Assembly (NCBI GenBank): GCA_004431415.1
Contig: QPMI01000437.1
Coordinates: forward strand, 124,001-188,000
DNA: 64,000 bases
Direction: 5' to 3'
Source: Cyanophora paradoxa CCMP329
Taxonomy: Eukaryota; Plantae; Glaucophyta
The notes beneath the pieces were generated by a model that was given only the letters and a program-made list of their open reading frames with translations, was not told where the DNA came from and made no database searches. The translations under genes were made by a program, and so were the position numbers. Numbering within the stretch: position 1 is the first letter of the stretch; each line of letters begins with the position of its first letter. Shown piece after piece: positions 1 to 64,000 of this stretch.

Positions 1-3000
1 AGTGCACGCCTGCAGCGCCTCGTCGGGCGTGCGGGGGTTCGCGGTGCGCATGCCCCACGCCGCCGCGTCCTCCATCGCTGTGATGCCCCACACCTGCCCC
101 CGCCGCCGAGGGCGCCTCAAGCTCGGCGCTCGATCAGCTTCTTATTATATAACTGATATAACGCACTTCCTCGTCGAAGGCGGCGATCAGCGTCCGCCCG
201 CGCAGCCCCGGGTCCACCTCGGGGCCCTGAATGCGTGGCGCGCACCGCGCCGCCCCGCGTTGGATTCGGCGTAGCGGTTTCGAAAAGATCCCTTGGCCTG
301 GGCCTGAGAAGAGGTTTTCGCACCACCTTCAACGCTCCGGCCGGGAGGGGCGTGGCGCGAAACAGGAACGCGAAGGTGGAGCCGCAGCCTGCGGGCCCAA
401 ATTAAAGCAGGGCACAGGCGCTCAGAGCGGCAGCAGATCTAGAGCTCGACGCGCAGCTGGCGCCAGGCGCACGCACCGGGGGTGGACACGAGCTGCATGT
501 CGCCGCCGAGGGCGCGAGCGATGCCGCGGGAGATGAAGAGCCCCAGGCCCGTCCCTGCCCGCGATCGGAGTAATTCAGAGCTCGACGCGCCTTGCATTAC
601 ATCAAGATCGATATATATCTAGATCTAGCTATAGAGCTCGAGCCGCGAAATGACGCAAAACAAAAGACGAGCCGCGAAATGCCGCGAAAAAAGCCGCGAA
701 ATGCTGATCATGAGCACCGCGAATTGTGGGTCTAGCGATAGCTATAGGGCCGCCGGGCCGCGCAATAATTCATATTTGAGACTTCACGATATCGATATAA
801 TTAGATCCAGAGAGGGGTGCATCCGGAGCCGCCTCGCTAGATTATAGCCCAGTAGTAGTTGCTAGCTATATATAGTTTGGATCCGGAGCCGCCTCGCTCG
901 ATTAATTATATTGCGAGCGCGCACCGGGGTGCCGCCGGCTCTTGGTGTTGTCGAGCTGCGTGAAGAACTCGAAGAGACGCCGCTGGTCCGCCTCCCCGAT
1001 CCCGCACCCCCCGTCTGCGCGCGCGCGCGTCAAACCTACGTGAAAGGCAGATCTAAATTTCTATTTCAAAAGTGGACGTCGCATTGATACACCACGGCAC
1101 ATGTGTCAATGTTCTACGTGACGTGCCCTTCCGACCGATCAACTAGATAGCTGAAGGTGCTAGCTAGGTGAAAGGCAGATCTAAGGGTGGCGGTGCCGGC
1201 CGCGGCGGCGGCGGCAGAAATTAAAAGGCAGATCTAGAGACGGCGGGGACCATCTCTGCCGCCGGCGGCAGGCAGGCGGGCCGGGCGCGCAGGTGACGTC
1301 GACGCGGTAGAACATCTAGATCTAGATCTACAGCCTAGATCTAGAAATTGAAGCTAAAGGCAGATCTAGATCTGAAGGCAGGCCGGCCGGGCGTGCCGGT
1401 GACGTCGACGCGGTAGAGGGCGGTGCCGTCGGGGCCGGGGCGCCCCTCCGCGTCCACCTCCACCGTGATGCGCCCCCCCTCCGAGAACTTGGCAGAGTCT
1501 GGCCGGCATGACCGTGCCGGAAGTTAAACATTAGCGTCAACGCGATAATGAGAGCTTTGAATCAGCGGCTGAATATTTATTCAAAGGGCGCACTGCCGAC
1601 GAGGTTGATGAGGACCTGGCGGATGCGGGCGGGGTCCGACACGATGCAGCGCTGCAGATTCCGCCGGATCTGCACACGCGGCGCGGGCCGAGGGGCGTCG
1701 ATCACGAATCAAGACTCAACGGCAAAGCGCGAGGCGCGAGATGGGAGGGGCCGAAGAGGGGGAGGGGAGGGGGGGGGAGGCGCAGGGGAGGCGCGGGGGG
1801 AGGGGGAGGGGAAGGGGGGGGGTAAAGGGGGGAAGCTTAAGGGGAAAGGGGGAAGGGGGGGGTGGGGGGGGGCGCACGACGAACTGCAGGGCGATGTTCT
1901 TCTGGCCCGTCACCTGCCCGCGGGCCTGCCAGTGAGACCCTAGGCCTGCCACGGCCGGCCAGATCTAGATGACGATCTAGATCTAAAGTTCCGCGCACGC
2001 CGCCCTGGCAGCGGGCCGGGCGCACCGGCTTCTAGATCTAGATCTTCTGGATCTAGCTATAGAGGGCGCACCGGCTTCTAGATCTAGATCTTCTGGATCT
2101 AGCTATAGAGGGCGCACCGGCTTCTAGATCTAGATCTTCTGGATCTAGCTATAGAGTTCTAGATCTAAATTTTGTATCTAGCTATAGCTATATAGATTTA
2201 GATTCGAATTCGAATGCACCGGCCAGATGACGTCCATGACGTCCTCGATGCAGGCGCGGAGGCACATCGGCTCGGGCGAGATCCGCAGCCGCCCGCCCCG
2301 CTCCAGCGCCGACGCGTCCAGCACCTCGCTCACCAGGTCCACCAGCCTGCGCCCCGGCCCCAGCGGTAAGAAGGAAACGAGGGAACTGTACATGTACGTA
2401 TACATGTGCCCTCGCGGGTGTGGCGGAGGCGCTAGGCGTGCTTCCGTTCAGGGACCTAGTCCCCTCGTTTCCTTCCTACCGCTCACCAGTTCTACCAGCC
2501 TGCGCCCCAGCGCTATAGCGCGCGGCCATCGTCGACAGAGTTTAGATATTCAATTTAGTTATATATACGCCGGATCGGATCGGGCCGGGGCGCGGACGCT
2601 TGGCCAGAGGATTGAGCGACTTGGAGGTACTCGCGCTGCTCGGCGGAGAGGCCGGCGTCGTCCAGGAGCAGCCCGACGATCCCGATGATCTGAGGGAGCC
2701 ATCGCAAAATTAGGTTTAAACGCAAGAATCGCATGCGCATGCGCAAGTATCCCAAAAATCGAAGGATTCCAGATAAGAAACAGAGGGTTTCGAAGGATCT
2801 GATACCGATGCACGCGCACGCGCGCGTATACGTATACCATCACAGATTTAATCACAGATCTAGACGTATGCCTCACCGCCTGCATGGGCGTGCGGAGCTC
2901 GTGGGTGACAACTGCGCCGGGCTTTGAATCTCTTCGAATTCGGAAATTCAATAATTCGGGCGGGCCGGGCGGACCGGAGAGGAAGTCGGACTTGGCGCGG

Positions 3001-6000
3001 GCGGCCGCCCGCGCCTGCTCCACGAGCTCCGCCTGCGCCAGCGCGATCCCCGCCGCCTGCGCCGCAGCGATTAGCGCAAACGTTAACCAGAGTTCAAATT
3101 CGAATCGATATCCACCCTTATCTGATTAATATTAATGATAAGATTCCGACGTCTACTGAATCATGATCACTGCAGCTGCGCATGCAGCTGCAGATCTAGA
3201 TCTAGATCTCGCGCCTGGCAGACTCTCGACCAAAATCAAACCCCGTCCACCGAATCATGATTGTGATATCGATCACTCTGGATCTCGATCTCGATATCGA
3301 TATCGATCTCGCGCCTGGCAGACGTCCTCGAAGAGGGCGACGTCCCCCGGCGTCACGGGGTGGTTGGGCTCCTTCCAGTGCGCCGTCACGATCCCGTTAA
3401 CCTGAGCGCGCCCCGAGTTAGCACCGCAAAAGAACAGTTGGGTCCGGATCCGGAGAGGTCATCAGAGTCTCATCACAGAATCAGCACCGCACGCGCAGCT
3501 GCGCAGGCATATGCAGTCTATATGTGTGCGCCTTAACAATAGAGTCTCATGATCATCAGATTTAGAGAAGCTTGAATCAGGTTCAAGCTTAACGGCGTCA
3601 AGAACAAATTATTAATTATCGATATCATTTCGAATTTAATTTCAGATTCGCGCGCGCGCGCCTTGCCGCCGGCCCACGTGGGGCTGTGGAGGGCCGTGCG
3701 CATCTTCATCTTGTCCAGGAAGGCGACCACCGGGGCGCTCGCCAGCCCGTCGGGGCCGGGCGTCTCGCCCGCCCACCACTGCGCCTGCCGCAGGTCCGCG
3801 CAGTACGTCGGCCCCGTCAGCCGCATCGCGCTCTGCTCACGTCGACGTCAGTGATGATAACGATGACGAGCCCCGATCGCAACAACTACATATAAATAGC
3901 GAGCTCGAGCGCATCCGGGAATTCATGGCCGAAATCGAACGAATCCGGATCGGACCTGCACGCGGTCGTGAATCGGATCCAGCGCCTCGTGTGCATGCGT
4001 AGCATTAGGCGACGACGTCGTTCCGATGCCTTCGCCCACGGACGCCGCGATCTCGGAGACGCGCATCGCGCTCTTGTCGCTGGAGTCGAGGTCCGGCTCG
4101 AGAATTATGATGAAGGAGCTGTCCGCCCCGAGGGCCTCTCTCAGGCGATGGGCCGTCGAGTCTACGATCCTACGGAAGTGGAAATGAGACCTTGAGACCG
4201 CGAAATTTGCTCGCCGCGAAATTTAACTCAATCCGCACTTTCGCGGGTCGAGCGTGTTCCGAATTTCGGCGGAGATGGACCTGCGTGACCCAACGAACGA
4301 GCGACCGTCAGAGAGCCTGAGCAATCAAGCAAAGGACCATCAATCAAATCAAACAGGAGCCTGAGCAGTTTTGCGCGCGCGAGCTGCAACAGCAACAGCG
4401 TTGGCGGGGCACGTCGGCTCGAGAAACGATTTAAATTAAATGTGACCCACCTCTTCCTCCAGCCGCCGGTTCTTGTCCTCGAGGTCCGTGAGCAGCGAGT
4501 CGAGCCCGATCTGTGTATACGTATATTAAATTATCGAAATCGAAATCCAGATCTAGGTAACGCGAAACGCGTCTCGAATTCGAACCGAGTGGCCGAGGAG
4601 GTCGCAGACGGCGGAGAAGAGGCCCCTCTCGTGCGGGGACGGGTCCAGCGCGCGGCTCCACCCCATCGCCACGAGGCCCGTCACCTGCGATATCGACATA
4701 TATCGATGCGAAAACCGCGTCGATGCGTAAAAAGCACGCCTAGCGCCTCCGGATCCGCCACACCCGCGACGGATCTAAATCCCTCGTTTAATTTCATTCC
4801 TATAGCAAGCGCGCATGCGCACCTGGCCGTTCCACTCCGTCGCCTTCATGATGCACGCATTGAATCCCAGGGCCGCGACCTCCTTCTGCAACTGCTTGAA
4901 GGCCTCCTGCAGCAGCCTTGATCATGAGCGAAACTCGATCCTGGCCAAAGCGGCTGGCGGAGCTATATTATAATTACAGCCCACGCACGTCGTTCTCGTC
5001 GCGCGCCGGGCCGCCCGCGTCGACGTCCTCAACGAAGCGCATCCAGTCCCTCTCGAAGCGCACGACCCCGGGCCGGGCGAGCTGTGTCTGTCGGGAGCGT
5101 CGTACGCGTCGTTGGCACCGGCAGAGATTGCGCTGTACATGTGCTATATTACAAGGGGATCGTAAATATCATTCGCACTGCGATCCGGTGCTTCGCCGCG
5201 GGTGACCACGGCGGGGCGACTGTCTCGCGCACGTCGGACCAGTCTCGCATGCAACAAACCTGCTCCCGGAAAGGGAGGAAACATTCTCACAAAATAAATT
5301 AAATGGAGACGTGATCAGAAATTTAAAAGCGCACCTGCAGCTCAGCCTTCGTAGCGATGGCGTCGGCCGGGTTGCAGCGCCCCTGCCCGCACCTGAGGGC
5401 GGACACCATAACGCTGTCCGAGTCGAAGAGCTGCATGATGGGCCTCAGATTGGCTCTCGCCACGTCGCAAAATCGCAGTTCTCTGATCACGAAGAATAGC
5501 CTCAGACACCACGAAGAAGACGTTTCAGGGCTAAGGTATATAAGCGATCTACGCACGTCCGTATGGAGCGGGAGATGTCGCGAAGGACGGCCTCGCTCTT
5601 TAGCTGGCGCTCGAGCATCGCGGTGTGGCGCGCGTACTGCGTACGCGAAGGATCCAAATCCCAGTCGGCAGAAGAACAATGAAAGAACAAACGAAGCACC
5701 TCCTCTTCGAGCTCCTTGTTCTTGGCTTCGAGGTGTTTCATCAGGTTCTCCTGTCCTATCTGCAATTCAGGCTCTTAGGCTCTCAAATGCATGTACAGCC
5801 GCAGGGACGCATGCGCACCGCGTGTCCGATCTGATCATGATAGATGTCATGAGAGAGAGCGCGCGTCGACGTTGTTTCAGAGCACGCGCAAGGGACAGGA
5901 TCTAGAGCTAGAGCCATACAATTCAGGACGCAATGACAGATCTTAACTTTAAGTGTAGACAGAGCTTATAATTCTAGATCTGGACGCAATGCATATGGCA

Positions 6001-9000
6001 GATCTCAAATTTAATTTAGATCTGTACAGAGATGTTATTCTGGACGAAACGCGCGGGCGCGCGCGCCTGGTCGCAGACGGTCTCGAAGAAGGGCGACCTC
6101 GTGTGGGTCAATCTAGCTCTAGATCCTAATCTTAATCTTGGACCTAGTCAGAGCTCGGTTTCTAATTCTGGACGCGATGACAGATACCGATATCGAATTT
6201 ATATCTAGGCGTGTAAATAGTACTAGACGTGTAACTAATTCTGGACGCAATTACAGCGCGCCTGGTCGCAGACGGCCTCGAAGAGGGCGATCTCGTGGGG
6301 GTCGCGGTCGCGGAAGACTTCCCAACCCACCGCCAGGAACCCCGTCACCTGCGGCCGCGTCAAATCAATTTGCAAGCTGCGTTAAGCCCCGCAAAAGCGC
6401 TACGGCTGCTAAAATTGGATGCAAAAATGCATCTAGATAGATGTAAGCTAGGGCTGCTCAAATTCGATGTCACCTGCGGCCGCGTCAAGCCCCGCAAAAG
6501 CGACCTAATTTCACAAAGTTGCTCGAAGCTTAAGCCAGGCATGTTTGTTCAAGCTTTAGCGAATTACGGTTGCTCGAAACCAGACATGCCGCGTTCGCGA
6601 TCGCGGCGCCGGCGTCGATATATATATTCAAGGGAAGGCTGCTCGAAGCCAGAGATGTTGTTCAAGTTGTTTAATGCAGCGAACCTGATTGTTCCATTCC
6701 GTCGGCATGAATAGACCGCTCGCGAAACCCATCCCCCGAATCGTGTCTTGGTGCTCCCGGAAATCGTCCTGGAAATTCGAAAATTCGAATGGAAATTCGA
6801 CGCGATTCGAGAGGATTAGAAGTCAGGCTCGCTATCGCAATGCTCGGTGAAGTTACTCACGCTATCCTCCGGGAAGTCGAGATCGAGATCCGGGATCCAG
6901 CGGGTCCAGTCGCGCTCGGCGCGAACCTTTCCTCGGGTGGCAAACATTCTCTGCGCCCTCGTCATCGCGAGTCCAAACAGAAATTAAACCTCACGCGCGC
7001 GCGGCCGGACGTCGACGCGCCGCGAAACGCTTTCGAGCCGCGCGCGGATACGGAGGACACCAGGTCGTCCGGACTTCCTCCCAGCCCCGCTTCAACAGGA
7101 TCTGCTTAACGTGAATAAAGCATAACGTTAAAAGAACAGCGGGGCTGCCTGGTATGCATTTAATTTGCGTTGAAGCGAACCTGAAGTTCGTCCTCCGTGC
7201 CGATCTTGTCCGCGGCGCTTCGATCGCCCCCGGCGCGGAACGCGCTCACCAGGATGCTCTCGGAGTCGAACAGGGCCCGGATCGGCCCCGCGGATTCCCG
7301 TAGAATGCCCTGCAGGTCCAGCCGCGTCCGAATCGAGCGCGCCACGGAGCGGAGCAGCGCTTCGCTCTGCAGCTGCCGCTCGAGGAGCGCTCTCTGAAAT
7401 TTAAGCGGCGGTCACTTAACGCTGAAGACTAAATAAAGATCGGATGCCCACAAACCTGAGCCTCCAGCTCGCTGTTCTTGGCCCGTAGGTCTTTTAGCAA
7501 GTTCTCTTGTCCGATCTGCACATTCATAAGATTAATAACAATTATATAGAAATAAGAGAAACCATTCGGGGGAATTTAATTTGTCCATCCGTACCGCATG
7601 GCCGATCTGATGCAATCAATTACAACCAATAGGAAGGGAAATGCGTCGATAAATTCGAATCCGTACCTGATCGCAAATGCTCTCAAAAAGAGCGATTTCG
7701 TGTTGCGAGATTTCGTGATCGCCTCCCCAGGCTACCATCATGCAGCCCGTCACCTGTACATGTGCGAGGCGCGGTTTACACTGAATTCGAAAGACTTCGA
7801 CGTCGTGCATCAAATATATATATATTGAAGCCACGGACCATGCCGCCCCATTCCGTGGCGCGCGTCAAGCCGGACCTTATTCCGAGCTCGCCGTGGACCA
7901 CCGCCATCTCCTCCGACGCCGCCTGCGGCTGCGCATAAGAATGCGGCGTCCGAAAATTTCCAAGTAAAGTTCTTCTGAAAAATTTGCTTTTCCAAATAGA
8001 ACATGAACAATTCCAGTTCTATCATTTCTAAATTCAAGTTTTCCAGCTTTAAAATCGGGCGCGGGAGTGCGCGGACGGGATCGTCGACGTCGGCAGGACC
8101 GCCTGCGTCGAAGTCCGGAATGAACTGAGCCCAGTTCTGCCTGCAGTGCGTCCTTATAGGCTGATCGAACAAATGCTGCACATGCGAATCGATAAAACAA
8201 AGGCCGTCACAATCAGAAGGCTTTGCCATGCGTATGCATCAACGTTTATAATTACCTGCATACGATAGAGAATGGCGGGGAAGTGATGCGGAGGGGCGTC
8301 CTCAACTGTGTCTTTCCCGCGAAGTGCCACGCACTGCGCTCGCATACGCGAGCTTCGATAAATCGCGCATGCACAGGCTCGAACAATTAAATTTCGACGG
8401 AATTTGTTTGGCGCGCACTCTGATCTCCGACGGCGAGCCCAAGGTGGACGTCGGGTCGCCATCCCGCGTAAGCTCCGAGAAGTAGTTGATGCCAACCTGG
8501 TATGGGAAGCTTCAGACCTAGCATCTGTGTGGGCCGACCGATCGCGAGTCTTCCGCGGACCATGTCGGAGTCGAAGAGCTCCCGGATCCGGGGGGCGGTC
8601 TCCTTGAGCGTCTCCCTCACGCCGCGCTTGCTGTAATATAATGTGCGGCAGAAAGAACGCGTGCGCGCGTGAAAAGTAATTATATAATGCATATGATCAT
8701 GACATGGCGCACTCTCGCATGGCCCGCGCAATGTCTCGAAAGAGGACCTCCCGCTGTGCATTAATATTGCAGTTCGGAGTGCCGGCGAGCTCGAGCGAAT
8801 TCTGCAATTCGAGGGGCGGTCACAATCACGAATGCACAATTGATTGTAATTAATTTTAATGAGATCTAGAGCGATGCATACACATGTGGCTGCAACCTAG
8901 GCCTGCGCACCGCTAGCGCTTGCGGAACTGAGTGGCTCCCCTTGTCCGTATTCAACATCGATATCAAGCCGACGTCGATGTTTCCCGTCTGCGCCCCACA

Positions 9001-9916
9001 CGCATCCTCCAAAGCCAGCTTCACGCCCACTGTAGCACAGGGCGGCCGGGCTCAGTGATAGCGATTGAATTACGGCTTCACGCTCCATAGCGACTCCTGG
9101 AATATTAATGCCTAGTCCCGAAGGATCAAAACCAGCGTACCACACTCGACGAAAATTTTCAAGGACCGAGTCATCTCCTCGGAGATATACTGACCCGCGT
9201 CGACGTTCTTCCAGTGCACGGCGAGTAGCGCCCACGTCTGCAGCCACGCCCCCAAACGCCGCGATCAGCTCAGTATTAATTGATCAATCAAATCGGAGCG
9301 GCGCGCGCCACGTCGAACGCGCGACAGGGGAGCCACGCGCATGACCCGGCCTGCGTCTCGTGAAGAATTTCCTCCGCGCGCTCCGGCGAGACACCGCGGG
9401 CCACCAGTGCTGCAGGCACGTCGCGAATGACGCGAATCTCGATCCCGTCCCTGTTAATCTCCTCGAACTCCGCCCCGGGCGCGAGCTGGCGCAGCTCCGG
9501 CGGGTATACGTAGCCCGCCAGCTGCAGGTCGGCCCTACAAGAAGCATAAGCGATAGCAGAAACGAAGCCAAGCAGCCAGCAAGAGAAGCGGACGGCGATT
9601 CGAGAGGTAGGAGAAAAGTTCGGTCTGCGCGCGCGAAATCGATCCCTAGGCCTGGCGATTTCGCGACATCGAGCTCGCGTGCTTTAAATCTGCGCAGGTT
9701 CCGAAAATTGCGCGTCAGAGTAAAGAAAGAGAGAAATGAGAAACCAGAATGAGAAGCGCGGCGTCCCGCGCAGGCGCACCCGCGCGAAGATCCGTCTGCA
9801 GCGCCCACGCTATCGCTCTCGCTCGAATCGAATAAACGAAGTCCCAGCGCTGCAGCGGACGCTCGCAGGGACGCCCGGCGCTCCGCGCCGAGGTCTCGCG
9901 ATTTTGATTGCTGCAT
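1..9916 (-). CDS. Multi-exon hybrid sensor histidine kinase: 4 GAF-like repeats + HisKA + HATPase_c + receiver-like region (3' end beyond window)
   Basis: Hand-spliced minus-strand exons give H-box [19 protein letters not shown] (~2880-3000), N-box [15 protein letters not shown] (~1595-1650), G1/[16 protein letters not shown] (~925-1015), G2 [18 protein letters not shown] (~480-555), GSTFAF (~365-385) and a receiver-like [23 protein letters not shown] at the left edge. Upstream exons repeat GAF-like units ending HEIALFE(S/A)(I/V)CDQ. Start codon uncertain. Confidence 0.9.
2018..2156. repeat. Intronic tandem repeat, 3 x 46 bp
   Basis: Unit gggcgcaccggcttctagatctagatcttctggatctagctataga starts at 2018, 2064 and 2110. 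Confidence 0.95.
2362..2483. mobile_element. Foldback/MITE-like insertion in a kinase intron
   Basis: 26-bp inverted repeats (2362-2387 and 2458-2483, 24/26 match) enclose ccctcgcgggtgtggcggaggcgc..taggcgt..ccgttc..gggacc, which recurs at 61481-61629. Confidence 0.6.
8897..9283 (-). other. Foreign-looking ORF fragment inside a kinase intron (possible endogenous RNA-virus sequence)
   Basis: Uninterrupted reading frame of about 128 codons with many A/T-ending codons, unlike the flanking GC3-rich exons. Contains INT...(about 30 aa)...[10 protein letters not shown]. Confidence 0.35.
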
Positions 9917-11105
9917 GATCGAACGTCGAGGTCTCGAGATATATATCGATGCTGGTGCACGTACGTGCGCCCTCGCGCGTGCTATTTAGCGCTGCAGGTC
10001 GCTTTGCTGCCGGGGAGGGAGATCGCCCTAGCGAAGAAAGAGAGGAGAGAATTAATTTATATAGGATGCGCCTGAGGAGATCAAATTAAAAAGGACTCCG
10101 GGACTCGGGAGGAGGAGCTCGCTAGATCGAGGAACGGACCGCGGAAATTATTACCGGTACCGCGGCCGTCTGCTCAAATCAAAGCCCTATATAGCTATAG
10201 CTAGCTACTAGAGCCGCTGAGCCATAATAGCTTCCGCCTGCACGACCGACCGACGACCAATGTTTTTGCACCACTGACCCCGAGCGAAGGCGGCGAAGGC
10301 CGTCCCCGCCGGGCCGTGCATTTCGCCACTCCGACGCTCTAGGCGCCGGTCGCCGTCGTCGTTAACGTTCAACGGTTGCCACCCCGGCAACCACGGGCCC
10401 TGTTTCGGGTGCCCCCCCCCCCCCTCCGCCCCCCCCCTCCCCGGGGATGGCCAGCTTCCCCCCCCCCCCCCCCTCGGCCAGACGGCCGTCGTCTACAACG
10501 TGCCCCCCCTCCCCCCTCCCCCCCCCCCCCCCCTCCCCCGACCTGATAAAAGCGTCCCATTCTTTTTCGCAGGGGCCGGGGGCGGGGGCGGGCCCGCCCC
10601 GGGAGGCGGGCGGCGCGGAGGCCCCCCTTCCCTTCTCTCCGGGCCCCCTCCCACCCCTCCCCTCCTTTGTATGCGCCCCTCTTTTGTGCATGTGCTCTCT
10701 TTTGTGTGGGCCCCGCCCTCTAAAGCGCACTCAAGGATTATAATTTACAAGTACGCACGTTCCGATACAGATCTAGATATGGATCACTCAACTCTACTAG
10801 TACTCGACTCCAATATGCACTGCAGCTGGCGGCCGTGGCTCGCTGAGCTGCAAGGCTCGGCTGCAGCTGATCTGCACGTATACGCCCGGCCTGCTCGGCC
10901 TCCCAGTCTTCCACGCCGTAAACATCACGGCCTGCCACCCCGGGGCTCGCCGCAAGAGCCCCTCCTGAGACCGACGCGGCGGCGCTCCGGGTCCCAGGCT
11001 AACCCGTGATCTGTCCTCGTTGAAACTACAGGACGATGTGTTCGTCCCGCTGCTGCTGCTGCTGCTTGCTGAAACTGCACCTACTGTACGCCTGAAGGCG
11101 TCTAG

Positions 11106-11742
11106 CTAGCTGGAGCCCGCCAGGATGCCGATGAGCAGGGGCCCTATCAAGAAGTCGGCGTTCACCCACTGGTGGTACTTATCTGCGCGCGAGGTTAACC
11201 GGCCGGTCTCTAGCCGCGCGTAAACGGCAAAGGGCGCACTGAAGAGCCCTGTGCCGTCGCGGCCCGCGGCCTTCATCAGGATGTCCTTGCCTGCGCGTGC
11301 GCGTGCGTGAGCTCAAGAGGCGGAAGGGCGCTGTGGGCCGCGCGGGGCCATACGGACCGCCTGGATGGAAGTCCATGTACGGCGTGATGTTGTACACTTT
11401 GCCGCGGAACACCATCCACGCGTCGTCCTCCTTGTTGTGCAGGCGCACCTCCTCCATCGCAATCTTGCGCAGCACGCCGCCGTGCCCGGCGATGTTCGGT
11501 GTCGTTTGCATCGTTCTGACCCAGTCCATCTGAGAGCGGCCCGGCGGAAGGGGGATCTTCCCGCGCTTCGGGCCCGGCTGGTTCTGTGCTGTGTTGAAGA
11601 GAATCTGCGGCGCGCGCGGCGCCTCTGCGGGCTTGCTGCTGCTTCCGTCGACTCCTGTAACAAGCAGCGGCGCCGCCGGCGCTGGCGGAGGGGGCGGAGG
11701 CATCGCGGGCGGCGGCGCTGGCGCCCCGGCCTCGTCGCTCAT
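11106..11742 (-). CDS. Cytochrome b5-like heme-binding domain protein (RLF/Irc21/CYB5R4 N-terminal type), 3 exons
   Basis: [41 protein letters not shown] | [16 protein letters not shown] | KYHQWVN..LIGIL..stop. Both heme-ligand His motifs (HPGG and YH) are present. Confidence 0.92.
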
Positions 11743-12010
11743 GGCTGCTAGCTGTGCCTGCTGCCTTTTACCTGCCGCGCTGCGTCTGCGTCAAGGAGTC
11801 GATTGCGGTGCGCGGCGGATTTGCGTACCCAGTCATCAGCGCCATCCAGGACCAGCCAGGCAGGAGGAGCACGAGGAGGACGTCCAGCGCGTTGAGGAGC
11901 GAAGCCTGGAACCCTCCTTGCCCTCGGTACGCCTGGACACGGTTCCCGCCTCTCGCTCGTAGTCTCGCAGCCTTGCGGTTCCGGCGTCTCACGCTCGAAT
12001 GCAGGCAAGG

Positions 12011-15000
12011 ATGCCTCAAGCGCGCGAGAGAGATCGTGCGGAGGTTGCCCGCCTGCGTACGCAACCTCGCCCATCTGCAGCAGGCGCGCAACGCGTCGGC
12101 GGACACTCGAGCTTCGTGGTACGCCATTCGCATAGCCGCATCGTACAAGACCCCCGAAGTGACGACGCCGTCCGATTGACGACGGCGTCCGATCACACAC
12201 AGGCCCAGCTGCAGGACTTGTTGGCCCAGGAGACTCGGCTGCAAGAGCTCGATGCCGCCGAGGAGCATTTGCGAAAGCTTCGCATGTAAGCGTTGCGGGC
12301 GCCGTCGGATCGCCTGGTCCGACCCGAATCTCCAGGAACGTGATGCGAAGGACGGAGCAAATGCTCCAGTCTGTCCCCGAACCTTTTAGGAGGGAGCTCG
12401 GCATCGACGGCGCGCTGGAATCGGCGGAGGTGCGCGGCCCGTCCGTCCACATGGGCGCGCCCGGTGAACACCTCCGCAGACTGCCATCCTGGCCTCCTCC
12501 CAGCGCGCCCGTGAAGCAAGGCTGGCTGCATACGAATCAGAAGGCGCGCTTTCGTCGGATCCCTCCTTTCGCCCCGTTCGAAACGCGTGGCTGCAGAGCG
12601 GCGAGGCGACGAGCGGCTCGCGAGGCGCCCCAAGCTGCTCGAGCGGGTCGACGGGCGCGCCGGCCAGGGCGGCGCTCGCTACTCGGCTCCGCAGGCGGCC
12701 GCGCTGGCGGCGGCGTCGGGGTCGTCGTCGCTGCCCGCCACCCGCGCTTCCGCTCCGGCGGTGAACGCCGCCCGCCCCGCGCGGGAGCCGCGAGCTGACG
12801 CCAGAGGCGGCAGGCCTGGCGGCCCGCGCCGCCGTTTACGGAGCCGAACGTCCCGCTGCGCCGCGACCCGCGGGACGTGCCGCCGCCGCAGCCGGACTCG
12901 GACGTGGTGCGGCCGACCCGGCCCGGCCCGGCCCCGCGCCCCGCGCCTCGGCCGACGCGCGCGCAGGAGTACGAGGGGACGTGGAGCCCCGAAGAGGGCG
13001 GCCAGTGCGACGGCGGCGAAGAGAGCTCAGGCGACTCCGAGCGCAGCGGCCGCATGCTCGCCATCAAGCGCGCCCGGCAGGGTCCGTCGTCCGCTCTCAT
13101 CCGGACCCGCGCCGCCGTCGCGTCTTACGGCCTCGCAGGCTCGCACCGCGCTCGCGGATCGTCCGACTCCGGGGCTGGAGAAGGCGCGAGCGACGGGGGC
13201 GCCTCGCCGTACACAGCGAGCCGCTCGCCCGAGCCCGAGCCCGAGCCCGAGCTGGGCGTGCGGGAGCGCCTGGCGGAGCTGGAGGGTCTCATCCAGGAGG
13301 GAAAGCAGCACCTGGCGTGGCTGCAGAGCCAGGCCAGCGAGCTGCTGCGGGCCCCGCCGGCGGCGGCCGCCGCCGCCGGCGCCGCCACCGGCAGCCTGTT
13401 CACGGATGAGGCCTCCGCCAACGGCCGTTCCGAGTTCAGCGGCGCCGAGGGCGATGGGCAGAGCGATGGGCACGGCCGCGCCGCCGAGCCGCGCACGGAG
13501 GACGAGGAGGAGGAGGAGGAGGAGGAGAGGGGCGACGGGGCGCTCGCGGGCGGGTCGATGCGGCAGGCAGGGGGCGCCTCCACCGGTCGCCTTTTCTACG
13601 CCGACATCGATCGCCAGCTGGACGAGCTCCGCTCCGTGCAGGTCCCTTTCCTTCTTTCTTTTCCTTTTCCGTCCTTTTCTGAGAGGGAGAGTGGGGGTAG
13701 GACCGCCTCGATCGCCTCCGGGACCACGTCTCGCACCAGACGGAGGTCGGCCGGGAGATGCTGGGCCGGTGCGCCGACGCTGCCCACCGCCGTCGCTTTC
13801 GTGTACGCCGCGCTAAGCCGCCGGCAGGCTGGAGCAGCAGACGGCGACGCTGCAGGAGGAGGCGGCGGCGCGGGCGGCGGCGCGGGCCCGTGGGGAGCTG
13901 GAGGGCAACACCGACTCGGCGGCAGGCGAGGAGGAGGAGGAGCAGCTGGGCGGCGCCCTCGTGGACGACGCCGGCGAGGGCGAGGAGGAGGAGATCGACC
14001 TGCTCGGGCCCGAGAGCCGCGGCTGGCAGCGCGTCCCCACTGCCGACGAGGACGAGGACGAGGGGGAAGAGGACGTGGAGCAAGTGGTCGCCCGAGGAGC
14101 CGCGGCCGCGGCCTCGGCCTCGGCGGCGGCGCGCCGGCAGCCCGGGCAGCAGCAGCAGCGGCAGCAGCAGCAGCAGGCACGGCCCGCCGCGTACGGCGAG
14201 TTCCTCGAGTCTGTGCGGCGCGGCCTCCTCATGAGTGAGCCCCAGATGCAGAACTAACTAAGCTTCCCAAGCTTAGCTCAGCTTAGCTTAACCTTAGCTT
14301 AACCTTAACCCGCTTAGCTTTACGTAGCTTAGCGTATCTTAACTTAACCCGCGCCCCGCGCCGCGCCGCAGCGGGCGACGACCCCAACGCGATCTTCGAC
14401 GGGGCGGAGGAGGGCGGGGCGCCCCCGGCCGAGGAGGAGGACGAGGAGGAGGAGGAGGAGGGGCCTGTCCAAGCCGACGACGAGGAGGAGGAGGGTGAGG
14501 ATGAGGTGCGGGCCCTCGCTTGGCGCCCCGTACCCCCGCCTGGCTTGATCCCGTACCCCCGCAGTACGGGTACCGCGGCCGGCGGCGTCCGCGGACCGAC
14601 GGCGGTGCGCGCGGCCCGCTTCGGCGCGGCTCTTTGCGCCCTTCTGAGCCGCCCGCGCCCGCCCGCCCGCGCAGCGTCCGTCTCGTCTTTCGCTTCGGGC
14701 CATGCGACGGCCGGCTCGGCGCTCACCCGCCGCTCGGCGCCGGCGCCGCGCCCCGTCTCCCGCGCATCGGAGGGGCGCCGGTGCGGCCGGCCCTCCTCCT
14801 CGCCCAACCCTAGAGAATGTGCGAATGACCGGGGATGCAGGATCTCGCCGCGCGGGAGCCCTCCCACGGACGTCCCGCTGCCGCCGGCGCTCGCGCGGGC
14901 CGCGGCGCGCGCGGCGGCGGCGCGGGGCCACGCTGGCCCCCCGAACGACCGTTCCGCGAGCGCCCTGTCCCAACGCTCCACCTACACGGAGGACCTGCAG

Positions 15001-18000
15001 GTGCCTTATTCTTCTTCTTCTTCTTCTTCTTCCTTATCGCTTCTTCTTTTCATCCCTTCTTTCTTAGGCCGAGCTCGAGGCGAGCGAGGCTGACCTGCAC
15101 GACCTCCGCATGGCCACCCGCTTCGCCCGCTCCCTCGCCGCCCCCACGTGCGCTCCGCTTTCGCCCGTCTTCTCTTTTCTTGACGGTGTACCCCGCAGGG
15201 ACCGCACCGCGTTCTTCCGCGACTTCTTCCGCTTCTTTCGGGTACCCCCTCTTCTTCCCTTCCCGTCCCGCGCCCGCCCCGTTCCTTAGCGGGCGGCGAG
15301 CAGGAGCCGGGGCGCCGGTTCCAGCGGCCGCTCGAGACGCAGAGGGACCTGGGCCTGGGGGGGTACGGCGCCGCCGTGATGGACGACGACGACGAGGACG
15401 ACGAGGAGGGCGTCGGCGGGCCGCCCGGGCCGCCGCCCCCGCCCGCCCAGGAGGCCACCCGCCCGGGCAGCGCCGGAGTGCGCCCGGGCAGCGCCGTGGG
15501 GGCGCGCCCGGCCTCCGCTGGAGGCCGCGGAGCGGGCCGCCCCGCCTCGGCGGGCGGCCGCCCCGGCTCCTCGGGGGCCCCTGCGCCCGGCCCGGCGGGC
15601 GTCGGCGGTCTCGACGAGGAGGATGAGGAGGAGGAGGAGGACTACCCCCCGGCGTACAGCGCCGTGCGGCACCCGGAGGCTCAGATCCCCATCACCGACT
15701 GGTACGACGGAGGCCTCCCCGCCACGGACTGGTGCCTTGCTTTCAGTTTCAGAAACGAATCACTATCTCTACGCCTTGCTGAACTCTAAGATACAGGTAC
15801 CTCGCCGAGGAGGACAGCGGCCAGCGGCCCGGGGGACGTCCCAAGACGGCGCCGGGCGGCCGCCGGCCGCGCGCCCAGGTCCACGAGGAGGAAGAGGAAG
15901 AAGAGGAGGAGGAGGAGGAGGAAGAGGAGCAGGAGGAGCAGGAGGCGGCGGCGGCGCCGCAGGGGCGGGGTAGCGGGCTCCTCGCCCCGCCGCAGGCCCG
16001 CCCCCGCGGACGCGAGTCGCCGCTAACGGCCTACTCCCTCTTCAACGACCTTTCTAGCGTCGGGTACGCCTTTCTTTGAGCCTTCGTTCGCTGCTTTCCT
16101 TCCTTTCTCTGAGCCTTCGTCCGCCGGCAGCTCGGGCCCCCGCGCGTGGAGCCGCCGCGCCGTAGTTAACGGCGAGGGCCGCCGGGGCGAGGAGGAGGAC
16201 GAGGACGAGGACGAGGAGGAGGACGACGAGGAGGAGGAGGACGAGGGCGGGGCGGACGATGAGGGGGAAGAGCACGGAGACCAGCGGCGCAGGCAGCAGC
16301 AGCAGCAGCAGCAGCGCGGGGGGCAGGAGGATGAGCAGCAGCAGCGCGGGGCGGGGGCGAGCCGGGCGCGCCCATGGCCCCGGGCCGGCCTGACCGTCTC
16401 CATCAACGACGACGAGGAGGAAGCGGACGGGAGGGGCGCCGAGGACGACGAGGAGGAGGAGGAGGAGGAGGAGGAAGATGCGCACGGCGAGGCCCGCAGC
16501 GGCGTCGGCAGCTCGGTCGACGAGGCGCGCGGCTCCTGTACCCCCTCCTCCTTCTCCCCCCCCCTAACTTTTCCTCTTCAGGCGGCGCTGGCGCGGCTGC
16601 TGGGGGAGCTGCGGAGGGCGCAGGAGGGCCTGGCGGAGGCGAGGGCCCAGAAGGAGGGCCTCATGCGCGAGCTCGAGGAGACCGTCGCCAGCAGGTGCGC
16701 GCGCCCCCAGAAGCCCTTGATGACGATCCGAATCGGATCTCTCTCTCTCTCTCTCTCTCTCTGAAACTCACATGTGTCCCTTGCGCCTGCGCCCACGCTT
16801 GCCCCGCGCAGCGCGGTGGGCCCGGAGCAGCTGGCGGCGGCCTTCCAGGACCTGCAGCGCCTCCCCGACGGCGAGCTCCGCGCCGAGTGCCTCCGCCGCA
16901 TCGAAGAGTGCGCCCCGGCCGCGCCCCCCCGCCCTCTAGAAGCTTAGAAGCAGAAGCAGAGCGTTGGCTGTAAGCAGTCAAAGCTTCGAAGCTTCTAGCG
17001 CGCCGCGTTCCTTGCGCCTCGAAGCGCGAAGCTGACGCTCCTTGGCCCCGCAGCGCCATCATCAACTTCGACACGAAGAAGCCGACCGCCGCCGCCTCCG
17101 CCTCCCCCGCGCAGCAGCCGTCCACGCGCTCCCCTCGCCTCCCGTGCGTTCCCCTCGTTCGCCGCCCTTCTGTCCAGATCTTAGGGGCGGCGCGCAGGAG
17201 CGAGAGCTCGCCCCGGCGGCCCTCGCCCCGCGGCCCGAGCTCCAGCTCGGCCCTGCGCCCCTCCCCCCGGTCCGCCGGGCCCCGCCCCTGCCGCCCTCCA
17301 TCCGCCCTTGGCCGGAGTCTGATCCCTGGCGCAGGGGAGCGGCCCCGCAGCAGTCTCCAAAGCAGCAGCAGGTCCAGGCCTCGCCGCGGCAGACGCCGCG
17401 TACCCCGGCGGGCGGGTCCTGCAAGGTCCCGCCCTCGCCCCGCATCCCGGCGCCCTCGCCGCGGGCAGCGGCCGCCGCCGCGGCGCTGGCCGGCGTGGCC
17501 AACTCGTCGGGATCGATTCGCACGAGCGAAAACTACTTCATAAGGAACGCCCTCGAGTCGCCGAACAAGGTGCCCCCGTCCTTCCCGAAATCGGTACCCC
17601 GAGGCGTCTCCTTAGCTGCTTCTTCTGCCGCAGGAGCGCGAGTGGGCGGCGTCGGCGGCCGCGCAGTGGGGCCGCCGGCCGGCGCAGGAGCCAGCGGGCG
17701 AGGATACCCCCAGCGAGGACGTCTCGAGCGCCCGGTACCCCCCCCCCCCCCCCGCGGCTCCTCGGCGCACCCCTCTGAAGCGGCGGCGCTCAGGAGCGCC
17801 CTAACTGAGAGCGAGGGCGGGGGCTACCGCGACGAGGAGGGCAGCATCGAGGGGTATGCTTCACCCGACGCTCGGCTCGCCGCTCGGCTCAGCACTCAGC
17901 TGAGCGCAGAGGCGACTCGGCGGTCCGGGGGGAGTCCTCGGCGGGCCCGACCGACCGCTCCTCCACCACGAGCCGCTCCTCCTCGCGCCGCAGGAGGCGC

Positions 18001-21000
18001 GCGCCCCGCGCCCGCCCGCCCCCCGCCGGGCCCTTCACGCACACGGTCCGCCCCCCTTCCTTTTCTTTTCTTTTCCCTCTAACTTTTCTTCTTCTTCTTC
18101 TCAGAGGCGGGCGGAGCTGCAGCGCGAGTACGCGGCGGAGATCGACGCGAACGAGGCGCCCCTTCCTCTCTCTTTCTTTTCTATACTTTTCTCCTCTGAC
18201 ACTGCTTCTTCGCAGGCGCTCCTGACGGACCTCTCCCGCATGCTGGACTCGATCCTCGACGCCTTCCGCCGCTTCGTCCGCCACCGAAGTCCGTCCCCTT
18301 TCTGAGCTCACGTTTATAAGCTATTTATCTACCTATCATAGTATCTAGCTATCTAAGCTGCTTTGCTAAGCTGTCTACCTATCTATCTGGCTCTTTATAA
18401 CTATCTCTCTATCTTTGTGGCCCCTCCCTCCTCTCTGTCTGACGCCGCGAGCACCGCAGGCGACGCGGGCGGGCGCCTGGGCGAGCCGGCCCTCGCCCCG
18501 CAGACGACCCGGACCCTGGCGGCCCGCGCTGTCGAGCTCCTGCGCCGCCGCCGCCCGCCCCGCGGTGCGCCCCCTCCTTTTTAGAGCCATAGCCATTAGA
18601 AGCCTTAGAAGCCTTCCTCCTCCTCTCTCCTCGCTCAGCTCAGCTTCATTCAAAGCCTTAGAAGCGTTCCTCTTCCTCGCTCTTCTCCACTCTCCTTCTT
18701 CGCCTCCCCTCTCACCTCCCCCTTCCCTTCCTCTCAGGCCGGGCCCCCGTGGACGCCGCCCTCGCGGCCGCCGTGCGCGACGCCGTCCTGGGCTTCGAGG
18801 GGCGGCCCGTCGCGGAGGCCAAGGCCCCGCTCCTCGCCGCCGTGAGCGACATCCTCTACGACGACATGGTCTTCAACCGAGTGCGTTCGCCTCTCATAAG
18901 ATTTGATTAGATCAGACTAGATGCTTCTTTCTAGTTTAGAGGCCTAGACGTGCGTTCCGTGGGCTTCTTGCATCTTAATGTGGGAGTGTTATCAGACCTC
19001 GGGAAGCTAGCTTTCTCTCTAAGGCGTATTCCTAGACTGTAAGTCTAGACGTCTATGAAACCTTCTTTCTAGAAGCCTCTGCGACGATTGAGTCTCCAAC
19101 CGCGTGCGCTTCTGGTGTCCTGAGGGCCCCGGCAGGTGCTGGGGCGCGGCGGCTCGGTTTCGGGCGCCGCCTCGGCCTCAGAGGCTGCCTCCTCCTCGGA
19201 CGCCGGCGGCCGCCGCGAAGGGGCCGGAGCAGCGGACGCGGCCAGCGCCTCCTCGTCGCTCCTGCCTGAGGACGAGCTTCTCCTGGTACCCCCCTGCTCT
19301 TGTACTCGTGCCCCCCACTTCCTAACGCTCGGATTGTCGCGCAGGCGGACGCGGCGCTCGTGGCGGGGGCGGCGGGGGCCCGCGGGGCCGCGCACTCGCC
19401 GGCGCTGGAGGCGTGGGGCGCCCGGGCGCGCCAGGTACACAACACGCTTCCTCCTCTTCTACCCGCTCGCCTCACCTCCCACAGTACGCGGCGGGCGGGG
19501 CGGCGCCGAGCGAGGAGGATGCGAGCGAGGAGGGCGGGGGCGAGCTGGAGGCGGCGCGGGCGCTGGGGGACGTGCTGGCGCGCGAGGCGGGGGAGACCAC
19601 CAGCGAGCGCGAGGAGGAGATGGTGCGCCCCCGAGCCTTGGGAGGGTCTTAAACCTTCGATCTTAGATCTTAGGTTCTCGGACCGAGGCTTAGACCCAAG
19701 GCTTAGGACCGAAGATCTTGCCTTCGGGTCTAGAGAACTTTAGATCTCATTAGATCTGGCGCGCCCCTACGCCGTACGACCTTAGATCTCATATCGCTCG
19801 TTCTTAGAGTTCTCGGCTCTGCTTCGTACGCTGAGCTCGGGCCGCGCCCTCGCTCAGATGCGGGGCGCGCCGCGGCCGCCGTCGGGCCCCCCCGCGGGGA
19901 CCCGCGGCCGGCGGGACCGCGAGGCCGACGCCGCCGCCCCCCTCGCCTGCCGCCGGGGCCCCCGGGGCGACGAGGAGGACGAGGACGAGGACGGGTACGA
20001 CTTCGGGAAAGACGAGGAGGAGGAGGAGGAGGAGGAGGAGGAGGGGGAGGACGAGTTCCCCGAGATCGAGGGCGCAGTGGTGTCGGGCGCGAGCTCCGCC
20101 GCGCGCCTCCGCACCGCCGCCGGCGAGGTGCCCGCGCCCCGAAGGCCTCCTAAGCACAGAGGAAGGCTGCCTAGATTCTTCTTCTTAGGCTCATCTAGGC
20201 TTAGGCTTGGCTCAGGCGTGCCCGCGCTTTGATAGGAGATAGGGAAAGGCCGCTAAATCCTCCCCTCCTGTCTTGTACCCGTCCTCGGGCCCTTAACCCC
20301 TACCCCCCCCCCCCCCCAGGCGGCGGAGGAGTTCCAGCGGGGCTTCGAGGAGCGCCACAGGGACCTCCAGGCCCGCCTCCGCGCCCTCAAGGTACCCCCC
20401 TCCTCACCCCCTACCCCCCCTCTCCTTGCGCCTCCGGCTTCGCCCCTGACCCCTCCTTCCCCTTCCTTCGTGCGCAGGACGCGTACTTCTCGGACCTCGT
20501 GCAGGGCCCCCGCAACGGCGGCGCCCCCTCCGCCTCCGCCTCCGCGGGCCGCGGGCGGCAGCCGCCGCCGGCGCCGGCGGCGCTCGGAGAGGAAGAGGAG
20601 GATCTGGCGGAGCCGCTGAGGATCGAAGACCTGCCCCGGGGCCCCCTTGCCGGCCTCGCCCGCGTGCGCGCTTTCTTTTCTATCTCTTCAAAGCCTTCCT
20701 CCTCCACAAGCTTTCTATCTTTCCTAAGCTTAAGCTTTTCGTTAGCTCTCTTAAGTTATCTCTTATCTTATATAAGATGAGGGTTTCAAGCCTCGCCCGC
20801 GTGCGACGCGCCCCCTCTAAGCCTTCGCAACCAACAGAACTAGAGCCTTTAATGTTACCTTCTAGGCGGCTCCTATATTAGCTTTAGCGGGCGTTCTCTC
20901 AAGCGCCCTATACCCCAAATCTGATCTCTTTTCCGCCGCAGGACGCCGGTCCCGTCCAGATCGGGGCCCTGACCCTCCGCGGGCCCCTCCCCAGCGCCGT

Positions 21001-21841
21001 CCGCGAGGTGCGGTGATGTACCCCCCTTGCTTCGTCCCCCCCCCCCTTGCGTTCTCCTGAACTGAACGGGCTCGCAGGGGGCCCCCGAGGAGGGCGCCGC
21101 CCTTCGGGAGGCGTTCCTTGCCTCCCTCCCCACCGGCTCCCTCGGCGGGGGTACGTACGCCTTACCCGGCAATCCTGTACCCCCCCAATCCGAACGAACG
21201 CTCGCCGGGCAGGCCTCGCGGGAGACCCGTTCGAGGGTTTGGACCCGTCCTCCCACTTCGGGGGATCCGACGGGCCCGGGCCCGGCGCCCCCAGCCGCCT
21301 GCAGCGCGACGTCCAGAACACGGGTTCGAGTCCCGCCCGGCCGGCTTTACTTGGCTTGTGAGCCTGACCTCGTACCCGGACGGCAGTTCGGGCCCTGCTG
21401 GCGTCCGGCGTGGCGAGCGCGGCTCCAAGCCGCCGCCTGAACGCAGAGGGCGAGTCCGAGAGCAGCGAGGAGGCGCGTACCCCGCCCCCGCCCCCGCCCG
21501 CGTACCCCGCTCCGCCCCGCCCCGCCTCGTCTCGCTTATCGCGGTCGCAGGAGGCGGCGTCTCCGCCCAAGGCGCAGGCACGCCCGCAGGCGGCAGCCTC
21601 GTCCTCGCCCGCGGCGGCCAAGCCGGAGGCCACGACGCCGCAGAAGGCGCAGGCGCAAGCGCCGGCCCGCCCGCAGGCAGCGGCGGCGCCGGCGGCGGCC
21701 CCGGCCTCGCCGGCGGCGGCCAGGAAGGAGGAGGGGGGGGACCGGGTGCCCGCCTGGGTAGAGGCCGCTCGGTTCCGCCTCGCGCGCGCCCTGTCCCGCG
21801 CCATCGCTCCCGAGCTCGCCCGCCGGGCACAGCGGGCCTGA
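12011..21841 (+). CDS. Large multi-exon acidic/low-complexity coiled-coil protein with PCM1 C-terminal-like blocks
   Basis: GC3-rich exons separated by short introns, poly-Glu/Asp tracts, and blocks AFQDLQRLPDGELRAECLRRIE (~16840-16907) and VRDAVLGFEGRPVAEAKAPLLAAVSDILYDDMVFNR (~18773-18880) resembling PCM1_C as I recall it. Both gene ends uncertain. Confidence 0.6.
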
Positions 21842-21991
21842 GCTCTAGATCTAGGCGCGTGTGTATATACCGTGTTTCTTGTGTTTCCTGAAAGAGTGCG
21901 AGCGACGCGCGATCATCGGATTGAGAGCACCCGGCCCGAGCGCGCGCGGGGGGCGACCAACATTCCACTACCCCCCTCGCCGCACAAAAAA

Positions 21992-23797
21992 ATGGCGACC
22001 TCGTTCGTTGGCATCGGCCTCCCCGCAGCCCCTCGGCAGCGCCTGGCGTCTTCCCATGACTGCCTAGTGGCTCAGAGGCCATCGGCGGCGCGCCCGATCC
22101 GCCAGCAGGCCCAGGCCCCGTTCGAGGTCGTGTCGCGTGCCTCGAGCTCCGGCGAGCCGTCGGCGTCCCGCGAGTTCGTCGTGACCCGCCGCGAGGCTTT
22201 CTTCGCCGCACTGTCAGCGTCCCTGGCCGCGGCTTCCCCCTCCGCCGGTGCGCGCGCGCCGCACGCGGCACCGGCTTAGCTGCGCACCGCCGGGCGGGCG
22301 CCCCCGGGAGCATCTCTGATGACCGAATCGCACAGCGCTTGCTGCGATCTCCAAGTCTGACACCGCTTTCACCGTGACCGACAAGATCCCCGTGCGTGGA
22401 CCTTCCCGTGCCCAGCGCATCCGGGGCTCACGCAGGCGCGCATTCAGGGCCCGCCGGCGATCCAGTACACGTTCTCGTGCGCCGGCCTCCCGCCGCTCCG
22501 CCGAGATTGGAAGAGAGAGCTGGCGGCTGACCGGCCCCCGCGCATGCGCAGCTTCCCGCTCACATGGAAGAAGAAGATCGTGCAGCCGGCGCGCTCGAGC
22601 GGCACGTACTGCTTTTGGGACGTTCCCACGAAGGACGTCGCCGCTCTCGCCGTCGACGCGGTGAAGGTGCGCACTTCGAATTCGATCCGATCGATCCGCG
22701 CGATTTGATCGTGCGCGTTCGCGCGCGCGCCCGCCCGCGCGCAGCCGGCGAGCGTGGCGGAGGCGGGCAAGCCCGAGGACTTCATCAAATCGATCGCGAA
22801 GACTCTGCTGGACCCTCCCATCGAGGAGAGCGACGAGGACCCCGACGTCCTCGTGCGTCCAATAAGCATTTCGTCTAGCTGAAGCGTCAATCTGTGTCAA
22901 TTTAGCTAACGTTTCTAGCTTCTTCTAGCTTCGACCTAGCTTCGGAATCTCCTTTCGATCTAACTAAGCTTCTATGTCAGTTTAGCTAACGTTTCTACCT
23001 TCTTTTTCTGGCTTCGCACCCCGGGCTCCCCCCTCCCCGCCCTCCGCCGGCCGTCCGGTCCCCCACCCCGCCCCCTCCCCCCTCACCACTCTCTGCCCTC
23101 GCACTCGCCCGAGCCGCACTCCCCCCCCTCGCCCCCCCCCCCCCCCCCCCCCGCCAAGCCGCCGGCCGGCCGCCCACCCACCCCCACCCCCCTGGTGCTC
23201 CCCCCCCTGTGCTCCCCCCCCCTGGTGCTCCCCTCCCTCCCCCGTCATACTCCCCCGCCTTCCCGCACCCTCCCGACCTGCCCTCCACCCGGGCCCCGCT
23301 GAGCTTCTTCTTCCGCCTCCCCCCCCTCCCCCCCCCTTCGCTCCGCCCCGATTTCCACCCCCCCCCTCCCCTCCCCCGGCCCCGCTGAGCTCCTTTATCT
23401 CCCTCTCCGGCCAGATCTTCTCGGCGAAGGTGGTGGAGGAGGGGGGTAGGCAGTACATCGTCTCCGAGCTCCAGTTCGACACGACGGGGTACGCCGATTC
23501 AAGAATGATTGGAGAGATAAGATGGAACGCTTATCCGGTACCCAGGTACACCGACACGGGCCGCCGCTACCAGCGCCAGCGCAAGGCCACGACGAAGCTC
23601 ACCATCGTCGGGGGCAAGCTCTACGGTCCGCTTTTCCACTTCCCCCCCCCCCCCCCCCCCCACCCGCTGCAGCGCTGATGTGCATCGCGTACCCCCACGC
23701 CGCAGCGCTGACGTGCTCGGCGCTGGTGAAGCGGTACCCGGAGGCTACCCCGCAGTTCCGCACCATCCTCGACTCGTACGCCGTCACCGACGCGTGA
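21992..23797 (+). CDS. PsbP-domain (PPD/PPL-like) thylakoid lumen protein
   Basis: Transit peptide MATSFVG.., twin-Arg TRREAFF followed by an Ala-rich signal. Mature part FPLTWKK..SVAEAGKPEDF..IFSAKVVEEGGRQY..KLTIVGGKLYALTCSA..FRTILDSY matches the PsbP pattern. Confidence 0.85.
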
Positions 23798-24656
23798 ATA
23801 TGATGAGCTATAGCTAAGATTGATTGTTTGAGTGCATGAAGAATTCGAATCTGTTTAGCTTTGTGCAATCAGAGTAGCTTTGTAACGGAGTGCCGCAGTG
23901 CGCGCGCGCGCGCGGGTCAGAGCTCGAGCTCGAGGGCGTGGTCGTGGTCCCAGTGGCTCCCTCTGACACAGCGCCCCGGGCTGGGCCAACCGTTGAACTT
24001 TTTATTCTAGATCTTTTAACGAAATTCGTATTCTTTCGATTTTTATACAATTACGATATTTCTTGGATATGAAATGGACGGACCGGAGGAGCCGCGGATC
24101 CGGAGGACGGAGGCAGGGCTGAGCTGCGAGCGGCGCGGCGCGGCGGGGCGGGGCATCCGGCACACACTGTGACACGGCGCCGGCAAGCAGGCATGCGCAG
24201 AGGGAAACGGGCAGAGGGAAATGGTCCTAGAGCCCCCTCGGTCTTGCCAAGTCACTGAGTTGTATTTTGTATATGTACATGTGACCCCTAGGCCTGGCCC
24301 TGGCCCTGCCCCGCAGCAGTACTAGTGCTGGTGTCCGACGGTCTAGAGACTGTGGCCGGTAATTCACCAAGAAGGTATTGTATAACATTCTCGATTGCGC
24401 CTACAGGGGCTCACTGAGTCAGCTCTAGAGGAGCGGCGAGCCGGCGGCGTGGAGGTCGGCAAGGGCCGACTCGTGCGCAGAGCCGAAGGCGGCGGCGCCG
24501 TCCTCGGCCAGCGCCTCGACGCCCTCCTCGCCCTGCGCCTTAATATAAGCTTCAAATCCGAATTCTTCATGTGAGCCCCTTAGTTTAAGATTGTCCGCCC
24601 CTTAATATAAGCTTCTCCCGCTTACTATATAAGCGCCCACGGCCGTCGAATCAGAC

Positions 24657-25030
24657 CTAGAGACCGAACGCGGCGCGTGGCAGTGGCCCTTGGCGGGACG
24701 GGGCGGCGAGGGAGGCGCCATGCAGCACCTCGAGGTCAAAGGCAGCGTCGTCGGCGGCGTCGTCGGCGGCGGCTGCCTCTGCGTCCGCAAAGTAGACGAC
24801 CATCGTCTCAGAGTCGAGCGCTTGGTAAGAGTAGTTCCTGCGGACACGGTCATGATCAGCAGGCAGGCCCAGGAACGTATAAAGCTTAAGGACTGCGAAC
24901 GTTCCGGCACGAGCTCACTTGCATCCGGGCTCCCACGAGTAGCAAGTGGTACCGGTTGGCTGAGCGGAGGGCGCAGGCGCCGTCTCGGTCTGGCCGAAGG
25001 AGGTGGTGGCGGTGCTCTCGAGGCTCATCT
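24657..25030 (-). pseudogene. Unidentified gene-like fragment
   Basis: Apparent GTGAGC..CGCAG intron (~24896-24918) joins to ..ILKLYTFLGLPADHDRVRRNYSYQALDSETMVVYFADAEAAAADDAADD.. No clean start; upstream in-frame stop. Confidence 0.25.
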
Positions 25031-26563
25031 GCGCGTTTATAAATAATTTCCCGGACTGGCCATGGCAATGGGCAGTGAGACGGGGAGCGCGCGGGGCTGC
25101 GGAAGCCTACATAGCATCGGCCGCGGACTTGTCCTAACTATAGGCCTGGCCATGGGCTGCGAACCTCGAACGGAATGGGAGCGGGTGCTGCTGTGCGGTT
25201 CGACGAGGTCGATGGTCAGCAGGTGATCGATGAGGCGCACGCGGAGGCCGCGCACATGTACACGTGCACGGATCGGATCCTAGCGGTCAGCGCTGGTTTC
25301 TAGTGGCCCGCAAATCAAGATCTAGACTTCGAGAGGTCTTCAAAGCTTGGCTTTAGCCGCACCTGCCGGTAGGCTCGCGGCTGCTGCGTAGCCTGCGTTG
25401 AGAATGAGGGGTGCCGGCGCGGGCAGCTTTGTGGATCAGGCTCTGGAAGACTGTGTACCCAGGGAGACAGCCTCCTACAAGCTTCCACCTCGAAAGCTTG
25501 TACCTCGAAAGTTTTGCTCGCCGAGTCGGCCAGTTCGCAACACGATTCGTGCTTTAGGCTTCATGTGCATGATCAAGCTTATAATTAAGGCTTCGAATTC
25601 ATGATCATATGCTTCATGATCATCGATATCGGATCAGCCTTCCGAAGTTCAGGCTTCAGGGCTAGCTAGCGCTCACGTGCAGGCATGCCGCAGTGCGCAG
25701 CCCGGGCGGCCACAGGACTATTTGCTGACTAGTACTGCAGCACCGGTACGTATACGGCGGTACCGCCCGGTGGGGCCGGTACGGCGCGGGCGCCGCGGAA
25801 TTCGATCTAGTACGTATACGCGGCCGTATATACGCCGCCGGTTCTACGGCACCCGCGGGCCGCGCGGAGGCATGCGCAGGCGCCGGCTCAGGCAGCTAGC
25901 CGCTGAGCTTGCAGCTTGCAGCAGTTTCCAATTCATCAAGTTGGCACTGCTCGATGTCGGACCGTACCCCCGCGCGCTCGGCTAGTGCAGGGGCTTCTTG
26001 CAATTGCAAGCTGAAGATATTATAGCGAGATCTGGAGGCCCTGAGGCGCAAGATCTAGCTCTAGAATTCGAAGATTGCAATCGGACGCACTACGTTACGC
26101 GAGCTAGTAGATGCAAAATGACACAAAAGTTTATAATTATCGCGCTATTACGAAGACTAGCTAGACTCGAGATACAGATGCAAGCATGAAGATACATTGA
26201 ATCTCGCAATCGCAAGCTCGTCGTCGGATGCAACGACGACGACTAACGATCCAATTGCAAAAGATCATGAAATTGATGCCCTACCACGAGGCCTAAGCTA
26301 TAGCTATCTTGAGCGGCGCGGCCAGGCCTAACATGACAAATTAAATGAAATGAAATTGAGTTTATTTCGAAGCTCGAAGCGTATTTACACGTCGAACTCC
26401 GGGGCCGCCGAGGCGTGGCGGTGCTGGAGGGTGCCCGCGGCCTCCTCCTCGGGGTGGATGAGGGCGATGGTCGAGGCGGAGCGGCCACGGCCGGTGCCGT
26501 CGAGCGCGCCCGACGCCGGGGCGACGTTCTGAGAAATACGTCAGCGATTCTCATATATATAGA

Positions 26564-26789
26564 TCTAGATCTAGAGTTCAAAACTGAGGCTAGCGCTCTA
26601 GATCTAGATCTCAGTCTCAGTCTCAGCTCTAGATCTAAACTGAGGCTATGCATAGATCTCAGTCTAGATCTAGAGTTCAAAACTGAGGCTAGCGCTCTAG
26701 ATCTAGATCTCAGTCTCAGTCTCAGCTCTAGATCTAAACTGAGGCTATGCATAGATCTCAGTCTAGATCCAGAGTTCAAAACTGAGGCT
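26564..26789. repeat. Tandem repeat, about 2.3 x 99 bp
   Basis: tctagatc(t/c)agagttcaaaactgaggct starts at 26564, 26663 and 26762. Confidence 0.95.
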
Positions 26790-27065
26790 CATGATCACCA
26801 GGGTGTGCGCGTTGTTGCGGCTGCCGACGGCGGCCATGCCGGGCGAGCGGACCTGGTTGCGGGTGATGACCACCGCCGCGAGGACGGCGCCGATGGCGAG
26901 GCATGCGAGCTCGGCTTCTATATATACAGGATCGACGAAGGGGAAATTAACGTGGATATCGATACAAAAGACGCGGATAAACAAAGACAGGCAAAGACAG
27001 GCCTAAATTATTTAAAGATTAAAACCACTCGCCGGATCTCATAGTCAAATTATAATCATGGTCGA

Positions 27066-30000
27066 TCAAAGCTGGACGGAAACGGATCCATTCTGAGTGA
27101 CAGGATGCTCGGGATTCGAAGGTGACCCCTCCGCCGCCCCGACATGATACAGGCTGCAATGGCATGCAAACGATCAAATTTAAATGGCAAGAGGAGGCTC
27201 AGATGTAATGCGCGAAGCTCACCGGGGCACGCTCCCGCGCTCGACAGAGCCGGGACCAATGAAGACCACGTCGTTCTTGCCCTTGGCAGCTGCAGCGCTG
27301 GCGCGCTCGCAAAATGCCGCGTACTCCTTGCCCGTCTGGTCGCCGTGGAGCTTCGGATCGACACAATTTTCGGGGCTTCCCAGATCTAGATCTGGAGCGC
27401 TGGCTCCAAGTTTCGGCCAGAGTTTCTGCACGCACAAATTAAAGTTGCCGTCGGTGCTCTGAGCGTTGGAGTATTCGAGCGAAATGCGCAATCGTACCGT
27501 GGTGGTTCGTCTAACCCAAACGTAGATGGCAATCGCACAGGCGACGGCCTTGAGCGCGCCCTCCCCCAGCGCGAGGACATCGGCAGCCGCGTCCAGCGGC
27601 GTCGTCCGCTGCAGCCGGTCGACGAGTAGATAAACCTGCGCATGCAAAAAACCGCGATCGAGACGCTGGCTTCGCGGACATTGCGTGTTGCAGAACAGTC
27701 GGCACCTGGCTTGGCTTGAACTTGGCGCGGAACGTGACTACTGCTTCGGCGCACTCGGATGCAGCACGGCCCGGCGGACAGACGACCTGCAAGGTACAGA
27801 TAAGTGCAAGTAATCAGACGTTGATTTCAATAGTATAATTGCGCACGAAGCTGAGCGGGTTGCGTTCCGCGAGCTCGGTCGCAGACGAGGAGACGGCCGC
27901 GTGGTACCGCGGGCTGCCGTCGGCAGCGGAAGTAAAGTGCATAGCTTTTTTTTCGGTCAGTAATAAGGACAATCGAGCGTTCTTCAAGTTCAAAACGTAC
28001 GCGTGAGGTCGACGGGAACGTCGATATGGTCCTTGCCACGAAAAACGGAATCCTCAGCCGTCGTCGTAATGATGCCGTCCAGGGTGACGCTGTAGGGGAC
28101 CTGCAAACAAATTAAATAACGGCGTTCAACGAATTCAAGTAGAGAAAAATATCGGAGCACCTTCATGGAATACAGAACAGACACGGCAAAGGCGAGCGAG
28201 GAGCGGAGCCTAAGCGTCACGTGAATGCCGTCGTTAGCCGCAATCCTGCGATAACTATGAATTCGGAACGCACGCCTCAAGAATATAGATTGCAATGCAA
28301 GAGATCGGTTTCGCTGTGCACCGGCACTGAAGGCACACCCAGGAGACCTTGCAGGAGCGCCCGCCGTCCACCTGCTCGAATGCCGACTGACCCTGACCCC
28401 CAAAGCCGGCCACGTCGATCGACGCATCGCTGTTGTCGCACGGTCCACCATAGCCGCGGAAGGTGGCGCTAACACCGAAGAGGCCTGTAATGGCGCCCGC
28501 CGACGGGCTCGTCCCAGGGTTCTGAAGCCGCAGAAGAAAATCAGCCGCAGAAGATTATTTCAAATTGCAATTGAAGAAGAAAAAATCAGGAGCTATCATA
28601 TGCATATGCATGATCACCAGCGACTGCACGATCTGCGGGCGACGTGTTCACGTGACTCACGTCAGCTTCGATTCCGTTGCATGTCAGTTTCTCGAACGCA
28701 TTTGACGCACGGTATAGTTAGCTTGCTTGTACTGCACGACGACAAACGACACTGCACAGTGGATGATCCGATGATCAGCGAGTCAACTACACGTAGCTAT
28801 AGACAATAGTGGGCGGCACTCGCCTGCCACTGCGACAGCAAGAGCGGCGACGATCGTGAAGTATCCCCCGTACACCGACTTTCTCTCCGCCTTCGAATTC
28901 GATACCTTGTAATTGACGTCCGTGTCGCTGCTGTCGCTGTCGGCTTCAATCCGCCTGTGCTTGGCCTCCTCCTTGAACAAGAAATGCATCCAACGGAGCC
29001 TGCTGATGCGCGCCTGTTTCGACTCAGGCGATGTGCCAGGGAACCAGAGGCATCCGACAAAGACGAGCGCGAGCATGGCCACGCCGATGAGCACACCGAT
29101 TCCGACCCACATGAATGTCTGCGCGGGCACTGCCGGGTCGAGCGCCGCCGCCGTTTCAAGTGCAAGGCAGACGCTGCACCTTATTGACGCTGTCAAGGGT
29201 CCCATGCTCCGTCTTGACGACGGGCTGCGTCACGCTGACGCTGTTCTGAGCGTACTTGAATTCCTCCGTCTGCGTCTCTATTTCGGTTCCGGATCCTCCG
29301 GTCTGCAGCAGACGCCGCGCCCCGAGGGCAAACGCATTCGCGAGCCGGCGCGCGCGTCCAGCCGCTGGCTGCGAACGGGAAGGCGCTGTCGTAGTCCTAT
29401 CCATCCGTAGTGAGACGTCAATTGGCTCCGCAGTCGCTGACAGAGAGGAGTCAGCTCCGCGAGGCGGAATCGAAGCAGCACTGCATGCATCGCACCGACG
29501 GGACAAAGCTTGCCCGAGGGGCACGAAAGACACTCGGTCGCACCAGGGTCCGCCGCGAAAGTGCCAAATGGGCTTCGAAAACGATCAAGCGACTGCGACT
29601 GCGCATGGAGGAGGAGAAAGAGTGTACCACGGCGTGCACTCCGTCAAGTTGCCGCTGCGGAAGGTGCCCGCATCGCAGGGCCGGCACTCGAGTCCGTCCT
29701 CAGAAATGGTGCCGTCCGAGCAACGGACACACGTCTCGGCGCCAGTTGACGACCAGAAGTTCGGCGAACACTTCCTGCACTCCGGGCTACCGAGCGGCGC
29801 GTATCGACCGCGCGGGCACGGTTCCTGCAAAGCGAACAGTCAGAAATCGAAGACAGAGACACAATATTTTAATCAGGTGCGCACGCATCCGAGTCGTTCG
29901 GCATTCGCAACGCTGCCAGCAGAACAGAGCTGTCCGAATTCAAATCTCAGGCACCGCGTAATCAGTTGACTAAAAGCTCAAGGGCAGCACACCTCGCAGC

Positions 30001-33000
30001 TCGCCATGCCTTCGCGGGCGGCTGTGGAATTGGACGGGCACAGCTGACACGCGGACCCGGTCGGATCGGGCACCCGGCCTGCCCCACAGACTGCGAGATT
30101 GCTAGAGTGATCATGCGCGCGCGGTGATACCGCTCTGAGAGCTCGAGTGTGCGCAGAGGCGAAGCAAACCAGAACACGAAATCCTGTCCTCTCGGGCGAT
30201 CTTGCCAGGGGGGCTGCACGAACACAATCATTCAATGCAGCATGCATATAAAAGGCTGCACGGCGGCGCCTGTCGCGCACCAGAAGGAGCACGACGAGCT
30301 TGCAAACTTGTCCGTGTACCGGCCCTGCGCTTGGAGTTTGAGCTGCATCTAGAGCTTGAGCTCGAACTGAATCGGGAAGCAACATCGTGCCTGCGGGCAC
30401 TGCTCGCACACGCTCATGCCGGCGTCTCGGAAAGTGCCCTGCACGTGCACAAAATTGGATGAGCATCCACAGAGCCCAAAATCAGAAAATGCTCAGAAAA
30501 TGCACACCGGGTTGCAGGCGTCGCACGCGCTGAAGTCGCTACGCGAGTACGTTCCCAGGCCGCAGGGAACACAAACAGTGCTGCCAAGCTCGCTCGCGAC
30601 GGTGTTTGGTGGGCACTGGACGCGGCCACGTCGGAAACAGAGAGCGAAAAGCCTTCAGGGTAGAGGCTCACTTGCTCGCAACTTGAGCTGCCGTTCCGCA
30701 TGAACGTGCCGCGGTCGCATGGTATGCATTTCGTCCTGTTGCAAGCGAGGGACCAGCGTCAGTTCAAACAAGGGGAGCCGTGCGCGATGTGAGAGCTGTG
30801 AAGGGAATGCGGATGCACCCGTCAGGCGACGCGTAATGCCCTCGTGGACACGAAGGGCACTCACGGTACGTCCTCGGCGGCGAGTATGTGCCCTGCGCTT
30901 GCCATCAGTGGTTTGCAATTGCGTCTCTTGAGTGCAAGCTGGCTGGCAGGACTCGCCGGTTTGCACGGGAAGCAGCTGTTCTGGTCTTCAGGCTGGTACG
31001 TGCCGGCTGTGATGCAATTATGAGACTTTGAACTATAAAATGTCAAGCCTAGAGAAGCGATCTAGAGAATCATGGCACCCGGACAGTCAATGCATCGCGT
31101 CTGATCGTCGTTCGCGATTCGCCCCTGAAAAGGTTCGATTGGCCGTAATCTTGTGCAACTGCAGTGTAATTCTAGATCTAGATCTCACCTTGTCGCACTT
31201 CTGGCACTCGACGCTCCCCAGCGACGTGGAGACGTGGCCCTGCGCAGAAGAGTGAATGTACGGCGCTGGCAAGCAACTGTGAAGGTCACGAAAATAAAAC
31301 TCGTACGTTTGGACATGGGCGACAAATTCCCTCCCGCTCAAAGAAACCGGCAGGACACGGCCTGCACTGTGTCCGGTCGTCGGAACTCTCGCTTCCACGG
31401 TCGCTGCGCTCAATCGCGATGACGTCAACGTTAGGCTTCGGCTGGTGTAGTTTCGGTGGATGCATATGAAGGCACCAGGGAGAGCAACTGGTGGCGCCAG
31501 CGGCTGGAGTGTAGAAGCGGAAAGGGCACTAAAAAGAAGGAGGGTGCTGGTGCATGAGCCGATTGCAAGATTCAATGACCGAGCATGTGCAAGAGGGGAG
31601 CCGCTTACTTGGGCGCAGCTTGCAACGCTTGCATTGCGGAAAGTCCCCTGAGGACAAGGCTAGAACAACGTAGATTAAATGACAATGGCGGCTCAAAACG
31701 CATCGTAACGCGCACAACGCAATTTTGCCTGTCCATCGACGCGATTTGTCCGCCGGGGCAGGCAGTGCACTCCTTCGCGCCGGTTGCGGGCGTGACGGTG
31801 TTGATTGGACATTCGTAGCAGCTTCCATCCTTTGGATAGAAGCCCGCTCTGCACGGCTCGCAGGACTACAGCGCAGGCCGATGTCATAAGCGAGAGAACT
31901 ACGTGCATGAATGAAGGTGCACATGCGGCACGTCGCACCGTGCGCTCGACGTTCGACATCGCGCCGTCTGGACAAGGTGTGCAGAGACTAGCCCCGCCAC
32001 CACTGTTGTATGTGCCGGTGGGGCAGATGGCGCAGTTGCTCATGCTGCCTGTGCGGTAGCGGCCCGGCATGCACCTGGGAGCAGAAATTTAATTTGAAAT
32101 ATTTCTAATCTTGCGAAAGTTGTGAATTCAGAGATTGCGCACGGCTCGCATGTCTGCTTGTCATCGCTGGCGATGTAGCCTTCGTCACTGCCGTCCGGAA
32201 GTAGAGTTCAATTTTACGCAGGGGCTGCAAACCAAGCTGTAAATGTAGGATGAAGCGGCGTGCACCAAGGCTCGCATGTCGTTGCAGCATTAAGAGAGTT
32301 CCGTGAGTTTCCGAAGCAAGGCCGGCACACCCCTTCCTGCTCGAAATTACCTTTGCCTGCCGCGACGGTGGGCTGATCATTAACTTGGTGGTCGCAAACC
32401 GCATGTAGCTCACCGCACGCAACACACGTCGATGTATCTGCGCTTGGCACATAACCGGCCGCGCAAGCTTCGTACGTGCTACTGCCGGCCTTTGCCACTG
32501 TTCTTTCGGGCACACTAGTACATGAATGCATGCTCGCATTGCGATACGTGCCAGCCGGACAAAGAAGGCACTGTTGACTGTCCGCAGACGCCACCGAGCC
32601 TTCGTCACACGCCGTGCAGTTCACCGAGCCAAAACGTGGCGCGATGTGGTTTGGCGGGCAGCTGCACGGCAGCTTGGTCATTAGTGTACCTTGAGCTGTC
32701 CTGCATAGGGCCGGGGGCGCACCTCTCGCAGACATCGCCGGTCTGGAACTTGCCGCGCGGGCACTCGACACACTCGCTGCGGCCTGCGGATGGGACCCAC
32801 CCGCTTTTGCACACCGTGAACATTGTAGAATTCTCCGGTGCAGCCGCTCGCGAAGGAACCGCCACACAATAAGTCATGTCGATTCCTCGGTAAGTACCTG
32901 CAGCAAAGATTTATCTAAATTACCCGTGGAAGTCAAGCCATGAACACGAACCTTGACTACACGGGATGCATTGCTGTGAGTCGGGTGTTGCGACCTCGCC

Positions 33001-36000
33001 AAGGTTACAGGGACGGCACGTTTCTGACGCCTCTTCTGGTGCAATCCAGTTGACAGGGCACCTGACGCAGTTCCCGCTGATTTTGTACGTGCCCTTTGGA
33101 CACCTCGCACAGGACTCCCGCGTTTCGTCTGGGACCCAGCCTGGATCGCAAATTTTGTAGGTGGACGAGCCGCGCTGCGCGGTTGCGCCGACAGGGACTG
33201 ATCGACATGTGGACATGCTCGAATTTCGATACGTTCCTGCGGACGTTCCTGTTCACGATCTTACGAGTAACGAAGTCTGAACGTGCAAGCGCACCAGCCT
33301 CGCAAGGTATGCACGACTGCGCGTCATCCGCAGCGACATGGCCCTCTACGCACGGCTCGCACGTAACGCTGCCCTCGTACGACGACCTCGTGAGGATTGG
33401 GCACCTGCAGTTGCAAGCAAGTCGAATCGCAGCGACTTGCAATTGGCGAATCCTTTCGAAAATGGAACTGACCGGATGCATGACTCTCCCTTTTGATAAT
33501 AACCTGCGCACACACGCGTTATACTTAGGTCGAGTTGTGCGTAATGTGAAGATCGAGTGGAAAGCTCACCGGCGCTGCAGTTGAAGCACTCGCTCCGTGA
33601 TAGATTCGGCACAGAGCCATTGGCGCACCGCGTAAAGTTTGATGAACCCTTTAACGAATACGACCCTGACGGTACTGGCAGGCAGGATGGCAAGTCAGCC
33701 GGTCTATATGTTCCTGCGAGATTGCAATTGCCAATCAAAATCCGTGACCGAACGTTTCCAATCAATCGAAATTGATGGTTCGACGCCAGCACCTGGGCTA
33801 CAGTCGAGGCATGTTTGAAAGTCCGCGGCGGCAACTTGGCCTGCAGGGCATTTCATGCAGGCCGTCTTCCCCTCATCCGAAGCATATTCGTTGAGATTGC
33901 AGCTGCGCTCTGAAGTAAGGGTATACTTTTGAATGATGGACGGAAAGAAAGAAATACGCACCGTTCACATGCTGTCTTGTTCGGGGCTAGGAATGTGCCC
34001 TTGGGACTGCGCAAGCTCGAGCGTCGACCGCGGACAATGCCTAGTACGAACGGGCGGCAGACCATTTACTGCATGCCCCGGAGGCCCCGAATGAAACCTT
34101 GCCAGTATCGCCTATGATCTCGAACAAACCAGGAAATCAGTGGAAAAGAAAAAGAACACGACGAAGATGAGAAGACGAAGGAAAAGGCGAAAGAGAAAGG
34201 GAGAGAGGGGAGGACATGGCCAGCGCGCCGCCACCAGCGGCGGGGACCGGGGGGCAGAGACAGCGGCAGAATGGCGGCGAGGGTACGGTAATAATAAAAA
34301 AGGAAAAGATATGAGGGGAAGAAAGCGCAGGCAGAGACAGCGGCAGGATGGCGGCGAGGGTATGGCAATAATTAAATAGGAAAAGATGTGAGGGGAAGAA
34401 AGCGCACATGGCTTGCACTGCGAGATGCCGAGCGCGCCTGCCGTTTTAAGTGTGCCAGTGTTAGGCTTGCGACGGGTCTGATAGTTTTATATAATTAGGC
34501 TGCTAGGGGCACAGACCCTCGGTAGAGTATGTCATCGGAGGGCATGGAGAGCAGATGGTAGCTCCTCTGTACGGCAAATAGTATCCCGCAATGCATGCTG
34601 CCGTAGGATTACGAGCCGATGGAGGAACGCAACTTCAGGCTCGAGAGACGTATATTTATACTTACTCTTGCAGTCGGTACTCCAGCCAGCCGACTCTGTG
34701 TATGCGTTCGCAGCACATGGTGCGCAAGGCTGAGATGGGCTTTTCGAGTAGGTTCCCAGGGGACACTCTGGCATCTCCGTTATTTGCATGGAATATCGGG
34801 CTTAAGCTCATATTGGGGAATTCGAAAATGCGCACGGAAACAGTTCTCACTCAGTGAAGTGCTCAGTCGATACGAGCCGGGATCACAAGGCTGGCCTGGC
34901 ATCGTGCGCTCTAGTCACGATAATCACAATAAGTTTTATGGAAATTCGACTTACATGAGGTGCTGCCCGGCAGCGAGAATGTCCCGTCAGGACACAAAGG
35001 AGCCTCTTTTTCGCTTATGAGCCTGCCTTTTGAGCTTGCGCGCCCTGATGCTGTTTCAGCTACAGAACACAATGATGTTGTCGCAGATATGCTTGCTTAC
35101 CAGCTGGGAGTGGAAGGCAGTTTGGCCCGTCCCCTCCGCTTTTCAGAGATCCATAGTTAGAGTACTGCAGGGTCGATTCGACAAGATTGATCTGATTTTC
35201 AGAGCGACTGGCTATAGAATTTAAACGAACCTGTCCTGGTGGGCACTCCGTGTATAATTTGATGATCTTTGCCCTGTCCGATCGCTCGGGAATTGCTCGG
35301 TCGATGTGAAGAAACTATTAGTACTAACGGAGTTTCCGTGTACAACACGATGTAGTCCAGCTCATTGTAAGGTTCTTCGTACGCGAAATCCATTCCGAGA
35401 CGATTTGGAGTTGCGCGAAGGTGTTGCATTAGCCTGCGAGTGTTGCATGATCGAAACTATCCCCGATATAGAAATGCAAGACAAATTGCGATCGGCTCAC
35501 CACCCCCAATCATTTATCACCAGACCGCCTCTGCGCGAGCAAATGATCGTTTATTTAACAACCTCATTGCATTCATGCCAGACGTACGTGATTTGAAGTG
35601 GAATCATTGATGCAGAAAGTACTTCGACGGGCTTGAGGTTGCTGAAAACTCCAGGGGTTTCACAGTCGTCAATCTGTGTGCGGACTATTAAAATTTAGCG
35701 CTGCAGCCGGGTAGCCGGTCATTCTCAGTGACCCTTATGAGGACTGTTGACGGCACTTGCGATCGGAACGAGATTCGTCGCAGCCTCGAGGGTTTAGAGA
35801 GGTAGAACTTTTCGCCAGTTCGACCGCTTAGTGTATCTTCAGCGCCTGTATTCGAGGTATGTCTGTGTATTTGTATATCGATATCATGCATACGCGTCAG
35901 CAAATGACAATAACCATAGGTCATGCAGATCGCACCGTTCACGGAATATGTAGATCGTTCCTGAGGCGGAAATTTGATCACGAAAGTAAGTGAATGAACT

Positions 36001-39000
36001 TCAGCTTTAGTTGCAATAGTACTAGTTTCTTACCCGATTTATAAGCGACCGCTGGTACAGAGTACCAAGTACAGCTGGTAGCTTCGCCAATCGGTTCTTC
36101 GGATGTGTCCCTCCCAAAGAGCCACAAGCGGTCATTCGTGGTGGGCGCGCCTCCGGATCCTGCCATACCGCTCTGGAAGCGTGACGGACGTCTGTGCAGC
36201 GCACTTAGACATTAATATTGCCTGTGATTACCGGCGTTTTCATATATAATAGATGCCGCGTAACGCTCACCGTAGCCGGATAACCTGCAAATTTGAACGG
36301 AAATGCTCGCTCCATTTGCGAAAGGGAATCGACGTATGCATGTACCTCATCACCAAGCACGAAAAAGGAGAATTGCAGTCCTTCTATCCACTTTCCCTCC
36401 AACGCCTGAAGCAGCCATCGCGCGCATGTTACATTTGCAATGGCGACTCAACTTGAAATCCACGAGTCTCACCCCAATACCAGAGCCCGCTTCTCCAGTG
36501 TATCCATTTTGCAGAATTTGGGGCCGATGGTACGATATGGTGCGGTGAGTCAGCTTGATCGGAGCCTGAGCAGGTGCAACCGTCGAGCTCTCCTGGTAGA
36601 TATTCCACGTCCACGCGTGTATTGCGACTTTGAAAGTGAGATCATACCAGTCGTAATTGAGAGACCAATCACTATTTTGAAACCCTTTCTCATAGATAGC
36701 GCGAGAGCCATTTTGAAATAACGGCAGTCTGCGTGAATTCATTCAGCCATTAATATTGCGAGGAAGAACGAACAAATACAGCTGACCGGACAATCGCATG
36801 GTAAGTGAGGGGACCGCTCTTTCGCATCCGAGGGTCTACAGCCATCGCCAGCACGGCAGCGCTGGGCGGCAAATAGGCACTGCTTGTGAAGCCATTAGCA
36901 TCTCTTGCCATCGTAGCACTGGTTGCGGCGATTAGGGGGTCGAGTGTGCCCCATACAATGAATCTCATGATCACGAGAAAGAAAAGAAGGCACTCGGTTA
37001 TGGTGTACGATTCGTTCGCGTGTTTGGAGTGTCCAGCCAGACCAAGTCCGTACTTGTCAATGTGGTTGTAGATTTCGAGTTCGAGGGACGTACCCCGCCC
37101 AGTTGACCTGTCACTCAGACGGCAGAGCTTGAGGCGAGGAATAACCTTGGCGTTCGTGCCAGCCTCGAATCCGAGGAAGGACCCGAAGTAGGCAACACCC
37201 CTGCAGTCATTCTAAGCTCTTCCAACTCTTATAGCAATAAAACAATTCGTGTCCGTGCCTTTGCCAAAATGAGAACATCCTCAAATCCATTAAATATGCT
37301 GGTCCGTTACGCAGGACGCCGCCGAAAGAAGAACTTGCAGGTTCGTCGGCCCCTATCCACGATGTTCAGACTTTTTTAGCCCGACCAGGTTCCGGGTAGA
37401 AACGCACATATTGTGCAACCCAGCGAAGACTCTGTGCTGAACGGGCTAATGACGCGACTTTTCAATGCCTTTTCAGCAGCAGCGTAAAAAGTGGAAGGGA
37501 AGCTGGAATCTTGCACTCTTCTCATCATCGGTCCGAACACGTTCGTCTGATTTGAATTAGATCAGACTGAAATCTTTCGGAATGCATGCGGCCGCGGATA
37601 CGTACATGTAGCAGATATCCGCGCGTTGCAAGCCCCGATGAATCTATTGCGGGCTTTGTGTCGAGGGCAAGCATATTGTCGATGAGATAACGCCATTTGA
37701 GCCTGCATTTGAGGTCAGCCATGTCCAGCGAGTTCTTCATGATCATCATATATATATCAAAAAAAAGTTGCACTTCGACAGGTCCAGTTTGTAGGCGTCG
37801 GCCTTCACTGTCAAATCTGCAGGTATGTACTCTAATTTCGCACCACTGTCCGAAAAAGCAACTTCCGATGCGTCCGCCCCGATAGCTGCCATGTACGTCC
37901 TTAGCTCGAAGTACGGTGCGATCCAGCTGATCATGATCGTGGTAACGATATCGATGCGATGGAGTAGTTTGTGGATCAGAGCGATTACAACAAGCTTAAG
38001 CTTAAGAACGAGATGCAGCGCTCACCGAGGATCTGATACAGTGTTGTTCACGAAATTGAAGGGATTACACTCGCACGGCTGATTAACGCCCTGGCACAGC
38101 TTTTGATACTCGGAAGCATTGAGGAAGTTTTTCCATTTGTACTGCAGGCCATAACGCATTAAATTGACGCATGTGCATGTTGCATATGTATGTATAAATG
38201 TGCAGTCAATTTGCAAGAAAACCTTGCGCACCGAGGAATTCTCCAAAGGTCTAGGATAGACTTCCGGTGCGTCGCACCACGAAAAGGTAATCGTTTGGTA
38301 AGGATTCGACCGAGGGCAAGTGCAAGCTGCGCAGATCCGGATCCGGAGTGAAACTCATGATATCGACCATTACCTCAATTTATGTAGTGATATATAGCGT
38401 CTGCTTATGCGGCTCGGCCTGGCACGCACCAAACGCCATATTAACCCACCACATGCCGTGCCAGTGCAAGCAGTCGTAGGCTGAAGCATATGTGCCGGTG
38501 CATTCTCGTGAGCCGGGACAGCTTCCTCCTGCATATTTGACTTCGTAAGCATTGAATCCCGAAATGTTGTGCCATGCCTGGTCCGACTCGTCGTAGATGC
38601 TGTGGTTTCCAAAGCCAGCGAATCCTTGGAGCTCGACCGGCACGGCCTGCGGCTGTCCACTTGCACTTTTGGACGCCCAGCTGCTTACTCCCTTCAAATT
38701 TGATATGTCTCCCACATAATCGCCGCGAACGTCAAAATCCTGGGAAATCCTCAGACGAGCGGCGCTCCGCTTGCGATCCGGAGCTTCAAACTTACACGGC
38801 CCGGAAAAGGGGTGAAGGAAGTGAACGCGAATTCGGTGGGCGCAAATCCTCTCACCTGCGCATGCAGAATACACAAAATGAGCTCACTCTTGAAATGGAT
38901 ATGTGGTCATATTAAGCAAGCGCGCCTCGCTGGGATCGGCAAGGACAACAGACGAGATGCACAGGCTTGCATCAAGGTCCCACTCGCACATCATCAACTC

Positions 39001-39275
39001 GCCGCCCCACGTGCGGCCGATGATGACGAGGCGGGGCGCGTTGTTCGCCACGGTCTCTGTCCCGAGGAAGGAAAGCTTGTCCACGAACAGAATGTCTCTG
39101 AACACCTGGATTCCAACCCTTTCCGAGTTGGCTGCACTCGAAGTGAGACGCATCATGATCATGAGTCATGATCACTTGCAATTCGAGCTAAAGAACGCAC
39201 TCTGACAGGATGCAGCACCAAAGAGCGACATGATCATGATCATGAGGAGGAAGCCAGCTACATGCATATGCATAT
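27066..39275 (-). CDS. Very large multi-exon membrane protein: signal peptide, unknown N-terminal region, long Cys-rich GCC2/GCC3 (ephrin-receptor-like) repeat array, RRLL site, about 3 TM segments
   Basis: Hydrophobic start VAGFLLMIMIMSLFGAASC; dozens of CxxCxxG(T/Y) units across ~29590-34790; ARRLLQ (~29305); TM FMWVGIGVLIGVAMLALVFVGCLWF (~29040-29115); second hydrophobic stretch VYGGYFTIVAALAVAVA (~28825-28875); third LKAVACAIAIYVWV (~27515-27555); last exon ends ..SVSVQL-stop. Confidence 0.8.
34255..34407. repeat. Intronic tandem duplication, about 2 x 77 bp
   Basis: cagagacagcggcag(a/g)atggcggcgagggta..ggaaaagat(a/g)tgaggggaagaaagcgca occurs twice in tandem. Confidence 0.85.
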
Positions 39276-39980
39276 GTACAGCGACAGCCAGCACCCTAGA
39301 CTTCAACGCGCCGTAGAATCGCGCGGGCGCTCGCTCAAATGAGGCATTCATGAGCTCGAGCATATGCATGGACAATGGTTTCCGATCACACCCGTGCACA
39401 TGCGTACACGTACGCGTGGCATATGCATATGCATCACCATAACTCCGAACAAGCACGCTGCACGTCCTCCGCTGCATGCCGTATGCCGCTGCACGCCGCT
39501 ATACTATGATACGCGTACGTATACCGTAGTACCCTAGTACGTAACGCCGCTGCACGTCACGGCGTACTACGGTAGTGTGATCCGGCCGCCGGCGTCACAC
39601 GGTCAGCCCCTGAGCTCGAGCACACGCCGCGGCGCGCAGCGCCTCTAGATCTGCCGCTTACTAAGTTACTACTACTGTGACAAGGCTAGGCTAGGCTTGC
39701 CTATACTGTGTAGTCGCGCTAGCCGGCGTAGTCGCGCTAGCCGGCGTAGCCGCTGTCTGTGGCCCGCTGATCATGCCATGATGAGCTGCCGGAGCCTGCC
39801 GCAGTGCTGTGCTGCTGAGCCTGTGCAGCCTGCGTCGACTCGGCGACTCGGGCCTGCCAGGCTGATCACCGTGACACCGTCCGACGGTCGGATGATCATG
39901 GCATGATCGGATGAGTGATCCGATCATCGGACTCCGGGATGATCATCGGTCGACCGGCGGCGGGGCCTACTAGGCTAGTA

Positions 39981-40234
39981 CCGTGTAATTATAATACTTA
40001 ATTACTGCGCTGACATAACTACTGCGCTACCATATTACTGCGCTCTAAATTTTTATAACGCAGTAATTTGGTAGCGCAGTAAAGCGCGCGCGCCTACCGC
40101 AGAGTACCGCGCCAGTACCCAGGACGGGCGCAGAAAGTTTAGAACGCAGTAATTTGGTGACGCAGTAAAGCGCCTACCGGCGCAGAAATTTTAGAACGCA
40201 GTGATTTGTGGCGCAGTAAATAAGTGTTACACGG
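39981..40234. mobile_element. Non-autonomous DNA transposon (MITE), TA-flanked, Tc1/mariner-like
   Basis: TA|ccgtgtaa...ttacacgg|TA. Imperfect TIR extends to acttaattactgcgc / gcgcagtaaataagt, with several internal ttactgcgc/cgcagtaa subterminal repeats. Confidence 0.8.
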
Positions 40235-40280
40235 TATATACTGGTATACCGTACGGCGTACGTACAGTACTAGTGGCCAC

Positions 40281-40790
40281 TAGGGCTGCGCCCAGTGAGG
40301 TCCGCGGGCTCACTTTGTGAGTGAGCTTTTTGCGTCCCACTCACTCAGTCACTGTAGTGAGCAGCGGGTACGTTTTCGTATACGCGAAAAACGACCTAAA
40401 ACGACCTAAAACGACCCAGATTTTGCCGTGTTTTCAGGCGCTTCGTGCCGTAACTGCCAGCTGTTTCCGCGGGCTTCTAAAATGTCGAGACTCTGAGAGG
40501 TCGTTTCGAATCTCAAATTGGTCATGGTCAGCATCGCGCGCGGTGCTGCTAGCGCTACGCTCAGCGGCTATGCGCATGTAGATCTGACTCAAAAGTACCC
40601 CCGGCCCAAATCGTTAGGTGGGGCGCCTGGGTCGTGATTTCATGGCGCCAGATACCCCCCCGCGCGGCGCGGGCTGAGGTCTGGCTCACTCGCCCCATAC
40701 ATTTTTCTTTGTACGAGTGAGCCAAAATCCTCACTCAGTGAGTGGAGTGAGACCCTCGACCCTCCACTGATCTCACTGGACCCAGCCCTA
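40281..40790. mobile_element. hAT-like MITE
   Basis: Perfect 8-bp TSD gtggccac (40273-40280 and 40791-40798); 19-bp TIR tagggctg(c/g)g(c/t)ccagtgag; subterminal gtgag/ctcac repeats. Confidence 0.9.
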
Positions 40791-40909
40791 GTGGCCACTG
40801 GCCAGTGGTACACTGTCGTACAGTAATTATGAACGGGCCTACGTATACGTACTAGACCACCAGTACCGGTATACGGTATACCGGAGTACTACCCGGGACC
40901 GCCGCCGGT

Positions 40910-41320
40910 TAGGGTTGCCGTGTCCATGGACATGTCAATCAACCCGGTGGACATGGACATTCGGACACAGACATGTCCGCCGACATGTCCGCCGACATTG
41001 AATATTAAATTTAATTTAATTAAATTAAATTCCAAAAGTGAGGTGGCGGGGCAGCTTGGGCGAGGCCCCCGGCGACTCCCCGCTGCCCCCCGCCGCTTCC
41101 TGAGCACCAGAAACATGCTGCTAACGTTTGCAGTGTTCTGCTAGAGTGTTTTAAACATGATTTGCACGCGTTTTGGCCTGTTTAGAGGGGTATCCCCCTA
41201 ATGTCCACGGACATGTCCACCCGGACCCACCGACATTGACACGACATGTCCGCGGACATGGACATGTCAATGTCCGCGGACATCGGACACGTCAATGTCC
41301 GCGGACATCGGACAATGTCC
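40910..41320. mobile_element. Probable truncated hAT-like element
   Basis: Starts tagggttgcc and carries dense ggacat/atgtcc subterminal-type repeats at both ends. Matching right TIR and TSD not found. Confidence 0.45.
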
Positions 41321-43376
41321 GCCGGGCCGGCCCGCGGCCGCCGCGCCGGCGCCGGCGCCGCGGCGGCCGCCGGCGTCACGTCCGACCGTCACGGCGTCAC
41401 CATGACGGCGTCACGTCCGACCGTCGGACGGTCAGCATTGACTCAGCAATGACTCAGCACAATGTCATTGCTGACACGTGTCAGCAACTTGGCAATGCCA
41501 GTGGTCGATCAGCATCGATCGGTCGACGTCACCGCGGCCGTCAACGTCGACTCGGCGACGAGTCGGCGTCGAGTGACTCGAGTCGGCGACTCGGCGTCGT
41601 CGACGTCATGCGCCGGTTTCTCGCATTTTAATAATTTTTCGGTGTCCGACGGTCACGCGCCGCGGAATGGGCGGCGAATCGATATCGCCGGCGATTCGGT
41701 GGAATCGGTCACCGCCGACTCGCGCCGAGTCGGCGCCGACTCACCGGCCGGCGGGTGCTGATCATGATATGGCCGGGCCCAGGCCGGCGCGGCCCGCGGG
41801 GGGTTAACTTCAAGCCTGGCACTGCGGCAAGGCTTGAACGTTCAACGGTTAGAGCCTTATCACTGATCATGAGTAGCTAGTCACTGCAGCTGAGTCATAA
41901 GGCTAGGCCGGCCGGCCAGCTGGTCGACCAGACCGTTAACTTAGTAAATGGGACTGCATGGGACTGAAAGCCAGACACGGTAGACCGCATTTTAAGACAT
42001 ATGCATAGGAGCTATAATTTGTTTTTGACAAAAAAAAATACAGCAGATGCCAGATAGTCACAAAAATACAGAGTCAAGAACGATCACGGTACGGTAAGGG
42101 GCACGAGCATGAGAACGCAGAGAATAAGGAGAACGAGTACGAGGCCTAGGAGAAGTAGTAGCGATAGCTATAGAAGGACGCAAAGACATCGATGCAGCAA
42201 CACTAGTCTATACTAGTCACACTCAGGTCACACTAGAACGACGAGGAGCACGAGGGCGCAGTAAATAAGGAGAGCGAGCACGAGGGACTACAGTCGAAGA
42301 TCCAGACCCAGAGATCGAAGACACAAAAGTACTAGTCACACTAAGTCGAGATTGCGGAATCTGTAAAGCAATATTAATGGACGGCTGAAGACTAATCTGA
42401 GGTACCGGGGACGCCACCGGGGAAGCGGCATTACTAGTATCAGAGGAGGGGCGAAACGCAGGCCAGTAGTGGCAGAGAAAGTAGACGATGGGGCTGAACC
42501 AGGCGGGAGAGGCAAATTTAAAGATAGCGAAGTAGAAAGAAGCTTAAGAGAAGGGTACACACGAGGAACGCCACCATACACAAAATACTCGCTGCCATAA
42601 TCAATACGATCTGACGGTCGCGATCGCTGGAGGTATACGTAAAGAGACGGAACTGCCTGAGGACTAACAGTGAGAGATGGGGGAGGAAGAGGCAGAGCTA
42701 ACGGCAAAGGGAAAGGAATCAAAGGCACAGGCCTAGGGAAGGCATGGAACACACGAGGAACTGGGAGGTGGAGGGGGCCAGTGGTCCTAACTCCACCAGG
42801 AGGTGACGGCAAACAACTGCAGGTAAACTACGTGGAGGTGAAGCGAAGATTGACACAAGACTATCATGAATCAAAGGGGGCCATGCAGGAACCGGTGGAG
42901 CTATAATTATCGCAGCACTAATTATATATGATATAAAGTTAGCGTCCTTTCAAATTTAGTAATGTGTGCGTGCGATTTAAAGAAACGCCGTGACGCACGA
43001 ATTTTGGTACCGCACTACCGGTAATATCGATATCATGCGCGCGCGCGCGCACTGTTGTTGTGTTACACGGTAGATGAGAGTCATGAGACTAGATTTAGAC
43101 CAAACTACTAGTATTGATAGTTCCAAAGCCCCAGGCCTGCCGCGGCCTGCGGCCCCAGGCTGCGGGCCGCGGCCCGCCATCATCAGCGCCATGCAGTGCT
43201 CAAGCTCAGGGATGCCTGTCTTGTTCTGCTGACATTCTACTAGACAATCGATCCGAGGCACAAGGAGCGGACCGGGGAACGAGGCCAGGGGACCGGAATC
43301 ACCGGATGGGGGCGGGTGCAAGAGGGGCATCGATGGAAGGCGGTGGGGGCTGGGGGATCGGAGGGCGGGGGGCGGG

Positions 43377-46300
43377 CTAGCGGATGAAGCGGGCGATGTC
43401 CTGGACGGGGAGGGAGTCCCAGAGGGCAGTCTTGCGGGCGTACTCCTCGCAGCAGGGCGTCGCCGAGCCGGGGTCCTTGGGGCGGTGCGACTTGAGGAAC
43501 GCGATGAGGTCGCAGCACTCGGAGAAGGACTGCAGGCGCTGCCCGTACTTGGCGGCCAGCGCCGCCAGCTTGCCCCTGTACGCCGGGTTGTGTGCCTTGA
43601 GGTAAAGCGCCAGGAACTTGAGTGCCGAGTCGCGGGGGGAGAGCCCCGGGTACTTGGGCTTGCGCAGGCCCACGTCCACCAGGCCGCGGCAGATCGGCTG
43701 GACGACCGTTGCCTCCAGGAACCCCAGGTCGGGCAGGTTCACCGTCGGGATCGTCTGCTTCACCGGCGGCAGCTTCATCGGCAGCCGAAGGCCTGCGGGG
43801 GCGGGCAGGCGTGAGCAAGCGAGCGAGCGGCGGGGCGTTCAGGGGAGAAGCCACGACGCACCGATATATTTCCAGGGCTTGCGCATGAACCGCTCCAGGC
43901 GCTCGGCGGTCGCGAAGCTGTAGAGGGTCTCGCTGTTCCCGTACTCCGCAACCAGGGTACGCTCGCCCGGCACCAGCTCGTAGCGGTACCCCCGCGCCGT
44001 GAGCTCCTCCGCCATCGTCACGGGGCAGTACCCCCCGTACTGGAAGGTCTTGAACTGGTGGCGGCCGGGGCGGGGCGGGCCGGCCGGCATGAGCGCCCGG
44101 CACTCGGCGGCGGTGAGGCGGCGGGGCAGGATCTTGGGGAGGTCCTTGGCCTCGTCGGCGTAGCGGGCGGGCCGGGCGAGGAACGCCTCCAGCTCGGCCG
44201 GGCCGGCCATCACGTAGTAGAAGCCGCGGTACTCGGCCGCGCACCCCTGCAGCGGCTGCGCCTGGCGGCAGTCCACCAGCTCCGTCCGGTCCGCCCACGC
44301 CACCGGGCAGTACGTCCCGAAGCGGCCGAGCAGGGCCCCGAACTGGGCGGCGGGGATGCCGAGCCCGGCGACCGCCGCGGCGCCGCCCGAGAGGCGCGCC
44401 GCCTCGTGCAGCTTGCGCCGCCGCAGCGCGTCGGCCGCCCGCTGCGCCGCGCGCTCCGCGAGGTACCACTTGGAGCGGTCGCCGGGGAGGGCCAGGACGT
44501 TCGAGCGGAGTCGGGCGTTCAGCTCCGTCGCGGCGCGCAGCTGCGGCCGCGAGCGCTCGTACGCCGCGTGCACGAAGGCCTCCAGGTCGCCCGTCGCCGC
44601 CAGCCGCTCCCGCGCCGACGTGAGCGCCGCCCGCGCCCGCGCCGCGCAGTGCTCCTCCGAGAGCTCGATCGAGAAGAGGGCCTGCGAACCGAGTCAGAAG
44701 CCGCGAAGCAGAGCCGAGCCGAGCGTAGCCTCGGGCGCACGTGGAGGGGGAGGGAGGCGGCCTCGAGGAGCTTGGCGTGCTCGGCGGTGGCGGGGAAGCC
44801 GTCGAGGAGGACGCCCCTGCGCCGCCCCGCCGCGCTCTCCACGCAGCCGCGCACGCACTCCAGCACCAGCTCGTCCGGCACCGTCGTCGGGCCCTGCTCC
44901 GCGCCGCTTAAGATTACGGCTAAAGCTCGAGATTATGATCGGGACGCACGGAGGTGAGGGCGGCCTGGATGCGGCGGCCGAGGCCGCGCCCGGCCGCGAC
45001 GGCGGCCTCCAGCGCCTCGGGGACCGAGACCCGCACGAGGTCGAGCTCCCGGGCGATGCGCGCGGCCAGCTCCGTGCGGCCCGACTTGGGCGGCCCGACG
45101 ACGGCGAAGAGCGCGGGGACGTCCGGGAGGGGCGCCGGCCCGCGCGCGTACTTGGGCGGGTCGGCGAGGAACTTCTCGACGTTCGCCTTGGAGGAGAGGT
45201 AGTAGACGTGGTGCCTGTAGAGCACGGGCAGCCGCTGGGCGTCCGCCGGCGCCACGTACGGCTCGCCGGCCTCCAGGAGCCGCACGGGGTCGCGGGGGCC
45301 GAACTTGGACTCAGTCGCGTGGCGGCCCTCCACGAGCGCCTCGGCGGCCTTGGCGTCGAGGGGCACGGCCGTCGCGAAGAAGGCCCCGCGGCCGGCCAGG
45401 ATCCCCTTCAGGATGCTCCGCAGCTCGCGGTAGACGCGCGGAGCCGGCTCCGTCGCGTCCACCTCGTGCAGCTTGACCTGCAGGCCCTTGTACGCCTCCG
45501 TCGCCGCCTCGACCGCCTCCCGCCCCTTGCCATTCGCCTCCCGGATCTCGTCCTTCATCTTCTCCTCCTTCTCCGCCTTCTCGCCCGCGATCCGCTCCCG
45601 CTGTGCCTCCGCCTCCTCCTCCTCCTCCTCCTCGCCGCCCTCCTCCGGCTCCTCGCCCCCCTCCTCCTCCGGGGGCGGCTCGGCGCCCTCCTCCTCCGCC
45701 TTGCGGGCCGCCTCCGCGCGCTCCGCCTTCCTTCGGGCCCGGGCGGCCGCCTTCTCGGCCTTGGCGCGCTCCTTGGCGGCCTTCTCCGCCGCCGCGAGCT
45801 CCTCGACGGTCGGGAGGGGCTTGAAGGCCCGCTCGACGGCCTTGTCGTCGCTGAACTCGAAGGTTATCACGGCCTCCGGCAGTGTCTTCTTGTCCTTCAG
45901 GAGGGCCACGAGCCCCGGCGAGAGCGCCTCGCCCTCCACGAGCACGCCGGCCCCGCGGGCGCCGGCCGGCGCCCCCAGCAGCGCCCGCACGGCCCGCCGC
46001 AGCGCCTCCGCGACCGCCGCATCGTCCCCGCCGGCCTCCCCCTCACCGCCCTCCTTCTCCTTCTCCTTGTCGGCGTCGTCGCCGGAGGCGGCGGAGGCGG
46101 GCGCCTCGCTGTCGTGGAAGTGGAGCGCGGCGGCGAGCGGCAGGACGTCCGCCTCGAGGCTGATGTAGTGGAGGCCGAGCTCGGCCGCCACGCGCCGCAC
46201 CGCCGTCGTCTTGCCGGCCCCCTTCGGCCCCTGCACGACGAGCACCGGGGGCGGAGCCACCGGCTCCTCCTTCGGGATGTACCGCCTGCGCCCGCGCGGG

Positions 46301-49300
46301 TCAAACGAGACAGGCGGAGTGGTTTCTTATTCGTGCGCACGTGGGGTGGGCGAGGAAGGCGTCGCGGTCGGCCTCGGTGGCGAAGGCGTAGGTGGCCGGC
46401 CCGTACGTCGCGACGATCTCGGGGTTCGCGGGGGCCAGCACGCCCTCGTCCACGGCCGAGACGGGGCACCAGCGGCCCCAGTCGCTGCTCGTCGCCAGCT
46501 TCGCCTCCGCCTCGGAGAGGAGCGCCGCGTCCAGCTTGGCCGGGCGCAGGGCGAAGGGGTCCAGGGCGAGGCGGACGCGCTCCCAGACCTCGTCCACCGT
46601 CCCGTTGCACGAGACGGGGGCGACCCGCACGCCGGCCGCCTCCGCCGCCGCCAGCAGCGTCGGGCTCGCCGCATCCCACTCCGCGAGGTGGTCCGCCAGC
46701 GTCTTGACCTTCTCCACCGCCTCGACGACCTCTGACTCCATGCTCTCCCCGGTCCCCGTCGCCCCGAGGCCCGCCTCGCTATCCGCCGCCGCCGACGCGG
46801 CCGGCGCCGCGGCGCCCAGCGAGGCTGCCGAGGGCGACGCCGAGGGCGCGGCGGCCGCCGGCGGGGTCGCCGCGCGCTCCTCCCCTTCCGCCGCCGGCTC
46901 CGCCGCCGCCGCCGCCGCCGTGGCCGACGCCGCCGCCGACGCCGTCGGCGAAGAGGCGCGCGCCAGCTGCTCCGAGGAGGAGGCCGGGGCCGGCGGCGGG
47001 GGCGGGGGCGGGGGCGGGGGCGGGGCCCGCCGCAGCAGCTCCTCGCCGCCCGACTCGTCGCTGAGGAGGAGGACGACGTCGGGCAGGAGGCCGGCATCCT
47101 TGAAGGCCTCCCACTGCGCCGCCGTCCGCGGGAAGCCGTCCAGGAGGTACCCGATCTTGGGCGGCTCCGGCGCCGCCGGCTTCGCAGCCTCGTCCTCGCC
47201 CTCCTTGGCCTCGCCCTCCTCCGCGGGGGGCGGCGCCGCCTCCGCCGGCGCCTCGCCCTCGCCCGGCGCGGCCGGGGCGGGCGGCTTGGGCGGGAGCACG
47301 AGCTCCGCGATGATGGCCGCCAGGTCAGCCTCCGTCGGCGTGCGCGGCGGCTCCGGCGCCACCGGCGGCACGGGCGGCGGCGGGTACTCGATCGGCTCCG
47401 CCGGCGCCGGCGCCTCGCCCTCGCCCTCGGCGGGGGCGCCCTCGGCCCCTCGCCGCCCTCCGCCGGGGCGGCGCCCGGCGCGCCCTCCTCGCCCGCCGGC
47501 GGGGCCTCCGGCGGCGGTGCAGCCGCCTCGCCGTCAGCTGGCGCGGCCTCGGGCCGGGGCGAAGTCCGCGGCGAGGTCCGGGCGGCGGCGGCGCCCTCCT
47601 CGCCGCCGGCCGCGGCCGCGCCCTCTCCGCCCTCGGCCGGGGCCCCCTCGGCGCCCTCGGCCGCCGGCTCGCCGCCCTCGGCGCCCTCGGCGGGGGCCTC
47701 CCCCTCGGCGCCCTCCTCCTTGGGCGGGGGCGGGGGTACGTAGGCCGCCAGCGCCGCCTCGTACTCCTTCATCGCCGCCTCGTACGCCTCCATCGCCTTC
47801 CTGTGCGCCTCCGCGATGCGCGCCTCGGCCAGCGCCCACGGGTCCAGCTTCTGGATGCCGTACTCGGCGAGGACCAGCCCGCCCTGCGTCGTCTTGCCGG
47901 CCAGCGGAGGTCCGACGAAGAGGACCCGGAGGCTCTTGGGCGGCCGCGGCGCCTCCCGGAGGTACGCGTGCGGGTCCGCCTCGAACTTCTTGCCCGCCTC
48001 CTCGGAGCTCAGGAGGTACACGCGGCCCTGCGAGCGCGCGCGCTTGAACAAAACGAGGGAAGGAGCGAGAGCAAGCAGAAAGACGTACCCGGTAGGCGTA
48101 GGCGAGCTTGGGGTCGCCCTGCACGAGGGCCGCCCGCTCCTTGAGGGCCACGGGGCAGTGCGTGCCCCACGGCGAGAGGCTCCGGAAGGCGGTGCCCGCC
48201 TCCTCGGGCAGCGCCGCCGTTTTCAGGAACTTGAGGGCAGAGGGGAGGTCCCCGTCGGGCGCCTCTGGGAGCCGCACGGGCGCCGCCAGCCGCCGCCTCG
48301 CGAGGCCGAGCCGCTCCATCACGCAGGCGAAGACCTGCGGGAGGGCGTGAGCCGCGAAGCGGGCGGGCGGGCGGGCGGGCGGGCGGGTCGGGAGGAAAAA
48401 AAAGGCGCACGTCCTCGGGGGGCTGCGCGGCGTCGACCACCGCGAGGCGGTCCGAGGCGTACGCCTGCTTGAGGGGCTCGAGCTGCGCCGCGTGGTGCCG
48501 CTGGTACGCCTCCAGCCGCGCCCGCACCGCCGCCTCCAGGTCCTGCGGCCGCGCCACCAGCCTGCCCATGGCCAGAAGCGACCGTAAGCAAAGCAAAGCA
48601 AAGCGAAGCAAAGACTTCTCTAATAAGATCTTTAAACTGCAATCCCTAATCTCTTATTCAAGCGATCTTTGGTGGCGGCGAGGCGCTGCGCTTCGGGTCC
48701 GCTTCGCTTCGTTCGCACCGGGCGATCATCTCGGGCGTCGGGGCCCCCTTCATCTCCCGCTTCGTCGGCTGGCCCTCGGGCACCTCCTCGCCGCCCTCCT
48801 CCTCCTCCTCCTGCTCGGCCCCGCCCTCGCCGCCCTCGCCGCCCTCCTTCTCGCCGCCCTCGCCGCCCTCGGCCCCCTCCTCGCCCTCCTCCTCCTCCTC
48901 CCCCTCGTCCTCCTCGTCCAGCTCGGTGCCCTCCGCCTCGGCCTTGGCGCGGCGCAGGGCCCGAAGCCGCCTTTTCTCCGCGGCCGCCGCCTTCGCCGCC
49001 GCCGCCGCCTCCTCCGCGTCCCGCTCGCGCTGCGTCCGGACGAGCCGCAGCTTGGTCTTGGCCTGCAGCTTGGCGTCGCAGTCGGCGGCGGTGAGGAGGC
49101 GCCCCGTCTTCGGGTCGACGCGCGTTCCCGCGATCCGCGCGAGGAGCTCGTCGTGCGGGTGCTCGAGGTCGACGAAGTACTCGGGGTACGGCAAATCGCT
49201 CGCCCGCAGGTACCCCATCGCCGAGGCCGTACCCGGGAAGCCGTCGAGGACGTACCCGTGGAACCGCGCCTTCTCCGAGTGCAGCGCGGCGTCCACGGCC

Positions 49301-52300
49301 CTTAGGACGAGCTCCTCGGGGACCTCCTTCCCGGCCCGCATCAGCGCCGCCGCCTCCTTCCCGAGGGGCGTCTTGCCCGCCACCTCCTCCGCGATCAGCG
49401 CGCCCGGCTCGATGTGGACGAGCCCGAGGGCCTTGGCGAGCGCGGCGGAGAGGGCGGTTTTCCCGCAGGCCGGCGGCCCCGCCACGATGATGCTCGGCGG
49501 CGGGCGCCGCTGGAGCACGACGGCCTCCTCTTCCGCCGCGTAGCGGTCGCCGAGGTCTTCCACCGTCGTGTCGCGGGGCGGGACCAGAGGCTTCGTCGCC
49601 TGTGCGTGTGCGTGCCTTAGCGAACGAAGGAAAGAGGAAAGGGGGAAGCGGCGCTCGCCGGCGGCAGCTCCTTGACAGAGACAGAGGCGGCCGCGATGGC
49701 GGCCGCCGCGGCCGCGCCGGCCGGCGCCTCCGAGCGACCGGTCTGCCCCCCGGCCGCGGCCGCGGCAGCGGCCTCCCCCGCCGCGCCACCGGCGTCAGCT
49801 GCGGCTGTGCTGCCGGCGTCAGCTGCGGCGGCCGGGCCGGCTGCTGCGGCCTCGCCCGGAGTTGTGCCCGTGAGGCCGCCGAGGGCCCCGCGGGCGGTGC
49901 GGGAGCCCGGGCGCGACCCGGCGCCGCCCTCGCCCTCGGGAACGGCCTCCGCCGCCTTCGGGAACGAGTTGCTGCGCTTCAGGCCGGCGCCCCCGGCGCC
50001 CTTCTTCACGCCGCGCAGGCCCGCGGCTGAGGGCCCGGGGCCACGGGCGCTCTTCTTGCCCTTGGGGGACGACACGCCCTCCTCCTTTGCCTTTTTCTTC
50101 TTGCTGCTGCCCCGGGCCGACTTTTGCGCGGCGGCGGCCGCCGCCGCCACCTCCGCGTCCGCCTCGGCGTGCTCGCCAGCAATCTCGTGGCGCGGCTCGC
50201 CGCCGCCGCCCGACCCGGCCGAGCCGGGCCGCTCGCCGCCGGCCGGCGTGCCGGCGTCGCCCATCTCCCGCCCGATGTGCTTCGCGATGTCGCCCAGCGC
50301 GGCCGTCACGTCCGCCGTCGTCGCCGTCATCGGCCGCCGCACGCCGCCGGCCGCCGAGCCGCCGGACCCGGGCCGCGACGCCGGCCGCGAGCCGGGCCTC
50401 GATCCGCCGGAGACGGCGGCGGCGGGCGCCGCCGCCTCCGCGCTGCCGCCCTCCTCCTCCTCCTCGCCGGCGGCCCGGCCTTGCGCGACGGCCTCCCGGA
50501 GCGACTTGACCGAGCGCTGCGAACGAAGCGACTTGGAGGTCGGCAGCGGCGCCTCGCCCTCCGCCGCCGCCGCAGCCACTTCCGCCGCTGCGGCCTCCTC
50601 CTGCTGAGGCTCCTCGGCCTCCTCCTGCTGAGGCTCCTCGGCCTCCTCCTCCTCCTCCTCCTCCTCTTCTTCCTCGTCATCCTCGCCCTCCTCCTCCTCC
50701 TCCTCCTCGGCGGGCTGCTCGATGGGCCGGATGTCTGCATGGGGAGGAGGCGGCGGCCCGTCAGCCAACCAACCAGGGAATGCCTCGAGCCGGTCAGCCA
50801 GCCTGACGCACCGTCGAGCTCGGCGAACTCGTACTCGATGACGGCGCCCTCCTGCAGCAGCTGCGAGTCGTCCATCTCTGCCGGCGGCGGCGGCGCGCTG
50901 CTCGTCAGCGCCGGGCGCGGGGGCGCGAGCGGGCGGGCGGGCGAGGGGGCGAGGCCCACCGTCCAGCTGGGCGCCCTCGTCGGCCTCCTCCTCGCCCTCG
51001 CCCTCGCCCTCGCCCTCGCCCTCGCCGGCGGCCCCGCCGCCGGCGCCGCCCCGCAGCGGTGCTCGGGGCCGGGGCGCCTCGTCGCCCATCTCCCGCCCGA
51101 CGTCGCGCACGACGTCGCCCAGGGCCGCCGCCACGTCCGCGGCCGTCGAGGGCCGCGCCTGGCCCAGCTCCGAGGTCGGGCGGGGCCCGGGCTCCGCCGA
51201 CTGCCGCCCGTCGCTTGCGGCGTCGCCCATCTCCCGCCCGATGCCCCGAACGACGTCGCCGAGCGCGGCCGCCACGTCCGCCGTCGTCGCTGTGACCGGC
51301 CGCCGCGCCGCCGAGGGCGGCCGCGGGGGCTTGCCCGCCGTCGAGGAGGAGGCGCGGGGGAGCCCCCGGCGGCCTCCTGGGCGTGGCCGGACCCGGGCCG
51401 CGAGGCGCGGGAGGCCGCCGATCCCGGGCGCGCCCCGTCGAAGGCGCGGGCGATGCCGTCCGCGATTCCGTCCAGCGTCGCAGTCACAACGGCCGTCGCG
51501 CTCGTGCCCGGCCGCGAGCCGCCCTCCGAGACGGGTGCCAGCCCGGCGCCGCCGCCCTCCGCAGCCGCGCCCGCCTCCTCGCCCTCGCCCCGCGCGGTGC
51601 CGGGCTCGCCGTCCGGCCGCCGCCGCGCCGTCGAGCGCCGAGTCGTCTTCCCGCCGTCCTCGGAGCCCTCGGGCTTCCGGCGGAAGGTGCGCCCGTCCGG
51701 CAGCGTGATGATCCGCGTCGTGATGCGCCGGAACAGCTTATCGACGAAGTCGACATACCTGGCGCGCCGCGCCGCCTGCGTTAGCTGCGCGGCTCAGGGC
51801 GGGCCCCCGCGCCGCCTGCGCACTCGCTCGAGTCGATGTCCGTCGTCCACAGATCGGCCAGCTCGAAGATCGAGTCGAAGAACTTATCGTAGTCCAGCGT
51901 GTCTTCGCCCTTCGCATCGCGCTCCCAGTCTTGCTGCTCGCCCGCGGGTCAGGCGGGGCTGTCCGGGCGCCCTCGCCGGAGCGGCCAGGGCGGCCGGCGG
52001 ACCTCGACGGTCTTCATCGCGTCGTCCAGCGCAAAGTCTGGCAGGAGCGCCTTCGCGATGTTCAGGTTCACCTTTACGTAGTCATCGTGCGACACCCTGC
52101 CGCTCTCGTCCTTCTTGTAGGCCGCCCAGAACTACGCCCCCGCGTTAGCTCCCGGCCATCCAGCACGCCCGCGCTGCCCGGGGCACCTTGTGGATCGCCT
52201 TCTGCACTGCCGGGTGCTTCTTCAGCGCGGCGCGGGCCGCCAGCGCCTCCGGCGTCTCCATGCTCTCGTCCCCCTGCAGGTAGTACCTGCGCCGCGCTAA

Positions 52301-52595
52301 GCGTCGGCACCCAGCCAAATGGACTTGTTAGGGTCACGCTCACGGTAGCTGCTGCTCCGGGACATTCGGGTCTATCTTCCGCTTCTCAAAGCTAAATTTC
52401 TGCGGCCGGTCGGTCTCAGCGAACGGTGCCCAGGTGCCACGCACATGCGAAGATGTTCCGCACCTCTTCATCCTTGCCGCCGGCGTCCTTGGAAGCCCGC
52501 CGGGCGGCCTCGCCGTAAGCGAGGTCGCTGTAGCCCGAGGGCGTGTAGCCCTTCCCGGACTTCGCCTGTGAGCCTTTCCTCACAGGCGTCGCCAT
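43377..52595 (-). CDS. AK9: Adenylate kinase 9-like multi-domain protein with a long N-terminal extension
   Basis: P-loops GPPACGKT, GPPLAGKT, GPKGAGKT, GPPKSGRT; (L/V)LDGFP motifs; YHS-like CPV..Y units; C-terminal FLEATVVQPICRGL..KPKYPGLS..SALKFLALYLKAHNP typical of AK9. N-terminal exons encode DWERDAKGEDTLDYDKFFDSIFELADLW (EF-hand-like) and appear to splice into the kinase part near 49600. Confidence 0.85.
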
Positions 52596-53100
52596 CTTTG
52601 CGGCTGCCTGCACGCTCCTGCTATGCTGCGAGGCTACACGCTCCTACGCATCGTCCTCTTGTCCGAAATACCACGTTTCTGTACCCGACTGGAGAGGGGG
52701 GGGCAAATCGCCGAATCACTCGACGAATTTGATCCCAATTCGAAACTGCAGCTGGATTCTTCCGGCCGGCAGAACGCTCGCCGGCTCATGCAGCGGCTAT
52801 GCCGCGTTGATGTTCTACAGGCAACGCAGCCAACCCATGTGAATGCAGAATGCAGCTATCAGATTGGACTGCGTCAAAGAACAAGAAGGAAGGGCGTGAG
52901 TGAGAAGCAGGGCGGGATGGAAAGCCGAAATGTTGGCCGCGAAAGGGGAGATCTTGATGAAGGCTAGTCGGAGGCTGGAGCCGCGAAGCTCGGAGGAGCA
53001 GCAGAGGAATGGAGGAGGGAGCAATGCAGTAGGATTCGGTGCAGGGCAAGGGATGAAGAACCAAGAGAAGGAAGAGGAAATACTCAAGCAAGAACGAGAC

Positions 53101-54793
53101 CTAACCGCTCTTCGCGCGAAGAATCTGCGCAGATGCGCGAATAAGTGATCGGCAGAACGCGCTGCCGGGCTGCAGTCGGTGAGCACCTCGTCTTTCGTGG
53201 GCCCTTGGTAGCCACTCTTCCGCAACCACTTGCGCCAGGTCATAAGCTGCGGGTAGATCATGCGGGACGCAACGATGTCCCGCTGGACTGGGAACTCCTG
53301 CGAGAAGGGGACGGGTCGGTGGCGGGCGAAGGGAGAGAGGCGCCCTTTCGGACCTCAAAGAAGCGGAATATGTCTGCCTTCTCCGAGGCCCCCGGGATGC
53401 CAGAGGTCCGCAGCGATTCGTAAGTGATCTCCTCGTACCGGGCCGCCTTGCCAGTCACTGAGAGCCACGCGCTCAAGATCGTGGAAGAAGCAAGGAGGAA
53501 AACCAACCAAAAAAAACAAACGAACCATTCATGAACACGCGAACGAGCTGGGGGCCGCTGAGGAAGTCGCCGGCAACACCGATGGCTTTTCCTACGTTGC
53601 GGTCGGCCGCCAGGGTTACGCGACTTCGCGCGACGCTAACGCAGCTCGGAACCACGAACCAACGTATTCGTCGGGCCGCTCGAAGACCTTGGCAACGATA
53701 CCGCCGAGGTCGTCCACAGAGAACATGTAAAAAGGACGCTGCCCCATCTGCAGTCTGCGGTCAGCGGGGCCGAGGGGCGGTTCCGCTTCGAGCGCGCGGC
53801 GCACCGGGAGAGAGATGACGTACACGCCGTCCGCCGTGATGCGCCAGTGCCAGGGGTCGAGCACGTTCTCGTAGTAGAAGCTAGGGTTGATGATCGTGAC
53901 CGAGAGCCCTTGCGTGATGGCGTAGCGCTCTACTATCGCTCTTGCCTCCGGGTTCGCGTTGCTGGCCTGGCTCACGGATCCCTCTGTTGCGTCGTCCAAG
54001 GTGCTGCGGAACTGTCAGCGGAGGTCCTGGAAAGAGCGCTCGCAACCGCAGAGCGAGCGAACCTATAGACGAAGTGCTTGACACCTAACGATTTGGCCAC
54101 AGCGACGAGCCGCTTGCCCTGCTCGATGCCCTGCTCCCAGGACACACCATCGCCGTAGAGCTGCGCACTGAAGACACCGTAGGCGTCGCGCATCGCGACG
54201 GAGAGCGACTCCTGGTTCTCCAGATCTCCGAACACCACCTCCGCACCGCAGTCCCGCAAGAAGTGCGCCTTGGGCGAGTTCGGGTTCCGAGACATGGCAC
54301 GTACCTGCACTCGGCTTCAGCGGATGCGGGAAAAGGCGCGGGCGCCGAGATACCCTGAAGGTTCCGCGGGCAAGCAGATGCTGGCACACAGAGCCGCCCT
54401 GCCGGCCGGTGGCCCCAGCAACAAGGACGAGCGGGAGCTTCCTCGCGAGCTGGTCCGGCGGCTCGCTGTTCGTCGCCGAATCACCTGGTCGCACATAGTT
54501 CAGAAAGAAGCACGAAAGCAGGAAACGAGCAACGCACCCGTCTGGGCGCTGGCGCTCCCGGTATCGAAGTCGGGTCGGCCGGGCATGCAGCTGAGCAGGC
54601 AGCGCAAGGAGTTGTCGACCGGCGACATCTGCTGCGCCGCGCGGTCGACTTCCTGCGGGCTCATCCCTATGATGCCGCCCATGGTGCTGTTCAGATCTAC
54701 GCCTCGCTGCTGCTGTGCTGGTGGTTGCGGAGGCGGCTGCCCGCCGCCGCCTAGCAGGGCCGCGAGCGGCAGGCACTCGTCTCCGCGAGCCAT
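53101..54793 (-). CDS. NmrA/HSCARG-like atypical SDR protein
   Basis: VLVAGATGRQGGSV..VRAMSRNPNSPKA..GAEVVFGDL..AYGVFS..EQGKRLVAVAKSLGVKHFVYSS..PSFYYEN..VDDLG; ends ILRAKSG-stop. The start may instead be the ATG at 54682. Confidence 0.9.
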
Positions 54794-54883
54794 CCCGCTG
54801 GTACCTCTCTGGCCCCTCAAGACCGGTACCCCTTCAGCAAGCTCAGCTGCAGGCAAGCCGGCGTGTGTGGAAGAAGGTTGAAG

Positions 54884-57297
54884 ATGCCAGCGTTTGTGCC
54901 CGCGTCGCCTTTTGCAGTCCGGTCGAGCAGCCTCAAGGGCCTGGGCCTGCTGCGGCGCACGCCGTTCACGGTGCTCGTGCTGCCGAGCACGCGGCGGCAA
55001 GCGGCGCGGCAGCAGCAGCGCACGTTCGTATCAGCATCCTCGGATGCAAGTTCGTCGTCGAGTGAGGCGGCGCGCGCCGAGAACGCCGGCAAAAAGATCG
55101 TCGTGCTTGGCGGCGGCTTCGGCGGCCTGTACACGGCTCTGCGGCTCAGCCAGTACCCTTTTGCGACGCGCGCCAAGCCTGACATCACGCTGGTGCGCTG
55201 CCGCGGCCCTGCACGCGACCACAGTGCTTGGCACGCTCTGCCGACGCATGCGCGCTCCAGGTGGATCAGAATGACCGCTTCATCTTCCTCCCCTTCCTCT
55301 ATGAGCTCATCACCGGCGAGGTCGAGGCGTGGGAGGTGCGCGGGCGCCCCGGCGACCGCTGCAAATGCCGACGCCGCCCGCGGCCGCAGGTGGCGCCCCG
55401 TTTCGAGGCGCTGCTGGGTTCCTCGCGCAGCGACAGGCCACGCTTCGTGCAAGGCCGAGTGGAGTCGATCGACGTCGCTGCGAGGAGAGTGCGCCTAGCG
55501 AACAGCGAGCTGGAGTACGACAGGCTTGTCGTGGCACTGGGTTCGAATTCGTGCTTCACGGCCGCCTGCCCCCTCCCGGTCGGCGCGAATCCTTCCCGCA
55601 GGCTCCGTGGGCAAGGCGGAGTCCATTCTGGGGGCCAGCAACGCGCTTACATTCAAGTCGCTGGCCGAGTGAGAGCCGGGCGCCCTGCGCCGCGCGCACG
55701 CGCACAACCTCTAATTTGATCCTCCACCAGCGCGGAGCTGCTCATGGGCCGGCTACGCGATATCGAGGCATCGCCTGAGCGGGGCGCGGTCGTCGTCATC
55801 GGCGGGGGATACAGCGGCGCCGAGCTCGCCTGCAAGATCGCCGACAGGCTCAAGGCGAGCGCGCCCGGCGCCCTTCTGAGCCCCGATCCCTTTCTGACGG
55901 CGCGCCGCGCAGGGCAAGGTGGGCGGGGGCGAGCGCGCGCGCCGGCACGGGCGGCGAGTCCGCGGGCGCCGCGCTGAGGAGGGCGCAGGCGGAGGTGCTC
56001 CTGGTGGAGCGGGGCGGCTCGGTGATGAAGCAGTCGACGGACTACGTGCGGGAGAAGGCCCTACAGGCGCGCTCAGATCTGATCTGATCTGATCTGATCT
56101 AAACCATCAACCTGTGGCGATGCCTAACGATCCGAGCTTGCGTGCAGGCGCTCTCGAAGCGGGGCGTGCGGGTGCTCACGAACGTCTCCGTCAACAGCAT
56201 CGATCTCGACTCGGTCTCGATCACCTCGAACACCGGCGACCGGGAGACAATCCGCTCCTCCTGCGTCGTCCTCACCGCCGGCACCCAGGTTCGTGTTTCT
56301 ACCCTCTGAGATCTGTGTCGCATGCGCCCTCCCCCTCCCTCCCTCTCTTTCTGTCCTTCCGCCCCGCCCCCTCCCCCTCGAGCTGGGCGCGCAGGTCTCG
56401 CCTGTGGTGCAGGGGCTGCCCTTCCCCAAGAACGAGCGGGGGCAGCTCGTTGCCTCCGACACCCTCCAGGTCCCCAGATTTAATTTAATCTAATGTGTGC
56501 TTAGCCCTGCTAGATGGCATAGCTAAGCCCGCTGGGCTTTCAGGAACCCCCCCCCCTCTTATCTAAGCCTAGCTCTGCGCACGCCAGCCAGCTGACCGGG
56601 CCCTGCTGTTCTCCCTCCCTCAGGTCTCCCCCGGCTCTAAGCCCGCCGGGCTTCTTCTAAGATCTAATCTCTTGTTATTGTCTCTAATCTCTCCCTCAGG
56701 TCTGCCCCGAGATCTTCGCCCTCGGCGACTGCGCGACGGTCGACGGCCGGGAGCTCCCCGCCACCGCCCAGGCCCGCCCCTCCCTCCCTCCCTCCCTTAC
56801 ATGGTCTAGTTTACTACAAGGCTAACTTCGACTTCCTCTCTTTCTTCTTCGTCTTCTTTCAGGCCGCGATCCAGGCGGCCGACTACTGCGCGTGGAACGT
56901 GTGGGCCTCCTGCACCGGCCGCCAGTACCTTCCCTTCCGCTTCCAGAACCTAGGCGAGATGTGCGCTTCCAAAACCTGGGTTCGATTCCGGTGCCGCTCA
57001 CTTCTCGGCCTCGCGTGCAGGGTCGGCCTCGGCGTCAACGACGCCACATTCTCCTCCCCCCTCCTCCCCTTCGGCATCCCCGGGTACGCGTCTTCAAGAG
57101 GGCTACCCAATTGCAATCCTCACCGTAACCCGGGCAGGCTCTCGGGCCCGGCGGCGTCGATCCTGCGGCGGCTCGTCTACCTGTACCGGCTGCCGAGCCC
57201 CGTGCACCAGCTGGACGTGGCCCGCAGCTGGCTCGCCAAGGGCGCCGGCGTCGCCGCCGAGACCCTCGCCGCCCTCCGCAAGGAGCGCAAGCCGTGA
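54884..57297 (+). CDS. NDC1: Plastid type II NAD(P)H dehydrogenase, NDC1/NdbB class (demethylphylloquinone reductase)
   Basis: Transit peptide MPAFVP; IVVLGGGFGGLYTALRL; FIFLPFLYEL..WEVAPRF; VIGGGYSGAELA; IFALGD; PATAQAAIQAADYCAWNVWA..LPFRFQNLGEM. Confidence 0.9.
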
Positions 57298-58041
57298 CGC
57301 CGCTGGCTCCTGTCATCGTCGTTCACGGTTGTTGTTAGATCAGCTTCTGTATTTCCAGATCTAGACGTTTTCGGCGACTGCGCCGGCGCCAAAGGTACCC
57401 CGGTTAGCGGGCGCGCCCGGCCGGTGCGGCGCGGCGGCACTTTTACTGGCCGGGGCCCGGGCCCCGGGGGACCCGACCGGTACCGGGAGGCCTAGGCGGT
57501 GGGCGCGCGCTCTCTCATACCGTGATACAATTAATTATAACGCTAGCTATAGCCATGCAGGCATGGCGCCGGCCTGGGACCGGCTGCGCATGCGCGCCGG
57601 CGCGGCCGGCCGCGAGCTCGCAACCTGCGCATGCCAGGCCCTGAGGCTGCTCACGTGCCGGCACGCGCCGCGGCGCAACTCAGTGACTATTACTGTCGCA
57701 TACGCGCATGCGTGCGCATGCGCGTATGCGCAGACGCGCGCGTACTGCGGTATCGTACGCGTATACGTACGCATGCGCAACGTTAACGTTAATTATACCC
57801 GCGCAATGAGCTCGAGCTCGGGCACACGTGAGCATACGTGCAGGTGCGAGTTCGAACGTTAACAGGGCGCTTCGAATTCGAATTCATCCGATCATGCCAT
57901 GATGCCATGATGCACGTGCGCTGCCAATGTCGTCCTCAAAATCAACGTACCCCCTTCGACATCCGACTTTTCCGCATCGAACGAGTGCGCACATCGGCCG
58001 CTCCTGTCTCACGCTGCCCGGTAGCTTTAGCAATCGGGGTG

Positions 58042-59055
58042 ATGGGTTCCTGCGTATCGACCAAGTCACCACCACCGGCAACTTCGCCTATGCCCGCGGC
58101 AGCGCGGCCGGCGGAGCACAGCCTCAATGCTGAGCACACCGGCGATGGAATCAGGGTCCAGGTCCAACCGCCATCCAGCGAAACCAGACACTACGCGCCA
58201 TCAATCGAACCCCTAAAGCCGACCGCGGCCGCGCCGGCGCACACGGCCGCGCCGGCGCCCGTCGATCCCGTTAAGGTGTTCGATCTCCCGCTAGGCGCCT
58301 CTAAACAAGCAAGCGGCGCGACGGTCCTCAATGATGGTGGTAAGCTCGATGAGGGCAAGGGTGCGCCGCGCAAGCTCTTTGCTGTCGAGCCATCGCGCGC
58401 TTGGCTCATAGCTTTGGCCGCGCTCAGAGCCGGAGTCGAATCGCCGCTGCCTTCACCCGGCTTCCGACGTCATTCGCGCCTCGTCGTCCTCCACCCTCAC
58501 TTCCAATGCCGAAACGGAGGGTCCGCGCTCCCCTCCGCGCGCCCGCCTGGCTCAGCGGAGCCGCGGAGGCCGCTCACCCCCGCGTGCGCGCGCGCAGCTG
58601 TGCTCGAGGAGCAGGCGCCGCTCGCGCCGCCCCGACTCTTCCTGGGCGAGTCGATGGTGGACGCAGCCTCGCGCGCCACATTCATGGCGCTCGTCTATAC
58701 CCGCTCCCTCCTCTACTCGCTCTCCGGCGTGGAGGGCGGGCCGCCGCCCCCGCAGTACGCGTGCCACCTGTGCGGCCACGCGGTCCGATGGCTCTCGTCC
58801 GCCGCCGGCGCGGCCGCCGAGGTGAGCGACTCGGACCGGAGCGAGACCGTGAAGCGGTTCCTCTCCCAGCTCTCCGAGGCGAGATCGGCCCTTTCCACCG
58901 TCTCCGCCTCCTGCGCGCTGCCGGGCGCGGGCGCCCCGGGGGACGACCCGGCGTGGTGCCAGCCCCACGCCCGCGCCGTCGAGGCGGCCACCTCGGCCCT
59001 CCGCGCCGCATCCGCCACCGCCGCCCTCCTCTCCTCCGCCTCTTTCTCTGCGTAG
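58042..59055 (+). CDS. Unknown protein with a predicted N-terminal myristoylation/palmitoylation motif
   Basis: MGSCVSTK start, GC3-rich coding style and plausible short introns. No recognisable domain. Confidence 0.55.
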   Translation: MGSCVSTKSPPPATSPMPAAARPAEHSLNAEHTGDGIRVQVQPPSSETRHYAPSIEPLKPTAAAPAHTAAPAPVDPVKVFDLPLGASKQASGATVLNDGGKLDEGKGAPRKLFAVEPSRAWLIALAALRAGVESPLPSPGFRRHSRLVVLHPHFQCRNGGSALPSARPPGSAEPRRPLTPACARAAVLEEQAPLAPPRLFLGESMVDAASRATFMALVYTRSLLYSLSGVEGGPPPPQYACHLCGHAVRWLSSAAGAAAEVSDSDRSETVKRFLSQLSEARSALSTVSASCALPGAGAPGDDPAWCQPHARAVEAATSALRAASATAALLSSASFSA

Positions 59056-59359
59056 CTTCTAATTTACTCACTTCGTCGTCCGCCGCATCTCACTTAGGAG
59101 TAGTCACTGAGTGCAACTCTCATTTCAATTTTGCAATGCATTTCGATGTTTGAGCTAGACCCGGACCTAGGCCCGGCCGAGGATCGTCTTCTTTTTTCGG
59201 CTCGTTAATTTCTGAAACCTTACCTTTCTTTGGCTCATTTCTTATCGATAAATATTTCATGCGTGTACTTTTTGAGACTCTTGAGATGTAGCTATACTAT
59301 GATATAGATGAGATGTAGCTATACTAGTAGCGCGCTGGGAGGACGCCCGGGGGGCAGCG

Positions 59360-60952
59360 GTGGCGCGAAGCCACCGCCCGGCATCGCAATTGGAGTCGAC
59401 ATCGAGCCAGCTAGCCAGCCCTGCGGCCTTCCGGGCTGTGGCGGGTCTAGGCGCCAATACGGCGGCAAGTGCCTCCACTGTGCCCAGCATTTCTGCACGA
59501 GAGAAGCGCTGTACAGTCATGTTCCAGGATGTCGCGCCCCCGCACCTTCAGCCAGCGTCGGGCGACCTGTAGGAACCCGCAGCTAGACCAGTGGCGCCCA
59601 CGCGTTTAGCGCGTTCGCGTTCAGCAGAAGAGCAAAGCCACCGGCAGCAAAGACGTGTGGGGCTGTGATCTCTGCGCTGCCCACTTCGTGCGCTTCGGCC
59701 CGGCGATCGCGAAGGTGGTGGCACACCACGCAACTGCATCCTGTGCAAAGAACCGCTCACGTGGCACGCGGTCATTATGCTTTCGAAGCCTTCGAAACTT
59801 ACCACGTGTATACGCTGTCGCAGATGAGCCGGAGCCGCAGAGCATCGCTGCGCGCGCGGAAGCCGCGACCGCCGCCTCGGCGCCTGTACACGTCGGTCCG
59901 CGAGGCGCACCAAGTGCTCGACTTGCGATGCGAGCTCACAGCGCTCAATCGCAGAGCACGGGCAGCCGGCTGCTGCGGGATCGAGTCCGCCTGCTGGCAG
60001 TCACAACCTCGCCTCACGGCGCGGCTGCAATCGCTGCACTGACAAGCAGCTGCAAGCGGCGGCCGGTGCGAATGTCTGGGACTGCGGCGTCCGTGCGCGC
60101 TCCCTTGCAGGGGGAGGATGGGTTCGACGACTCCCTCTACACCTTCTGCAACGCCCTCGGGGCGGCGCTCTTCGCCCACATCGGCATCCTTCAGCGCTAC
60201 CTGACAACTTCATCCCCCAGCAGTACACTCGGACGTACGTGATCACGGATGTGGACAAGAAGACCCAGGCGCTTGACGCCCTCTACGCCGCATTCCGGTG
60301 GGCACTTTCTACCCCTCTCCCGCTTCTGTTTGCTTTCGTGTGCCCACCGCCGTCCCTGCAGGAACGGCACGGCCACTCTGCAGTCCGGCCCCAAGTCCTG
60401 CCTGGTGATGCCAGCCCCGCCTGCCCCGATTGCGGCCCCGCCTGCGCCGCAGCTGCCCGAGGACGACGACCAGTGCGTCCCTCCTTCTTGCTCCCGGATG
60501 CTCCATCGCTCCTCAATCCCAGCCCGCAGGGAGACGCCGAAACGCCGCTCGGGTGGCCGCCAGGCCGTCGTGGTCTCCTCGGACGAGTCCGACAACGCCT
60601 CCGCCGCCGAGTCTGCCCCCCCCCCCCCCCCCCCCCCCCACCCCACCCACCCCCTCTCCTCACCCGCTCTGCCCTCAGGGACGACCCCATCGAAGTCTCC
60701 TCGGACGAGGAGGGGGCAGCGCCCGAGCTCGATGCCGCCGAGGCGCCCGTCGTGAAGAAGGCAACCGCCCCGAAGAAGGCCACGGGCATGAAGGGCCTCC
60801 TGGCCCTCGCCAGGGCCCGCCTCCCCGGAACCAAGGCCATGCGCCTGCTGGGCGCCGGCGTCTCCAAGGGCAAGAAGACCAAGAAGACGGCGGCCCCCAA
60901 GGCTGCCAAGTCCAAGACCACCAAGGGCGGGAAGAAGACCAAGGCCGTGTAG
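59360..60952 (+). CDS. Unknown multi-exon protein: Cys/His zinc-finger-like motif, acidic SIM-like motifs, Lys/Ala-rich tail
   Basis: CLHCAQHFCTREALYSHVPGC (~59470-59532); VVVSSDESD; PIEVSSDEE; C-terminal KKTKKTAAPKAAKSKTTKGGKKTKAV-stop. 5' end not resolved. Confidence 0.45.
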
Positions 60953-61311
60953 TGACTAGGCAGTACCGCCCGGGGCTGCAGCCCCGCCGCCCCTTCTGTG
61001 CGAGTCTTGTGCGCACTGCCAATGCCAAGAGCTCTTGGTGCTTCCTCCTACGTGCCGCAGAACCGCAGACCCATGAACATGATCAATTTCCCTTCACCGG
61101 ACCCAACTGACGCGCGCGGCAAGTTAGTGGCTCTTTATAGATTTACGAGTTACAAATTGCTGTAATAAGTGCTTCGAGGCCCCGATTGCGAGGCCTCTAA
61201 TTATATAAGCAGCCTGGCTTTGCGAAATTGCCACGAATTGCCACGAAATTGCTTTGCGAAAATCGAATCGAAGCGCGTGCGCGAACGTTAACGTTCACTA
61301 CTGGACGGGGC

Positions 61312-61344
<33 letters not shown>

Positions 61345-61480
61345 CTAGCGCTGGCCTGGATCCGGAACTGGGCGCGGGGCCAGAGCTCGAGGGGCCCCGG
61401 GCGGGCGGGGGGGCCGCGGGCCCTAGTAGGGGGGACCGTCTGCCGCGGTAGAATTTAGCCTAATAGGCGAGGGAATCATA

Positions 61481-61629
61481 GGTCCCTCGCGGGTGTGGCG
61501 GAGGCGCGAGCACTAGGCGTCCCCCGTTCGCGGGGGCGCAGAAATGCGCGCACCTCGCGGGCGCTGTCGGAACTGACGTACGACCGTCGGACAGTGCCCG
61601 CGAGGTGCGCGCATTTCTGCTGCGGGACC
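61481..61629. mobile_element. Small TA-flanked dispersed element with internal hairpins
   Basis: TA|ggtccc...gggacc|TA; 31-bp stem (61538-61568 / 61590-61620, one G:T pair); cccccg-ttcg-cggggg hairpin; related copy at ~2406-2456. Confidence 0.7.
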
Positions 61630-62078
61630 TAATTAATAATATAAATTCTCTCGCCTAACTTCTGCCGCAAGCCCTCGCCGTCTGCCGCCGCCTGCGCGAT
61701 CGCTAGGCCCGCCGGTCGGGCTGTGCACGTGCGCCCGGCCTCGAGACCCCGGCCCGCCACCCTCGAGAGCTCGCCGCGCCCCGCTCTCCGCGCGCTCGGG
61801 AGCCTGCAGCCGGCGCCGGCAGCCCCGCCCCGGCCCCCGGGCCCCGCCCCCTCGCCCCCCTGCCTCGCCCCCTCGCCCTCGCCCCCGCCCCCGCGCGCCC
61901 CCGCCCGGGCCCCGCCCACACTTCCTGTCGACGCCCTCTTGGGCCTCCCCCGGCCCGCCCGGCGCCGCGCCCTTTTAATGTTAATGACGCAGTATTAAAG
62001 GCTCGCACACAAATATAGAGTCAAGACTTCATGAGACTCTGAGATAGTGATCGCGATCGAAATCGCGAGCACCTGACG

Positions 62079-63439
62079 CTAACTGTGGGACATCATCACG
62101 AACATGAGGCCTAGGTTCAGGACAATCAGGTTTCTGTGGAGTTCATCGAGCTCTTCGCGCTCGCGGGCGAGCGTCCGCGGGCTCTTCTCGCGCGGCGGAT
62201 GCAGGTGCAGCTGGAGCCGCCGCAGGCGCGGAAACCGCTTCGAGACGCTCGAGACGATCTCCGCACCGGCCGAGGCGTCGCTAACGACGGTGGCCCGGAG
62301 GGCGACGAGGGGCAGCGGCGTGAGGGCGGCCAGCGCATCGGGACCGACGAAGAAGGCTCGGGACCCGGGGCGCCCGGCTAGGTCGAGGGAGGTGAGGAGG
62401 GGTAGGGCGGCGAGCGGGGAGAGCTGCTTGTACCCCTGCACGGAGTACATGCCCGGACAGGAGGCGCCCACGCGGAGGGCGCGCAGGGAGCGGAACCATG
62501 CGAGGGGCGCCAGGGACAGGAGGGGGAACAGGTCGCCCTGCAGACCGGTACCGGGCCCCAGCTGGCATCAGGGCAGCTCGCGCGAGGCCATCTAGATCTG
62601 AATCGAGCAGCGCGGAACCGGACGGACCTGGAAAGAGAGTTCGAGGTCGAGCTCCTCGATGCCGCCCACGCGGGCAGCGCCCCTGCAGGCGCGCTCCATC
62701 GCTGCCTTGGCATCCGCGGGCCGGGCCGAGAGCGCGACGGCCAGCCGCGCCCGCGGGGCCGCGTCGCCCGCCGCCAGCAGCGCCGCGAGCCGCCGGCAGA
62801 CTCCGCGCAGGCGGCACAGCCGCCGCAGGTCGACAGGCGGGTCGAGCTCGCGATTGGCCTCCGACGTCGACTCGCGATCGAGCTCTGCGGCCATGGGCGC
62901 CGCGGCCGGCGCCGGCGCCGTGCCCGCGGCGCCGCCGATCGCGACCTCTGCCGCGCACGTGCACGCTATTTGAACGATGCAGAGGAGCAGCGGGTCCGGC
63001 AGGTCGAGCAGCGCCGACGCTTGCTGCGCGCGCGCGCCGGCGTCGGCCGCGGCCGGTCGCGGACTCGGTTTAACGCGCGCGCGCGCGCGCCTAGGCCGGT
63101 GCCTCGGCGCCCGCGACTAGTACTCGGCGGACCTCGATATAGGGAGGAGGTTCGCTGAAGAACGGCAGGCAGTGAAGCAGGCCCGAGAAGCACCGAAACG
63201 TGGGCGCAGCGCTTGCCTGCTCTAGATATCGATCTGAGCCCGCGCGGTTGCAATTGTGATGAGGCGGCGCTTCCGGCGGTTGCGATCGATCCATCGCCGG
63301 CGCCGACTCCGGCGCCTGCGTAGCTATATAAGACGTTTCGCGGCGAGCTAGCCGAGCTGCGCTAGCAGCGGCAATGCGATCGGCCAGCGTCTTATAGCTC
63401 CAGCGTTCGAATCCCGGGAAGGGCAGTTGCAATTGCATC
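62079..63439 (-). CDS. F-box / LRR-like protein
   Basis: LLDLPDPLLLCIVQ (~62970-63010) ... LCRLRGVCRRL, then LAALPLLTSLDL and FPRLRRLQL LRR-like motifs. Ends approximate. Confidence 0.65.
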
Positions 63440-64000
63440 TGGAGGGTGCGGCGCGCGCGGGCTGGGCAGTCTGTCGAGGGCTGGAGCTCGCGATCGAGAG
63501 GGAGCCGGGGCGCAGCGACCTCCGACTCTAGGCTTGAGCTCCGAGGCTCCGAGGCCAATATATTAATTGCAACTTTAAATTTCGCGCAGCGAGTCGAAAT
63601 ACTGCGCTGGCGCGCGCCGCGGCGCCGGCCGCCACGGGCCAGACCAAAAATGCTTAAAGCTTTAATATTAATTTTCATCTCGCGACCGGGACCGGCGCCG
63701 GCTGCTCTAATTATAAAATTCATGCAATCACGCGCGAATCACTTGCATGCAGCTGGAAATTTCAGCTGGACAGCTCGAATTCGAACTTAATTCGAATGCC
63801 ATCCGAAGATCATATCTTGATCAGGACATTGCCGAGTCGAATCATCTCTCACGCCTCGAGCTCGAGCTCGGAGTTCGAGGTCGTTCGATCCAGATCTAGA
63901 ATTACCTAGATCTAGATCTGTAGCTACAATATTCCTATACATCTAGATCTTCAACGCCGCACTGCGGCAGCAAAATAAAAACCAAATCGCACATTCAGAA

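What the first reader, a model, noticed from the sequence alone, without database searches (positions are those of the whole stretch)
16600..18885. Probable PCM1 (centriolar satellite scaffold) homologue in an alga
Seen: four ordered helical blocks embedded in low-complexity sequence: LMRELEETVASSAVGPEQLAAAFQDLQRLPDGELRAECLRRIE; LLTDLSRMLDSILDAFRRF; LAPQTTRTLAARAVELL; AVRDAVLGFEGRPVAEAKAPLLAAVSDILYDDMVFNR. From memory, the animal PCM1 C-terminal region has, in the same order, ..LFHELQLL..LRQRALYALQ, LDRQIKAIMKEVIPFLKEH, and DSLAKFAGRKLK..LLVEISEVLFNELAFF. The overall acidic, disordered and coiled-coil layout also fits. Inference: a PCM1-type scaffold, mostly studied in animals, is present in this lineage, which supports an ancient origin of centriolar satellites.
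Basis: partly seen in the sequence, partly recalled or inferred. Interest (0 to 1): 0.75.

Follow-up and report, generated by a model that had tools for sequence, protein, structure and literature searches.

The report
Algal relative of satellite scaffold PCM1
A spliced gene in a flagellated alga (likely a glaucophyte) is predicted to encode a 2,066-residue acidic protein that carries, in the right order, several conserved blocks of PCM1, the scaffold of animal centriolar satellites so far reported only in animals, fungi and their kin, so it is likely a distant PCM1 orthologue that would make this scaffold far older than thought.

Summary
The four blocks are real coding sequence, and transcript contigs confirm every intron inside them. 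The gene model is 12011-21841, 40 exons, 2,066 aa, pI 4.7.

Pfam PCM1_C did not hit single exons or genomic frames; the spliced protein could not be submitted. Against real animal PCM1 sequences fetched here, five of eight conserved segments have their best site in the protein in PCM1 order. Block 4 is significant alone (P about 2e-5) and block 1 is weaker. The chain score beat every decoy.

New evidence: an upstream block shares 15 of 33 positions with the published Monosiga PCM1 orthologue. Its motif is absent from 120 animal PCM1s.

Papers place PCM1's origin in opisthokonts; one group reports failing to find it elsewhere. Verdict: likely (about 0.9) a divergent PCM1 orthologue outside opisthokonts. 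A satellite-scaffold role is inferred only (about 0.55). No reciprocal proteome search was possible, and the species name is not proven here.

The parts
12011..21841 (+). PCM1-like gene model: 40 exons, 39 introns (35 GT-AG, 4 GC-AG), 2,066 aa, pI 4.71
   Evidence: Open frame from ATG to stop; 14 of 39 introns confirmed by contig joints; start codon and 5' introns predicted
13270..13353 (+). Predicted coiled coil, aa 291-318
   Evidence: Own heptad heuristic
13585..13830 (+). Predicted coiled coil, aa 396-437; best site for the animal CC2 block
   Evidence: score 22.5, P<0.001 against two nulls, but the reversed model reaches 19.2 and it is the only strong one of 15 N-terminal blocks
14965..15115 (+). 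Predicted coiled coil, aa 708-735, leading into block S0
15092..15241 (+). Block S0 (aa 728-760): amphipathic segment ending in D-R-x-x-F-F-x-x-F-F-x-x-F-R, shared with Monosiga PCM1; no motif match in animal PCM1
   Evidence: 15 of 33 columns identical by eye to row 81824.JGI33155; motif in 0 of 120 animal PCM1s and 0 of 5,000 shuffles; intron 15148-15198 predicted only
16639..17072 (+).
   Evidence: Rank-1 site, P 0.001-0.06; blastp E 0.02-0.27; 12 of 23 conserved hydrophobic columns hydrophobic vs 4 of 34 others (Fisher P 0.0012)
17700..17720 (+). Motif S2 (aa 1348), T-P-S-E core
   Evidence: Rank-1 site in order, P 0.02-0.08
18135..18288 (+).
   Evidence: Rank 21-39; 126 of 300 shuffles score as well; helix 277-297 of the animal model
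18495..18550 (+).
   Evidence: Rank 297-327; helix 305-321 of the animal model
18738..19141 (+).
   Evidence: HMMER E 2.5e-5 for one protein; P 2e-6 to 2e-5; hhalign P 8e-4, probability 25%; 16 of 23 vs 2 of 32 hydrophobic columns (Fisher P 9e-7)
20616..20636 (+). Tail motif S7 (I-E-D-L-P after an acidic run); the aromatic residue of the vertebrate LIR is missing
   Evidence: Rank-1 site in order, P 0.008-0.03
21215..21229 (+). Tail motif S8 (L-A-G-D-P)
   Evidence: Rank-1 site in order, P 0.025-0.034; same five letters in the animal transcript L020

Best explanation
This spliced gene is likely a divergent, vertically inherited orthologue of PCM1 in a flagellated alga (likely the glaucophyte Cyanophora), and its product would act as a self-assembling scaffold that gathers basal-body and flagellar proteins into cytoplasmic granules. 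Shown: the gene is transcribed and spliced, and it carries PCM1 blocks S0, S1, S2, S6, S7 and S8 in PCM1 order within acidic low-complexity sequence. Inferred from an AlphaFold model of an animal PCM1: S1 is a three-helix unit and S4-S6 a four-helix domain. Inferred from human PCM1 deletion work: the N-terminal and middle coiled coils would multimerise and drive granule formation, the acidic disordered linkers would keep the assembly dynamic, and the C-terminal units would tune granule size and bind clients. It would not bind ATG8 through the vertebrate LIR. Odds: homology about 0.9; a granule-scaffold role about 0.55.
For: (1) In blastp of animal PCM1s against the spliced model, block 4 is the top HSP for 9 of 9 queries and block 1 is second for 7 of the 8 that contain it. 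(2) 5 of 8 animal-conserved segments have their single best site in 2,066 aa in the correct order; sum statistics scaled to a 10-million-residue proteome give E 5e-4 to 3e-6. (3) The colinear chain score exceeded all decoys at three settings: 0 of 900 shuffles, 0 of 446 real or reversed bacterial pseudo-proteins, 0 of 20 PCM1-derived decoys, and the reversed model; z 5.0-12.7. (4) Block S0 matches Monosiga 33155, which two papers list as PCM1: 15 of 33 identical, hand-scored BLOSUM62 about 62, pairwise E about 0.007, upstream of S1 in both proteins. (5) Gly and Pro fall at the loops of the animal model. (6) Length and pI (2,066 aa, 4.71) match human PCM1 (2,024 aa, 4.99). (7) The window encodes an axonemal AK9-like protein (E 8e-13), so the host likely has flagella.
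Against: No PF15717 hit in any of 37 queries from this gene (12+11+9+5; three were in a wrong frame). A home-made whole-region HMM scored negative. hhalign probabilities were at most 28%. S3 is absent, S4 and S5 score at chance, and 14 of 15 N-terminal animal blocks show nothing convincing. Allowing for the choice of 5 of 8 segments and for 25,000 possible families, the animal-only statistic falls to E about 0.14-0.001 (my arithmetic). I had seen S2, S7 and S8 by eye before fixing segment limits, and decoys were bacterial or shuffled, not a eukaryotic proteome. No intermediate homologue was found with the block-4 exon. No intron position is shared with the animal loci. There are no localisation data.
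Confidence: 0.72

Rival explanations
1. A true PCM1 homologue with another job: a fixed structural protein of the basal-body or rootlet apparatus that forms no satellite-like granules.
For: The middle region that drives human granules (aa 700-1200) shows no detectable similarity. The protein is much less hydrophobic than animal PCM1 (15% vs 22-27%). Paramecium is reported to lack both PCM1 and granules, and granules outside vertebrates and flies are unproven.
Against: The acidic, disordered, coiled-coil layout and size are kept. The very divergent fly orthologue still forms foci.
Confidence: 0.16
2. Chance resemblance: an unrelated acidic low-complexity protein whose few amphipathic helices mimic PCM1 blocks.
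Against: Five rank-1 sites in order; all decoys beaten, including reversed PCM1 and PCM1 coiled-coil halves; the independent Monosiga block.
Confidence: 0.07
3. A real PCM1 homologue acquired horizontally from an opisthokont (or a contaminant), so it says nothing about deep origin.
For: No other non-opisthokont PCM1 was seen here or in print.
Against: 39 short host-style introns including GC-AG; contiguity with neighbouring genes in DNA contigs and spliced contigs under the same organism label; extreme divergence; and a mosaic pattern (S0 with Monosiga, S6 with animals and the chytrid row) that fits descent from a common ancestor better than transfer from one lineage.
Confidence: 0.05

Closest known systems
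Animal PCM1 (PF15717 PCM1_C), e.g. lancelet P0007, coral P0004, porpoise P0012
   Same: About 2,000 aa, pI 4.6-5.0, N-terminal coiled coils, blocks S1, S2, S6, S7, S8 in the same order; S1 and S6 align without gaps
   Different: About 25-30% identity in the best blocks; S3 missing; S4 and S5 unrecognisable by sequence; no LIR aromatic; about 170 extra residues after S8; has block S0; no shared intron position
Monosiga brevicollis PCM1 (MONBRDRAFT_33155; Kuhn 2014 Dataset S1, Pachinger 2025 Table S1)
   Same: Block S0 (15 of 33 identical by eye) upstream of S1; a D-L-P tail motif; poly-acidic linkers
   Different: S0-S1 spacing about 100 aa vs 400 aa; Monosiga's S6 is hardly recognisable while the alga keeps it
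Chytrid PCM1 (Batrachochytrium, Spizellomyces rows) and Drosophila Combover
   Same: Accepted orthologues of comparable divergence by eye, recognisable mainly by S1 (and S6 in Batrachochytrium)
   Different: All are opisthokonts; no S0 motif seen in the chytrid rows read (the first lines of each row were not in view)

Membership tests
PCM1 (PF15717) | Pfam PCM1_C hit above the 27.4-bit cut-off | tested here: inconclusive
   No hit for single exons or genomic frames; the spliced protein could not be submitted; positive controls scored 127-336 bits
PCM1 (PF15717) | Three-helix block S1, the part seen in all accepted orthologues read here | tested here: met
   Rank-1, ungapped, P 0.001-0.06; weak on its own
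PCM1 (PF15717) | Helix pair S6 of the four-helix domain | tested here: met
   E 2.5e-5, P 2e-6 to 2e-5, hydrophobic pattern P 9e-7
PCM1 (PF15717) | Helices S4 and S5 of the four-helix domain | tested here: inconclusive
   Right place and length but score equalled by 126 of 300 shuffles
PCM1 (PF15717) | Conserved blocks in PCM1 order | tested here: met
   Rank-1 sites at aa 1143, 1347, 1500, 1835, 1896; chain score above all decoys
Animal-type PCM1 only | Block S3 between S2 and S4 | tested here: not met
   No hit; also not visible in the Monosiga, chytrid or mosquito rows, so not defining for the whole family
Vertebrate PCM1 only | LIR motif (aromatic-x-x-aliphatic) before the D-L-P tail | tested here: not met
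   Pro at the aromatic position; also missing in cnidarian P0004, P0005, P0010
Choanoflagellate-type PCM1 | Block S0 upstream of S1 | tested here: met
   By-eye alignment and hand score; motif rarity; pattern was derived from the two sequences, so the zero counts show rarity only
PCM1 (PF15717) | About 2,000 aa acidic disordered protein with N-terminal coiled coils | tested here: met
   2,066 aa, pI 4.71, three coiled coils by own heuristic before aa 740; 5' exons predicted
PCM1 (PF15717) | Reciprocal best hit between proteomes | not testable with these tools
   No whole genome held; no eukaryotic proteome on the script machine
Centriolar satellite scaffold | Self-associates into cytoplasmic granules holding centriole and cilium proteins | not testable with these tools
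   Needs localisation and knockdown

The most novel reading that the evidence does not exclude
PCM1 is not an opisthokont invention: it was present in the common ancestor of animals and plants, already as the scaffold of satellite-like granules serving the flagellar apparatus, and it carried an ancestral module (S0) that choanoflagellates and glaucophytes kept and animals lost. Published absences in algae and protists reflect divergence, and S0 plus S6 give the probes to find it across eukaryotes.
Probability: 0.5. Interest if true: 0.82.

Novelty: new member of a known kind. Interest (0 to 1): 0.68.

Why it matters
PCM1 is classed as a protein that first occurs in opisthokonts. The latest survey's authors state they could not detect clear orthologues outside opisthokonts, leaving open recent origin versus poor conservation. 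A glaucophyte orthologue would settle that in favour of poor conservation and move the protein to or near the last eukaryotic common ancestor (established phylogeny). It offers a culturable unicellular flagellate in which to ask whether satellites exist without a centrosome. It also points to the few PCM1 elements (S0, S1, S6, tail) kept over that distance as the likely functional core.

Tried and rejected
Pfam on exons and genomic frames: no PCM1_C. One search used a wrong frame and is void; the corrected search found nothing among 7,384 candidates. HMMER on 1.84 billion representatives with the block-4 exon gave 2 hits, both repeat-inflated proteins unrelated to PCM1. The ESM Atlas gave no usable hit for the exon; for an animal domain it showed only 3 of 30 hits, all PCM1_C clusters. 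PDB sequence searches found no PCM1 chain. A whole-region HMM was swamped by low complexity. Foldseek of the animal model had no match at E<=0.001, only generic helical bundles; the wider structural search could not be obtained. No shared intron positions. The N-terminal block scan gave 1 of 15 notable. No run was on record as RNA; I rely on the spliced joints instead. The neighbour's PsbP-like identity was not confirmed. Hodges 2010 was not held. Earlier scan notes had nothing on PCM1 or this sequence. No complex prediction was run, since no binding claim is made.
Full report
Observation. The window is eukaryotic, GC-rich and intron-dense. Contigs from runs guessed to be RNA (X1, X2, X3, X7; two studies) join across 14 of 39 modelled introns in the rows shown, including all six that cut or bound the four blocks; run X12 covers the introns and shows none of these joints. 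Extending the model gives one open frame from 12011 to 21841: 40 exons, 2,066 aa, pI 4.71, D+E 18.9%, with 35 GT-AG and 4 GC-AG introns. The 17 introns before 16500 and 8 later ones are predicted only.

Host. No genome is held. The sequence shows a neighbour at 21992 with an N-terminal peptide carrying Phe near the start and a twin-arginine signal; that this is typical of glaucophyte plastid import is recalled, and its PsbP-like identity was not confirmed. An exon of a type II NADH dehydrogenase-like gene matched the one Cyanobium genome but not three other bacteria (1 of 4). An AK9-like axonemal gene lies at 43-52 kb. Four of eight unreviewed notes on the same genome name Cyanophora paradoxa outright. 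So a flagellated photosynthetic non-opisthokont is likely; the species is not proven here, and the novelty depends on it.

Standard searches fail. None of 37 Pfam queries from this gene hit PF15717 at E<=10 (three were misframed). The block-4 exon found no relative in the word-indexed search, the 1.84-billion HMMER search or the Atlas. The spliced protein could not be submitted to these tools, so each test saw only 22-200 aa pieces or frames interrupted by intron sequence.

Direct test against real PCM1. A degenerate probe retrieved 57 metagenome loci, all showing the PCM1 block-4 context; 4 of 4 transcripts tested hit PF15717. Their alignment retrieved 1,387 proteins, of which 120 were listed; all named ones are animals. 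From 15 of those 120, 3 transcripts and 38 exon fragments I defined eight segments conserved among animals. Five have their single best site in the 2,066-aa model in PCM1 order: S1 aa 1143, S2 1347, S6 1500, S7 1835, S8 1896. Per-segment P: S6 2e-6 to 2e-5; S1 0.001-0.06; S2, S7, S8 0.008-0.08. Ordered sum statistics for the five give a proteome-scaled E of 5e-4 to 3e-6. Correcting instead for subset choice and 25,000 families gives about 0.14 to 0.001 (my arithmetic), so the animal comparison alone is strong but not conclusive. The eight-segment chain score on the 3' 1,074 aa beat every decoy at three pseudocount settings: 900 shuffles, 223 real and 223 reversed bacterial pseudo-proteins, 11 reversed PCM1 tails, 9 PCM1 N-halves and the reversed model (z 5.0-12.7). 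S1 and S6 align without gaps; conserved hydrophobic columns are hydrophobic in 16 of 23 vs 2 of 32 other columns for S6, and 12 of 23 vs 4 of 34 for S1. HMMER and hhalign agree on the same registers but with modest scores. Caveats: I had noticed S2, S7 and S8 by eye first, and no eukaryotic decoy proteome was available.

Independent block. In Dataset S1 of Kuhn 2014, the Monosiga PCM1 row carries, upstream of S1, a segment that aligns by eye with aa 729-761 of the model at 15 of 33 columns, ending in D-R-x-x-F-F-x-x-F-F-x-x-F-R. My hand BLOSUM62 score is about 62 (about 28 bits; E about 0.007 for this pair of proteins). The motif is in 0 of 120 animal PCM1s, 0 of 5,000 shuffles and nowhere in 2.5 million residues of six-frame loci; the pattern was derived from the pair, so these counts show rarity only. 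The same Monosiga protein (33155) is listed as PCM1 by Pachinger 2025. One animal row whose header was out of view has the F-E-G-R turn and S-D-x-L-Y-D pattern of the algal block 4. The chytrid rows look about as far from animals as the alga does. The alga thus shares S0 with a choanoflagellate and S6 with animals and a chytrid, which fits common descent. No intron position is shared with the animal loci.

Mechanism. AlphaFold on an animal PCM1_C (22 sequences, mean pLDDT 61) gives three helices for S1 (pLDDT about 64-75) and a four-helix unit for S4-S6 (mostly 85-97), separated by disorder. The algal Gly and Pro residues fall at those loops, and blocks 2 and 3 have the lengths of helices 1 and 2 (by-eye mapping). 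The fold has no significant PDB match. In human cells the region 700-1200 drives granule formation and the C-terminal region tunes granule size and solubility; the fly orthologue forms foci linked to translation of centrosomal and ciliary proteins. By analogy (inference), the algal coiled coils would multimerise, the acidic linkers would keep the assembly dynamic, and S0, S1 and S4-S6 would bind clients. The vertebrate LIR is not kept. The algal middle region has no detectable similarity to the human one, so a fixed basal-body role remains a real rival.

Comparison and novelty. Kuhn 2014 lists PCM1 among proteins first occurring in opisthokonts. A 2024 review gives its range as animals plus Monosiga. 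Wu 2025 finds it mainly in vertebrates among 11 species. Paramecium is said to lack it. Pachinger 2025 extends it to ciliated fungi and, in the review history, reports no clear orthologue outside opisthokonts. Searches listed no paper reporting a non-opisthokont PCM1; subscription journals are not covered, and automatic database annotations were not checked.

What I saw of each paper: passages of PMC12094185 plus a supplement search; passages of PMC12203921, PMC11839937, PMC9484695 and bioRxiv 10.1101/2025.07.27.666075 (supplements closed); passages of PMC4046923 plus Dataset S1 parts 1, 44, 46, 47 and 55, with supplementary files 13-19 not searched; one uninformative supplement row of PMC10425847; Hodges 2010 only through the review.

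Verdict. A new, very divergent member of a known family outside its known range. Homology about 0.9, satellite-scaffold function about 0.55, interest 0.68.

Noticed in passing
window 43380-52570, minus strand: Large gene with several adenylate-kinase domains and a C-terminus matching axonemal AK9 / CFAP276 chains (E 8e-13 and 8e-14; AK8 E 4e-25); supports a flagellated host.
   Followed up: partly
window 54917-57291, plus strand: Type II NADH dehydrogenase-like gene (Pyr_redox_2 pieces); one exon is 50% identical to a Cyanobium protein. Resemblance to plastid NDC1 is recalled.
   Followed up: partly
window 21992-23797, plus strand: Gene starting 151 bp after the PCM1-like stop, with a transit-peptide-like N-terminus and twin-arginine signal; its C-terminus recalls PsbP-like lumen proteins, but Pfam, PDB and Atlas did not confirm this.
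   Followed up: partly
window 11182-11742, minus strand: Spliced cytochrome b5-domain gene (E 4e-12; joints) head to head with the PCM1-like gene, about 270 bp between the predicted start codons.
   Followed up: partly
window 442-9533, minus strand: Many-exon histidine kinase-like gene (HATPase_c E 0.002) with what look like repeated sensor domains upstream.
   Followed up: no
window 21743-21838, plus strand: The PCM1-like protein ends in a basic amphipathic segment beyond the animal C-terminus; no Pfam match.
   Followed up: partly
window 53664-54286, minus strand: NmrA-like gene (E 9e-7).
   Followed up: no
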